This document shows, in pieces, positions 1 through 64,000 of a stretch of DNA of 64,000 bases. The stretch covers positions 173,352,001 through 173,416,000 of the forward strand of contig NC_042999.1 in assembly GCF_006345805.1 (NCBI RefSeq). Direction: 5' to 3'. Below the pieces are notes generated by a model, which saw only the letters and a program-made list of their open reading frames with translations, had not been told where the DNA came from and did no database searches. A program made the translations under genes and the position numbers. This DNA is from Octopus sinensis (taxonomy: Eukaryota). Numbering within the stretch: the stretch's first letter is position 1; every line of letters starts with the position of its first letter.

Positions 1-159
1 AAGAAGAAGAAGAAGAAGAAGAAGAAGAAGAAGAAGAAGGAGGAGGATGAGGAGAAGAAGAAGAAGAAGAAGAAGAAGAAGAAGAAGAAGAAGAAGAAGA
101 AGAAGAAGAAGAAGAAGAAGAAAAGAAGAAGAAGAAGAAGAAGAAGAAGAAGAAGAAGA
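1..159. repeat. (GAA)n microsatellite
   Basis: Near-pure GAA tract; explains the poly-R/poly-E ORF 47..256. Confidence 0.95.
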
Positions 160-175
160 ATGCAGCAGTACAAAC

Positions 176-492
176 AGAACAGACAGAACCATTAAAGCTA
201 ATAAACCGTACGTTGTTGTGAAAGACCACAGCAATAAAGTTGAGTATCCCTTGTAGTCATAATATCTCGGCAAAAGAATTTGGTGAATTCAGAAAAATAT
301 AAAGATTTGGTCTGGGAAATCGAAAAAATGTGGTATCTCAAGACGGTTACAATATCAATGATTGTAGGAGCACTTACATTGATTAAAAAAAAAGGAAGTG
401 AAAGTTAGTTGAAAATGATTCCTGGGTTACTCTCCATGCAAGAATTCCAAAAGATTGTTTTTAACTGAAACATCACACGTATTGAGAAGAGA
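176..492 (+). mobile_element. Old R4/Dong-type RLE LINE 3' remnant
   Basis: Translates across frameshifts to TDRTIKANKPYVVVKDH ... KYKDLVWEIEKMWYLKTVTISMIVGAL ... QKIV..TSHVLRR, collinear with the C-terminus of the element at 48125-48450 (TDREIKAN.PDIVVRDH, KYKDLEIEVTRMWNLKT, QKIALLGTAHILRR). Confidence 0.75.
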
Positions 493-1331
493 TTTTGAGG
501 CTGCCACTCTTTCACCGGTCGTGGTGTAGGTTCAGCAGGAATTGTGCTCCGTGGTATGTATAACATATTTTACAAGGCGCTGACACCGACTTCTTACATT
601 TATTGTACGCCATCTGTGTGTATTTGTGTATGTGTAAGCATGTTTGTAAAATATATAAATAACATCGTCATACGCACACCAGTGGAACATTTAGATAATA
701 ACTACTCGAGCTTCTCAACAGTCACCATTATAGCCTCTCTTCCTGTCCTTTTATTAAAGCAGATAAATTTTATTCCACATAACTAACAGCGAATTGAGGT
801 TAAAATGTCATAATAAAAAGCTAAAGAAACAGAAATAAAAAGCAAAACTAGCAGACATACGACATAATAGCTTTCTTGCTTTTCTCTATGAAATAATAGT
901 CTGAGCTGTCAGTTTGGCACATGATGATGTGTATTGTCCGTTTCCTTCTCTGCTAACACTGGCAAATATTTAGAAATATGATTTATAATATATAACATTA
1001 AAACCCAAAACATATCTGATCGGGTAGATGAATCAACACCTGTGTTGAGAATATTTTACGTAATAAAATTGAAGATGTCAGACAACATAACTTGCAATTC
1101 AAAACGTAAACTGTTTCATAAACGTTACTGCGTAGGAAGAGATATTTTTGGAGAAGAAGCAAGAGTATATAAGCCAGGTTGAAGAAGTAATTAACTCACG
1201 AATTCTATATTATTTAAATAGTGGGACAGAGAGAGCAGTTGAATGTAAGTAATAGCTGAAGCTTCACAGATCGAGTAAAGATTAAATTTGTGACTAAATT
1301 ACAAACAAAATCTACTTTTTTCCATTTCCTG

Positions 1332-1717
1332 TTACTCTTTACTCTTTTACTTGTTTCAGTCATTTGACTGCGGCCATGCTGCAACACCACCTTTACTCGA
1401 GCAAATCGACCCCAGGACTTATTCTTCGTAAGCCTAGTACTTATCCTATCGGTCTCATTTGCCGAACGGCTAAGTTACGGGGACGTAAACACACCAGCAT
1501 CGGTTGTCAAGCGATATTGGGGAGACAAACACAGACAAACGCACACACATATATATACATATATACGGCAGGCTTCTCTTAGTTTCCGTCTACCAAATCC
1601 ACTCACAAGGCTTTGGTCGGCCCGAGGCTATAGTAGAAGACACTTGCCCAATGGGACTGAACCCGGGACCATGTGGTTGGTAAACAAGCTACTTACCACA
1701 CAGCTACTCCTGCGCCT
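1332..1717 (-). mobile_element. tRNA-derived SINE (cephalopod OK/OR-like), near full length
   Basis: Minus strand begins AGGCGCAGGAGTAGCTGTGTGGTAAG (A box) ... GGTTCAGTCCC (B box), then GGGCAAGTGTCTTCTACTATAGCCTCGGGCCGACCAAAGCCTTGTGAG, shared with copies at 17816 and 19966; ends in a short AGAGTAA-type repeat tail. Confidence 0.85.
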
Positions 1718-1789
1718 ATGAGACAAGATGTTAGTTACATCTTGTCTGATGTACACACTCGCTCGCACACATACACACACACCACACGC

Positions 1790-1857
<68 letters not shown>

Positions 1858-1862
<5 letters not shown>

Positions 1863-2680
1863 TTATATATAGAGGGCATTATACATACATGCCAGAAGGC
1901 ATTATAAATAAATGCCACACGCTAAGAGGGACAATTAGTCATTTCTACCAAAAATATTACTAATCCCACCGAATGCAATTTTTCAAAGTAAGACATTTAA
2001 AAAATGTCTTAGCGTGTGGCATTTATGTATAATGCCTTCTGGCATGTATGTATAATGCCCTCTATATATAAATTAATATGTTCAATAAGAAATAATTATT
2101 TTCGAAATTTTTTCTCTTATGAGGTTTTCACGCTATCTACCTGACAATTTCTTGTTAAGTTTTCCTTATTAAGTAGTTGTCCTTAATTGCTAAATTTTTA
2201 TTCCGAAAAAACTTTTCCTCTCCCGAAATGCAATTCGTAAAAGTTTGCCATTTATCCGGATGTAATATATGTAAACTCACCCATGTGCTTCGTTGATGTT
2301 GATCAGTTAGCTGATCGGCTTAAGCGGGGCAGGGTCGTTGTTTATTTATAATACATTCAGGCCTGCTGATGAATACGTAAGTATGAAATCACTGTGATAC
2401 AGGTCTATATTTTTTTAAATGTCTTACTTTGAAAAATTGCATTCGGTGGGATTAGTAATATTTTTGGTAGAAATGACTAATTGTCCCTCTTAGCGTGTGG
2501 CATTTATGTATAATGCCTTCTGGCATGTATGTATAATGCCCTCTATATATAAATTAATATGTTCAATAAGAAATAATTATTTTCGAAATTTTTTCTCTTA
2601 TGAGGTTTTCACGCTATCTACCTGACAATTTCTTGTTAAGTTTTCCTTATTAAGTAGTTGTCCTTAATTGCTAAATTTTT
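1858..2680 (+). mobile_element. Non-coding hammerhead-bearing element, family A (pLTR/retrozyme-like): 1.4 tandem units plus inverted 5' arm
   Basis: Direct repeat 2007-2199 = 2488-2680 (period 481); arm 1858-2004 is the reverse complement of ~2411-2555; (TA)n on both sides; no ORF; HHR inside. Confidence 0.85.
2359..2406 (+). ncRNA. Type I hammerhead ribozyme (family A)
   Basis: Stem I AGGCCTG/CAGGTCT; core CTGATGA 2366-2372; stem II ATAC-gtaa-GTAT; GAAA 2385-2388; palindromic stem III TCAC-t-GTGA; AUA triplet, cleavage predicted after 2399. Confidence 0.9.
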
Positions 2681-2983
2681 ATATATATATATATATATTC
2701 TTATCGATCAACTTGCGCGGATGACTTCTCTATGGTGATTAAATATTTGTCCTGCACTTTAGCTCGCTCCCTCCATCCAATCGACACTCCTTGTACTAAA
2801 TTATTGTGCCCTTTGCGTCAGATGTGGAGGTTATCGTAGGAGAACGTGAGACGAAATGTGTTGCTCAAGAACGCAACTCGAGAATGTAACCTACGATCTG
2901 GCGTGCAATACACTAACTAGAAGGCTATGCGCCTTCACACACAAAAACACACACATACATACACATAAACACACACATAAATA

Positions 2984-4249
2984 CAAGGATTGAACAAAAT
3001 AATAGAAACACCTAGCATCATAGCATCATAATTTTGAAATATCTATAAAACCCTCAGAAGCTTGTCTATTTTTGTTTTTTATTTATTATTTGTGTTGCTT
3101 CATATGTTTTGCTAAAATTGGTGTTTCTTTTTAGATATCATCAGAAAAAAGTAATTGAAATTCATTAAAATGACAGATCTATCGGACTTTCAAAGAAGGA
3201 AATTGTTAGTGCTCCTATGGCATGCGCTAGCGTAACGAAAACAGACGATATATTTGGTGTATCTAGAAGTACTATCTCGAAAATAATGACAGGCTTTGAG
3301 AAAGAGAGAAAAACATCGTCGAGACAAAACTCCTGAAGAAATCCAAAACTTTCAGATAGAGACCATCAGACTCTTAAGGAAATTGTTAGAAAGGTTCATA
3401 AAAGTACAGATCCCAAAATTATTGCAGAGCTTAATGACCACCTCGGGAACCCAGTTTCCACAAAACTTTTCGCCAGGAGCTGCACAAAGCTGGATTTCAT
3501 GGGAGGGCTGCAATCAGAAAACAACCACTTTCAAAAACAACCATTGCAAAGCGTTTAGATTGGAATAAAATCCTACAGAATTGCTCCCTAGAATAGTGAA
3601 AGAATGTTATTTTTTCGGACGAGTCATCCTTTACCTTATTTCCAACTACCAGCTGAGTATACGTATGAAGACAGACAAAATACGCATTTGATCAAGACTG
3701 CCTTCTTCAAACTTTTAAACATGGAGGAGGATCTGTGATGATCTCGAAGTTGGGTGGGGTATATCATGGAAATCCGCCGGCGCAGTGGTTTCCCTTCATA
3801 GCAGAATTAATAGTCAAGACTATTTAAGTATTTTATCTGATCAAATTCATCCTATGATTGCGGAACTGTTTCCGGAGGGAAACGCAATCTTTCAGGATGA
3901 TAATGCACCAATTCACACAGCAAAAGTTCTTACTGAATGGCACGATGAACATTCAAGTGAAGTTGAATATTTTATCTTGGCACCACAGTCTCAATATTAT
4001 TGAACATTTATGGTGCATATTAGAAAAACAAGTAAGGAGTCGATAACCTCCACCATCATCACAACAAGTACTGGAGGTTGTTGTAGCTGAAGAATGGATA
4101 AAAAAGTCCTTTGGAAAAAGTTGAAACTTTGTACGAGTCCGTACCTCATAGAATTCAGGCTGAGCTTACTGCCAAAAGCAATCCTACCCCATGTCAAAGT
4201 AAATTTGTTTGAAATTTTAAGGTGTTCCCATTATCCTGTCCAACCCCTG
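2984..4249 (+). mobile_element. Tc1-like DNA transposon, full length, transposase disrupted
   Basis: Imperfect ~30-bp TIRs (CAAGGATTGAACAAAATAATAGAAACACCT / AGGTGTTCCCATTATCCTGTCCAACCCCTG) flanked by TA; motifs FSDES, KHGGGSVM, FQDDNAPIHTA, LNIIEHLW broken by stops and frameshifts. Confidence 0.92.
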
Positions 4250-4253
4250 TATG

Positions 4254-4284
<31 letters not shown>

Positions 4285-4292
<8 letters not shown>

Positions 4293-4452
4293 TTAGAGAC
4301 AAAACCACTATTTTGCAAATCAAACAAACAAAGACTTAATCCAATACATAAAAAAATTCTAATTAATATTATATAATATTTTACTATAAAATTGGATTCA
4401 ATCCTAAATCTGATTTTCCTTGTAAATTTGGATTTATTCCCTAATATTTATT
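4285..4452. repeat. Two oppositely oriented fragments of the family found at 56147-56360
   Basis: GAGACAAAACCACTATTTTGCAAA... matches 56237-56290; 4370-4450 is the reverse complement of 56147-56232; bounded by (TA)n. Confidence 0.7.
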
Positions 4453-4457
4453 ATTAT

Positions 4458-4493
<36 letters not shown>

Positions 4494-4608
4494 ATATATA
4501 TATATGTGCGTATGTATGTAAGTATGAGTGTGTGTGTGTGTTTGTGTGTTTGTATGTATGTATGTATGTACGTATGTAGGTATTTATGTAGGGATTTATG
4601 TATATGTA

Positions 4609-5150
4609 ATATTTTAAATTTAATTAAATTCCATTTCCCTTTTGATATGATTAAACATTATAACTTTTTGGATAATTTTCGGTTAAAGTTGGCGGTTTAT
4701 TGTAGCTAACGATAGGACTGCGATTGCGCAGAAGAATTTGAAAAGTTACTTCGAATAAACAGTAGACAGACAGCAGTTCTTGTCTTCTGTCTTATATGTT
4801 TTAACCCCAGGTTGGCCCTCGCCGAAAAAGATCAGACCTTGTGAGTTCCCCTGACTTGCCAAATGAAGATCAGAAAGCAATTTTGGTCCGGGGTATTAAA
4901 TGGTAAATGTTTTTCATTTCCAAATTTTGTTCCTGTCGAATCTTATCCGTTATTGTTGTGGTTCTCTAATGTGCTGAATTTTCACTCTAAGTGTGGATTC
5001 CCTATGTGTATAAATATACACTATCGTATAATTAATATATAGTCTTCTTGACTAATTTTTGCACGTTAGACCATTGGAAATGCAAATTTTGATTGAATAT
5101 TTTAAATTGAATTAAATTCCATTTCACTTTTGATATGATTAAACATTATA
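4609..5150. repeat. Non-coding unit with ~55-bp terminal direct repeats (period ~488)
   Basis: ATATTTTAAATT.AATTAAATTCCATTTC.CTTTTGATATGATTAAACATTATA at 4609-4662 and 5097-5150; second copy runs into (TA)n. Confidence 0.7.
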
Positions 5151-5618
5151 TATATATATATATCTTGGTCACTGCTTCTGTCCTCAGCCTTCCATCTCCT
5201 TGGTACCCTCAATCTCTGTCCCTCTTTCCCTCTCTCTTACCCCCTTCTCTCTCTTACCCTCTTACCCTCTTGCGACTTGCTGCCTCAGCCATTCCGTTGC
5301 CAACGGCCGCTTGTTTAACATGTGTCTCCTCACCGAAAAGGTAATTATTTTTCCACGCTTGCTGATAAATTGTTTTTGTGTCTCCTTTTGTCTCAAAGCC
5401 GTAGGGCGCCTGTGTCATCCCTGTTTTTAACCGTTACTGTCTTCAAAAAAATTTTTTTCGTTTCGTGTTCGTCTCTGTTGCGTTGCATTCTTTCCTTCTG
5501 GGGCTGGCCGTGCGATGACGAATCGGTTTCTGACTGAAGAACGAAGGCTTTGAATGACCCGTCTGTCTCTTATGTTCGTCCCTTCGTGTATTTCACGTTA
5601 TTTATATATGTAAAGGTT

Positions 5619-5698
<80 letters not shown>

Positions 5699-5989
5699 GT
5701 ATGTATGCATGTTTACATACATATACACATATATACATACATACAAATATGTATATATTTATACGGTATGTAAGTATGGGCGTGTGTGTGTGTCTGTGTG
5801 TGTGTGTTTGTGTGTGTATGTGTGTGTGTGTGCGTGTGTTTGTGTTCGTGTGTACAAATTCCTGCCAACAAAAGCATACACATTCACTTTAAGAAAAGCA
5901 TAACGTGTAGGCGTATTTTAATACTGTGCTTATTCAGACGCCACAGTATTAATACATGTTACCATAACTCCACAATTACAAATCGAGCT

Positions 5990-6980
5990 CAAATTGCCAA
6001 CCATTTGCTTCAATACATTTATAAATAAGGCGAACCGCTGCTCGGGCAACGTTGGTAAAAGTATCAAATGGGATTTCTGTACTTGTCGCTAAAATTTCTT
6101 CCCGAATTTCTGTCAGTGTAGGGGTTCTCTACGACATACGACATTCTTTAGTGTTAACCATAAAGTCTGCAGCTGCTAAATCAAGAGAACGTACGGGGAA
6201 CTCGGCGGTACCTCTTCGTTCTATCCAGCCTCTGAGAAAATTTCTCATAAAGTAAGCTTGCAGTATTGAGTCGGCGTGCCGTCTTAATGAAAGAACAAAA
6301 TCTTTTCTATAAAGTACCTGTATGGCAGATAAATGGACGTGTATAGCATGTCTAGGTATGCTTGACCAGAAAAACTGGTCCTATTAAACCTCTTGATGAG
6401 ACTCAACATCATCAGTCATTGACCAATGGTATACTTACATGCGTTCCACGTCCAAGCAAAGACTTTCTGGTACCCAGTAAACACACATATGTCGGTTCAT
6501 TATTCCATTTAGATTAAATTGTGCTTCACCAGAGCAACCATTCGTGCCCACAGTTTCTGCACCTTCACCGACCATGTGTTGAAGCCACTCACATAGCTCA
6601 ATCCTTCGGTGTGGATTGCCATCGTTAATTGCATATTAACTTTGGATGTAAACTTTCCACCTAGCTCTTTTAGGAACCCGTCCGTCCTCTGTTTGTACAG
6701 CATATTTAGTTTCACGTGCACTTCTGTAAGTGATTATGGGAAATGTTCCAACATCATAGTCAAGGAAGCAGCACTTGTTTGTGTAAGAAGTCTGCCAGAG
6801 TTTCCAATGTGCATATCACTCATACAAAGATATCACGAATCCGAGAAATTGTCAGGCGTGTTGGAGGTTCTGTTCCAAACGCAAGCTTCAATTGTTGAAG
6901 CTCAACGACATTCTTAAATTAGACGTACCACTTTAAAATGGTCTTACGTCCCTAAAACAACAGCTGTAACACGCCATTTC
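5990..6980 (-). mobile_element. Degenerate Tc1/mariner transposase (DUF4817-type N-terminus)
   Basis: Broken translation ILKWY..KNVVELQQ..FGTEPPTRLTISRIRD, RRIELCEW, SGEAQFNLNGIMNRHMCVYW, GLIGP, DGTPTQY, WIERRGTAEFPVRSLDL, matching consensus SDEA.F.LNG.VNRHN..YW / QDGAPPHY / WPPRSPDL. Confidence 0.8.
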
Positions 6981-7514
6981 GTTAAAATTGTTCACAATAG
7001 TATCAAAAAGTAATCAGAAAGTTTCCATTGTGTTTTTTTTTTAATAATTGCCCAATGATTATTTCATACGTCAGCAATTAATAAAGTCAACCTAAATTTT
7101 TCAATATCACACCTTGCCAACAGTAAAAATTGTGGTATATTAAAAATGAAATCCGTTTGAAAATATTTCATTAAAATGCAGTTTTATTCTCAAGCCATCC
7201 ACGTTAAAAAGTGCCTAGATAAAGCAAAATATGTTAAAGGTGACTTGTATTAATCTCGTAATATCTGTCTTTTTATTATTAAAAAATTGCTACAGATTTT
7301 TCTTTTCCTTTTTCGCTTAAATGTGTATACATTTTCTGGAGGACTCTGTGTCTGATACATTCGTTCATCTCTTTCCAATGATACTTGAATTAATTCCAAA
7401 AATATTTTTATGGTAGTTTTTCTGTTTTGGGGTCGCATCTGTATATTTTTCTAAAACGTTTGTTTATTGTTTTTTTTTTATTTTTATGAATTTTATCTCT
7501 AGTCAGACATAAGA

Positions 7515-8435
7515 ATAGAGTATCCAAGTATACAGAAGCTATCATTTTCGACACCGGCTTCTCTTCGCTTTAGGAAGTTCCAGAGCTGCCTTTGCCGCTC
7601 GAGGCATTAGTACTGAATGCATAGAAAGTACTATTCCTGAAGGAACTGCTCAAAACTGGATTTTTTGCGCTTTAAGAAGGGAATATTCGAATTCACAGGC
7701 TCTCCGAGTTCTAGCCGATCTATTCAATTCAATGAGGATCAATTGAACGGGGTAACCCTCGCGTAACCAAAATACTTTATATTTATTCCAAAGGTAAAGT
7801 CCAAAACCTCGGTGCATGAAAGAAAGTGACACAGTCCAGCGCTCCCGACCCGCCGCCTCCAGTTTGTTTGTATTATACCAGGCTACAAGTGAAAATAAAC
7901 AGATTTCTTTACTCCGTCACTGGCGATAAATTATGGAGAATGCTGGTCAGTATGAAGCAGAAAAAGAATTACTGACACGACAAAGTAGCAACTTCTCGAG
8001 CCAAGCGAGAGCTCCATACACAATATAATGACGCGTTTGGTGGGATTGCGAAGCGCTAAGTTTTGTTTTACCAAACTCTTCAAAACGACCGTATGTCATT
8101 TAGAAAATACACTGGCTAAACGAGGCAATCCAGCTGAAATGACTCGACCAGTGACATGTCATACTTACCTCTGCATCGCTAATTTTATCACGAATGTTAT
8201 TTAAGAACTCGATAGGCAGTTCCACTGCATCCGCCGTATTCTCCTCATATTGTGTCTTCAGATTATTGGCTTTTAGGTCACTCTCCGACAGTCTGTGACG
8301 TAGTTTTGTTCGAAAATGTGGATTGACGAACTCTTCGAGTCAACCCCGATGATGTCACCCGTTAACGTATTGACGAGTTTGTAGAAGGTTGGAAAGAACA
8401 CGTGAGGAAGGAAGGAGAATAATTACTGACAGAAT
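7515..8435 (+). mobile_element. Degenerate mariner (Mos1/Hsmar-like) transposase
   Basis: Fragments HFRHRLLFA, IPEGTAQNW, FKKG.FE..GSPSSSRSIQFNEDQLN, GKVQNLGA, RFLYSVTGDKLW, VWWD, IDEFVEGWKEHV..EGE follow the mariner consensus in order. Confidence 0.75.
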
Positions 8436-9139
8436 TCTTAAAAGTATTGGTGAAAAAGGAAAATTAAAATAAATGAAAACAAAACAAAACAATATAGCCG
8501 AACACACGATATTCTAAAGATAGATTGTATATAACTCACCTCACAAATACAACTGTACATGCAAACAGTAAACTTTTGACAGCGTGTATGGACTTTAGGC
8601 TTAGTTGCCGTCATCGGTTTGTAGTTTAGTTTGCTTTTCAAGTCCTATATTTAATGTTTTTGAATTAAGGACCTTTTCGTAAATCGAGCAATTTGTATGG
8701 AAAATTGTCGCACTATAACTGAGTTTGCAAGAAGGAATAAGTGATTATACAGGGAAGAGAAATCTGAAAGATCTTACTACATATGGAAGCATATAAGAGA
8801 GAAAATGAAAGAAAATGTAGCAGATATTGTATATAGCTGCAATGTCCATGCTGCTTCTTCTGTTTCTTTTTCACACCAAACTGGAGATATATAACTGTAA
8901 TTTTAATTAATTTTTGGGATATTTTTCATCAGTTGATATTTTCCTTATTTGCCACCCATTATTAGTATGTAATACTCCCACTTGATATTTTGCGTTTTGA
9001 TTTCGATTGCTTTGGTATTGTGACACCGTATGTCAACGATAGAAAATCTTTTGCCGCTCTATTCTGTTGAATGCATAAAACACACCGTGGATAATAGAAC
9101 GAATTTTTGATGTGATAGTTGGTGAAATTGATTATGAAA

Positions 9140-9420
9140 CTCGGACGTGTCTAGACTTTTACCCCAATTAATGCAATTGTTTTCTTAACAGCAATATTAG
9201 TGAAAATGCTTTCAACTTCCAGAGTGTCTATGTGTTTTTCGCGGACATTATCATTGAATAGCCCCCAAAAGACACATGATGATTGTAAACTATATCTCTA
9301 AACTGTGAACTGCTTCAAAATATCATCCAATTATTTGAAAAGCGAGCGTAGGTGAAGTTATTTGGGAATTATAAGACGAAAGAATCCATATTTTTGTGGA
9401 TTTTTACATTTTCGCTGATG
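9140..9420 (-). mobile_element. Old Penelope-like RT remnant
   Basis: Minus strand gives NVKIHKNMDS.RLIIP.ITSPT ... LDDILK ... TLEVESIFTNIAVKKTIALI, resembling PLE RT motifs K.HK...LRPIIS...PTY and SLDVESLFTNVPV.ETI. Confidence 0.6.
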
Positions 9421-10067
9421 TAAGCAAGATTGAGCTTTGTTTTTGTGGTAGAATGGAATATTTTCTATTTGTGAGATTGCTGCATTAATTAATTTCTAAA
9501 GCAGTGTTTAATGGACGTATTTTCCCACAATTAGCATTTGTTATTATGCAATACATTGTTAATATTCTTATATATTTATCTTTATCCGTAAATGTGAATT
9601 AAACTTATCAGTCCTTCATATTATTATTAATCATTAGTTTTCCATATTTTCGAGTTAAGCCTTTTATCGATGTGTATGAATTAATGTATATTCTTTTCTT
9701 TCTGAATAAGTATTGAAGTTTGTCTTTATTTTGGTATATTTCGTTCAAAGGATTAGAAGAGGATTTCATATTTGAATTTCCATTCGTTGTTGTTGCATTT
9801 CTCTTAGAGAATGTCACTATCAAGTTTGAAGCGCGAAATGTGTGTGTACGTTAGAAAATTAACGAATTCGAATTTCTGCTTTATCAAAATTATTTTACTC
9901 TCATTGAACATGTTTAGATATGTTGTATTGCTTATTGATATGTGTGAAAAATGTCATTATACAATAGCTGTGAGTAAAATATTTACTAAATTGTGTTATG
10001 TGCCACTATAAATTTCTTTTTAATATGTACAAATTCAAAATATAGTTCAATTACAAATCCTAATATA

Positions 10068-10299
10068 TATTGCTTTATTGCCCACAAGACGCTAAACATA
10101 GAGGGGACAAACAAGGACAGACAAAGGGATTAAGTCGATTACATCGACCCCAGTGCGTAACTGGTACTTATTTAATCGACCCCGAAATGATGAAAGGCAA
10201 AGTCGACCTCGGCAGAATTTGAACTCACAACGTAGCGACAGACAAAATACGGCTACGCATTTCGCCCGCCCTGCTAACGTTTCTGCCAGGTCGCTGCCT
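10068..10299 (-). mobile_element. tRNA-derived SINE with Meta-like central domain and 17-bp target-site duplication
   Basis: Minus strand TGGCAGAAACGTTAG (A box) ... GAGTTCAAATTC (B box), GGTCGACTTTGCCTTTCATCATTTCGGGGTCGAT; TSD TTACAAATCCTAATATA at 10051-10067 and 10300-10316. Confidence 0.88.
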
Positions 10300-10506
10300 T
10301 TACAAATCCTAATATACTCTGCATTTCTTGCATTTACTTGCTTTACTGTCTAGTTTACATAAGAGAATTTTAAAAAAAAACATTTATTTTGAAGACTAAG
10401 GGCGTTTTCTTTTAAAGCCTTATATATATATATATATATATACTACAACCACAAGCATAAAATACAAAGAAATCATAGTTTCTAACAAAATATAAAGTGC
10501 AAATAA

Positions 10507-10558
<52 letters not shown>

Positions 10559-10742
10559 TAAGCAATAAAGGGTTTAGCAACGAATTGCCTTACCACATAC
10601 CGAATTTAGAAATAGCAGTCAAAGAGTTATAGCTATTTCTTCTACTAAAAAGGGAGATCTCAGTAAAAACAGCAATTGGAAGGCAGACACAACAGGTAAG
10701 AGAGAATGAATTGACGGCAATCTATCATACATTTTAAGTTAT

Positions 10743-10837
10743 CTACGGACGCACGTTTCGAATCAAGTTTTTAGGAAGCATAAGAATTAAATATTAATAA
10801 TTCTACCTTACCAAAACTTCTTTTCTCCTCAGCGTAG
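10743..10837 (-). ncRNA. Type I hammerhead ribozyme, long stem II (copy 1)
   Basis: Minus strand CTACG-CTGAGGA-long hairpin-GAAA-CGTGCG-TC-CGTAG; GUC cleavage triplet. Confidence 0.88.
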
Positions 10838-11267
10838 AATACTATAATCATAAATAATCCGCAACTAGTACCACCAAATTCAATGTGTGAATGAAAAGAT
10901 TGTGTCACCAGCCCCTTCCCACCCGCGTGTAGCCAAAACAAGATGCTGTGGTCATCTACTGAGATAAAATATGGTTATCCGTAATAATGAAGGGTGAAAT
11001 TAATTAATTTTGAATAATTATCAATTACACCAAGTAGTCTTCGGCATGTAAAAGCCTCATTCGAGGAAAATTTAAGTAATACTAAACAATAAAGGGTTTA
11101 GCAACGAATGCCTTACCACATACCGAATTTAGAAATAGCAGTCAAAGAGTTATAGCTATTTCTTCTACTAAAAAGGGAGATCTCAGTAAAAACAGCAATT
11201 GGAAGGCAGACACAAACAGGTAAGAGAGAATGAATTGACGGCAATCTATCATACAATTTTAAGTTAT

Positions 11268-11365
11268 CTACGGACGCACGTTTCGAAATCAAGTTTTTAG
11301 GAAAGCATAAGAATTAAATATTAAATAATTCTACCTTACCAAAACTTCTTTTCTCCTCAGCGTAG
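11268..11365 (-). ncRNA. Type I hammerhead ribozyme, long stem II (copy 2)
   Basis: Stem I CTACG/CGTAG; core CTGAGGA; 69-nt stem II (GAAA/TTTC, AAGTTTT/AAAACTT, AGAATTA/TAATTCT); GAAA; self-complementary stem III ACGTGCGT; C17. Confidence 0.9.
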
Positions 11366-11797
11366 AATACTATAATCATAAATGAATCCGCAACTAGTAT
11401 CACCAAATTCAATGTGTGAATGAAAAGATTGTGTCACCAGCCCCTTCCCACCCGCGTGTAGCCAAAACAAGATGCTGTGGTCATCTACTGAGATAAAATA
11501 TGGTTATCCGTAATAATGAAGGGTGAAATTAATTAATTTTGAATAATTATCAATTACACCAAGTAGTCTTCGGCATGTAAAAGCCTCATTCGAGGAAAAT
11601 TTAAGTAATACTAAACAATAAAGGGTTTAGCAACGAATTGCCTTACCACATACCGAATTTAGAAATAGCAGTCAAAGAGTTATAGCTATTTCTTCTACTA
11701 AAAAGGGAGATCTCAGTAAAAACAGCAATTGGAAGGCAGACACAAACAGGTAAGAGAGAATGAATTGACGGCAATCTATCATACAATTTTAAGTTAT

Positions 11798-11895
11798 CTA
11801 CGGACGCACGTTTCGAAATCAAGTTTTTAGGAAAGCATAAGAATTAAATATTAAATAATTCTACCTCACCAAAACTTCTTTTCTCCTCAGCGTAG
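11798..11895 (-). ncRNA. Type I hammerhead ribozyme, long stem II (copy 3)
   Basis: Same motif as copy 2, 530 nt away. Confidence 0.9.
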
Positions 11896-14766
11896 AATAC
11901 TATAATCATAAATGATTATATATTGAATTTTGAGATACTAGAAGGCACCAACTCAACTCAGTATCAGAGCGAGCTAGAATCCGCAACTAGTATCACCAAA
12001 TGCAATGTGTGAATGAAAAGATTGTGTCACCAGAATATATATATTCTTATTTGCACTTTATATTTTGTTAGAAACTATGATTTCGAGTTCAAATAAATTT
12101 CCATGACCTAACTTCTAAATAATTTAATTCCAATGGTGGTTCTTTGTATCAATTTTTATTGTAGGTATTAATAATGAGGTATATGTCGTGCATGACCTTT
12201 TATTTGTAATCAGACGATTTGAAATATCATTTAACATTACAGCTAGGTTTTTTTCCGCAGTGAGCCGTTGTTCTAACTTGTGTATTCCACAAACTGGCTT
12301 TTCAAATACAAGGACATTTTCATCATGAGGAAATAGTTGCAGTGCAACGTATCCCATCCAAAAATGTCGGTACAATCTATTTCAGGTTGAGCTGAATATT
12401 ATAAGGGGAGTATGAAATAAGGCAAATTTAAAAAACAGTAATCCTCATCAGCTAATTTCTTATACGTATCATAATGCATATGGATTTGTAAACAACATCA
12501 AATCATTCTGTTTTAAAATCGCTTTAAAATATCTGCGCATGTAACATGGCTTTACACATATATACATGATTTTGCATGCAGGAACTATGTTATGTGAGGA
12601 GAATGCCATAGGTTTTCCATTTTTAACAATAAATCATTCACATTTAGCTTATATTTTCGATTTTTCCGAGATCGCAACTGAGCACATTTAATTTTCCAAG
12701 AACGTGGCTACGATTAATATATTTTCTCGTATATTTTACTGATTATATTATCAATAAATAGAATGTTTCCCAAAATATGCTACCCAGATCAAAGGTTTGG
12801 GGATGAAATTCTTAGAAAATTGCGAAAACGACTGCAATATTTTGTAAAAGTTTTAAAAAGAACACCACTTGTCGTGATCTCGAATATGGTTATTGATTTA
12901 TTGTAAAAAGAAAAAGATCTGTCAGATATTTTTCCTTATTAACATGCCAGCTCGTCCTTTACCATACACTAGAACTTTCCATAATAAAAAAATACAATAT
13001 TTTTGTGTGTGCATGTGTTGTGAGTTTATGCTTGTGGTTGTAGTCTAGATGTTCGACTGTGTCCGTATCTGTGTGGGTGCGATATTCATTATGGGACTTT
13101 AAAAGCCTTTTTCAGTATATTAATAAGTTTATAAGTAAAGATATGACAGACATAGTATTAGAAAAGCACAACTATGTAGCTTGTCCGTTGCTTTCTCTTT
13201 TTGCAAAGATTCCAATATTCGCGTTTCGCAAGACTCTTTGTAAGATTTCTAAGTACTATCTACTAGCAAAGATTGCATTGCGAGGTAGTAGGTTAGAAAG
13301 CAAGAATAAACAATACGTGCTTCATTACTGGAGCAAAGCTGCATCTGTGGATAATGTATTTATCTCATGTGAGACTGATCCATATGGTAGTATATAAATG
13401 CGATAGAGTAAAATTTACTATCAAACAACGATATTATATAATTAATAAGTTTCAGGGTAGAGTACAGATACTCGTGTAATATATCGCGATATCCCTGCCT
13501 ACTTATTCTTGCATATTTTCTTTTCACTATTTAATGGTATTCCTAGACGTGAAAGAATTCCGATATATAATATTCGATTACATCTAGTACGGGTTTTTTT
13601 TAGTATATTTATACTGAATAACGTATTCCTACTGTCGTTACTGTGTTGGTATGCAAAACGAATGTTACACGGATAAAATTACGGTATGAAAATAGGAACC
13701 CAATTTTATCGCATGAAGAGAAATTGTACTAAGGTTTTTTTTTGGCGCCGGGAAAACCTGGCAATGTATTTGAAAAGTTAATATTTTCTTAATGAATGCC
13801 GCTAGCAATTTTCTATATTAGATGTTCTACTATTAGGGTGACTCAGCTGTTTTTACATCTTCTGCACATGGAAGTATATGCCATTGGCAATTAATTTATT
13901 TTTTCTAAATATCAAAACTATTTGTGACAGCATATTAATTTGTCGTATCAACGTATTTTTGATCATATTTAAAATAATTTTCTGACGCTGGAACTCGTAC
14001 ATTTTCAAATTTATTAAATAGTATGATTCCAAATACAGATTAGTTCATGCCAAATAGCATTTTGTGAAATCCAAATTACATAAAACAATTCTAAGAACAT
14101 CTCAAAATGACAATTTTATGACATCGGGTTACAAATGACACTAAAGCTTCTTTCGAGTGTTTTTAGTTGGACGTGACAAATAATTATTGATTTTTCAGCG
14201 ATTTATATTCGTTGTTTATACTAGACTCATAGCTTAAAGCATTGTACTAGGAAATACTTTGTTTGCTTATATTTTGAAATAGAGTAATTTTGAGGGATTC
14301 AGACAGGTAGCATTTTCTCCCTGTAATAACAGTAATTTTCCATGTTGAACCAGATATTTGTTTTACTGAACATCTGAATAAACTGCTTAGGACTTCTATA
14401 ACAAACAACATTCAATTTCGTTCGTTTCCTTCGATTACGTAAATGGAAAGTGAAGTTTCTGTTTTGAACATTCATGCTCGTTTATAGATAATACATTTCA
14501 ATTTTCAATAAATTTTGATACTGCATATTGTCTGTAGATACAGTTACATGGAGAATTCTTACTCAACAGTTCTTTTTCATGTAATGATTCAGATTATGAA
14601 AATGCTTCTTCACTAAATCATATCGGGAAATGCTTGAAATCTCAAAGCTAAAACGGATGACATCAGAACCAAGTGTGGCATACTGAAGAAACCCCTATAG
14701 TAAATTTGTTCACTACTCTTACCCCGTTTAAAATTAACGACTTTCCATTAAACGCCAGGTCTAAAA

Positions 14767-14799
<33 letters not shown>

Positions 14800-14803
<4 letters not shown>

Positions 14804-14903
14804 CTGAAGATATTATGCTTAATTTATAGGTATATATACAATATGTGTGTGTGCATGCACGTATGTTAATACATGTATTATACATATACATGTACGCATG
14901 TAC

Positions 14904-14934
<31 letters not shown>

Positions 14935-15036
14935 ATATTTACTGAAGATATTATGCTTAATTTATAGGTATATATACAATATGTGTGTGTGCATGCACGT
15001 ATGTTAATACATGTATTATACATATACATGTACGCA

Positions 15037-15045
<9 letters not shown>
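14800..15045. repeat. Local tandem duplication (period 138) between (TA)n tracts
   Basis: ACTGAAGATATTATGCTT...GTACGCATGTACA identical at 14803 and 14941. Confidence 0.9.
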
Positions 15046-15074
<29 letters not shown>

Positions 15075-15326
15075 AATTTAACAATTAAGGATAACTTCTT
15101 AATAAGGAATCTTAACAAGAAACTATCAGGTAGTTAGCGTGAAAAACCTCATAAGAGAAAAATTCGAAAGTAATTTTTTCCTTTTGAATATATTAATTTA
15201 TATTATATAGAGGGCATTATTACACATAAATGCCTCACACTAGAGGGACATAAGTCATTACTACCAAAATTTCACTAATCATACCCAATGCAGTTTTTCA
15301 AAGCAAGACATTTAAAAGATGAATTT

Positions 15327-15393
15327 AGTCCTATATCACCTGTGATTTCGCACTTACCGCATAAAAAATGCGTCTATGTTCATCGGTAGAACT
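15327..15393 (-). ncRNA. Type I hammerhead ribozyme (family A, CCGAUGA core, first stem II pair mismatched)
   Basis: Minus strand AGTTCTA-CCGATGA-ACA...TGC-GAAA-TCAC-ag-GTGA-TA-TAGGACT. Confidence 0.75.
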
Positions 15394-15648
15394 GATTCTG
15401 AATACATCATAAATAAACGACCAACACTACCTGATAATTTCTTGTTAAGATTCCTTATTAAGAAGTTATCCTTAATTGTTAAATTTTTTCCGAAAAATCT
15501 TTTCCTATCCGAAATGCAGTTCGAAAAAGCCCGCCATTTACCGAATATATGATTTATAAACATCTCCATGTGCTTGGCCGGAGAGAGCAGTTGCCTGTTC
15601 GACTTCGCCAGGTAGTGTCGGTCGTTTATTTATGATGTGTTCAGAATC

Positions 15649-15715
15649 AGTTCTACCGATGAGCATAGACGCATTTTTTATGCGGTAAGTGCGAAATTAC
15701 AGGTGATATAGGACT
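15649..15715 (+). ncRNA. Type I hammerhead ribozyme (family A, CCGAUGA core)
   Basis: Stem I AGTTCTA/TAGGACT; CCGATGA 15656-15662; stem II GCA/TGC extended by CGCAT/ATGCG hairpin; GAAA 15693-15696; stem III TTAC/GTGA; AUA triplet. Confidence 0.82.
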
Positions 15716-16254
15716 AAATTCATTTTTTAAATGTCTTGCTTTGAAAAACTGCATTGGGTATGATTAGTGAAATTTTGGTAGTAATGACTTATGTCCCTCT
15801 TAGTGTGAGGCATTTATGTGTAATAATGCCCTCTATATAATATATATATATATATATAGATACGTACAGGCGTGTTCACACCTACATATCATAGTATGTG
15901 TAACACTGGCATTAAGTTTCTCTCACGCATAATATCTGTGTATATACACACTCACAAACACACACTGGTGTGCATGTATGTAAGCTGGAAACTAATAAAA
16001 TCTCGGCGTATATATTATGCAGTATTCGATACGGCATTCCGTCTCACTATACATTAACCCTGATATTCAATGAACTCCCTTGGTGCACGGAATTCAGGCA
16101 CATATCACTGATTGAGTAAATTGGTGTGCAGGCGTGGTTATGGATACGAAAATTGTTTCCCATCTACAAGCTTATGAGTTCAATGCTACCACATGACAAC
16201 TTGTGAGAGTATTTTTAGCTATAGCCACTATATAAACTTAGATAAAATAAGACT

Positions 16255-16893
16255 TAGATATGCTTCGGCCAAAGATGGGTCCAGGCCATGTCTAACTTAA
16301 TAGCCCCACCTGATAGGATTATCTAAATCCTTTTTAAGTCAAGTTGTGTGGTATTATAGTCCATTCAAGTAGTGAGTTCTTGTTGGGTGAGTTGTATCCA
16401 GGTATGAGTGGCTTATGTGGTATTCTTTGAAGTAATTTGTCCAGACTCCGTTTAAAGGTGATGGGATATTTTTCCTCTTTGATCGGTTTTGGGACAGAAA
16501 TTTTGTCGCAGTGTACCTATATGTTGTGATCCTGAATTGGGCAGGGGACGTATGGCCCGTGGTCACAGTCTTGGATGAACCTTGAAGCTAATGTTCAGGT
16601 CGTTTAGGCAATGAGGGTAGTATATTCTTCCCATCGTTCCAATGATGTACCGCTCGCAGCGGCGCTGGAGAGATTAGAGTAGCATGGCTTTAAGGCGGTC
16701 CCAGTAATCGAGATCTGTCATGCCCTTAATTCGTTTAGTAAGTGCTCACTGTGTTGATTCAATTTTTGAATGGGGAGATCACAGAGAGCAGCAGTATTTG
16801 AGGTGTGGCAGTATAAAGGAAGAGAAAAGTGGAATAACACTTGTTCTCTGGACCGGAAGGTTCTTAAGATCCAGGAGCTCATCCTACGAGCTA
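16255..16893 (-). mobile_element. CR1/L2-type LINE 3' fragment
   Basis: KVDVARRMSSWILRTFRSRE, YWDRLK, SLQRRCERYIIG: typical post-RT region of CR1-group ORF2. Confidence 0.75.
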
Positions 16894-17287
16894 CATCAAC
16901 CTTATTGATAATAATAAGTGGATGTAAACACATGAACAAAATAAGAATAAACAAAAACAACAACAACAAAAACAAATTACATGAACGTATATAAACAGAA
17001 TATACAAATATTACAGGCACCCCCCCACACACACTAAATAAACATAGACGCACATAGAGATATAAGCATGCACAAATGAAGACATACAATAGAAATACAA
17101 AATGGCTGACGGTTAGTAAGGAGAGACACAAATAAGAAAGAAGAAAAACAAAGGACCACTGATGCGGTCACAGGAGTGTGACGAAAGAACTTTGGCCGAA
17201 ATAAGATTAAGATTAATGTAAAAAATAAATAACACTGAAGCAAAATAACACCAAATATATAGTACGTGTGTTTTTATTGGCTAAACT

Positions 17288-17510
17288 GTGTGTGTGTGTC
17301 TTTGTATCAGTAGTTGTCCTTCACCACCGTTTGACAACCGGTATTGGTGTGATTATATCTCTGTAACTAAGGGTTCGGCGAAAGGGACGATACACTAAGT
17401 ACCGGGCCTTAATAAAATGAGTACTGGGATTGGTTCTTTCCACTAAAACCTCTTCAATGCGATGTGCTATCATGGCTGCAATTTAATGAATGAAACAAGT
17501 AAATGATAGC
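17288..17510 (+). mobile_element. SINE 3' half (family of 1332-1717), diverged
   Basis: TTGACAACCGGTATTGGTGTG...GGTTCGGCGAAAG...AAGTACC...CATGGCTGCAATTTAATGAATGAAACAAGTAA resembles the reverse complement of 1345-1515. Confidence 0.6.
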
Positions 17511-17740
17511 AGATAAAATATGTGCGTGTGCGCGCGCGCACGTATCTGTTTGTATCTGCATCTCCGTTTATGTTTGTCCAGCAAACCGCTTGGCAGCTGT
17601 TGCTGATGTGTTTACGTCGAGAAGGGAGGCCGGTAGAATAAGAACCATATCTTTGAAAAATTAAATCCTGATATCGATGTTCGACGAAATCCCTCAAGGG
17701 ATGCCTCCTTGCATTCCAATAATTGAAAGACGTAAAAGAT

Positions 17741-17741
<1 letters not shown>

Positions 17742-17815
<74 letters not shown>
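17742..17815. repeat. (GATA)n microsatellite
   Basis: Pure tetranucleotide tract. Confidence 0.95.
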
Positions 17816-17816
<1 letters not shown>

Positions 17817-17959
17817 GGGCACAGGTTTCGCTGTGTGGTAAGGAGTTTTCTTTCCAACCATATGGTTCCGGATTCCATCCTACTGTGCAACACCTTCAAA
17901 AGATGTCTCCTACTATCGACTCGGGCCGACCAAAGCCTTGTGAGTGTATTTGGTAGACT
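17816..17959 (+). mobile_element. SINE 5' half (tRNA head and central domain)
   Basis: GCTGTGTGGTAAG...TGGTTCCGGATTCCATCC...CTCGGGCCGACCAAAGCCTTGTGAGTGTATTTGGTAGAC. Confidence 0.75.
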
Positions 17960-18656
17960 AAAACCGAGATTCTTCAGTCGATCCCAATAATGAAGACCTG
18001 CCATGTCATCTATTTTTTTATTGATCTCTTTGTTGCTTCAGAATTTGTAAAACTTTGTTTCATGTTCGGAGTCATAGCGGGCAACAACATTCAATGTGAG
18101 GGCAGGCGAAGGTAGAGAAAGGTAATGTTAGGAGTATTGCTAGATCGGAAAGGCCTAAACATTCTGGAGCATGTCATAAAGATCATATCAACTTTGCTGT
18201 TTATGTAGTCACTCCAGTTTATGCTCTTATCAATAGTTACCAAGGACCCTAGAATTGTTTGATGTCAGGGGTGTAAGGTAGCTTAAGAGCAGCCTCTTTA
18301 CCGAAGTAGATTATCATATGAGGGATGAAACTTACTTTTCGTTATTAATACCTTCAAATGAAACTCAGTAATTTCAGTATCGGATTGAATCATTCACATC
18401 AGGCTTCTCTGCAGTTGTACGCTTAAATCACATCAAAAGTGATCACCTTTCAAAATGTTTATGAAATTTATAACACTTCTTGATTATTATAAACTACAAA
18501 TATTCATTCTAAATCCATTATAGTGTATATTCCACCGTTTGTCAGAAGAAATTTAACAGATGAAATCAGTACACTTGCATACATCATATAATATTCATGT
18601 ACGTGCATGTACATACCAATATATATACATGCATCAACTATGCACGCACATGCATA

Positions 18657-18704
<48 letters not shown>

Positions 18705-18789
18705 CAAATTTACAGAAAACAAAAGACGAAGACAAGTGTAGGAACAACAGGCTAGTATTAGTTTAACGCACGGGAAGAATGGAAAAGTG

Positions 18790-18823
18790 TTTTACGTTTC
18801 GAGCGTACGCTCTTCGACAGAAA
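18790..18823 (-). ncRNA. Minimal hammerhead-like motif, family B (CUGUCGA core)
   Basis: Minus strand TTT-CTGTCGA-A-GAGC-gtac-GCTC-GAAA-CG-TA-AAA; palindromic ACGT stem III as in PLE minimal HHRs; A6 replaced by U. Confidence 0.55.
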
Positions 18824-19536
18824 GTGTTAAGAAGAAAAAAGGGAAAGAGAATGACAAAAAAAGAGAATGAAATAAAAAAAAATGGCGAGAGAAAAAATGT
18901 GTAGGGTTTGACTTTTCAACATGATGAAACGGCCGGAGAAGAGTGGCTGAATGAAAGCGAAATAATAACGATGACTCGGCTGAACGAATTTGCTCAAGCA
19001 TGTGTGTGTGTGTGTGTGTGTGTATGTGTGGGTGGGTGTGTGTGCGCGTGTGTGTATGTGTGTATGATGATGGTCTGTGTGTGAATGTGTATATATTAAT
19101 GGAGGCTAGTGCGTGAGTAGGTATGTGTAGACGGCCTGAAAATTATGTGGGCCTGTGTGTGAATATGTGTGTAAGTGATCCAGAACCATATGCGTTACAT
19201 GTACTGGTATGTATGTGTATGTGTGCGTATGGACATGTCTATATATGTGTGCGATTATCATGTATATGTGCAAATGTGTGCGTATGCGTACAAGTAAACT
19301 AGTGTATGTGTTGTGTGGAGCGATGTGCGTTTTGTGCATTTGTGTTTGTGTGTGTATCTGCGTGTGCATGCATATGGGCGTGTGTATGTATGTGTGACTG
19401 AGGTGTGTGAGAGTGTGTGTATATGTATGTGTATTTCTGCTGTCCTAACGGCAATTCTGTCTTCGAAACAATATCAACTAGTTTGTATTGTTCATATATA
19501 GATATGTTTCTTTATTAGCCACACAGGGCTGCACAC

Positions 19537-19775
<239 letters not shown>

Positions 19776-19965
19776 AAAGTAGGTGCAGCAGAACATTATG
19801 TAATCAAAGGAAAACAATCCAATTTGCGCATGCAGAAAATATTCCATATTTTCACGGCTAAAGAACAGTTGCTTAACAGTATGCAAAAACTAACCCTAAG
19901 CTATTCGTACGTCCACAGAAGCACTTTCAAATAGTTCCATAGGAGTGACACATAATTTAGTAACC

Positions 19966-20123
19966 ACCACAGCTGTGTTGTAAGAAGCTTGCTTCCCAAT
20001 CCCGTGGTTCCAGGTTCAGTCCACCTGCGTGGCACCCTGGCCGACTGTCTTCTACTAAAGTGTCGGACCGACCAAAGCCTTGTGAATGAATGTGGTAGGA
20101 GGAAAATGAAAGAAACCTGTCGT
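19966..20123 (+). mobile_element. SINE 5' half
   Basis: GCTGTGTTGTAAGAAGCTTGCTTCCCAA...GGTTCAGTCC...GACCGACCAAAGCCTTGTGA. Confidence 0.75.
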
Positions 20124-20140
20124 ATATATATATATATATA

Positions 20141-20952
20141 TGTATATGTATATCGCCTCCCCCACACCCCACACTACTACACAACACACCACCACACCAC
20201 ACACCATCATACCACACCATACCACATCACAACAGGCCCCTTCCACACGCACATACACGCTCTCACATACATACGCACGGGCACCTTTGTTTTCGGATTT
20301 ACACTAGTTTATTATCTCCCGTTCTTCCTAGCCCTCCTGTGTGAAAACCCTGTCCGGCATTCGCCATGATAGATCGGTAGCCACTAAACCTTTTTCTGCT
20401 TTCTCTCCCTGTTTATTTTCGTGTTCCCTCCCGTCGAAGAGCCGTAGGCTCGAAACGTAAAAGACTTTCTCACTTCCTGAGCGTTAAACTAATACATCTG
20501 TTTGTTGTTTACACACCCGTCTGCGACTTTTTTTTTGTAAATCCTCAATATATATATATATGAGTGTGTGTGTGTTGAAAAAATACGGTTGAAAAAGTAC
20601 ACATTTCGATCTTCACTCTAAGTTCGGGATGATGTCAACCTTATAGTAGATTCTATAGCCATATCAAGTTTCCAAATCTCTCCCCCACATTTCTTCTCTC
20701 ATAAACTATGGTAAACTAGCAAAATATTGTTAACCAAGCCAACATACACTTAGTTCGTTGCAGACTACATCGGTGGACGCTTTTTCAATAGACTGCTATT
20801 CAAATGGTTGGTAGCAAATACAATTGGTATCTTCCTATGCAGCAGACACACGCGCTGGACAAATTTAAACCAAATATGCCGTATAATTGACTGTAGAAAA
20901 CAATATATGCCGATGCTATTAATCTCCGTATTCATTGTAATTACTTTATGTC

Positions 20953-20983
<31 letters not shown>

Positions 20984-20993
20984 TGTGTGTGAA

Positions 20994-21026
<33 letters not shown>

Positions 21027-21298
21027 ATACGATACTAGGTATATAATTGTGTTGAGCATGCATAATGTTATGAATACTTATAACATTACGCACAAATAAA
21101 ATTTAAGAGTTATGTTTTTTGTGTCTTAATATCAATGAAATTTCAGTGGATTAAAACAGTAAATACGCCTGTGTTGTTATTCAAGCATGGTGGTGTTCTA
21201 TAGAGAAAATAATACAGAGGAATATTGAGGACAGTTGTTGTGTATAAAGTAGAAACTGACAATATGCATACATAAACGCACAAATACACGTATATACA

Positions 21299-21374
<76 letters not shown>

Positions 21375-22209
21375 GTATATGTATATCGCCTCCCCCACAC
21401 CCCACACTACTACACAACACACCACCACACCACACACCATCATACCACACCATACCACATCACAACAGGCCCCTTCCACACGCACATACACGCTCTCACA
21501 TACATACGCACGGGCACCTTTGTTTTCGGATTTACACTAGTTTATTATCTCCCGTTCTTCCTAGCCCTCCTGTGTGAAAACCCTGTCCGGCATTCGCCAT
21601 GATAGATCGGTAGCCACTAAACCTTTTTCTGCTTTCTCTCCCTGTTTATTTTCGTGTTCCCTCCCGTCGAAGAGCCGTAGGCTCGAAACGTAAAAGACTT
21701 TCTCACTTCCTGAGCGTTAAACTAATACATCTGTTTGTTGTTTACACACCCGTCTTCGACTTTTTTTTTGTAAATCCTCAATATATATATATATGAGTGT
21801 GTGTGTGTTGAAAAAATACGGTTGAAAAAGTACACTTTGACCAACTACGTCTCGTATTCTCATTTCGATCTTCACTCTAAGTTCGGGATGATGTCAACCT
21901 TATAGTAGATTCTATAGCCATATCAAGTTTCCAAATCTCTCCCCCACATTTCTTCTCTCATAAACTATGGTAAACTAGCAAAATATTGTTAACCAAGCCA
22001 ACATACACTTAGTTCGTTGCAGACTACATCGGTGGACGCTTTTTCAATAGACTGCTATTCAAATGGTTGGTAGCAAATACAATTGGTATCTTCCTATGCA
22101 GCAGACACACGCGCTGGACAAATTTAAACCAAATATGCCGTATAATTGACTGTAGAAAACAATATATGCCGATGCTATTAATCTCCGTATTCATTGTAAT
22201 TACTTTGTC

Positions 22210-22242
<33 letters not shown>

Positions 22243-22252
22243 TGTGTGTGAA

Positions 22253-22283
<31 letters not shown>

Positions 22284-22555
22284 ATACGATACTAGGTATA
22301 TAATTGTGTTGAGCATGCATAATGTTATGAATACTTATAACATTACGCTCAAATAAAATTTAAGAGTTATGTTTTTTGTGTCTTAATATCAATGAAATTT
22401 CAGTGGATTAAAACAGTAAATACGCCTGTGTTGTTATTCAAGCATGGTGGTGTTCTATAGAGAAAATAATACAGAGGAATATTGAGGACAGTTGTTGTGT
22501 ATAAAGTAGAAACTGACAATATGCATACATAAACGCACAAATACACGTATATACA

Positions 22556-22560
<5 letters not shown>
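20141..22560. repeat. ~1.2-kb tandem segmental duplication bounded by (TA)n
   Basis: 20141-21302 and 21374-22560 nearly identical; offset 1233, rising to 1259 after a ~26-bp indel near 21836-21861. Confidence 0.95.
20431..20465 (+). ncRNA. Family B hammerhead-like motif, decayed (duplicate at 21664-21698)
   Basis: CCGTCGA-A-GAGCC-gta-GGCTC-GAAA-CG-TA-AAAGAC; stem I weakened. Confidence 0.4.
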
Positions 22561-22639
<79 letters not shown>

Positions 22640-23332
22640 GTGTGTGTGTGTATGTGTGTATGTGTGTATGTATATATGTATGTATATAAATCCACGTAAA
22701 CGAATCAATAAAACAGAGGAATGTAATCCTGAGGGATCTACCTATGCAAATGCTAAAATAAGTAGATATATCTAATCCCACCTTGTATTTGTGTATTTCA
22801 AAAGCATAAATTCCCATATTTGTTTGGGTTTTGTATATACCTCTGTGTGTGTGAATGTTTGTATGCGTGTGTGTGTCTTTCTATATGAATACATCATATT
22901 ATATGGATTGTAATGTGTGTGCAAGGTTTAATGGATGAGATACGTAGAATATATTTTCGTGCATAAAAATGGAAATTCTCTGAAAAGATAAAAACTAAAA
23001 TAACGGTAAAAATATAGAAACATTTATATTAGATTTAATGGGAACTTTACATTTACATATATCTTTGTCATATTTTCGTGTAGGAATGGGAAAAATACAC
23101 AGTACTCTTGTTTATGATGGTACGTAAGGTACACACGGCGAGGCATAAGCACGCACACACACACGCACACACACACACACACACACACACTCAAACAGAC
23201 ACATACACATATATAAATTTGTACAAACACATATATATCTATCTGTCTATCTTTCTATGTATACAAATTTATGTTTAAACTTATCTATTTATATGCATGT
23301 ACACACACACATTCACATACACACACATATAT

Positions 23333-23368
<36 letters not shown>

Positions 23369-23388
23369 TCACATACACACACATATAT

Positions 23389-23460
<72 letters not shown>

Positions 23461-24064
23461 TGTATGTATGTATGTATGTATGTATGTATGTATGTATTAT
23501 GTATGTATGTATGTATGTATGTATGTGTAACTATCTATCTATATACTTATATGTTTCTTGATATAAACACGAGGGAAAAGAGGAAAAAAAGCAATCAATA
23601 CTGATGAGAAAACATGTGCGTGTGTGAATTTGTATACTGCCATGTATGTGTCTACGTACGTCTATGTAAATGTATTTGTGTGTATGTATGTGTATGTGTA
23701 TATATATGTGTGTGTGTGGTGTGTGTGTGTTTGTGTGTGTGTGCTTGTATAATATAATATAAAACAATCGCGCATACAAACGTGCACTCCAACAGGTAGA
23801 AACGCACGCAAATACACACACGTAGACCATACGTATCTATGCTACCCGGCATTAGATATTCAAGCAGTATTTTACCCATAAATCGCAAACATTGAATTTC
23901 TCATGGATTCTGTCAAATGTGGAAGAAAGATATAACATTTATAGATAGAGTCACCTTAGATATAGAATACAGATATATGTTGTAGAATATGAAAATGCTA
24001 TCTAAATCATCTCTCTTTCGTATAATGGGCTTAATATCAAAACACGTTAGTCTCTCTCTCTCCA

Positions 24065-24119
<55 letters not shown>

Positions 24120-24299
24120 TTCTCTCTCTCTCTTTCTTTCTTTCTCTTCGTCTCTTCCACTCTCCCACTATATATTTTTCTTCTCGGTACACAGAGAAAC
24201 ATTCCTCTTCTAAGCATGTATAAATATATGTATACGCTGTCTCTCTTTTTCTTTTTCTCACTCTCTCTCCCAATCTTTCTTTATAAACACACACACACA

Positions 24300-24357
<58 letters not shown>

Positions 24358-24639
24358 TAAGAGAGAAATATAGTTATACATATGTACCATATATTTGTGT
24401 CTATACATACATATATATGTGTGTGTGTCTGTGTGTACATTGTGTGTGTGTGTACATGGGGTGTGTGTATGTATATGGTTGTGTTTGTGTACACACACAT
24501 ACAACCATATATATGCATACATATCAAAAAGCTGGTTTCCTGTATTCTTTGGGGTGTATATTACTACCTTGGATGGAAACCGGTGCATGAATCGACAGCA
24601 CAACCTTTCGATCAAGTGACTACAAGAGATTAGCATTAT

Positions 24640-24670
<31 letters not shown>

Positions 24671-24773
24671 CGCACACGTATATATGTTTATATATATGCA
24701 TTTATATATGCATTTATATATGCATTTATGTATTTATGTATGAATATATGTATGCATGCTCGTATATATATAT

Positions 24774-24836
<63 letters not shown>

Positions 24837-25520
24837 ATATATACATATACATTGCAGGTGTGTGTGTGTGTGGTGTGTGTGTGTGTGTGTGTGTGCGTGC
24901 GTGTATAGATAGATAGAATCAAATGATACATCGCAATGCAGTTCCGCCATAATTTAGATCGTAAATATTGAATACTTAACAAAACAACTTCTCAAACCTA
25001 AGGTTCAATTTGAATATTGAAAGCCATTATAGAGAAAGAATAATATTTAAATTAGAAAATATTCGAATATTCAATGCGTTTTAGTTATCTCGTATTTAAC
25101 ATGTGGATACAAAAGAAAACATTGTAAGGTTTTGAAAAAAGTGCCAAAGCTTTCATTATTATGGCGCCATAAAAAAAATCATGTTTTCACAAACCAAAAT
25201 CACGTATTTCAAAATTCAGTGTACGAAATGTCCTCCGCTATAATTTATATATCTCATATATTTATACACGAACGGTAAAACTATATTTTGGCGCAGTTGA
25301 CTAATGAATCTGAAAGCAGTTATTCTTACAAATTGTTCAAGTTCTTAGAAATGTATTTTATATCCATAGAGAATTTTAGATAACCATGAACCGACCCGTA
25401 TATTTCAATACGGTGATATAAAAACGTATTTCGATTTTCTATTATATTGTTAACAAAAAAGGGCGTACTACTTACTAATGTTAGAGATACATTTATATGT
25501 AGATATATGCATGTATATTT

Positions 25521-25941
25521 TACATACAAAATTAAGAGGAATGGCCGCTTAAGTAGATTTCTGATATGCTAAATATAGACGTCAAATCGCCATTACTACG
25601 AAGAGTCTGTTCTCAAGAAAATAAAATTCAGCAAACGCCAAAATGCAAAAATGAGCAAGACAAATGAAAATATGCAAAATAAATTGTGTTTTGTAAGTGA
25701 CAGACTGTACTGATGATCTTGCAGATATTTACATACGTAAATATTAACAAGTAAAACCATGGACCGTAGGTAATCGTTTTTTATTTCGTATATTTTCATT
25801 TGTGTTGCTCATTTTTGCATTTTGGTGCTTGCTGAAATTTTTTCCTTCAGAACACACTCTTCGTAGTAATGGCAATTTGACGTCTATATTTAGCATATTA
25901 GGAGTCCTCTTTACTGTTCCTTATCTTAATTTTGTATGTAA
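25521..25941. repeat. Foldback element: ~155-bp diverged inverted arms around a decayed hammerhead
   Basis: 25521-25674 vs ~25788-25941 are reverse complements; spacer has CTGATGA (25710-25716), hairpin CTTG..ATATTTAC/GTAAATAT..CAAG, AAAA instead of GAAA, palindrome CCATGG. Confidence 0.75.
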
Positions 25942-26027
25942 TATAATTTTTAATCTTCGGATATTTTAAATATGCTAAGCCACTGTTTTAATTAATTAGT
26001 ATCAATTTCTACCCTCATTATTTAATC

Positions 26028-26059
<32 letters not shown>

Positions 26060-26204
26060 ATAATATTATATGAAATAGACTTGTATTCCCATGCAGGAAA
26101 GAATATAAAAAAATGGTTTGCTTCAGGGTTTGAATATACACCTGAATCTAAAAACGCGTAGTCGTTTTTAAATTTCGAAGATTTATTCATATACCATACT
26201 AGTT

Positions 26205-27248
26205 GGTGCCTTCCTCTCAGATCGCTCCTTCCAAGTCCAAGTAAATGGTTCGCTGTCCGACGTCTTCAGTGCGAGCAGTGGTGTGCCTCAAGGTTCAGTG
26301 CTTGGGCCCTTATTGTTCTTAGTCCTCATAAATGACTTGCCCGACGACCTCACGCAACACACCCTTCTATTTGCCGACGATGTCAAACTGGTCGCTCCTC
26401 GCGGTGATATAGAGGATCTTCGTCGATGCCTCCACCAAATTTGGAGATGGTCTAACGAAAGGGACCTGTGTCTGAACGTGTCAAAGTGCTGTCATCTGCC
26501 TGTTGGCTCTCCTCCTGCAACTCGATTTCGAGCCGGGTCGTCTGCTGCTGGAGAGGACCGACCAGGTAAAGGACCTGGGTATCTTGGTAGATTCCCCCTT
26601 TTCGCCTTCGGCCCAGTGCGTCCATCCTGCCAACAAAGCACGCGGAGTTCTGTTCTTGATTCGACGGTCATTCGGAATGCTCACAGCAGCCATATTCCTA
26701 CCGCTCTATGTCACGCTGGTGAGACCCATATAGGAGTACGGGATTCAAGCTTCTTCTCCTTATCTCCTGAAAGACATACAGCATCTCGAAAGAGTTCAGA
26801 AGCTGGCTACCCGCATGGTTCTTGGTCTCAAGACTTTGTCTAATGAAACTAGGCTGAAGACGCTCGACCTTTATTCTCTAGAAAAACGGCGACGCCGTGG
26901 TGATCTCATTCTTGCTCACAACATCATAAGCGGAAAGTGTAACCTCTGGAAAGAGCTGTTCTTCACTCCTGCTCCAGAGCGTCGGCTGCGGAGTCATTCC
27001 GAAAAGCTCTATCTGCGACGATTTCATCTCAATCGAAGAAGAGGGGCTTTCTCCGTCCGGGTTGCGGATCCGTGGAATAAGCTGCCGGACGAGATGGTGA
27101 AATGCCGACGACCGCTCGGTTCAAAGTCTCCCTTGACCACAAGTGGCCTGAACTCTTTACATGAACACTAACCGGTACGTAACTCCATGCCCCCCTACAT
27201 GGCTTTGCTTTTTGCTTTTTGAGCCAAAAAATTAACTAACTAACTAAC
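26205..27248 (+). mobile_element. CR1/Jockey-group LINE, 5'-truncated RT and 3' UTR with (TAAC)n tail
   Basis: FLSDRSFQVQVNG...SGVPQGSVLGPLLFLVLINDLP...LFADDVKL, KDLGILVD, LYVTLVRPI, LYSLEKRRRRGDLI, FSVRVADPWNKLP; a few frameshifts; tail TAACTAACTAAC; possible AGTT duplication at 26201-26204 and 27250-27253. Confidence 0.93.
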
Positions 27249-28741
27249 AAGTTTCGACAATGGTTTTGCTTATCAATTGTACAAATGTATAAATAAGGAT
27301 TTTAGGAAAGTTTAATTTCTATAAGGTAAAAATTGGACGAACATGTTTTAACGCTGAATAGTCAAGTGTTTAATCAAAAATGAAATAGAAACTATAATAA
27401 CGAGAGACATCCAAAACAAGAAAACCCAATCACACACTAAAATCTTTTGTCTTACCTATCAACACACAACCCAGAGAACATTGATGCATACAACATCTTC
27501 CATCAGAATATACCTCTCCTACTGAGCGACCTGCCAATTAAAACAGCTTTCGAAACGCATAAATTTCTTAAAAGTAAAAGACAATCCAAATCCCCCAAAA
27601 CGTTAATTAACAGCACCAAATTACCCACCCAAAATACAACCCCACTAGTCAAAAAATGCAACCACTTGAACTATGGCACTTGCATCAATTTATGGAAGGT
27701 TCAACATATGAATTCAAATCAGTTCAAATATTCACCATAAAAATCACTTCATCTGTGCATCGAAGAACTTAATTTATGTTCTCAAATGTCATTGGTGTGG
27801 TGGGGACTACACAGGTCAAGTCAAACTAGCATGACCTATATAACTGATCCGGGGCCCACGAACAGGAAAATTCCCGTAAGCAAATGGGATCAATGCCCTG
27901 CAGTCATAAATCCGAAATACCAAATGTTCCCTTCCTGTCAATGAACCAGAATCATTTCCACTCAATTCTGATTGAATAAGGAAACCATCCCTATTCGTTA
28001 AAAAAATAAAAGCGCACATAAATATTCTAGTATAACACACCTGAAAGAGAAAACCCATTATTTCCACAAAAACCTACAAGACAACAGATATTAGTCGAAA
28101 CGTTTAGGTAACAGGCTTCTTCGGGGATTTAAAACCCCAACTCTAAATTACTATACACTTTCTCAAACAACAGTCACTGACGTCACCTCAGAAAGAAACC
28201 AATGAAATTTTTCTGTGGTCAGAACCGGACGTTCAGGAAAGAAAAGAAAAAAAAAACAAATAGTGACTTCCTGAAGGAAACATCTAACCGGAACGATAAA
28301 TGACTATCAAACAAAAACAAGTTACCGTGTCTATACCAGGTCAATCAGACAGCACGCTGAACGTTGCCAAAACAACAATATTTTGTCCAAAACGGAAAAT
28401 ATTTTTGATCAAAATAAAGTGACATTATGAAACCTACAAGCAAAACTATAACCAATCAAAAATTGGATTCTTTTCCGTAATATATACATATATATTTATA
28501 TATATATATCAACTCTACCCTTTTCTCTTTTTTCTTCACTTTTTGCATATAAACTCAACGTGATCTTTCAATAGTATACATTTGTTATGATCTTCACCAA
28601 ACATTTGCACTTATATTACCAGCTATCCCCGTGAAATTGATTGAAATTTCTGAGAATATTTGAACATATGAGCGTTAAGTCATGCTTGTCCAATTTTTAC
28701 CTTTTAACTTTGCACTCTCCTAATCCATTTATTTATCTATT

Positions 28742-28789
28742 CGTACCACTGAGATGCAAAAGTTTGTCGAAACTCTTAATAGTTCGGTA
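28742..28789 (+). ncRNA. Decayed hammerhead in the Penelope 3' pLTR
   Basis: GTACCA-CTGAGAT-GCAAA-ag-TTTGTC-GAAA-CT-cttaat-AG-TT-CGGTAT; core spacing altered. Confidence 0.5.
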
Positions 28790-28873
28790 TGTGAATAAAT
28801 CTACAAAATTTAATAACGACTACGTGGTTTTAGATTCAACTGCATTTTCAAAATCTAAAAACAAATTCTATCA

Positions 28874-31116
28874 AGGCCGGTTTATGGCGTTACTCTGTTT
28901 CCCATCCATAAAGGGTTCAAATTGATGACGCGTCGTCACATGCCAATGCCTGATTACCTAAGACCACTTTAAAATATAGAGGAGAAAGAATCTTGATACA
29001 AAATTCAAAAGTAAACAAGGGGATTATCTCCCTTTTCTAGTGAGTATTGACTTCTAGTCGTGGTGCCATCAATCGGCTATGACGGTAAACAATAGGGGAT
29101 TATCTCCCTCTTCCACGAGTTATCAAATTTTTGTTCCCAAAAGGCCAGCACAAATTTCATAAAATGCAATTATCACTTAAAATCTCCGTTCTGGAGTGAA
29201 GTATGGCCCCTGGTTCGAGCGATCTTTTTAGGATCCCCGTAAGTTCGGCTATGCATAGCTTGCAGCGTTTCATACCGTTTATGTAGGGGCCTCGTCTTTC
29301 GAGGATTTTCCCTGAGATTGAATGTGGAATTCTGTCGTCCTTTAGTTGCCATACATGGCCAGCCAGCGATGTTACGTACCTACTTTCTGGGACCCGGAAG
29401 GAGGTTCTGTAGTTGGAAACACGTATTTAAATGAATTTGCCGTATAACCAATGTATTCTCGTGGACGCGCGATGTATGTGCTGTGTCTATTATTGTTGCC
29501 ATGGGTACTGCTGCTGCTGCCGCTGCTACTGCTGCTACTGCTGCTGTTTATGTTGTTGCAATTGTGGCTACCGATGTCGTTGTTTTCGGCAGTGTTTTTG
29601 TTGCTGCTGCTGTTGCCGATGCTGATGTGTATAGAGCTAGGGCTGTAGGAGCTAACGCTGTAGGAGTTAAGGCTGTAGGAGCTAGGACTGCTGGTGTTGG
29701 TGCCGCAGGCGGTGGTGGTTGCGTCAGTAATGTTGTTAATGTTACCGCCTCTGTTGATGTTGATATCAATTCTGCCGATGTTATCGCTGCTGTTGCTGTT
29801 TTCGCCGTTGTTCCTGCCGCTCCTGAAGTTGACGCTGCTATAGCTAGAGCGGAGTCTGTTGGTGTTGTTGGTGTTGGCGAAGGTGGGGCTTGTGGTGACA
29901 TTGGTAATGCTATCGCTGTTACTGTTGCTACAATTGGGGTTGTGAGGCTTGTCGGTGTGGACTTTTCAGGTCTGCTACTGTGGGCATCAGGAAAGCTGTT
30001 AAGGCTGGCGTTATGGGCGACGCCACTGTAGCCGATGTTAGTGATGGTGCTGTCGAGGTTGTGGATGGCGTTGTCGTTGGTGCTACTGTTGTTGACGTCG
30101 CTAACGCTGTCTGCTGCGGTAGTGGTGGCGGTATTGTTGGCTCTGTTGTTGGCCCTGGTACCGTATTTGCCGGTGGAATTGGCAGGGTTTGCTCGTACTT
30201 ATAGTATGGGGCCGCGGCGTCAAAGTAATCTTGGTTAGAGGAAAGGCTCGAAATGCAGGTTCTTGAATACGATGGGTGGGTGACAGGATGCCGTGTTGAT
30301 GTAAGTATGTCTCTCGTTTAGTTTGCGGTAGGGTCTGTAAACACCGGAGCCCAAGTGTAGCATGACATCCGTTGTGGCGATCTTCAATCTCGTGGAGGTA
30401 AGCGTGTTGATTAAGTGCTACCTAGGCCCATCTAGTCTACGCAGTTTGATTCCCTGGAGATGGGTGTCATCCCTGTAGACGCCAAAGAGGACAGAGGAGA
30501 ATTTTTCGTAAGGGTATCCTGGATATATAACCTTTTGAGGTGACACCCGTCAGCTCTGTCGTAAGCCCCAATCGCTACCTCAAAGGAGCCCGTGAGGTTG
30601 CATTGTTTGACCCATGCCGAATCTTTGTTGAACAGTAATCTCTTTCTTGCATGCATAATAATTTTTACATCTCTATCGTTAAGGCTAGTAAAGCCCCTAG
30701 CGAAAGAAAGCACTTTGGTAAGTATTCCTTTTGATATAGCCGAATGCATGAGGATCCTAAAATACTCGCTCGAACAAGGGGCCATAATTAACTCCAGAAC
30801 GGAGATTTCCGGGCTATGCTTATATTTTAGGAAATTCCTGCTGGTGTTTTCGGAACCGGAAGTTGATAGCTAGTGGATGAGAGAGATAATCCCCTATTGT
30901 TTACCGTTATAGCTGACTGATTGCGACACTGTAGGAAGTCGATAGCCACAAGCAAAGGGAGATAATTCCCTTGTATACTTTTGCATTTTGTATCAAGATC
31001 TTTCCCCTCTATATTCTCAAGATATTTTACGCCATCAGGCATTGGGGTGTGACGACACGCGATAAAGTTGAAGCCTTTATGGACGAGAAACCCAGAGTAA
31101 CCCCATAAACCGGCCT
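28874..31116 (-). mobile_element. 5'-truncated Penelope-like element (RT + GIY-YIG) with ~250-bp inverted pLTRs
   Basis: Minus strand IIMHARKRLLFNKDSAWVK...FEVAIGAYDRADGC (cf. FDVTMGSYDGAEVC), YRPYRKLN..YINTASCHPP, long T/P/A-rich linker, YIGYTANSFK, SLAGHVWQLK, CKLCIAE; 28874-29125 and 30862-31116 are diverged inverted repeats. Confidence 0.88.
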
Positions 31117-31803
31117 TCACCAGAAAATTATATGCGTGTGTGTGTGAGTGTGCGCGCGTTATATTGTTATATAAGACTTGAAGAAAATTATCAAGTCTTC
31201 AAAAACTCTTGGAACTTGATTTGTCTCTCACACTGTTATTGGGTCTTTTCCAGTGTAGATTTGCATTTTCGAGGCACAAGATGTTTCACTGTCACAGATT
31301 GACCAAAGTTTATTTCTTTGCTTCCCTGGTTTTGAAGGAATATATGCGCGGAATGGGCAGCGCTCTCTGAATGAAACTAAGGAAACTGTCATGCATGAAC
31401 TTGGAACATATCCATCTTATCAATATAGCATTTCATTATAGGGACAGCACTTCTCTGAAACGATCGTAAGATGCTTTAAAAACTTAATAGAACACTTTTA
31501 AACTGTCACATACATTATATATTTATACTTATAAATATGTACATATATTTTTATATATATTTATAAATTTAATACAACAATTATTTTACACGCGTATATA
31601 TCTTTCTGAAGAATTCTCTAATATTGATTTCCCGATATTAATAATAATATATTATAAAATATATATAATGGTTCGTATTAAATATATAAATACTTTAATA
31701 GTATTAACACTTTGATACAATAGAGCACTCAATATAAATTCAGTATAGAATATTCTCATTGACTATATTTAACGAAAGAGATTTATATATATACATATGT
31801 GTG

Positions 31804-31842
<39 letters not shown>

Positions 31843-31843
31843 T

Positions 31844-31878
<35 letters not shown>

Positions 31879-32974
31879 TTTTTATTCATTTTTCTTACGA
31901 AATAGTATTATATATCCATATGTAACTTAAGCAAGTCACGTTTAGAAGAATCCTGTCTTCTTAATTTGAAAAATTTCTGCAAGACACGAGACACTATAGA
32001 AAGCATTACAATATTACATAATCTGCTTTATCTAAGTGGTACTCTGTATTCATTTTCTACCAAAATTGTTATTTGGAAAATTAGTTTCATTGCTGCTCAT
32101 TTGGATGTCAGCCTTAACTAATAATACTTTTGAGTAGAGTTGTTTAAGCGGAGCTTATTCTTTTCTTTTTGTTTTTGTTTTGATTTTTTTTTTCAAAGAG
32201 GAAAATGCATGAGGAAAAATGTACTGCCTTTTCTTTTATGTTCTACATAGCTTGAGATAACTTGAACTGGAATTCATATCCAAATACAAAATATTTTCCT
32301 TACGTTTTCCTAGTTGGCGATCGATCACGTTCTTTCTTGCCAAGCGTAAGCATCTAAGATTTCATTATTCATATTCTTGGTTACAGTACATTTTCCTCCT
32401 TTAACTACATACCTCGCCCAAATGAAACATTCCAAGAAAAAAATTCTATCATTCGCAAGATATATTCCTATATTTAGTAAGCTAATAGTTTATTAGAAAG
32501 TTGCTGATATCCCGTATATTTTTCCAAATGTTGCTCGATTTCTTTTTTATTATTTTTTTTGTACGATTACTTTGTATATTACATTTCACATTGAGAGCCA
32601 TATGTTTATTTCATCAGATATGATATGTTTGTAATTATTTAAATCTTCTGTCAGTGACCTTACACTCATATTTTCCTTGTTTGAAATCATTCTGTGAATA
32701 TTTGCACATCTTTAAATACGATATCCTACGACGATCGGAGAAAATGAATGATGGAAATTTTGTGTAAATACATCAGTTCTAAAGATGTTTTTCATTTATG
32801 ACGGTAAAGTGAGTATTTCAAAAAAGAATAAACTCATCGACTCTCAGTTATTGAAGCAAAAGGCCGTAACCAGTGACTGACCAGCAATATGAATTCTGTT
32901 GGGTTTTTTTGTATTAATGTTCTGCAGAAAGAAGTCTTTTCCTATTTTCAACGCTTGTTAATGCATGGGCCGCA

Positions 32975-33410
32975 AGGAAGGAGGAGGCGAACGACGACGT
33001 CGACAACGAAGAAGGGGAAGAAGAAGAAGAAGAAGAAGAAGAAGAAGAAGAAGAAGAAGAAGAAGAAGAAGAAGAAAGAGAAGATGAAGAAGAAGAAGAA
33101 GGAGAAGAAGAAGAAAAGAAGAAAGAGAAGAATAAAAAGAAGAAGAAGAAGAAGAAGAAAAAGAAAGAGAAGAAGAAAAAAAAGAAGAAGAAGAAGAAGA
33201 AGAAGAAAGAGAAGAAAGAGAAGAAGAAGAAGAAGAAGAAAGAGAAGATGAAGAAGAAGAAGGGGAAGAAGAAGAAGGGGAAGATGAAGAAGGGGAAGAT
33301 GAAGAAGGGGAAGATGAAGAAGTTGAAGAAGAACAACAACAACAACAAGAAAGAGAAGAACAAGAAGAATATCAACGACAGCAAAAGCAGCAGCAACAGC
33401 AACAACGGTG
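32975..33410. repeat. (GAA)n-rich low-complexity tract
   Basis: GAA/GAAGGG/CAA triplet arrays; explains poly-K/R/F ORFs. Confidence 0.92.
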
Positions 33411-33881
33411 AGTGAAAGCAAACTGAGAGAATTTGATGAATAAGAGAATTGATGAGAGATGCTGGAAGAGGAAATTAGATGAACATGGAAAAAGGTTGGT
33501 CGAGTCAAGAACATGTGGAGAATTTTCACAAAATCCCTCTACATCCGGAGAGTGCTGATGATTAATGGAGTATATTCTATGCATATGCATGTATTTGTGT
33601 CCTACCATCACTCTAGCAGCATCAACAACACCATCAAAAAGAGAAAGAAAGTATCATTCCATTGATGAAGGTAGTAGCTGAATACTCATTACAATATTTA
33701 TTTTGATACTATCTTGTGATCTGTTAGTGAAGAGATTATCAATGAAAGATTAGTGAGGCAGAGGTAAAGTATTTAGCTTGATATGCTTTAATAATACACA
33801 TGCACTCACACACACATATACATATGTACGCACACATCCATCCATCCATATATTCGCTTACATACTAACATACATGCATAC

Positions 33882-33929
<48 letters not shown>

Positions 33930-34016
33930 GTATGCATGTATGTTTGTAAGCGAATATATGGATGTATGTATGTGTGTACGTATATATAGATATATATACA
34001 TATACACATATATATA

Positions 34017-34056
<40 letters not shown>

Positions 34057-34147
34057 CATACATACATACACACACATATGCGGTGAAGAGAAAGTGCTCT
34101 GTACAGAAATGATTAATGATGATGATAAAGGAGAAGAGGCGAAGGAA

Positions 34148-34178
<31 letters not shown>

Positions 34179-37100
34179 AAGAAGAAGGAGAAGAAGAAGA
34201 AGAAGAAGAAGAAGAAGAGAAGAAGAAGAAGAAGAAGAAGAAGAAGAAGAAGAAGAAGAAGAATAAGAAGAAGAAGATGAATGGAGGGGATTATAGGGTA
34301 TCATTATCGATGATGATGTATTCGTGGCAAAGAAACAGGAAAAGAAACGCTTGCTTATAGCTTCTTATCTTCTTGAACCTTAAATCAATCATTGTCCAGC
34401 AAACCCATGATGAAAGGAATTTAAGCTGTGAGTAGGCTCTCATGTTAGGAATGAGAGTTGAGGCATATATGTGCACTATTTAGAGTAGTCACACAATTAT
34501 GCAGTGACTCCTTCGTTGGCACTCTGCCTTAAGGATTATGATCAGGCGAGAAAATGGCGTCAAGTGACTCCAGCACATGATTGAAACGGCAAAGAGTGAA
34601 CGAGGTATACAATAGCAATTCTGAGGATGGAAAAGGAACTACTGATGATTAAAATTTTGTTCTCGCTGTTATCCTAAAATTCGTTATGGACGGAAAGAAG
34701 GAAAAGATAAGAGAAGAGAACCAGAAGGAGAAGTGAGAAGAAAAACAGAAGACGAAAGAGAAGGTGATGATGATGATGATTAGGATGATGATGATGATCA
34801 TCATCATGACTACTGCTACTATGAATATAGCAGCAACAACAACATCCAAATAAAAGAAGAAACAAGCATCATGCCATTCATGAAAACAAATCACAACACT
34901 CAGTATCTATAGAAAATCCTGACTGCATGCACTTATCTACTTTAAAAACGTATTTGAAATGTCCATCAATGAATAATTCTACGGAATTTTGAAGTGCCTA
35001 CTTCAAGTCTTTATTTTTTTAATAAACCTTTTCAATCTTTCGTGATTAATTTACATACCAGTTTGCTTTATTGAAATATAGCTAAACTGCAGCAGCCATG
35101 CTACACACGAAAAGCAAACAGAACTCGACAGTAACAATAAGCATGGTAATGAATATATCATCAACATTACTATAAGTATTAACACAGCAAGAAGTAGCGA
35201 ATTGAAGGAGGCAGGTGAAATATGCATTATATAGGTTGCATATTTAATATGAGGAAAAAGTATTTAAAGCAATCTACAACGTACATTCAATTATATATAA
35301 ACATATTTTCCTTCAAGCATCTGAGCTCAAATCCAGTAGATTATAGTTTACTGAGTAAGCTAAGTGGTGCAGATGGATACGAACCGCAGTAATATGTTGA
35401 TACGTAGGTCTTATGGATATCATGTAACCACAAGACTATTTTGCTGTCGTACATCTCGGATGATGTGATGTCAAGTTTACTGGTGCTTATCACCTTGTCG
35501 GCTGCGATTGAAAATAGTTATGATCAAAGGCATTCTAACCCGTACTAGCCAATTATATTTTCTTTTATATTTGCTACAAACCGAAACTGACCTCTTAAGA
35601 AACAGCCAGGATGTGGTTTGTGTGAGGCGTACTAAATATTTCAAGCAAGTCGAGAAAATAAGTAGAGACGGTCTCCATTCAGGAGGAAAACATAATTCAA
35701 TTGATACACGCATGAAGGGAATCCGCTTAAATTTATTCTGTTCAAGAGTAAAAAAAATAATATAAGAATAGAGAGAGAATCAGAAGACAGCAGCGGAAAA
35801 AGAAACATGTTCAGAGGTGAAGAGCATGTGTGCTGGAACCAACAGAATTAACCGAAATTTCCTCATTCACAGGGTCAACAATAGAAAGAGACAATAGCGA
35901 TTAAGAATGTAAGGGTTCGTCTCCCATAATATGGGACCTATGCGACAACAGGAGAAACAATATAGCCATATGGGTTTGTAGTGATGAAGTGGACAAGTTG
36001 AAGAAAGACGCGGGAAAAATAGTAGGTAAATTATAAGGCGTGTGAAGGAGGAACACAGAGTGGATCAGGAGTAAGAGCAAGTACGATACGGGAAGAAGAG
36101 CACATCCTGCTGTAAGAAGAGCACATCCATTCACAGTTTTTAGAGCCATAAACAAAAATATACTGGATTTGTAAAACGATTTAAGTATAAACAAGAGAAA
36201 TACTATGATGACTGAGAAGCGGATAGGTAATAACGAATAGAAACCAATTATGATAAATTAATGGCAAATAAAACATTAATAATCTACAAGCTGCAAAAAT
36301 TCAGGGACCAAATGAAGTAAAAATCTACCAATCTAGGCCGCCAGCGAAGATGATCAGAATTGTAGGTTGAACTAAGTCTACGTATGCGGCAGTTTATCAC
36401 TTAATGTTAAATATGCTGTTCTTTTTTGTTTTGTACACAAAGCAATACGTTTTAATTTGTCTTCATGAATTTTATTACATGTATTCACTATGTCACATGA
36501 TCATTGATATATAGCATGTATACACACATATATGATCTCGTGTTTGTAAACGTGTATGTATGCCTGTATATGTTTGTACAGCTCCATATGTTGTGTAACC
36601 CTTTTGTTACATTGTTTGCATTTGTAATTGTGACCAACAAGAACTAACAATCGTTATAATTAATTTGATAGGTATGTTATTTAGTAGAAATATACACTTA
36701 CCCATATACCATCATTATTAGCTGTACTCATGCTTAATTGTTGGATATTCAATCAACGTACGATATAATTTTCCTACAACGTTAATTACCTGCAAAAATA
36801 ACAGCATTCCTTGTTGGTAGATATCAATTATAAACATGAAAATTTCTATCAAAAAATGGAGATGTACCCCATCCCCATTATAAAATAGGATTCGATAGAT
36901 ATATTTTTCTTACCTGAAATAAAACCCATTATGTTTTCTTTCAAATATTCCCGACGTTCTCCTAAGCGTAAGAGCTAATTCGAACAATGTTACTCCATAT
37001 CGTAAGACACTGGGACAGATATATTAACTTTTATTTCCCAGTTAGTATGACGATAACTTGCTACGCAACATTGTTGAGGTTTTGATAATGGCGTACATGA

Positions 37101-38117
37101 CAGAGTTAATGGTATATCTCACTGGCACTTTATGCTTATGTTGAAATAGATTTCATCTGACATCAAATTTTATGATACAATCCGTTTTGTTGTCACAAAA
37201 GACGTTGTGCTAAAAGTGTCTTTCAAGGGACACCAGCGAAGAATTATTTCGCAAATCTATTATACGAAACACTTATAATAATTCTAAACTGTGTATGTAT
37301 ATGGTTCTTTATTACCGAAAACATTTTTGCTTTTTATTTTGCAATTGTTACACATGATTGTTTCTTCTTACATCGATTATAGGAAGATGAAAGACAACGT
37401 CTGTGGGAACATGATTTAAGCTAAGAACGTAAAAGGAAGTAACTAAATAACGCTAAATATGTTGCTTTGTCTCATACTCATTGTGAAGTTTTATCATCCT
37501 CACACACTTATAATAGTTTTATTTTCACAAAATATTTCTTTAAACATACAGAAACACACATCTGGCTTCTGCTGAATCTATTATAATTCAGTTTTTACTA
37601 AACTGACCTTTGGAGATTTTCAACTTAAAGCAGCGATACATACCATTTCAAGATCTGTTTCTATTATCATTGCATCAAGGTGGCACTTCTATCGACAATA
37701 AGGACGAAAAACATGATAGAGACGGGGAGTAAAGGATGCTGAGAGAGAAGATGTAAAATAATGAAAAAGTTGTGGCTGTTGATGATAACGATTATGATGT
37801 TGAAAATATATTGTAATGATAGTTATATAGAAAATAGTATTGTTGGTGGGGATAATGACAATGATAATGATAGAACACAAAATAGTAGATTGCATTAAGA
37901 TTGCAATAGAGGGGATATACGTACAATAGAGTACAACAACGCAAGGACGTGGAACAAATATAGTATAATTGGACGCTCAGGAAAGAAGGGAAGAAGGAGC
38001 TCTTCGTCGGAAACATAGGAGAAGGAACGATCCAGAGAAGGGAAGACAGAGGAAAAAAAATCGCCAACGGTACACACAAGGTCACATTTTGAAATACATA
38101 TATACATATATATACAC

Positions 38118-38176
<59 letters not shown>

Positions 38177-38654
38177 TATATATATATATATATGAATATA
38201 TATAGTGAGTAGGGATAGGAGTGGAAGGAGGCTCTAAAAGACATGTCTAATTTCCATTAAGTGTGAATATGACATACTCTTCAGGATTGCAGCTAGCCAC
38301 TGTCCACTGTGGACGTAGTTTAACATCTAACTGCTTTTAGAACAGAATCCAATGACACACATGCTCACACACACATACACACAGACACACACAGGCACAT
38401 GCTGATATTCAGTCAGTAAGCAACTCTCCATCGTTTAGGATGTAAATGAATATATGTGAATTCTTGCATTAAAGAGATTTTTACCTCCTACATTCATAAT
38501 GCAATTTTAATTGTAAAATATGAATGTAGGTGACAAATTGGAACCTCTGTAGGGTGACATGAAATTGACTATTATATAAATAAATGATTTTTCTCCCTGT
38601 TACAACTCACCATTTTGTTAATATTATATATGAATGTACATATATATATATATA

Positions 38655-38695
<41 letters not shown>

Positions 38696-38712
38696 TATAT
38701 ATATAATATATA

Positions 38713-38753
<41 letters not shown>

Positions 38754-39824
38754 AATATATATATATATTATATATATATATATATACGTAAATAAATAAA
38801 TAAATATATATATATAAACATGTATATGTAATATATATTATATATATATATATATATGTATATATTCATATATGCGTACCAATAAAAATGCACGCATACA
38901 TACGTAAATACTCCATACTTCGGAGTTGAAAATTAAAAAAAACGTTTCTGAGCAGATGACATGGCAACTGGTAATAGCTTGTTGGAAACCTTAAACTCCA
39001 AGAGAACCTTTGAGATCCAATGTATTTAAGTGGCAGTTATTTCCGTGAGAGTGAGTAAAACTCAGTAATAATTCATAAACCCGAATACGTGATGCGTGTT
39101 TGCTTCATTTATAATTCAAAATACATCATGCTTAGTAACAATGAATAATTCTCAACTACAATGTATATCGTCTCGAAACACGATAAGAACCTTGCTTGTA
39201 TGAACTTCACACTCTAGCATTCTTATGTACATAGTAGAATGTTACATGAATCTGAGCTAAGGTCCTTCAGAAACCAAATATACAAGGTCATAACTAAATT
39301 TCTATCCAAATCTCTAAAGAGACATTTATGCGTGTAGAATCACATTTTCTATCAATTTTCCTTTAACCGGATGTACATTTTATACATGGAGTTGCTATAT
39401 ATCCTTACATACTCAACGGATACTATTTCTGTAGTCAAGTAATTACCATAAAAAGAACATATTCAGGAAAAAGTGAATTTACTGGTTGAAAACGCCTCCT
39501 TCAATTAAAGATGAAATATATTTCTATATATTTCCCAAGTTTAAGAGCAGTTTCTAAATCTTCTTCAATACAATAATTGGATTTGTAATGGAGTTTTAAG
39601 GTGTTTCGTTCATCAAACTATAGGGAGGATACCCATGGACAATTATAGTTGCCTCTATTAGCAATTATATTTCCATAATGTCTTATGCCAGCATCTTTAT
39701 GAAATCAGGTACCAATATTTACAATTTCATTCGTTCGATTCCAGGCAGTGACCTGAATAATAATAACAATAAAAGCATCGAAAAATATCTAGGGACTTCG
39801 AACCCGGGTTCGAAATTTCCCCAA

Positions 39825-39870
39825 GACACCTGATGAAGGCTGGAGGGTATATCATCCGAAACGTTTTGTT
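39825..39870 (+). ncRNA. Minimal (PLE-type) hammerhead ribozyme, slightly decayed
   Basis: GACAC-CTGATGA-A-GGCTG...CATCC-GAAA-CG-TT-TTGTT; intact core, palindromic ACGT stem III, one mismatch each in stems I and II. Confidence 0.7.
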
Positions 39871-41091
39871 AACAAGAAACAAGATAAGGACAAATATCCG
39901 TCAAATGTAAATAATTGGTTTGAAATGTTGGCGCAAGGCAATCAATTACGGGTGAACCGGGATGGTTGATTACATCAACCCTAGTTGATTCTATTGACTT
40001 TGAAATGATGGAAGAGAAAATCAACCTTGGTGGAATTTACAATTCCATATATTAATACGCATAAACGTAGAGCTACCAATCTTGAAACAGAATAGAGTGA
40101 TCAATATTTACCTCCCTGTACTTATTTTATAGACGTCAGAGTTCGTAAACTTACTTTTCGTATGAACCCAAAGAGGACTTATGAATTTACATAAACCTGA
40201 GTTAAGGAGTTGCTAGCAAGTACAGGGAAAATTCAATTTTACATGAAATATAAAATGTTATGCCATATCATTATGGTATGTTGATTATCGCATGATTTAA
40301 TAACATCGGTGACGCACGTCAATGCCTCTTCGATTTGATTCAATTCTATATTTCGCCAAGAAAACAACCTCAAAATACAAGTAAAATCCTTTTTCTTTTA
40401 TTTTTTACTGATACCAAAAGACTAGTTGTGTTTTTTTCTCACGAGTTGTTTTAAATAAAATATTACTACTCTGCACCTAATTTTCTATCAATCAAATCAT
40501 TCTGGAGTTTATACTTACATAAAATTATTTCGTAGTTTTTTTTTTATCATATTTATTTTTTCTATGTTAATTTTTCACATATTCTTTCACGCTTTAAACC
40601 AAATGTGCCCATGTACCGGACACCCATTCTTTTCCTTCAACCGTTTTTTCTTATTTCCCTCCATCTCCTTTTCCTCTTTCTCTCTTGCTCAGTATTACCT
40701 TTTTTCGTTTTTTTCTCAACTTCCTCATTCGTCACGAGTTACTGTTCAACCTTCTCTGTTCATGTTGAAATACATTTATCTAAATGCTTTTGACAAGCTT
40801 ATTTTCCTTTTAACAATACTGAGATTTGTTCAAAAAGATCCTTTATTCTAATCGTTTTGATCGATATATTTGGTTGCCTTCAAATATATTTCTGTTGCAC
40901 CATTTTCTACATTATCATTCCATGGTCGAAACGTGAAACTCGATGAAAATATTTTTGAAATAATGCTCTGTGTGAAATTGTGGATTTTACGTTTGACAAT
41001 AAATCAATGAAAATGTAAAATAATTAACTATTTGCTATATTTCTCAATATCATAAAAATAATCTAAAGTATAATATATATATATATATATT

Positions 41092-41213
41092 ATATAGAGG
41101 GCATTATTATACATAAATGCCTCACGCTAAGAGGGACATAAGTCATTACTACCAACATTTTACTAATCGTACCCAATGCAGTTTTCGAAGCAAGACATTT
41201 AAAAAATGAATTT
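41092..41213 (-). repeat. Family A fragment starting just 3' of the hammerhead
   Basis: Matches 15205-15326 (TAGAGGGCATTATT...AAGACATTTAAAAAATGAATTT); abuts (TA)n. Confidence 0.85.
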
Positions 41214-41218
41214 ATGAA

Positions 41219-41497
41219 TACCTCGCTCAGAGATTTATTATTGCTATATATATATATATATAGCAATAATAAATCTCTGAGCGAGGTACAAACAGTAGCT
41301 GCACGACATCGTAAAGTATATATAACTCTTAAGAGTGGATGCTACTGTAGCTTGTAGCCCCAGGAGGACACCTCCTCCAGCTGGCTAGTGTATCATACAG
41401 GCTGAAGACGGGAATGATGGCTTCGCTTTGCAATAGCCAGCTGGAGGAGTGTCTTCCTGGGGCTACAAGCTACAGTAGCATCCACCTTTAAGGGTTA
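41219..41497. repeat. Two adjacent foldbacks
   Basis: TACCTCGCTCAGAGATTTATTATTGC / GCAATAATAAATCTCTGAGCGAGGTA perfect arms around (TA)n (41219-41289); ~63-bp arms 41324-41388 / 41434-41497 around a spacer containing CTGAAGA. Confidence 0.85.
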
Positions 41498-41550
41498 GCC
41501 ACATTTAAGTAACAAATTATACATCACGACATATATATATATATATACAC

Positions 41551-41582
<32 letters not shown>

Positions 41583-42582
41583 TATGATATTTTACGGAAT
41601 CACAGTCCTGTTCCTATGAATTAAGTCTGAAGAGGGGCAGTCAGAGTAGTCATCATGTAAAATAAGATAAATTTTATGTACATTTATTTGTATAATATAC
41701 ATTAGTTTCATTAAGGACACGTCGATCGAAGAGTCAGTGAACGTTGTACAATTCAAACTTTCTATATTTAGCGTACTTTCTAGTAGATAATGCATCAATA
41801 ACAGTGGGTTTAGATATACATAGAAAAATTAATACATTTATTTTAAAACATACATCAAGAACACACCTTTAGGCCATAATCTTTCATTCAATTTACGTTA
41901 GGAAAGTCATAATCCAGATATATTATATACAGAAATAAAATACTTACGATAAAGTAATATTACAAAGAAAATAATAACTATTAATATAAGATATGCTCAT
42001 AGTTTTTAATATACGAATATATATATATATATATGTATATTATATACACATATAATACATATATCCATATATACATACATGCATACGCACACATACAACC
42101 ACACATATGTACATATATGCGTGTTTATATATTTATATATGTAAACAGGTATATTACTCTTTGACAGTGACTTGGAAGTGTCCGACCGCTAACATTCATT
42201 GAACTGTCAATGTTTTCGAAATCACTGTCAACGCAATTTCGGTAAATGCGTAAACGAAAACATATGTACTTTACAAAAGTAGTGAGTAATCCTTCAGTAT
42301 AATATAAAATTATTTTTATTATAATTCGAGTTCAAAACAAACATGTATATGTGTATATGTGTGTGTATGTATGTATATATATATATATATATAATATATA
42401 TATACATATATATATACATATATACATATATATACATACATACATATATATACATACATACATATAATTATATATATATATATCTATATATATATATATT
42501 TATATATATATATGTATATTATATACACATATATTTACATATATATATATATACACATATATTTACATATATATATATATAC

Positions 42583-42615
<33 letters not shown>

Positions 42616-42616
42616 A

Positions 42617-42657
<41 letters not shown>

Positions 42658-43091
42658 ATGGGTGTGTGTGTGTATGTGTATGTGTTTGTGTGTGTGTGTG
42701 TGTGTATGTATGTACCTTAGCATTTATGTACCCATGTATGTATGCTGCATCTGTTCAAGTGTGAATTATCCTGTATTTTGTGTGTTTTGAATTATATTAA
42801 ATATTGAAATAGAATATCTACGTGAAAATAGTACTACAAAAGAAATATATACGCGTATATTATATTTAATACGCTTTTGTCCGTACTTATGTGTATATAT
42901 GAATGGTCTGTGTGAGTGTGTTTGCGTGCGTCTGTGTATACCTGTGCGTCCGTGTGTAGAGACAGAGTAGTGTGTATTTCTCTCAAAACGTGAATTTAAA
43001 TGTGTATGTAAATATGTATGTATATATACAGATGTATATATCTATATGTATATGTTTACACACACACACACACTATATATATATATATATT

Positions 43092-43124
<33 letters not shown>

Positions 43125-43333
43125 CGTATGTGTGTTTTATACACATATATTTAATATATATATACGTATGTATATATATATATATATATGCATGTATTTA
43201 TATATATATATGTATATGTATATGTGTATATATATATATATATAATATATATATATATATATAACGGGAAGCTTTATGAAAATAAACAAAAGACGAAGGC
43301 AGGTGGAAAACAAACGAACAATTGTATTAGTAT

Positions 43334-43383
<50 letters not shown>

Positions 43384-43859
43384 TGCCTTCGTATGTTGTT
43401 CAGCCGTGCCTGTTAATGTATACATCGTCTTTTTTATTGTATGCGTATATTGAAATAGATTTCATCCGATATCAACTTTTATGATATAATCCGTTTTGCT
43501 GTCACAGAAGACACTTGATGTCTCTCATTGGACACCATCGAAGCGTTATTTTGCAAATGTACAATACAAAACTCTTATGATAATTCTGAATATGTGTACT
43601 TGTATATGTGAGTCTGCGTTTATACCTATATATGTAGGAGTGTATGTATGCTCGATTTGTTAAAAATGTATATTTTTTTCTCTGCCAATCGTATTTTTTT
43701 TCATGTGATATTTATTGTTTGCTCTAGGTAAGTATGAAGCTTATTATATATCGGAATAACAGACATATCCATAAACATACATGCTGAAGCACATAAACAT
43801 AAGTGTGGCAGTGTGTGTATATCTGTGTTTATATAGATATAAGTATCTCCTAAACGTAC

Positions 43860-43897
<38 letters not shown>

Positions 43898-45982
43898 ATG
43901 TAGATGCACAGGCACACATATATAGCAGACACACTTATAAGTATATAATGCTTTGTGCACATATATGTGTGTTTGTGTGTTTGTGACTCTGCGTCTTTGT
44001 GCGTGTGTCTCTGTGTTTCACTATGTGTGTGTGTGTGTATCTGTGTGTATGTTTGTGTATGTGAAAGCGTGTGTGTATATACATAGGGTGTTATATGTGT
44101 AACTAAGAATATATGTCTCTTTCTGTTGCTGTAGTTTAAATTATTTTAACATTTGGAATGTTTACTTTGTTGGCGTATATTAAAAAAAACAAAAAACTAT
44201 ATATTGCTTTCAAGTTTATTTTCAATATTTCTCAGTCCTGCACAAAACACGAAAAGAAGAAAGAAAGGATTACCAGTTAAATTGAGTAAATAAATTTTTA
44301 ATGTAATTTATATCATACTTAAAAACTGAATCGTTGATAAATTCTAATAAAATGTCTCTGTTATGGTTGCTGAAAGTTAGAAGATGATGAGGCTGCCAGC
44401 ATAATAGATGAAGTCAAGCAATATTGAAAACCACGATCTACATACATATACAGAAGTAAAAGTTGTTCTCAGCTATATTTTTCTATTTGCTCTAGTTATA
44501 GGAGTCTCCATCGACAGGGCCACTAAATAAGTATTGAATTATATATATTTTTTTTAAATCAACAAATTCTGTGATATAGAACTCTAGTATGATAGTGAAT
44601 GGACTGATATTGCCATATGAGATGTAAGAATTCGATTTTTGATAACAATTTATAATGCAATAAACGAAATATTCTATAGGGATGGATTCACATTTTGTCA
44701 GATGACAATTTAATATTTAAATGTGACTGAACGAAAGGAGTACAGAAAATGAGTAGAAGGTCATATCAAAGACTTCATTATTATTAATTTATTCTTCCTA
44801 TGTTTAGTGTTCAGATAGTATCAGAAATGGCTTTGTTTACCACTCAAAATTACTTGAATCATATACAACCAACATACAGCACGTGAGAATACTAGATTCG
44901 TAATTCATCAAAGCAAAGAGAATATTCGGCTTGTATCTCATCAAAAGAAAATCCTGATAATTTTGATTTGTAACAAAAACGTATGGTCTAATACTGTGCG
45001 GGAGTATATAAGTCAATAACAGAGTAAAGTACGTGATGTAGAAAGACATAAGACAAAGAAAACATAGATAAAGTAAGTACCGTTAGGTATTTTCTTTGAC
45101 CCTCGATCGATTCTGCAAAAATCAAAAATGTACAGAATTTAGCAGAGGGCACGAGAATCGTGCATAACGAACGAAGATTCTATTAGATAGATATTAGTAC
45201 TTAACTGGCTCTTAATTTATCGCCCCCTGACTGATACATGACAAACTTTAATACAATCGAAACTTAATAAAAAATTTAAAGGACTACATATAAATACAGA
45301 ACACAGAATATCTAAGTTAGTCAAGTACTACAAGTATTCTACCGCCCATCACTGTCCTTTATTTACGCAAAACCTTATGTTGGTAAATATAGGTCGAGTG
45401 CATATCAATATGTTGACAATACTTACAACGATGTATTATTTCTTTGCAAATAGCTACAAAAGGCTTCTTGTCATACCTTCAAGTATTTTCTCTTGTTTGA
45501 GACTTTGTTTAGATTTACATGGAGTATTAGAGGTTTGTGGCAGTTTGCATAACGAAAAGAATATATGGGCAGTGTATATTCATTAACCAGACAAATATCC
45601 CTTTCATATAACTTTCATATCACCTTTTCATATCACTGATACAGTGTATTTTTTATCGCCTAAAAGCTGAACTCCCTGTGTCTTAGTGAATCTAAACATA
45701 AATTCTAGTACAGATATTTTGTAGAAATGGCAGGAAAACATTACGATAACTGAATGAGTCGTACAAGAGTATACAAGGCAAATTATAGTTCTTTTCTATG
45801 GCTGCATTAGGCATCAGGAAAGCAATAATTTCCCCATATACACACCTTAGAAGACACAAAATTTATTAGATGATAAGGCGCTGAAATGCCCCGACCTGTT
45901 CTATTGCTTAATTCCTTAGTAACTAACATCAGTAATAATAATGATGATAATAATAATGATAATAATAATAATAATAATAATA

Positions 45983-46020
<38 letters not shown>

Positions 46021-46023
<3 letters not shown>

Positions 46024-48561
46024 GAAGTCACTGCAGCACCAACGGCAGAAGAATTGGAAGAATTCTGGAGAGAAATATGGTCGGCGAACGAACAACCAAA
46101 AAAAAGGAGTATCAAAATAACAAACTCGGCATCTGAACAACTTTGGACCCCCATAACAACTGAAGAGGTCACCCAGGCACTGCAAAGACTAAGCAACTGG
46201 AAGGCACTCGGGCATGACAAGATCCCCAACTTCTGGTTGAAATATCTAACAGGAAGGCACAAAAAGCTGGCTGAAAACTTTAATAACATGCTAGCAGAGC
46301 CAGAGACAATGCCTATATGGCTCACGAAGGGGAAAACCATCTTAATTCCCAAATCAAAGGAAACAGAAAAACCAGAAAACTACAGACCAATAACCTGCCC
46401 CCTTACTAAGTTCAAGGCATTTACTGCAGTGATATCGCAAAGGTTGAACAAGCACCTGGACGAAAACAAACTGTTCCCAGAAGAGCAGAAAGGATGCCGC
46501 AAAGGCTCATATGGCTGTAAAGATCAACTAATGATCAATAAAGCCATAACTGAAGACAGCCACAGAAAGAAGAAAGGCCTCAGTATGGCCTGGATTGACT
46601 ACAAAAAGGCGTTTGATAGCATCCCCCACACATGGATCCTCGAAACACTAGCCATTATCAAAGTAGCACCAACAATCATAAAATTCATAGGACACTCTAT
46701 GAATAAATGGCAAACAGTCCTACACCTCCAAACAAAAGAGGGACTCATGAAAACCAAAGACATCCCCATTAAAAGAGGAATATTCCAGGGAGACACGCTC
46801 TCTCCACTCCTTTTCTGCTTGGCACTGTCACCTCTATCTGATATACTAAATAGAACTGGATGTGGATATAAATGCTACGGCAAAACGATCAGCCACCTTT
46901 TATATATAGATGACCTAAAACTATACGCTGCAAATGACAACCAGCTGGAAACACTATTAAAGACAGTTCATGGATTTACCAAAGAAATAGATATGAAATT
47001 TGGATTAGAAAAATGCGCCAAAGTAACCATGAAAAGAGGAAACTAGTTAAGAGTAGCAACATCACACTAGATAAAACCAATGAAATAAAAGAATTAGACC
47101 AAAGCCAAACTTACAAATACTTAGGAATCCATGAACTAGATAAGACACAACACACACAAATGAAAGAGAAAATAAAAAAAGAATATTATAGACGAGTTTG
47201 ATCAATACTAAAAACAGAGCTCAGTGCTAAAAACAAGATAATAGGTATCAACACTTTAGCTGTCCCAGTTATAAGTTACAGCTACAATATCCTTAACTGG
47301 ACACGAAATGAACTGACCAAAATAGATAGGAAAACAAGAAGAATAATGACAGAATCAAGGATGCATCACCCAAAATCTGACATAGAAAGACTATATATAC
47401 AACGTATAGAAGGTGGAAGAGGCCTTATACAGCTGGAAAACTACTATAAAATAACCACCATAGGACTGCAAAAATATCTACTTCAGAAGGAAGGAAAACT
47501 GACACAAATAGCGGCAAAACACGAGCAAAACAAAAAACTGTTCTCAGTATTTAAGGAAGCTGACAAATACAAACAAGAAATCATACCACCTAATAAATAT
47601 GAAGAAGAAGAAGAAGAAGAAGATGAAGAAACAACAAAAGCTATAAAACAAATGAAATCCAAACTAAAAATAGAACAGCAACGAACCATGATAAAACGAT
47701 GGCAAGAAAAGCCCCTTCATGGTAAATACTGGACTAAACTAAACGCAAAAGAAATAGACAAAGAAAAATCCCAGCAATGGTTGAGAAGCTCAGGACTCAA
47801 AGCAGAAACAGAGGGATTTTTAATTGCAGCACAAGACCAAAGCCTCCCCACCAGAAATTACCAAAAACATGTATTGAAAAGAAATATTACAAGTAACTGC
47901 AGAATATGTGGAGATGGACAAGAAACAATAAATCATTTTATCTCTAGCTGCCCAGTCCTGGCTAAGAAGGAATATATTCACAGACATGACAGAGTTGGAA
48001 CCTACATACATTGGAAGCTATGCCAACATTATGGAATAACAACAGAAAAAAGATGGTATAGGCACACACCAGAAAAGGTCACAGAAAACGAGAAAGCAAC
48101 CATACTCTGGGATATGCCGATATACACAGATAGAGAAATTAAGGCCAACTGACCAGATATAGTTGTCAGAGATCATGAAGACAAAAATGCTTTCTAATTG
48201 ATGTATCAATACCGGCAGATGACAACGTATCTCTAAAAGAAATGGAGAAAATCTCAAAATACAAAGACCTGGAAATAGAGGTAACTAGAATGTGGAATCT
48301 GAAAACAGAAACAATTCTTATCATAGTAGGTGCATTAGGCATGATAAAAAAAATATTCAGACAAATACATAAGAAAAACACCAGGACTTACAAACACATA
48401 TAACATACAGAAAATTGCACTACTAGGCACTGCACACATCCTACGCAGAACACTTTCCATACAATAACCATCAGAGTATCACAACAAATCACAGCACATA
48501 CCTAAGGCACACAGAGCTGCGCTCGGTAGTGAAGTGAAAGCACGCTGTAAAAATAAAACTA

Positions 48562-48565
<4 letters not shown>
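46021..48565 (+). mobile_element. R4/Dong-clade RLE non-LTR retrotransposon, 5'-truncated, inserted in (TAA)n
   Basis: RT motifs NYRPITC, EQKGCR, WIDYKKAFDSIPH, RGIFQGDTLSPLLF, HLLYIDDLKL; CCHC knuckle CRICGDGQETINHFISSC; RHD; PD..D endonuclease region and KYKDL; frameshifts near 47040 and 48180, stops at 47199 and 48150; (TAA)n on both flanks (45933-46022, 48565-48723). Confidence 0.95.
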
Positions 48566-48630
<65 letters not shown>

Positions 48631-48643
48631 GAGGAGGAGGTGG

Positions 48644-48675
<32 letters not shown>

Positions 48676-48678
48676 AAT

Positions 48679-48724
<46 letters not shown>

Positions 48725-50539
48725 CATCAAATGTAACAAGAAAATGGTGAACTACAAATGAAACTGAAAATGTAAGCCATGGTTATCACCGCGATATTAA
48801 ATGATGGCAGCTGGAATTTTGGGTTTTAGTTCGTTGCCTGGCTAAAATGTTTAAGAAAACACCTGATATCACATACTCATTTCAATTTAAATAACTACAA
48901 GTGATATGACACAATATAATTGAGAATTGCAATGTTTACATGGCGAAATCTTGTTTGTGCTCGATAGAACGATGATGCTGCTGAAACGGATTTTTGCATA
49001 ATCGACTGAAACTTAATGGATGTATCAGAATAATGCTACAGGAATTAAACTCATTTAATAATCATATTTGACAATTGTTGTGTTCACTTTTTCACCTCTC
49101 TATTTCAACCACATTGGATTTTAATTGGCCATTGCCTTAGAATAAAGCACTGCATGACTGGTTTGTGCGTTTGAAGGAACATTGGTGAGACGTTTCTAAT
49201 TTGATTACTGTGTTCAGTCTCTAACAATTTTTTCGATGATGTTTTAGAGATATAAATTAGTCAAATTTGATTCTGTTTGAGAAATTTGAGACATGCGAGT
49301 AACAAGGTATTGACAAGAAATGACATTAATGCACAAAACCAGGAATATTATTTGCCATTTTAAATGAAAAGATACTTCGCCTGACATTAAAAAAACCCAA
49401 TTCTTATCTGAAGCCACAATAAAGAACTTAAGAAAAGAAGTGACAATAATACAAAATATATTTTCGTATAAAAACAGAAAGCAAACAATTGCTTCTTTTT
49501 ACTTTTTATATATCTCCTTGTATTAAATATCAAGGTGAGGACGTGATAAACAATTATTCATAGCAACTAAATTATACGTTTTCATTGTCTAAGCTTTCAG
49601 AGAGTGCTGACTGACAGCAGACATTTGGGTTTGCATGCCATTCAAGGTTTGTGAGATCGAATATGTCTATCGTCCACTTGAAATCTTGCAAGCTGTCTGG
49701 TGCAGGAGCGACACTTGCTGCGATGGGAATCCAAAAAGCCAATGTTATGAGATAGAAAAATCTGATATAGTGCCCAATGCGAGCACTCTGGTGAAGTTGA
49801 CACAACGTGGATGGTAATAAGAGAAAATATTTGGGATTTTTAAATATATAAATGACGGTGGCACGATTTCGGTCAGCTCTAAAGAATACAAACATAGAAG
49901 AGAGAGGAAAAAGTAAATGTAAATAGGTAGGAATTGGAATGTGTTGGTGAGTAACTTTAGGCCAATTACTTCCGTAGCTTTAGATGAGCGGTGAATTTAG
50001 TTACCTGGTCTTTCTGAGAGCCTTATCTTCAAACTGAATAATTGTAAATGACATTGTGATATTTAAAGACCTATGTTTTTCGTTGAAGAGAAACCTTACT
50101 ACAAACTGATCACCAATCGGAGTTTAAAATTATAAATTAGATAATAGCTGAAGTAATTATATTCCTCAAATACAATGAAAATATATTTTCGTAGAAAATC
50201 AAGGCACACAATATAATTGAATAAAATATCGAATTACATCGAATCACGTCACGTTATAGCTATGATAAAAAGATGTGTAAAGGATATCAAAAATGATGAT
50301 AGGGATATGAAAAAGATATGAAAATGATGAGAAGGATGTGAAAAGGATATGAAAAATGATGATAGCAGACCAAATTTATATATCTTGAGTGTTAACATAT
50401 ACACGCAGCAAGTAATTTGAAAGAGTCGTATTGATCATGTACATGACTTGTATTTTAATTTACCAGCCACAGAATAATAAATCTCAAGCTATTGTAGTAC
50501 AGTGCCCTTACACTAGACAGGATGGCTGCGATATTTGGA

Positions 50540-52050
50540 AGAGTGCAATGATGCCCAGTTTGGGGACTGGTATATCTCTCGATATCAAAGCTTGGTGCCA
50601 ACACCTCTACGATCTTCCAAATATATATCACTCTATGTTGCTCCCGTCTTCACTCCAGGGATTAAATTCAAAGCAAATTTAGTCTCTCAAAGTAGCTTGG
50701 CTTTTCCATTGATGCAATCTTCCTGGCAAAACACCACTGAGTAACCTCAAGTTAGCAATAAATTTGACATTCTGTGGTGACCGCAGTTGAGAGCAGTAGT
50801 CCAGACGGCTGAGGGCAAATATCCTCTATTGAACCAGCGTCGTTTTTTTAGGTCACTTGTTCCGAAAGTTCTCAAAATCCATCCGGCTATTCGCCTGCAT
50901 ATTGCAACCATTTTGGTGATACGCATGGAAAACAAGGTGTTGTTGTTCATAGCAATCGCCAGATCACGCACTCTACGGGACCTTGGGATTGCCGCTCCTT
51001 TTTAATCCAAAGTATCTTTGTTGTGGTATGTCAGCTAATAGCGGAGGATTTCAAATTTTTCAACATTGAACTGCATTATGTTTTCTTCACCCATTTATAC
51101 GTGGGGCTTAAGTCTTGCTGGAGAAGATTAGCATCGGAAGGTTCCTTGACTACTTGTAATACTTTGTGTCGTCGTAGCTAGTGAGTATGGCTATCTGTGT
51201 ACCTAATGACATGTCTGAAAGATCCACCATAACCAGCAGCAGTCCCAAAACAGTTCCCTGAGGCACTGCATTCATTACTACTACTGTCTCGTTAGAAATA
51301 GCTCCATTGCCTGCCACAGCCTGACTTCTGCCCTCCCTTCTCCGAGTATCTCAAATCTCCGTAGCTTCTGATATAACATCCCAAGAGCAACCTTATCACC
51401 TTTCCAAAATCATGATATATCACATCCACGTTTGAGCAATTCATTAGTTGTTTCAACACCCAGTTATAATGCTGCAGAAGCTGTATAAAGTAGCTTCTTG
51501 AGCGGAAGCCATGATGGATGTCAGGGAGCAAGTCATTATCTTATAGGAACGGGATCCGATTCTTCCTAACAATATGTTTCATGACTTTTCTGATAATGAG
51601 ATTAAAGAGACGGACCTATAATTTTTAGCATCTGCTCCGCTAACTCTTATATATATTTAATATATATTATACCTTCCTTTATTATCCTGGGAAGTCTTCC
51701 CGTATTAAGGAAACTTTAGAAGAGAATCTGTAGTGGTCTTACTAGAACCCCTTTGCATTTCTTTATGAGGATTTCTGAGAAACCATTAGGATCTGTGGCT
51801 GAGTTTAAGCGCATTTCATCAGTGGCTGACATTACATAAGTTTCCTTTATTTCGATGTTATCAATAATTGCCATCTCCTTGTGTATATAAGTGGTCGAAA
51901 AAGACTCATCAAGTTTAGGTATTTGCGAGTCTCCCAACGGAGCTTTGAAATCAATTTTGTATTGCACATTCAGTATTTCACTTATCCTCTGCAGTTCGAA
52001 CAATGGCCCTATCTTTTACCGTAATGAAGCAGATCCTTTTGCAAATCCAT
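50540..52050 (-). mobile_element. Old CR1-type LINE ORF2 remnant
   Basis: SATDPNGFSEILIKKCKGVLVRPLQILF, YRSVSL, HHGFRS...VDVIYHDFGK, VPQGTVLGLLL, DDTK, RRIAGWILRTF. Confidence 0.85.
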
Positions 52051-52084
52051 AGAAAGCTTAAAGATACAAAATTCCAACGTTGGA

Positions 52085-52445
52085 GTACAGATTAAAAAAA
52101 TTAAACTTGAGTAAAGTCTTGCATATTTTTACTGTTCTATTTACAGGTTGTATTTATAATGTGCGAATTAGCTGGATGATTTCTTTTTCTGGGAATTCCA
52201 GCTTATCTAGACTGTCACTAAGGCATTTACTCACCAGAGCTATGTGAATTATTGTTATTAATGTGAATTTGTCATCTGGATATAACAGCTTATGTTTCAA
52301 AGAAGTTGTCCATATTTATCCTCTTGCTTTTTTGATATTGGAAGAGATATACACATTAGCAGAGCACCCGTCCTCTATAACGGTATATACATCTTCTCGT
52401 CGATCCTAAACAACAATATCCGGCCTGTTATGTTTATACTTGTCA
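52085..52445 (-). mobile_element. RLE LINE endonuclease C-terminal remnant
   Basis: KYKHNRPDIVV.DR...VIE.GCSA...KYGQLL...LYPD.KF...RTVKICKTLLKF, a PD-(D/E)xK-type RLE C-terminus. Confidence 0.7.
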
Positions 52446-53161
52446 TTCATGTATGTATGTTTTGCTTAAAATGCATCGATGGGAATGTAATAATTCTCAT
52501 GTGCAATTGAAAAAATCTTTTCAAGAAATTTTAGCAAAATGTTCAATAAATGCGAATAGAATATACTTACATGGCAATAGGAGCCATAATTTCATACAAT
52601 ATAATGTAAAAGGATCGTCACTCAAAAAACTCACAGTTTACATATTATGATAAAATAAATATATATTTTCCTCGCGGTTGTAAACAAGTGTGACACTTAC
52701 AGCCAAATGCATATAAGACTTACTTGTTTTTATACATTGCATTCATCATTCATCACCATTGCTCCGATTTAATAAAACGATATTCAAATTTGTTGACATT
52801 TTTATACAGGTCACTCTAGAATATGCATCTACATCTTTCCTATATTTTTTCTTGTGACATTTTGTCAATGCTGAACACACACTTCGCAAAAGTTAATTGT
52901 AATTTTGTATTCGTGAATCTTCCTGTCCATACATGTACCCACAGTAGATATCTATCAGTGACTCATTCTCACAACTGTGGTTTGCTCGTTTGCTATTTTC
53001 CTGATACATGAGAAAAAAATATTCTCACATAAACATCTACAATCTTCAAAACATGTGCTCCACCATATTGTACACAAAGGTTTATATATATATGTTGATT
53101 CGTTAGCTACTGCAGGCATTTTTTTTCTCTCCTTCTTTCTGTGTTTTTTTCTCTCTGTGTA

Positions 53162-53199
53162 TCTTTCTGTTGAAGAGCGTAGGCTCGAAACGTTAAAGA
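53162..53199 (+). ncRNA. Minimal hammerhead-like motif, family B (CUGUUGA core)
   Basis: Stem I TCTTT/AAAGA; CTGTTGA-A; stem II GAGC-gtag-GCTC; GAAA; ACGT palindrome; U17; a ~100-nt tail runs into (TA)n at 53299. Confidence 0.6.
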
Positions 53200-53333
53200 C
53201 GTGTTTTATTTATATTTCCTGAGCGCCATACTAATACAATTGTTCGTTTGTTTTCCATCTGCCTTCGTCTTTTGTCTATTTTCATAAAGCTTCCCGTTAT
53301 ATATATATATATTATATATATATATATATATTA

Positions 53334-53405
<72 letters not shown>

Positions 53406-54117
53406 TAGATAGATAGATAGATATGCAGTTTGTAATGCCTATGAAGCGACACTGTTTAAATGAAGAAAGGAGTGACTTCTTGTGCATATTTATGTATATA
53501 TGTATATATGTAATTACACATGTATATATGTGAATAATTACATCGTAAGCGACATGAGATAGGTTGAGTGATCCGTTTAAAGTCTCTCCCAAAACTTTCT
53601 AGTTTGAATTATGCGGATAAACGATAATGCGGCTGGAACAGTTATTTAATACGCGATGCATTGCTGCATTTGTATTCGGTTATTGATTGTAATTCGGTTT
53701 GATAAATTTATAAGGTCTGGTTGAATAATGGCTATACTAACAGGTACGTGATTTCAGGCAATTAGTGGAATCTAATGAATGATATTCGTTGAGAAACGCT
53801 ATTTAAAATTTGTTGTAGGTAAGAAGGGCAAGAAGTTTCAGCAGTACTCAACCTTCTTGCGCTTCTTATCAAACAGAATAAATGTAACTGGTAAACTGAT
53901 GCGTGTTTTAGGTATATATTATGGGACATCTCATGCTGTATGATGTGTTGATGTCGCGAATTCTTTTATATTATCCTAGGTTATATCTACTTGAAAAATT
54001 ACGTGCAGATATGTATTGCCATTGTCAATAAAGTGTACTCAGTATAAATACACATAGAAGGAGGTATGTGTATAATGTATGTGAGTATAAAATATATTCA
54101 TATAAGTATGTAAGTAT

Positions 54118-54210
<93 letters not shown>

Positions 54211-54213
<3 letters not shown>

Positions 54214-54925
54214 CTTAATCAAAGGACATACTAAGTATGTCTACCTGCTGGAAACAACAGTCAAAACACTAGTTTAAATCGTCAAAATACACTGATAATA
54301 ACAACAGAAATCAACCGCCCGAAGGCAAACGGGCTAAGGCAATATCCAGACGTACAGTGGAGTATTTGGACTCACGTGGACCACTTTTTTGCACTGGCAA
54401 AAGAGTCTCGGCTTCCTCACCACGCGCGTTACCATGATAGAAACCCCACAACCTGTTGTGTTGAAGTCTGCGCCACAACTAATTCGTTTTGCGCCAAAAT
54501 TATGGCAGCCACCCGTGTGAAAATTCTTTCAATACGGAGCAAATAATTAACGAGGAAAAAATAGCTAACGAAAAGATATTTTGCGAAGATATCGGTCCAC
54601 GAGAGTCTAAATACTTGAATGTACGTTGGGAGATTGCCTTAGCCCGTTTGCCTTTGGACGGTTGATTTCCCTAATTATTATCAGTGTATTTTGACAATAT
54701 AAATTTTGACTGTTAATTCCAGTGGGTAAACATACTTAGTATGTCCTTTGATTAATTTCAATCTTTCATCTATTTAATCGTTTTTGGGGGGCCTGCAATT
54801 GCCTATATTAGTGAGTCTGTTATTATCATTTTCAAATTGTTACACTAGATGATAACAGAATCAATGTTATCTTCGCAAAATATGTTTTCTTGAACTATTT
54901 TCTTTCTCGTGAATTATTTGCTCCA
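54211..54925. repeat. pLTR-like element with nested inverted repeats
   Basis: 54211-54382 vs 54594-54758 (~165-bp diverged arms) and 54536-54591 vs 54869-54924; flanked by TA-rich tracts. Confidence 0.75.
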
Positions 54926-56053
54926 TTTTAATGTCCCCTATTGCATTTTTGTTCCATTTTACACTTATGTATATATATATATAGATATACAGACTGAGAG
55001 GTTGATTTGATCGTTAAGAACATTATAGTATTAGAATTTATCTCCTGACTGTAGATTTTTCTTTTAGTTATTTGGATCTGCTAGTGAGGAGGGAGGGATA
55101 TTCGGTTGAATGGAGACAAAGGGTTTTTCTATTTATAGATATCGAGAATGGTAAAATAAATGTCAAAAGTTATTCATGTTGAAGTTAATGTGGTAGGGGG
55201 ATTATAGACTAATAATGTCTTAGAGGTTGCCTACTACTACTTAGCATTGTAACCTTGTATCAAGAAAACTAAGCCAATACCCTTTTTACAATTAACTAAA
55301 TGACCTCAATAAACATTTGTATCTTATAAAGTTATAGAAAATATAGAGATTCCTTTACTTTTGCATAACTATATATACATATGCATTTGCATTATATATA
55401 TAATCGGAATTGGCTAGTAAGTGGTGATTATTTTAATACGTTGGATTAAAAGAAAATGTTCGACCATTTTCTTTTAATCCAACTTATTGGACAGTGTAGG
55501 AGGTGTGTTTGGGTGGGGGAAGGAAGAGCAATGTGGAATTGAAAGGAAGTTGTTGTTTCTCTTTCAAAGTTCAGTGGTTTTGGGTATTGGTCTTTAGCGG
55601 TCAGAATGGTGTGAGTGTGGGTGTCTCTGTGTATTTATATATATATATATATATATATATACATACATGTGTGTGTGTTTGTGTGTGGGGGCCGTCTTTG
55701 ATTAGTCCCAGGGTTTATTGTGGTGTATGTAAATGTGCCTGTGTGTATATGTGTGCACGTTTGTGTGTGTGTATGTGTTTGTTCAGATGTGTGTATGTGT
55801 GCGTCTGTGGGCGCGTGTGTATGCTTATGTATTTTTGGGTTAGTGGGGATGTTATGTGTGTGTAGGTAAGTGTGTGTGTACATGTGTGTGTGTGTATCTC
55901 TGTCTTAGTATGTTTGTGTTGCTATGATTGTCTTGGTGTTGTGTGTGTGCGTATGTATGTGTGTGTATATGTGCGTCTGTATGTGCGCGCGTGTATGTGA
56001 GTGTGTGTGTGTTGTGTCTGAGTATGTCTGTTTTAAAACACACACACACACCA

Positions 56054-56104
<51 letters not shown>

Positions 56105-56146
56105 GTATGTATATGTATATATATATATATATTATATATATAATAT

Positions 56147-57222
56147 AAATATTAGGGAATATATCCAATTACAGGGAAAAAAATCAGATTTAGGATTAAA
56201 TCCAATTTTATAGTAAAATATTATAAAATATTATTTGAGACAAACCACTATTTTGCAAAACAAACAAGAAAGACTTATCAATACATAAAATTTAATAAAT
56301 AGTCAAAAAAACCCCCACTACAATCGTTTCTTGTCTTGATCGACAATCTTCAGGTGGACTCCAATCTAAAAAATCAAAATTTTAAAATAAAAAATAATCT
56401 TTTAAAATAATTAAAGTATAAATGAAAATATAAGTTATAATCCATATATAACCTATATATAATCCATATCGAAAATATAGACTAATTACCACGAATTCCA
56501 AAAAACCATGATAACAAAACTCTTAAAACATATAACGATAAAATCTCCCTTTGCTAAACTCTATAACAAACCTATAAAGTAAACCCCTAACCTAAACATT
56601 CACACACAAATACACACACGTAAACCACAGACTCACGACTTATACACATACCTATACTACTTATAAACCTCAATATACACCAAACCCACTCCCCTCCCCA
56701 CACAGACAAATTAACACATACATCCCAAAACCCTAAAAACAAACCCATATACACATTCACACACAAAACACCACTCACACGCAAAACACTCACACACAAA
56801 AGATACATATACTCCTCACATATACGCCTATACACTCACTAAACTCGACATATACAACAATACTTACACACCCCAAAACATTATATACATTTATGAGCTT
56901 TAAACTCACTAGCATCTCTAACAACAACTTGCAGTAACCCAATCCCATTCTCTATGCCTACCTCACTACTACACTATTCCATTCACATTCCAAGCAACGC
57001 TAGTCCACCACCGGTTATTCACGTGGCAAAACGAACACCACTCAAAAATTATGAATGAAACAATGTAAAAAATAACCAACACCTAAAATAGACAAAATAC
57101 CACAAATTACCTAAAAAAACCTTGATAAACCAAACTCATAAAAGCATATAACGATAAAATCTCCTTTTGCTAAACCCTATAACAAACTTATATAGCAATC
57201 CCCCTAACCTAAACATTCACAC
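56147..57222 (-). mobile_element. Hammerhead-bearing non-coding element with partial tandem structure
   Basis: Starts at (TA)n; ~125-bp segment 56479-56603 repeated at 57089-57222 (period ~615); strong C/A strand bias; HHR at 56315-56357. Confidence 0.7.
56315..56357 (-). ncRNA. Type I hammerhead ribozyme
   Basis: Minus strand CCAC-CTGAAGA-TTGTC-gatcaa-GACAA-GAAA-CGATTG-TA-GTGG; fully paired stems I and II, near-palindromic stem III, GUA triplet. Confidence 0.9.
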
Positions 57223-57383
57223 TCCAGGCACTTGATGTAGGCTTCCGTTTGAATCTGAGGACGTGTGAGAAGGTGAATGGAGGCATAACGTCGACATCAA
57301 AAGTGATCCCTTCAAACACCAGGATCTGAACTGGATGTTTGATTATTATCACTCCAGGACATGTTTTGGGGATACGGCAAGCA
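57223..57383 (-). mobile_element. Tc1/mariner (maT/DD37D-like) transposase fragment
   Basis: IKHPVQILVFEGITFDVDVMPPFTFSH.LRFKTEAYIKCLE, cf. KHP..IMVFG.ITSDG.VMPPFIF..GL.LNT..Y...LE. Confidence 0.6.
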
Positions 57384-57764
57384 AACAGATATATGTATAT
57401 ATATATGTATATATATGTATATATATATGTATATATATATATATATATATATTTTATATATATATAATATATATATATATATATAAATGTTGAAGGTATA
57501 GAGGATTTCTATCTTCCTATTGAACGAACCATTTTAATCTACAGCGAAAGCGCTGTAAGTTCTATTTACTGACTTTGGAATGAAAGGCATTGATGAGAAT
57601 GTTGAAGATACGTTCTCAGTTGCAGATAACTAATGCCTCTATAGAAGAAGTCGTTATAGTAGAGTTTGTAAATGTTTTTTAGAAATTTTCTAGATTGAAA
57701 ATGACGGACCTTCTACACGTGAGAGAAGGAAGGCTTATAAAGCAAACCTACTATTCTGTTAGGG

Positions 57765-58013
57765 GAAGAGGGCGGAGCAGATGAGTAAGGAGACTAGAAG
57801 AATAGGAAGAGTAGGAAGAGAAGGAGTAAGGAGTCAAGAAAATGAGTAAGGAGTGAAGAAGAATAGGAAGTGAAGGAGCAAGAGAAGGATGTGGAGGAGG
57901 AGGAGGAGGAGGGGAGGGGGGAGAAAACGAAGAGCAAGGGGTTATGGAAGAGGAAGGGAATGGAAAAAGAAGGTGCAGGAAGAAAAGCAAGCAGCAGCAG
58001 TAGTGTTAGCAGC

Positions 58014-58063
<50 letters not shown>

Positions 58064-58758
58064 AAAAAGAAGAAGAAGAAAAGAAGAAGAAGAAAAAGAA
58101 CACGAAGGGGAAGGAGATTTGGAGGATGAAGAGGACAAGATAGAGAAGGAGAAGGGATGAGAGATAAGAGAAACAAGCAGCAACAGCAGCAGCAGTATTA
58201 GAAGAAAAGAGAAGAAGAAGAAGATGAACAACAACAATAACAAGTGGAAGAAGACGTAGAAAAAGAAGAAGAAGAAGAAGAAGAAGAAGAAGAGAGAAGA
58301 AGAAGAAGAAGAAGAAGAACAACAACAACAACAACAACAACAATAACAAGAAAAAGAAGAAGAAGAAGAGAAGAAGACCAAGAACAAGAACAAGAACAAG
58401 AAGAAGAAGAAGAAGAGAAGAAGAAGAAGAAGAAGAAGAAGAAGACCTAAGAAAAAAAAGAAGAAGAAGAAGAAGAAGAAGAAGAGAAGAAGAAGAAGAA
58501 GAAGAAGAAGAATAAGAAGAAGAAGAAGAACAACAACAACAACAACAACAACACAACAAGAAAAAGAAGAAGAAGAGAAAGACCAAGAACAAGAAACAAC
58601 AAGAAGAAGAAGAAGAGAAGAAGAAGAAACGAAGAAGAAGAAGAAGACGAAGAAGAAAAGAAGAAGAAGAAGAAGAAGAAGAAGAAGAAGAAGAAGAAGA
58701 AGAAAAGAAGAAGAAGAAGAAGAAGAAGAAGAAGAAGAAGAAGAAGAAGAAGAAGAAC
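57765..58758. repeat. Purine-rich (GAA)n/(GTA)n/(CAA)n low-complexity tract
   Basis: Triplet arrays with internal higher-order duplication; explains all overlapping ORFs. Confidence 0.92.
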
Positions 58759-59453
58759 ATTATGAACAAAAGAAACGATGAGATGTTGGAAAGGCATGGG
58801 AAAACGACTCGAATCAGGAACATGTGGAGAGTTTTCGCAGAATTCATCTTCATCCGGAGGGTACTGCTGATTAATGTTATATTCTCTATGTATATACACG
58901 TATTTGTATGAGCTTACTTGCGTATGAATACGCCATGTATGAATGTCTGTTTGTATGTATATACGTACGCACGTATATATATATAAGCATGCATGTAGGT
59001 ATGTATGCACGATACGTGCATGTACATATGGATAACAAGCACTGAAAGGCAACTCCCTCGTTAACTGTAATATTACCAACAATATGTGCAAAAAGTGCAG
59101 CATCCAATGTAGATCTGTTCCGTTGTGGTCAGATATCTATCTATCTATATTCAGTCATTTACATTTCAATGGTTGTTATAAAGATGAAGGAGTAAGAGAA
59201 CACTACTATTATAATAATTCGGAATAAACTCATGACCTTAGTATGCAATCTGATCTCAACTTCGTAAGTATGTGACCTCTTATTACCTCATGGTGAAAAT
59301 TTCAGCATTTCAGCAAACTTATTAGTGAGGTTCCGTGCTACAATGTAGATTACTTAGATGTATATATGTATCTATTTTCTTATGGAGGATTATATCCCTC
59401 TCCCCCCCTCTCTCTCTCTCTGTATGTCACCTACTCTATCTCGTTATAATACA

Positions 59454-59487
<34 letters not shown>

Positions 59488-60041
59488 CAGTGAATTTGTA
59501 AATGTATGTGCATACATATGTGTGTGTGAATGAATGTTATGCTATAAATATCACTATGTGCATGTTTCGTACCTATAAATTACACACACACACATACACA
59601 CATACACACACACATACACAAATAACATACACACAACAGTGTAAGTGGACTCGGCTGTATGTATCCTTATGTGTGTACCTATATCATTTGTGTGTGTACA
59701 TATCTATACAAATTCATTCAGATAGATACAATTCTCTGCGTTCTCTCGTTTTACACACACATTTACTTTCTTCCATTTTCTCTTTCTTTAATACATTTTC
59801 AGACGTTCTGTTCTCTTCACGATGTCCTTTTCTTCTATCTGCTACAGCGCTTGAATATATGTGTATGCACACAACTAGTTACACAGATACATATATACAC
59901 ATACATAAACACAAACATACTACACAAGTATGTCTGTACGTGTCTCTATGCATATGAGGTCAAGATGAAAAAATTTAATATATCAGCTAATATAGTTCAC
60001 TCTAAAACTCTCATTCCTTCCCCCCTCTCTCTCTGTATATG

Positions 60042-60080
<39 letters not shown>

Positions 60081-60201
60081 ATTGTTCAAATTTATAGAAA
60101 AACCAAAACACGAAGAGAAGTGAGTGAAGAACAAGGAAGTGTATTAGTTTGACGCTCGGGAAAGTGAAAAAGTCTTTTACATTTCAGTATATATATATAT
60201 A

Positions 60202-60268
<67 letters not shown>

Positions 60269-61299
60269 TGTGTGTTTCTATATACACACACGTATATATA
60301 TATACATGATATATATATATATATGTTCGTGTGTGTGTGTAGATATATATCTATACTATAATGGAGAAAGCCGCTTAATAATTAGGTATGTAACAATTAC
60401 TAAGAATAGTAAAAGAAAGGAATTATTAAAGGGTTGACTGTCTGGAAGCATTTTTATAAATTCCTGTTCTAAGAAATTTCTTATAATTTCGATTTCTCAA
60501 GTTTATTGAATTTTTTGCTCCAATTTCTCGCAAATCTGAATATTCATCGCATTCTCTATATCCAATTCTTCGCGAATTTAAATATTCATTGCATTCACTG
60601 CGGGGCATTCAATTTTCATTTGAAAAGTCTCTCACTTTGTCTTTTAATATTTTCAAGTTTGGAAAACCGACAGTTCATTCTATTAATGCATAGGTAATGT
60701 AAAAACATTATTTATCAGATGAAAACGTTTTAAAATACGTATAATTTTTGTTAAACAATTTTTAAGTGATTTTGTTGTTATGGCTGCTTGGAACGCTATA
60801 AGCCTTACAATAATAACTATCCAGACCGATTTTGACCATTTTCCTTTTTAACATAAAATCCATGGGATGAAAGTTTTCGGTAACAAAAAAAAAACAAAAC
60901 AACTCAATCGTTTTTGCTGTTGTTTTTAGCACAATCCAAATAACCCTCCTCTTTCATTCTCACTTGTATTGATGTTTTTTCAACACGTTTCTCCCATTAA
61001 ACACATTTTGTGAAATGTTGATGCCGAAGTAAAACACGCGTGGTTCATTGGTAGAAGAAAAACAAAATAAATTGTAATCTAAATTTTTACCCCCATCTGA
61101 ATCAAGCGAAACCGTATGTATATGTGCAAGAAAAGCCATTTTCTAACCGAAAAGTATGCTATTAAAATGAATTATAGCTTACGTAACTCTTTGTTTGTTT
61201 GTTTTTTAAATCAACGACAATTGCAGCGTGGAAGATATATGTAAGCCATTCAATAACGCACAAAAAGTTAGTTTCACTTCAACATTTAAATTTCATTTG

Positions 61300-61346
61300 T
61301 GTCAAAATATTTTCGTCGCTTTGAAACCGCGACATGTTCACTGACA
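61300..61346 (-). ncRNA. Hammerhead with G3-C8 swapped core (left arm)
   Basis: Minus strand TGTCA-GTGAACA-T-GTCGC-ggtttcaaa-GCGAC-GAAA-ATAT-TT-TGACA. Confidence 0.72.
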
Positions 61347-61378
61347 AAAATTCGTGCTACATAACTTTTGTGAAGTTT

Positions 61379-61425
61379 TGTCAGTGAACACGTCGCGGTT
61401 TCATAGCGACGAAAATATTTTGACA
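61379..61425 (+). ncRNA. Hammerhead with G3-C8 swapped core (right arm)
   Basis: Stem I TGTCA/TGACA; core GTGAACA 61384-61390; one extra nt; stem II GTCGC/GCGAC; GAAA 61411-61414; palindromic stem III AATATT; U17. Confidence 0.72.
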
Positions 61426-62019
61426 CAAATGAAATTTAAATGTTGAAGTGAAACTAACGTTTTGTGTGTTTTTCAATGGCTTACAAGCATCTTCCATGCT
61501 GCAATTGTTTTTACTTTAGCACACGATCTCAGATGAAGTCATTTGCTATGCAATTACATCTCCGTAATTTTATTTTTAAATCACTTTGGATAAATGCCAG
61601 CAATGATCTTCTCAGGGTCTCCAATATTTTAATTTTGAAACAGTAATAAATCAGGGGCAGGGAGTGGCGTCGCAAAAAATTTATAATTTCTTAAATTTTC
61701 TTTTTTATAGCATACAAATATATTTATGGGGAGGGATATTGAAAAAAACATCAATACATGCGAGAGTAATAAAGAAACACGGAGTGTTGTCTTTGGGTGT
61801 GCTAGAAACAGCAGCCAAATTGCCCTTTTAATTATTCATTTTTCTCTCTGAAAATATTAACAATCTTTTAAAACATTTTATACTGAAAATGCTCTTCCGA
61901 TGGTTTTGAAGCTCAAAACAAAAAAAATTGACAAAATAGGTCCGGAATGGATGGTGAGAAGGGGAGCCGATTGCAAAAAACAGTTTTCAAAACTTTTATG
62001 TGAGAACAGATCAACTTGT

Positions 62020-62590
62020 TCGTCACCTTTCTTAACTTTTCCAACTCTACCTCCTCGTGTATCACGTATGACGTTTTTCAAGACATCTGTCTCTCTGTCG
62101 ATTATTTGGTAGAAATATCTTGATTGCAGTATCCACTACTCTTGGTTCCAACATAGCTACAGCATCCGTAACCCTCCGCATCCATAAAAATTCACTTTGG
62201 AGGAAAGAATGACTCAGCTTACTACACAATAAAAACTCTGTCTCGTATCGTCGACGCTACCTGCAAAAGCACTCATCTCTGCGTTCCACGTATCTCTAGG
62301 GTTTGATCCTTGAACAATCGTTTTCTCTTCCTCTAATCTACCACCGCATTATTAAATCTGTCCAGCGTGCCATAATATCACAATTCCCATTTCTGAAGCG
62401 TGATCCAGCTACTTCCGACCTCCTTACATAGAACTGTAATCTGATGTGACACTCTCGACCACAACACATCATCTACTCAACACAGCCAACACGGGTCTTC
62501 AGTAGTCTCATTTTCACTACTTCACCCGTCCGTTCCTTTCAAAACTAATACTTTCATAATCGGACTTAGTACCTACATAGATCTCCAGAA
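62020..62590 (-). mobile_element. Possible RTE-type LINE endonuclease remnant
   Basis: GC-richer block with weak APE-like fragments (KGRTGEVV, VGCVE); heavily decayed. Confidence 0.35.
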
Positions 62591-63233
62591 ACCTCATTTA
62601 CTGCAATAAAATGCCAACTATGTTCAATGTTAAATGCATTCCAAGTTGGGTAGAAAATTTGTTAATATGTTGATCGTGTAATGTGGATATGTAACATTTA
62701 TGACTCACGGATCACTCGTATCCTGTCATATATCTCTGCGCACACCCGTTTTTCGCTTCAGAGTGGATATCCCATCTTTCGAATGGAGGTGTGTAACAGA
62801 CTTTCTACCAGCACCGAAAAATTCAACTTCATGTATTAAATCATTGAATCAATTTTTATAGCTATCTGGATTCATATGACTATATACACAGTGGGCCTCT
62901 ATTCAATAAATGCACAGAAGCACACACAAAAATTTCAATATATCTACAGAAACACCTGAACATTGCATACACATAGTACATACACCTACGCTTATTCGAT
63001 ATGCTTATACACATATAGCAATGCACACGCGAGCGAACACACACACACACACACATATGTTGCAAACATGTGCACACATATCGCTGCACACACACATACA
63101 CACACATACCATTAAGCCCCAGCTCCCTCCACTGACGCTCGTCCATTCACTTGACATTCAACGATATTCATCTCCTAAACCGTAATTCACTATCCACAAG
63201 CACTTAGGAATTATACCATAAGAAAACATATAT

Positions 63234-63279
<46 letters not shown>

Positions 63280-63619
63280 TAGATACCAGAGCAGGTAAAC
63301 GCGCACCTATCATATGCACGTACATCATGACACACAAGAGGTTGCACGCTTATTATGTTTTGTAATGTTCACTCTTTTAACCTTAAAACCTATTTCATAC
63401 ATTCTTTACAAAACAGCAAAGACAACTCGCTCTAAAAGTAATAGTATTTTCTATTGGTATTGTTTCAGATGACGTCATTCTTAGTAACGTGACAGATTTT
63501 GTACACAGTACGGCCGACTGACAATAGTATCAATACTGATAATATAATGTGTACTCTGAGAATAAAGTCACCTTTTCGAAGTTAGATGTAGCATTAAAAT
63601 AGAAAGTGTCTCTTTAGCC

Positions 63620-64000
63620 TTGCTGTAGAAATTCTTGAGACTAAAATTCAAGAAGCATTGTGTAGTAGTGAGATGTTGGAAACATAAGTAGAGATGTTGG
63701 AAATATAAATGGAATAACAGAAAAGAAGATAGTGAAATTAAGACACAGGGACGAGGTGCAGAAGATTACAGTTAATTAAAGACAAAACAAGGCAAACAAA
63801 ATATTAAAGCCGTATCAGGTTAAAAGAAATAGATACCAATAATGAGTAAACCAATATCAGTAGAACTAGCTCTTCAGAAACAATAAAAGTAGAGTTTAGG
63901 AGCAGATGAGCAATGAGAATGAACATCAAATGCTGAAGTAGCAAGGATTTTTGGTCAGATATTTGAAGCAAAGACCTTCAAAATAACAGGGAATCTGAAT
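63620..64000 (+). mobile_element. Old R4/Dong-type LINE pre-RT remnant (runs off window)
   Basis: NQYQ.N.LFRNNK ... AE.A.DFWSDI resembles the R4/Dong pre-RT region (cf. TAEELEEFWREIW at 46043-46080). Confidence 0.5.

Follow-up and report, generated by a model that had tools for sequence, protein, structure and literature searches.

Hammerhead ribozymes have been described in the pLTRs of Penelope-like elements (PLEs), in the accessible parts of Cervera and de la Pena 2014 (PMC4209133), Craig et al. 2021 (PMC8557442) and Frangieh et al. 2024 (PMC11167929), and in animal non-LTR retrozymes, in the portions available of Cervera and de la Pena 2020 (PMC7229834) and of Li, Clavereau and Pollet 2026 (bioRxiv 10.64898/2026.07.22.740005). 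In the accessible part of PMC8557442, PLEs insert into (TA)n as partial tandems that adjoin an inverted copy truncated at its 5' end and have a tail on one side, a layout that matches the one found here, and PMC11167929 reports two-strand cutting and two internal starts of reverse transcription (RT) that define the tail, as well as hammerhead mutants that still insert in vitro. A natural hammerhead with C in place of U at position 4 of the core (U4C) is known from a viroid (Ambros and Flores 1998, cited via PMC3088659), where, according to the excerpt of PMC3088659, U4C reduces in vitro activity yet permits infectivity. Here we compare with these systems a family of elements in a 64,000-nucleotide stretch of Octopus sinensis DNA (the window).

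Two insertions with type I hammerheads

The window holds two insertions of a non-coding mobile unit of ~480 nt, E1 (1855-2682) and E2 (15074-15845), each composed of an inverted and a forward arm whose 3' ends both adjoin (TA)n and each containing a type I hammerhead, along with a truncated third copy (E3):

1855..2004, minus strand: E1 inverted arm, the reverse complement of 2411-2560 (144/145 identical), with a 'short' 3' end in (TA)n
1989..2011, no strand assigned: E1 arm junction, a 10-bp fold-back palindrome
2007..2682, plus strand: E1 forward arm, 1.4 copies of the 481-nt unit, with the 'long' 3' end adjoining (TA)n
2359..2406, plus strand: E1 type I hammerhead, canonical CUGAUGA core, predicted cut after A2399
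2546..2682, plus strand: 'tail' of about 130 nt between the short and long 3' ends, at one end only per insertion
15074..15433, minus strand: E2 inverted arm, which begins at the equivalent of 15609, includes hammerhead and tail, and has the 'long' 3' end adjoining (TA)n
15327..15393, minus strand: E2 inverted-arm hammerhead, CCGAUGA core, helix III intact
15427..15845, plus strand: E2 forward arm, with the 'short' 3' end adjoining (TA)n
15649..15715, plus strand: type I hammerhead of the E2 forward arm, with U4C at 15657, predicted cut after A15708
15670..15684, plus strand: apical hairpin CGCAT/ATGCG of E2 stem II
41075..41214, minus strand: E3, third copy, truncated, short 3' end in (TA)n, without hammerhead

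The 481-nt unit has 33% GC, and its internal repeat in E1 is perfect (2007-2201 equals 2488-2682, 195/195). The two E2 arms have 7 nt in common at their junction (15427-15433) and are mutually 221/226 identical with one indel; E3 is nearer to E2 (117/123). The E1 inverted arm is without a hammerhead because it is truncated at its 5' end 11 nt past the predicted cut site, and E3 begins 6 nt past that site, so that 2/5 arms end shortly after it, no more than a hint of site-specific self-cleavage (post hoc P about 0.009). Flanks are unrelated among the three loci, and 5' truncation is variable while the 3' ends are fixed, with (TA)n adjoining the 3' end in 5/5 arms, as in the AT-rich or (TA)n targets of PLE insertions. 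E1 has the complete PLE layout, that is a partial tandem, an inverted 5'-truncated copy and a one-sided tail, and E2 has the inverted arm and the one-sided tail. The tail, at ~130 nt, exceeds the published 30-40 bp. No target-site duplication is visible inside (TA)n.

Together with the high copy number described below, the non-coding low-GC repeat unit and its type I hammerhead are the properties by which retrozymes are recognised. The frame for RT plus GIY-YIG endonuclease that marks an autonomous PLE is absent from E1, whose longest stop-free stretch is 54 codons. Elsewhere in the window GIY-YIG occurs in 0/51 ORFs of at least 110 aa, the two of these with an RT domain are LINE-like in appearance, and a tRNA search for an internal promoter returned 0 tRNA genes. 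A descriptor search of the window yielded no two consecutive units with complete hammerheads, the form of an active source copy, among E1-E3, and neither E1 nor E2 has the same-strand hammerhead pair that defines an 'active retrozyme' in the accessible part of the 2026 preprint (bioRxiv 10.64898/2026.07.22.740005).

On re-reading the sequence, the hammerheads quoted in the original prediction lie where it had placed them. E1 has every feature of a type I hammerhead, namely CUGANGA, GAAA and UH with three helices, of which stem I is the open one. Its stem I reads AGGCCTG/CAGGTCT, its core CTGATGA lies at 2366-2372 and its GAAA at 2385-2388, and it has a 4-bp stem II with a GUAA loop (ATAC-GTAA-GTAT), a self-complementary helix III and an AUA triplet. 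The E2 forward hammerhead, with stem I AGTTCTA/TAGGACT, core CCGATGA at 15656-15662 and stem II GCA(T)/(G)TGC in a 30-nt stem II region, has all of the type I features except U4; the inverted arm additionally loses pairing at the first stem II pair (10.1-11.1) through an A.C mismatch. The forward helix III has a private U.G at 15698 (TTAC in stem III), where C makes up 99-100% of depth in 4/4 runs of public contigs (below), and decay is thus visible in each E2 arm.

A type I descriptor matched 6 times in the window and 0 times in 100 block-shuffled windows, so the motif is not a product of chance. The Rfam hammerhead had 0 matches at gathering score in the window and was absent among 53 matches at E<=5 in 1500-16500. 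As monomers, the segments are no more stably folded than their shuffles (z -0.81, -0.09, +0.52) and their minimum free energy structure is not the hammerhead fold (gaps 2.4-3.5 kcal/mol). Helix III self-pairs at -10.1 (E1), -11.2 (E2 inverted) and -6.8 kcal/mol (E2 forward), and the helix III segments of E1 and E2 forward form no hairpin alone; a helix III of this kind is the signature of a dimer in the accessible part of PMC4209133.

Two-sided stem changes between E1 and E2

We compared the 15 stem pairs of E1 and E2 forward by anchoring on the core and found 8 pairs unchanged, 3 changed on one side, 4 changed on both sides (two each in stems I and II) and 0 broken. Compensatory stem I changes with pairing kept had been predicted as 'several'; the two-sided changes and the pairing of the forward arm are confirmed, but stem I has only two of them, and pairing is not kept in the E2 inverted arm at 10.1-11.1. 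The two-sided count was 3 in a MAFFT alignment, which places the outer stem I pair in a gap; MAFFT on the short hammerhead segments alone misplaces the E1 core, and the register is right with flanks or when anchored on the core. In simulations at the background identity set by flanking divergence (369/432, 85%), 4 or more of the 15 pairs changed on both sides with pairing kept at frequencies of 1.5e-5 and 5e-6, and of 0.003-0.005 at a doubled rate; slid registers gave 0 two-sided changes. A column-shuffle control, formally non-significant and limited to two lineages, reached the observed count in 31/500 shuffles. At pair 2.1-1.1, A>G and T>C occur together in 4/4 runs in a contig table that is without haplotypes.

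The claim that covariation in the window is direct evidence of selection is thus supported in part: the simulation (1e-5 to 5e-3) favours selection, but given the shuffle result and the two lineages the evidence is not direct. From this comparison of sequences, the hammerhead fold has very probably been under selection. What was selected were earlier source elements within the mobile family and not the copies in the window, which are decaying products and themselves not under selection.

U4C is a minority form of a high-copy family

Contigs from four runs (X1, X3, X7 and X8), representing four organisms, were mapped to the family, which is high-copy in all of them (280-800 contigs per run) and in which the U10.1 form is commonest. 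None of the sources listed as containing the family is recorded as RNA. Non-T depth at 15657 was 3,112/14,021 in X3, 2,780/22,313 in X1, 0/463 in X7 and 0/2,209 in X8. C at position 4 thus amounts to 22% of depth in X3, where the absence of C>A and C>G from the listed sites leaves C as the non-T remainder, and to at most 12% in X1, an upper bound since one unlisted C>A site could fall at 15657; the table as listed omits 9 rows. The 0% in the two other organisms is a weak absence because contigs drop rare variants. In X1 the depth of window-private letters is 22-58, and U4C exceeds it by a ratio of about 50-120; U4C would by this estimate occupy roughly tens of loci, contig depth not being equal to copy number, and relative to flank depth it is a small minority (0.4-4%).

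U4C therefore extends beyond a single locus; its confinement to one would have spoken against the original prediction, which in this part gains support. Its reported presence in both E2 arms is correct, but the arms, given their near identity, stem from a single insertion and count as one observation, and we rejected them as independent confirmation. The conserved family pattern had 0 matches in metagenome contigs and 0 in viral contigs.

A probable non-autonomous Penelope-type retrozyme

We consider it probable that the insertions E1-E3 belong to a PLE derivative that is non-coding and non-autonomous, i.e. an animal non-LTR retrozyme, with stem pairing selected in the source elements and U4C marking a minor subfamily that spread although its ribozyme is probably slower. 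The unit, the inverted-plus-forward layout, the two fixed 3' ends ~130 nt apart at (TA)n, the short homologies at arm junctions and the type I hammerhead with self-complementary helix III are all present in the DNA. By analogy with PLE biology, an autonomous PLE would supply the GIY-YIG endonuclease and the reverse transcriptase that nick both strands of TA-rich DNA and copy a more-than-unit RNA from two internal start sites, and the two cDNAs would then be joined head to head. Multimers would be cut by the hammerhead, probably in dimeric form, into unit-length RNAs, which may circularise. Selection on source elements would have preserved stem pairing as subfamilies diverged, and U4C may have arisen in one source element with a long stem II, to be carried from there to roughly tens of loci. 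U4C probably slows the ribozyme but would not stop mobilisation, because insertion needs no efficient cutting.

Alternatively, U4C could be fully active, with a remodelled stem II (G-C pair plus apical hairpin) rescuing the core and both fixed together by selection. U4C and E2-type stem II do have similar depth (2,780 vs 2,421 in X1; 3,112 vs 2,535 in X3), the stems flanking the variant core are intact, and Perreault et al. propose, in the accessible part of PMC3088659, that tertiary contacts offset variant cores. However, family contigs contain intermediate and long stem II forms with normal U4, including one of E2 length (X8 record 30, 15626-15697, one gap; X8 is 100% T at 15657), and thus the stem II extension is not tied to U4C. 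The hairpin, noted as an added one in the original prediction, is therefore not private to E2, and the case for its compensating U4C is weakened. Swapping position 4 in silico shifts E2 folding by only 0.4-0.8 kcal/mol, an effect for which we also rejected a U4C folding switch via loop 3 pairing. With U4C being a minority form as well, we regard compensation as quite unlikely.

Harder still to credit is that U4C killed the ribozyme, leaving a dead-end burst from one well-transcribed source and covariation as a relic of earlier ancestors. The minority status of U4C, unseen in 2/4 organisms, agrees with this, as do the in vitro insertion of catalytically dead PLE hammerheads (PMC11167929) and the E2 template, which was uncut or religated because copying went past the cut site in both E2 arms. 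Yet the canonical E1 forward arm was likewise copied through its hammerhead, the natural viroid variant retains activity in the accessible part of PMC3088659, and occurrence in two organisms suggests some time of persistence. It is very improbable that the copies multiplied at the DNA level, whether by segmental duplication, in the manner of a satellite or as a fold-back DNA transposon, with the hammerhead as a passenger: the long inverted arms recall fold-back elements and neither a partner enzyme in the window nor a target-site duplication inside (TA)n was found, but reverse transcription is indicated by fixed 3' ends, variable 5' truncation, a one-end tail and three loci whose flanks are unrelated, and pair-keeping changes require selection at the RNA level.

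For the non-autonomous retrozyme, one subfamily appears, judging by the sequences, to have reached many loci with a core substitution that in a viroid is known to weaken cleavage. The role of PLE hammerheads is puzzling, since the fold is conserved yet dead mutants insert in vitro, and a U4C subfamily that multiplied is a natural test of the level of activity needed. A speculation that we hold doubtful is that the subfamily is active and favoured, slower cutting leaving more uncut, more-than-unit RNA for the Penelope enzyme. Were this true, the canonical, U10.1 and U4C cores of sister subfamilies would provide a natural series relating cleavage rate to copy number, and a direct handle on why Penelope-type elements retain a ribozyme dispensable for in vitro insertion. 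In practical terms, searches with a fixed CUGANGA and Rfam models overlook real copies.

Comparison with known systems

Covariation in PLE hammerheads and viroid U4C are already published, and the advance is modest because element type, covariation and U4C have each been described. In the main texts searched, which had U4C for the viroid only, we found no multi-copy U4C retroelement subfamily; a PLE U4C may nonetheless have been published earlier, Lunse et al. 2017 being an account of PLE hammerhead variants.

As far as the available portions of the retrozyme accounts go, the family resembles animal retrozymes in its non-coding low-GC unit, type I hammerhead, more-than-unit copies and proposed derivation from PLEs as non-autonomous elements, and the U.U mismatch at the helix II base in axolotl recalls the U10.1 form commonest here. 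It departs from them in its unit length (481 nt vs about 300 nt typical), in its inverted-plus-partial-tandem copies with one same-strand hammerhead, in being described here from its DNA and in U4C, which those portions do not mention.

Unlike PLEs with hammerheads in their pLTRs, the element lacks an RT or GIY-YIG frame and has the ~130-nt tail. Its hammerheads are not minimal motifs because stem I has 7 bp and helix III 4-5 bp, and the core variant in the accessible parts of the PLE accounts is U3-A8, in contrast to U4C here. With the viroid hammerhead, as excerpted in PMC3088659, the family shares the identical core change, which there lowers in vitro activity and allows function in vivo; whereas that is a variant of a viroid, U4C here belongs to a genomic and apparently multi-copy subfamily of an animal retroelement.

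Hammerhead-bearing element copies in the window

The window has an AT-rich, microsatellite-rich, eukaryotic base composition, and every sequence quoted in the original prediction was found in it. Using a type I hammerhead descriptor that permits C or U at core position 4, we matched 6 motifs, versus 0 in 100 block-shuffled copies. Three copies of one mobile element family (E1, E2 and E3) share a non-coding 481-nt unit, whose longest stop-free stretch is 54 codons.

Features of E1, E2 and E3 (coordinates, strand, description)
1855-2004, -, E1 inverted arm; 144/145 identical to 2411-2555
2007-2682, +, E1 forward part, 1.4 copies of the 481-nt unit; 195-nt overlap identical
2359-2406, +, E1 hammerhead, CUGAUGA; descriptor match
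15074-15433, -, E2 inverted arm; 221/226 identical to the forward arm, plus one indel
15327-15393, -, E2 inverted-arm hammerhead, CCGAUGA; misses descriptor
15427-15845, +, E2 forward arm
15649-15715, +, E2 forward hammerhead, CCGAUGA; descriptor match
41075-41214, -, E3, a 140-nt stump nearer E2 in sequence

As predicted, both E2 arms carry CCGAUGA (C at position 4, U4C); an A.C at the first stem II pair puts the inverted-arm hammerhead outside the descriptor. An Rfam search recovered none of the three E1 and E2 hammerheads, and their segments fold no better than shuffled sequence. Read in the hammerhead sense, all five 3' ends of E1-E3 enter (TA)n, at two positions ~130 nt apart, with one short and one long end in each of E1 and E2. 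The 5' ends of the arms are variable, and where they join there is brief homology: E1 has a 10-bp fold-back, and the two E2 arms have 7 bases in common. A 138-nt tandem duplication of flank and (TA)n (14769-15080) directly adjoins the E2 left end, and palindromic elements lie at 41207-41289, 41323-41497 and 61207-61518; the first has (TA)n at its centre and lies directly against E3.

Pair-keeping changes between E1 and E2

Anchoring the E1 and E2 forward hammerheads on the core, we compared 15 pairs and found 4 two-sided changes, 3 one-sided changes, 8 unchanged pairs and none broken, with 11/30 stem letters differing versus 15% in the flanks (369/432 identical). In simulations of the flank substitution pattern (200,000 runs), the fraction of runs reaching 4 or more two-sided changes was 1.5e-5 and 5e-6 (0.003-0.005 at double rate), and among runs with 11 changed letters no pair was broken in 2/709 and 0/590. 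Three of the four two-sided changes adjoin invariant core letters, and the fourth depends on gap placement; a MAFFT alignment of the hammerhead region with flanks gave 3, and slid registers 0. The covariation originally claimed is upheld in that pair-keeping changes exceed simulation, but it comes from two lineages only, and 31/500 column shuffles of the MAFFT alignment reached the observed value. The signal is real-looking on these two lineages and points to selection acting at the level of source elements. The window copies themselves are decaying: the E2 inverted arm breaks pair 10.1-11.1 (A.C), where the claim that pairing is kept fails, and the forward arm has a helix III U at a site where each of the four public contig runs aligned shows C (99-100% of depth). 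Covariation of this sort among hammerhead families of Penelope-like elements (PLEs) is described in PMC4209133.

U4C and stem II across public contigs

Part of E2 was present in 20 of the 24 runs listed (four organisms, nine studies), none of the 20 on record as RNA. Four of these, one per organism (X1, X3, X7 and X8), were aligned to 15434-15835, which 280-800 contigs fitted per run. At 15657 (position 4), T made up 87.5% (X1), 77.8% (X3), 100% (X7) and 100% (X8) of depth. The X3 remainder (depth 3,112) is C, since neither C>A nor C>G occurs among the rows listed for X3; the non-T depth in X1 is 2,780, one C>A site falling outside the listed rows. Confinement of U4C to a single locus, which would have counted against the original prediction, is not what we observed: non-T depth in X1 is ~50-120 times that of window-private letters (22-58 in X1), which one locus would not easily give, although depth is not copy number and nine rows fall outside the listing. 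Relative to conserved flanks the U4C form is 0.4-4% of depth, a low share explained by the clipping of other subfamilies where stem II diverges. Core variation among the rows listed is limited to position 4 and free position 7. In 4/4 runs both sides of the stem I pair adjoining the core vary, with A>G at 58-84% and T>C at 38-99% (per site and without haplotypes). In the family's commonest form, U at 10.1 (15663; 61-85% of depth) is accompanied by G at 2.1; the U10.1-U11.1 combination has already been described as a natural variant.

The stem II extension, originally noted in E2, is real there but not specific to it: loose ends in X3 and X8 have an intermediate-length stem II with a small apical hairpin, the E1 form occurs in X7, and X8 record 30 spans the E2-length stem II with U4, making the extension a family trait in several versions. 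To judge from these contigs, U4C is most likely a later change on the long-stem background.

Proposed mechanism

From the observed layout, motif, pair-keeping changes and multi-copy family, we propose that an autonomous PLE mobilises the element, that the hammerhead would cleave as a dimer, and that multimers may be processed to unit RNAs, like those described for animal retrozymes (PMC7229834; 2026 preprint, bioRxiv 10.64898/2026.07.22.740005). Dimer cleavage is suggested because the predicted pairing of a helix III segment is with another copy of itself (-6.8 to -11.2 kcal/mol), and no lone hairpin formed where tested. The E1 inverted arm (1855-2004) and E3 end 11 and 6 nt past the predicted cut (post hoc P ~0.009), a hint of in vivo cutting, as if reverse transcription had run off cut RNA, though stalling at stem I or the T run would leave similar ends. 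Insertion in vitro persists in PLE hammerhead mutants (PMC11167929), and U4C is described as lowering activity in vitro while still allowing viroid infectivity (PMC3088659). Predicted folding of E2 is almost unaffected by position 4. The simplest account is that a successful source element took a slower ribozyme with it as it spread.

GIY-YIG had no match among the 51 window ORFs of at least 110 aa, hence no partner enzyme there; RVT_1 was found in two (45877-48152 and 26172-26843) and zf-RVT in one, the frame that follows the first of these, motifs that we take to be LINE-type.

Other elements in the window

A second family (10469-12084, -) forms a tandem array that begins at (TA)n, contains ~2.6 units of 524-529 nt and has a 40-nt inverted end. 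Each unit has a type I hammerhead (10748-10832, 11273-11360 and 11803-11890, -) with a stem II region of ~70 nt, so the array has the two consecutive hammerheads expected of an active retrozyme. Its units (10558-11915) differ mainly in homopolymer length, by single-base indels, a pattern suggestive of long-read assembly errors; small between-copy differences therefore need care. A third-family type I hammerhead (56319-56353, -) has a CUGAAGA core, a 5-bp stem II and a self-complementary helix III, and sequence downstream of it matches 4292-4443 in both orientations. A ~1.2 kb duplication lies at 20259-22558 (96-99% identity).

Comparison with known systems

A multi-copy U4C retroelement subfamily was not found in the literature searched; Lunse et al. 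2017, on PLE hammerhead variants, would be the likeliest source to list one. The original prediction holds as observation and in part as interpretation. The AUA triplet is described as natural in eggplant latent viroid (PMC1636495). In vitro, AT-rich DNA is cut on both strands by a Poseidon protein, which reverse transcribes from two internal sites that define the tail (PMC11167929). The element of E1-E3 belongs to a known class, and U4C is a known natural variant; the layout is that reported for PLE insertions in PMC8557442, namely a partial tandem, an inverted truncated copy, a one-end tail and a (TA)n target.
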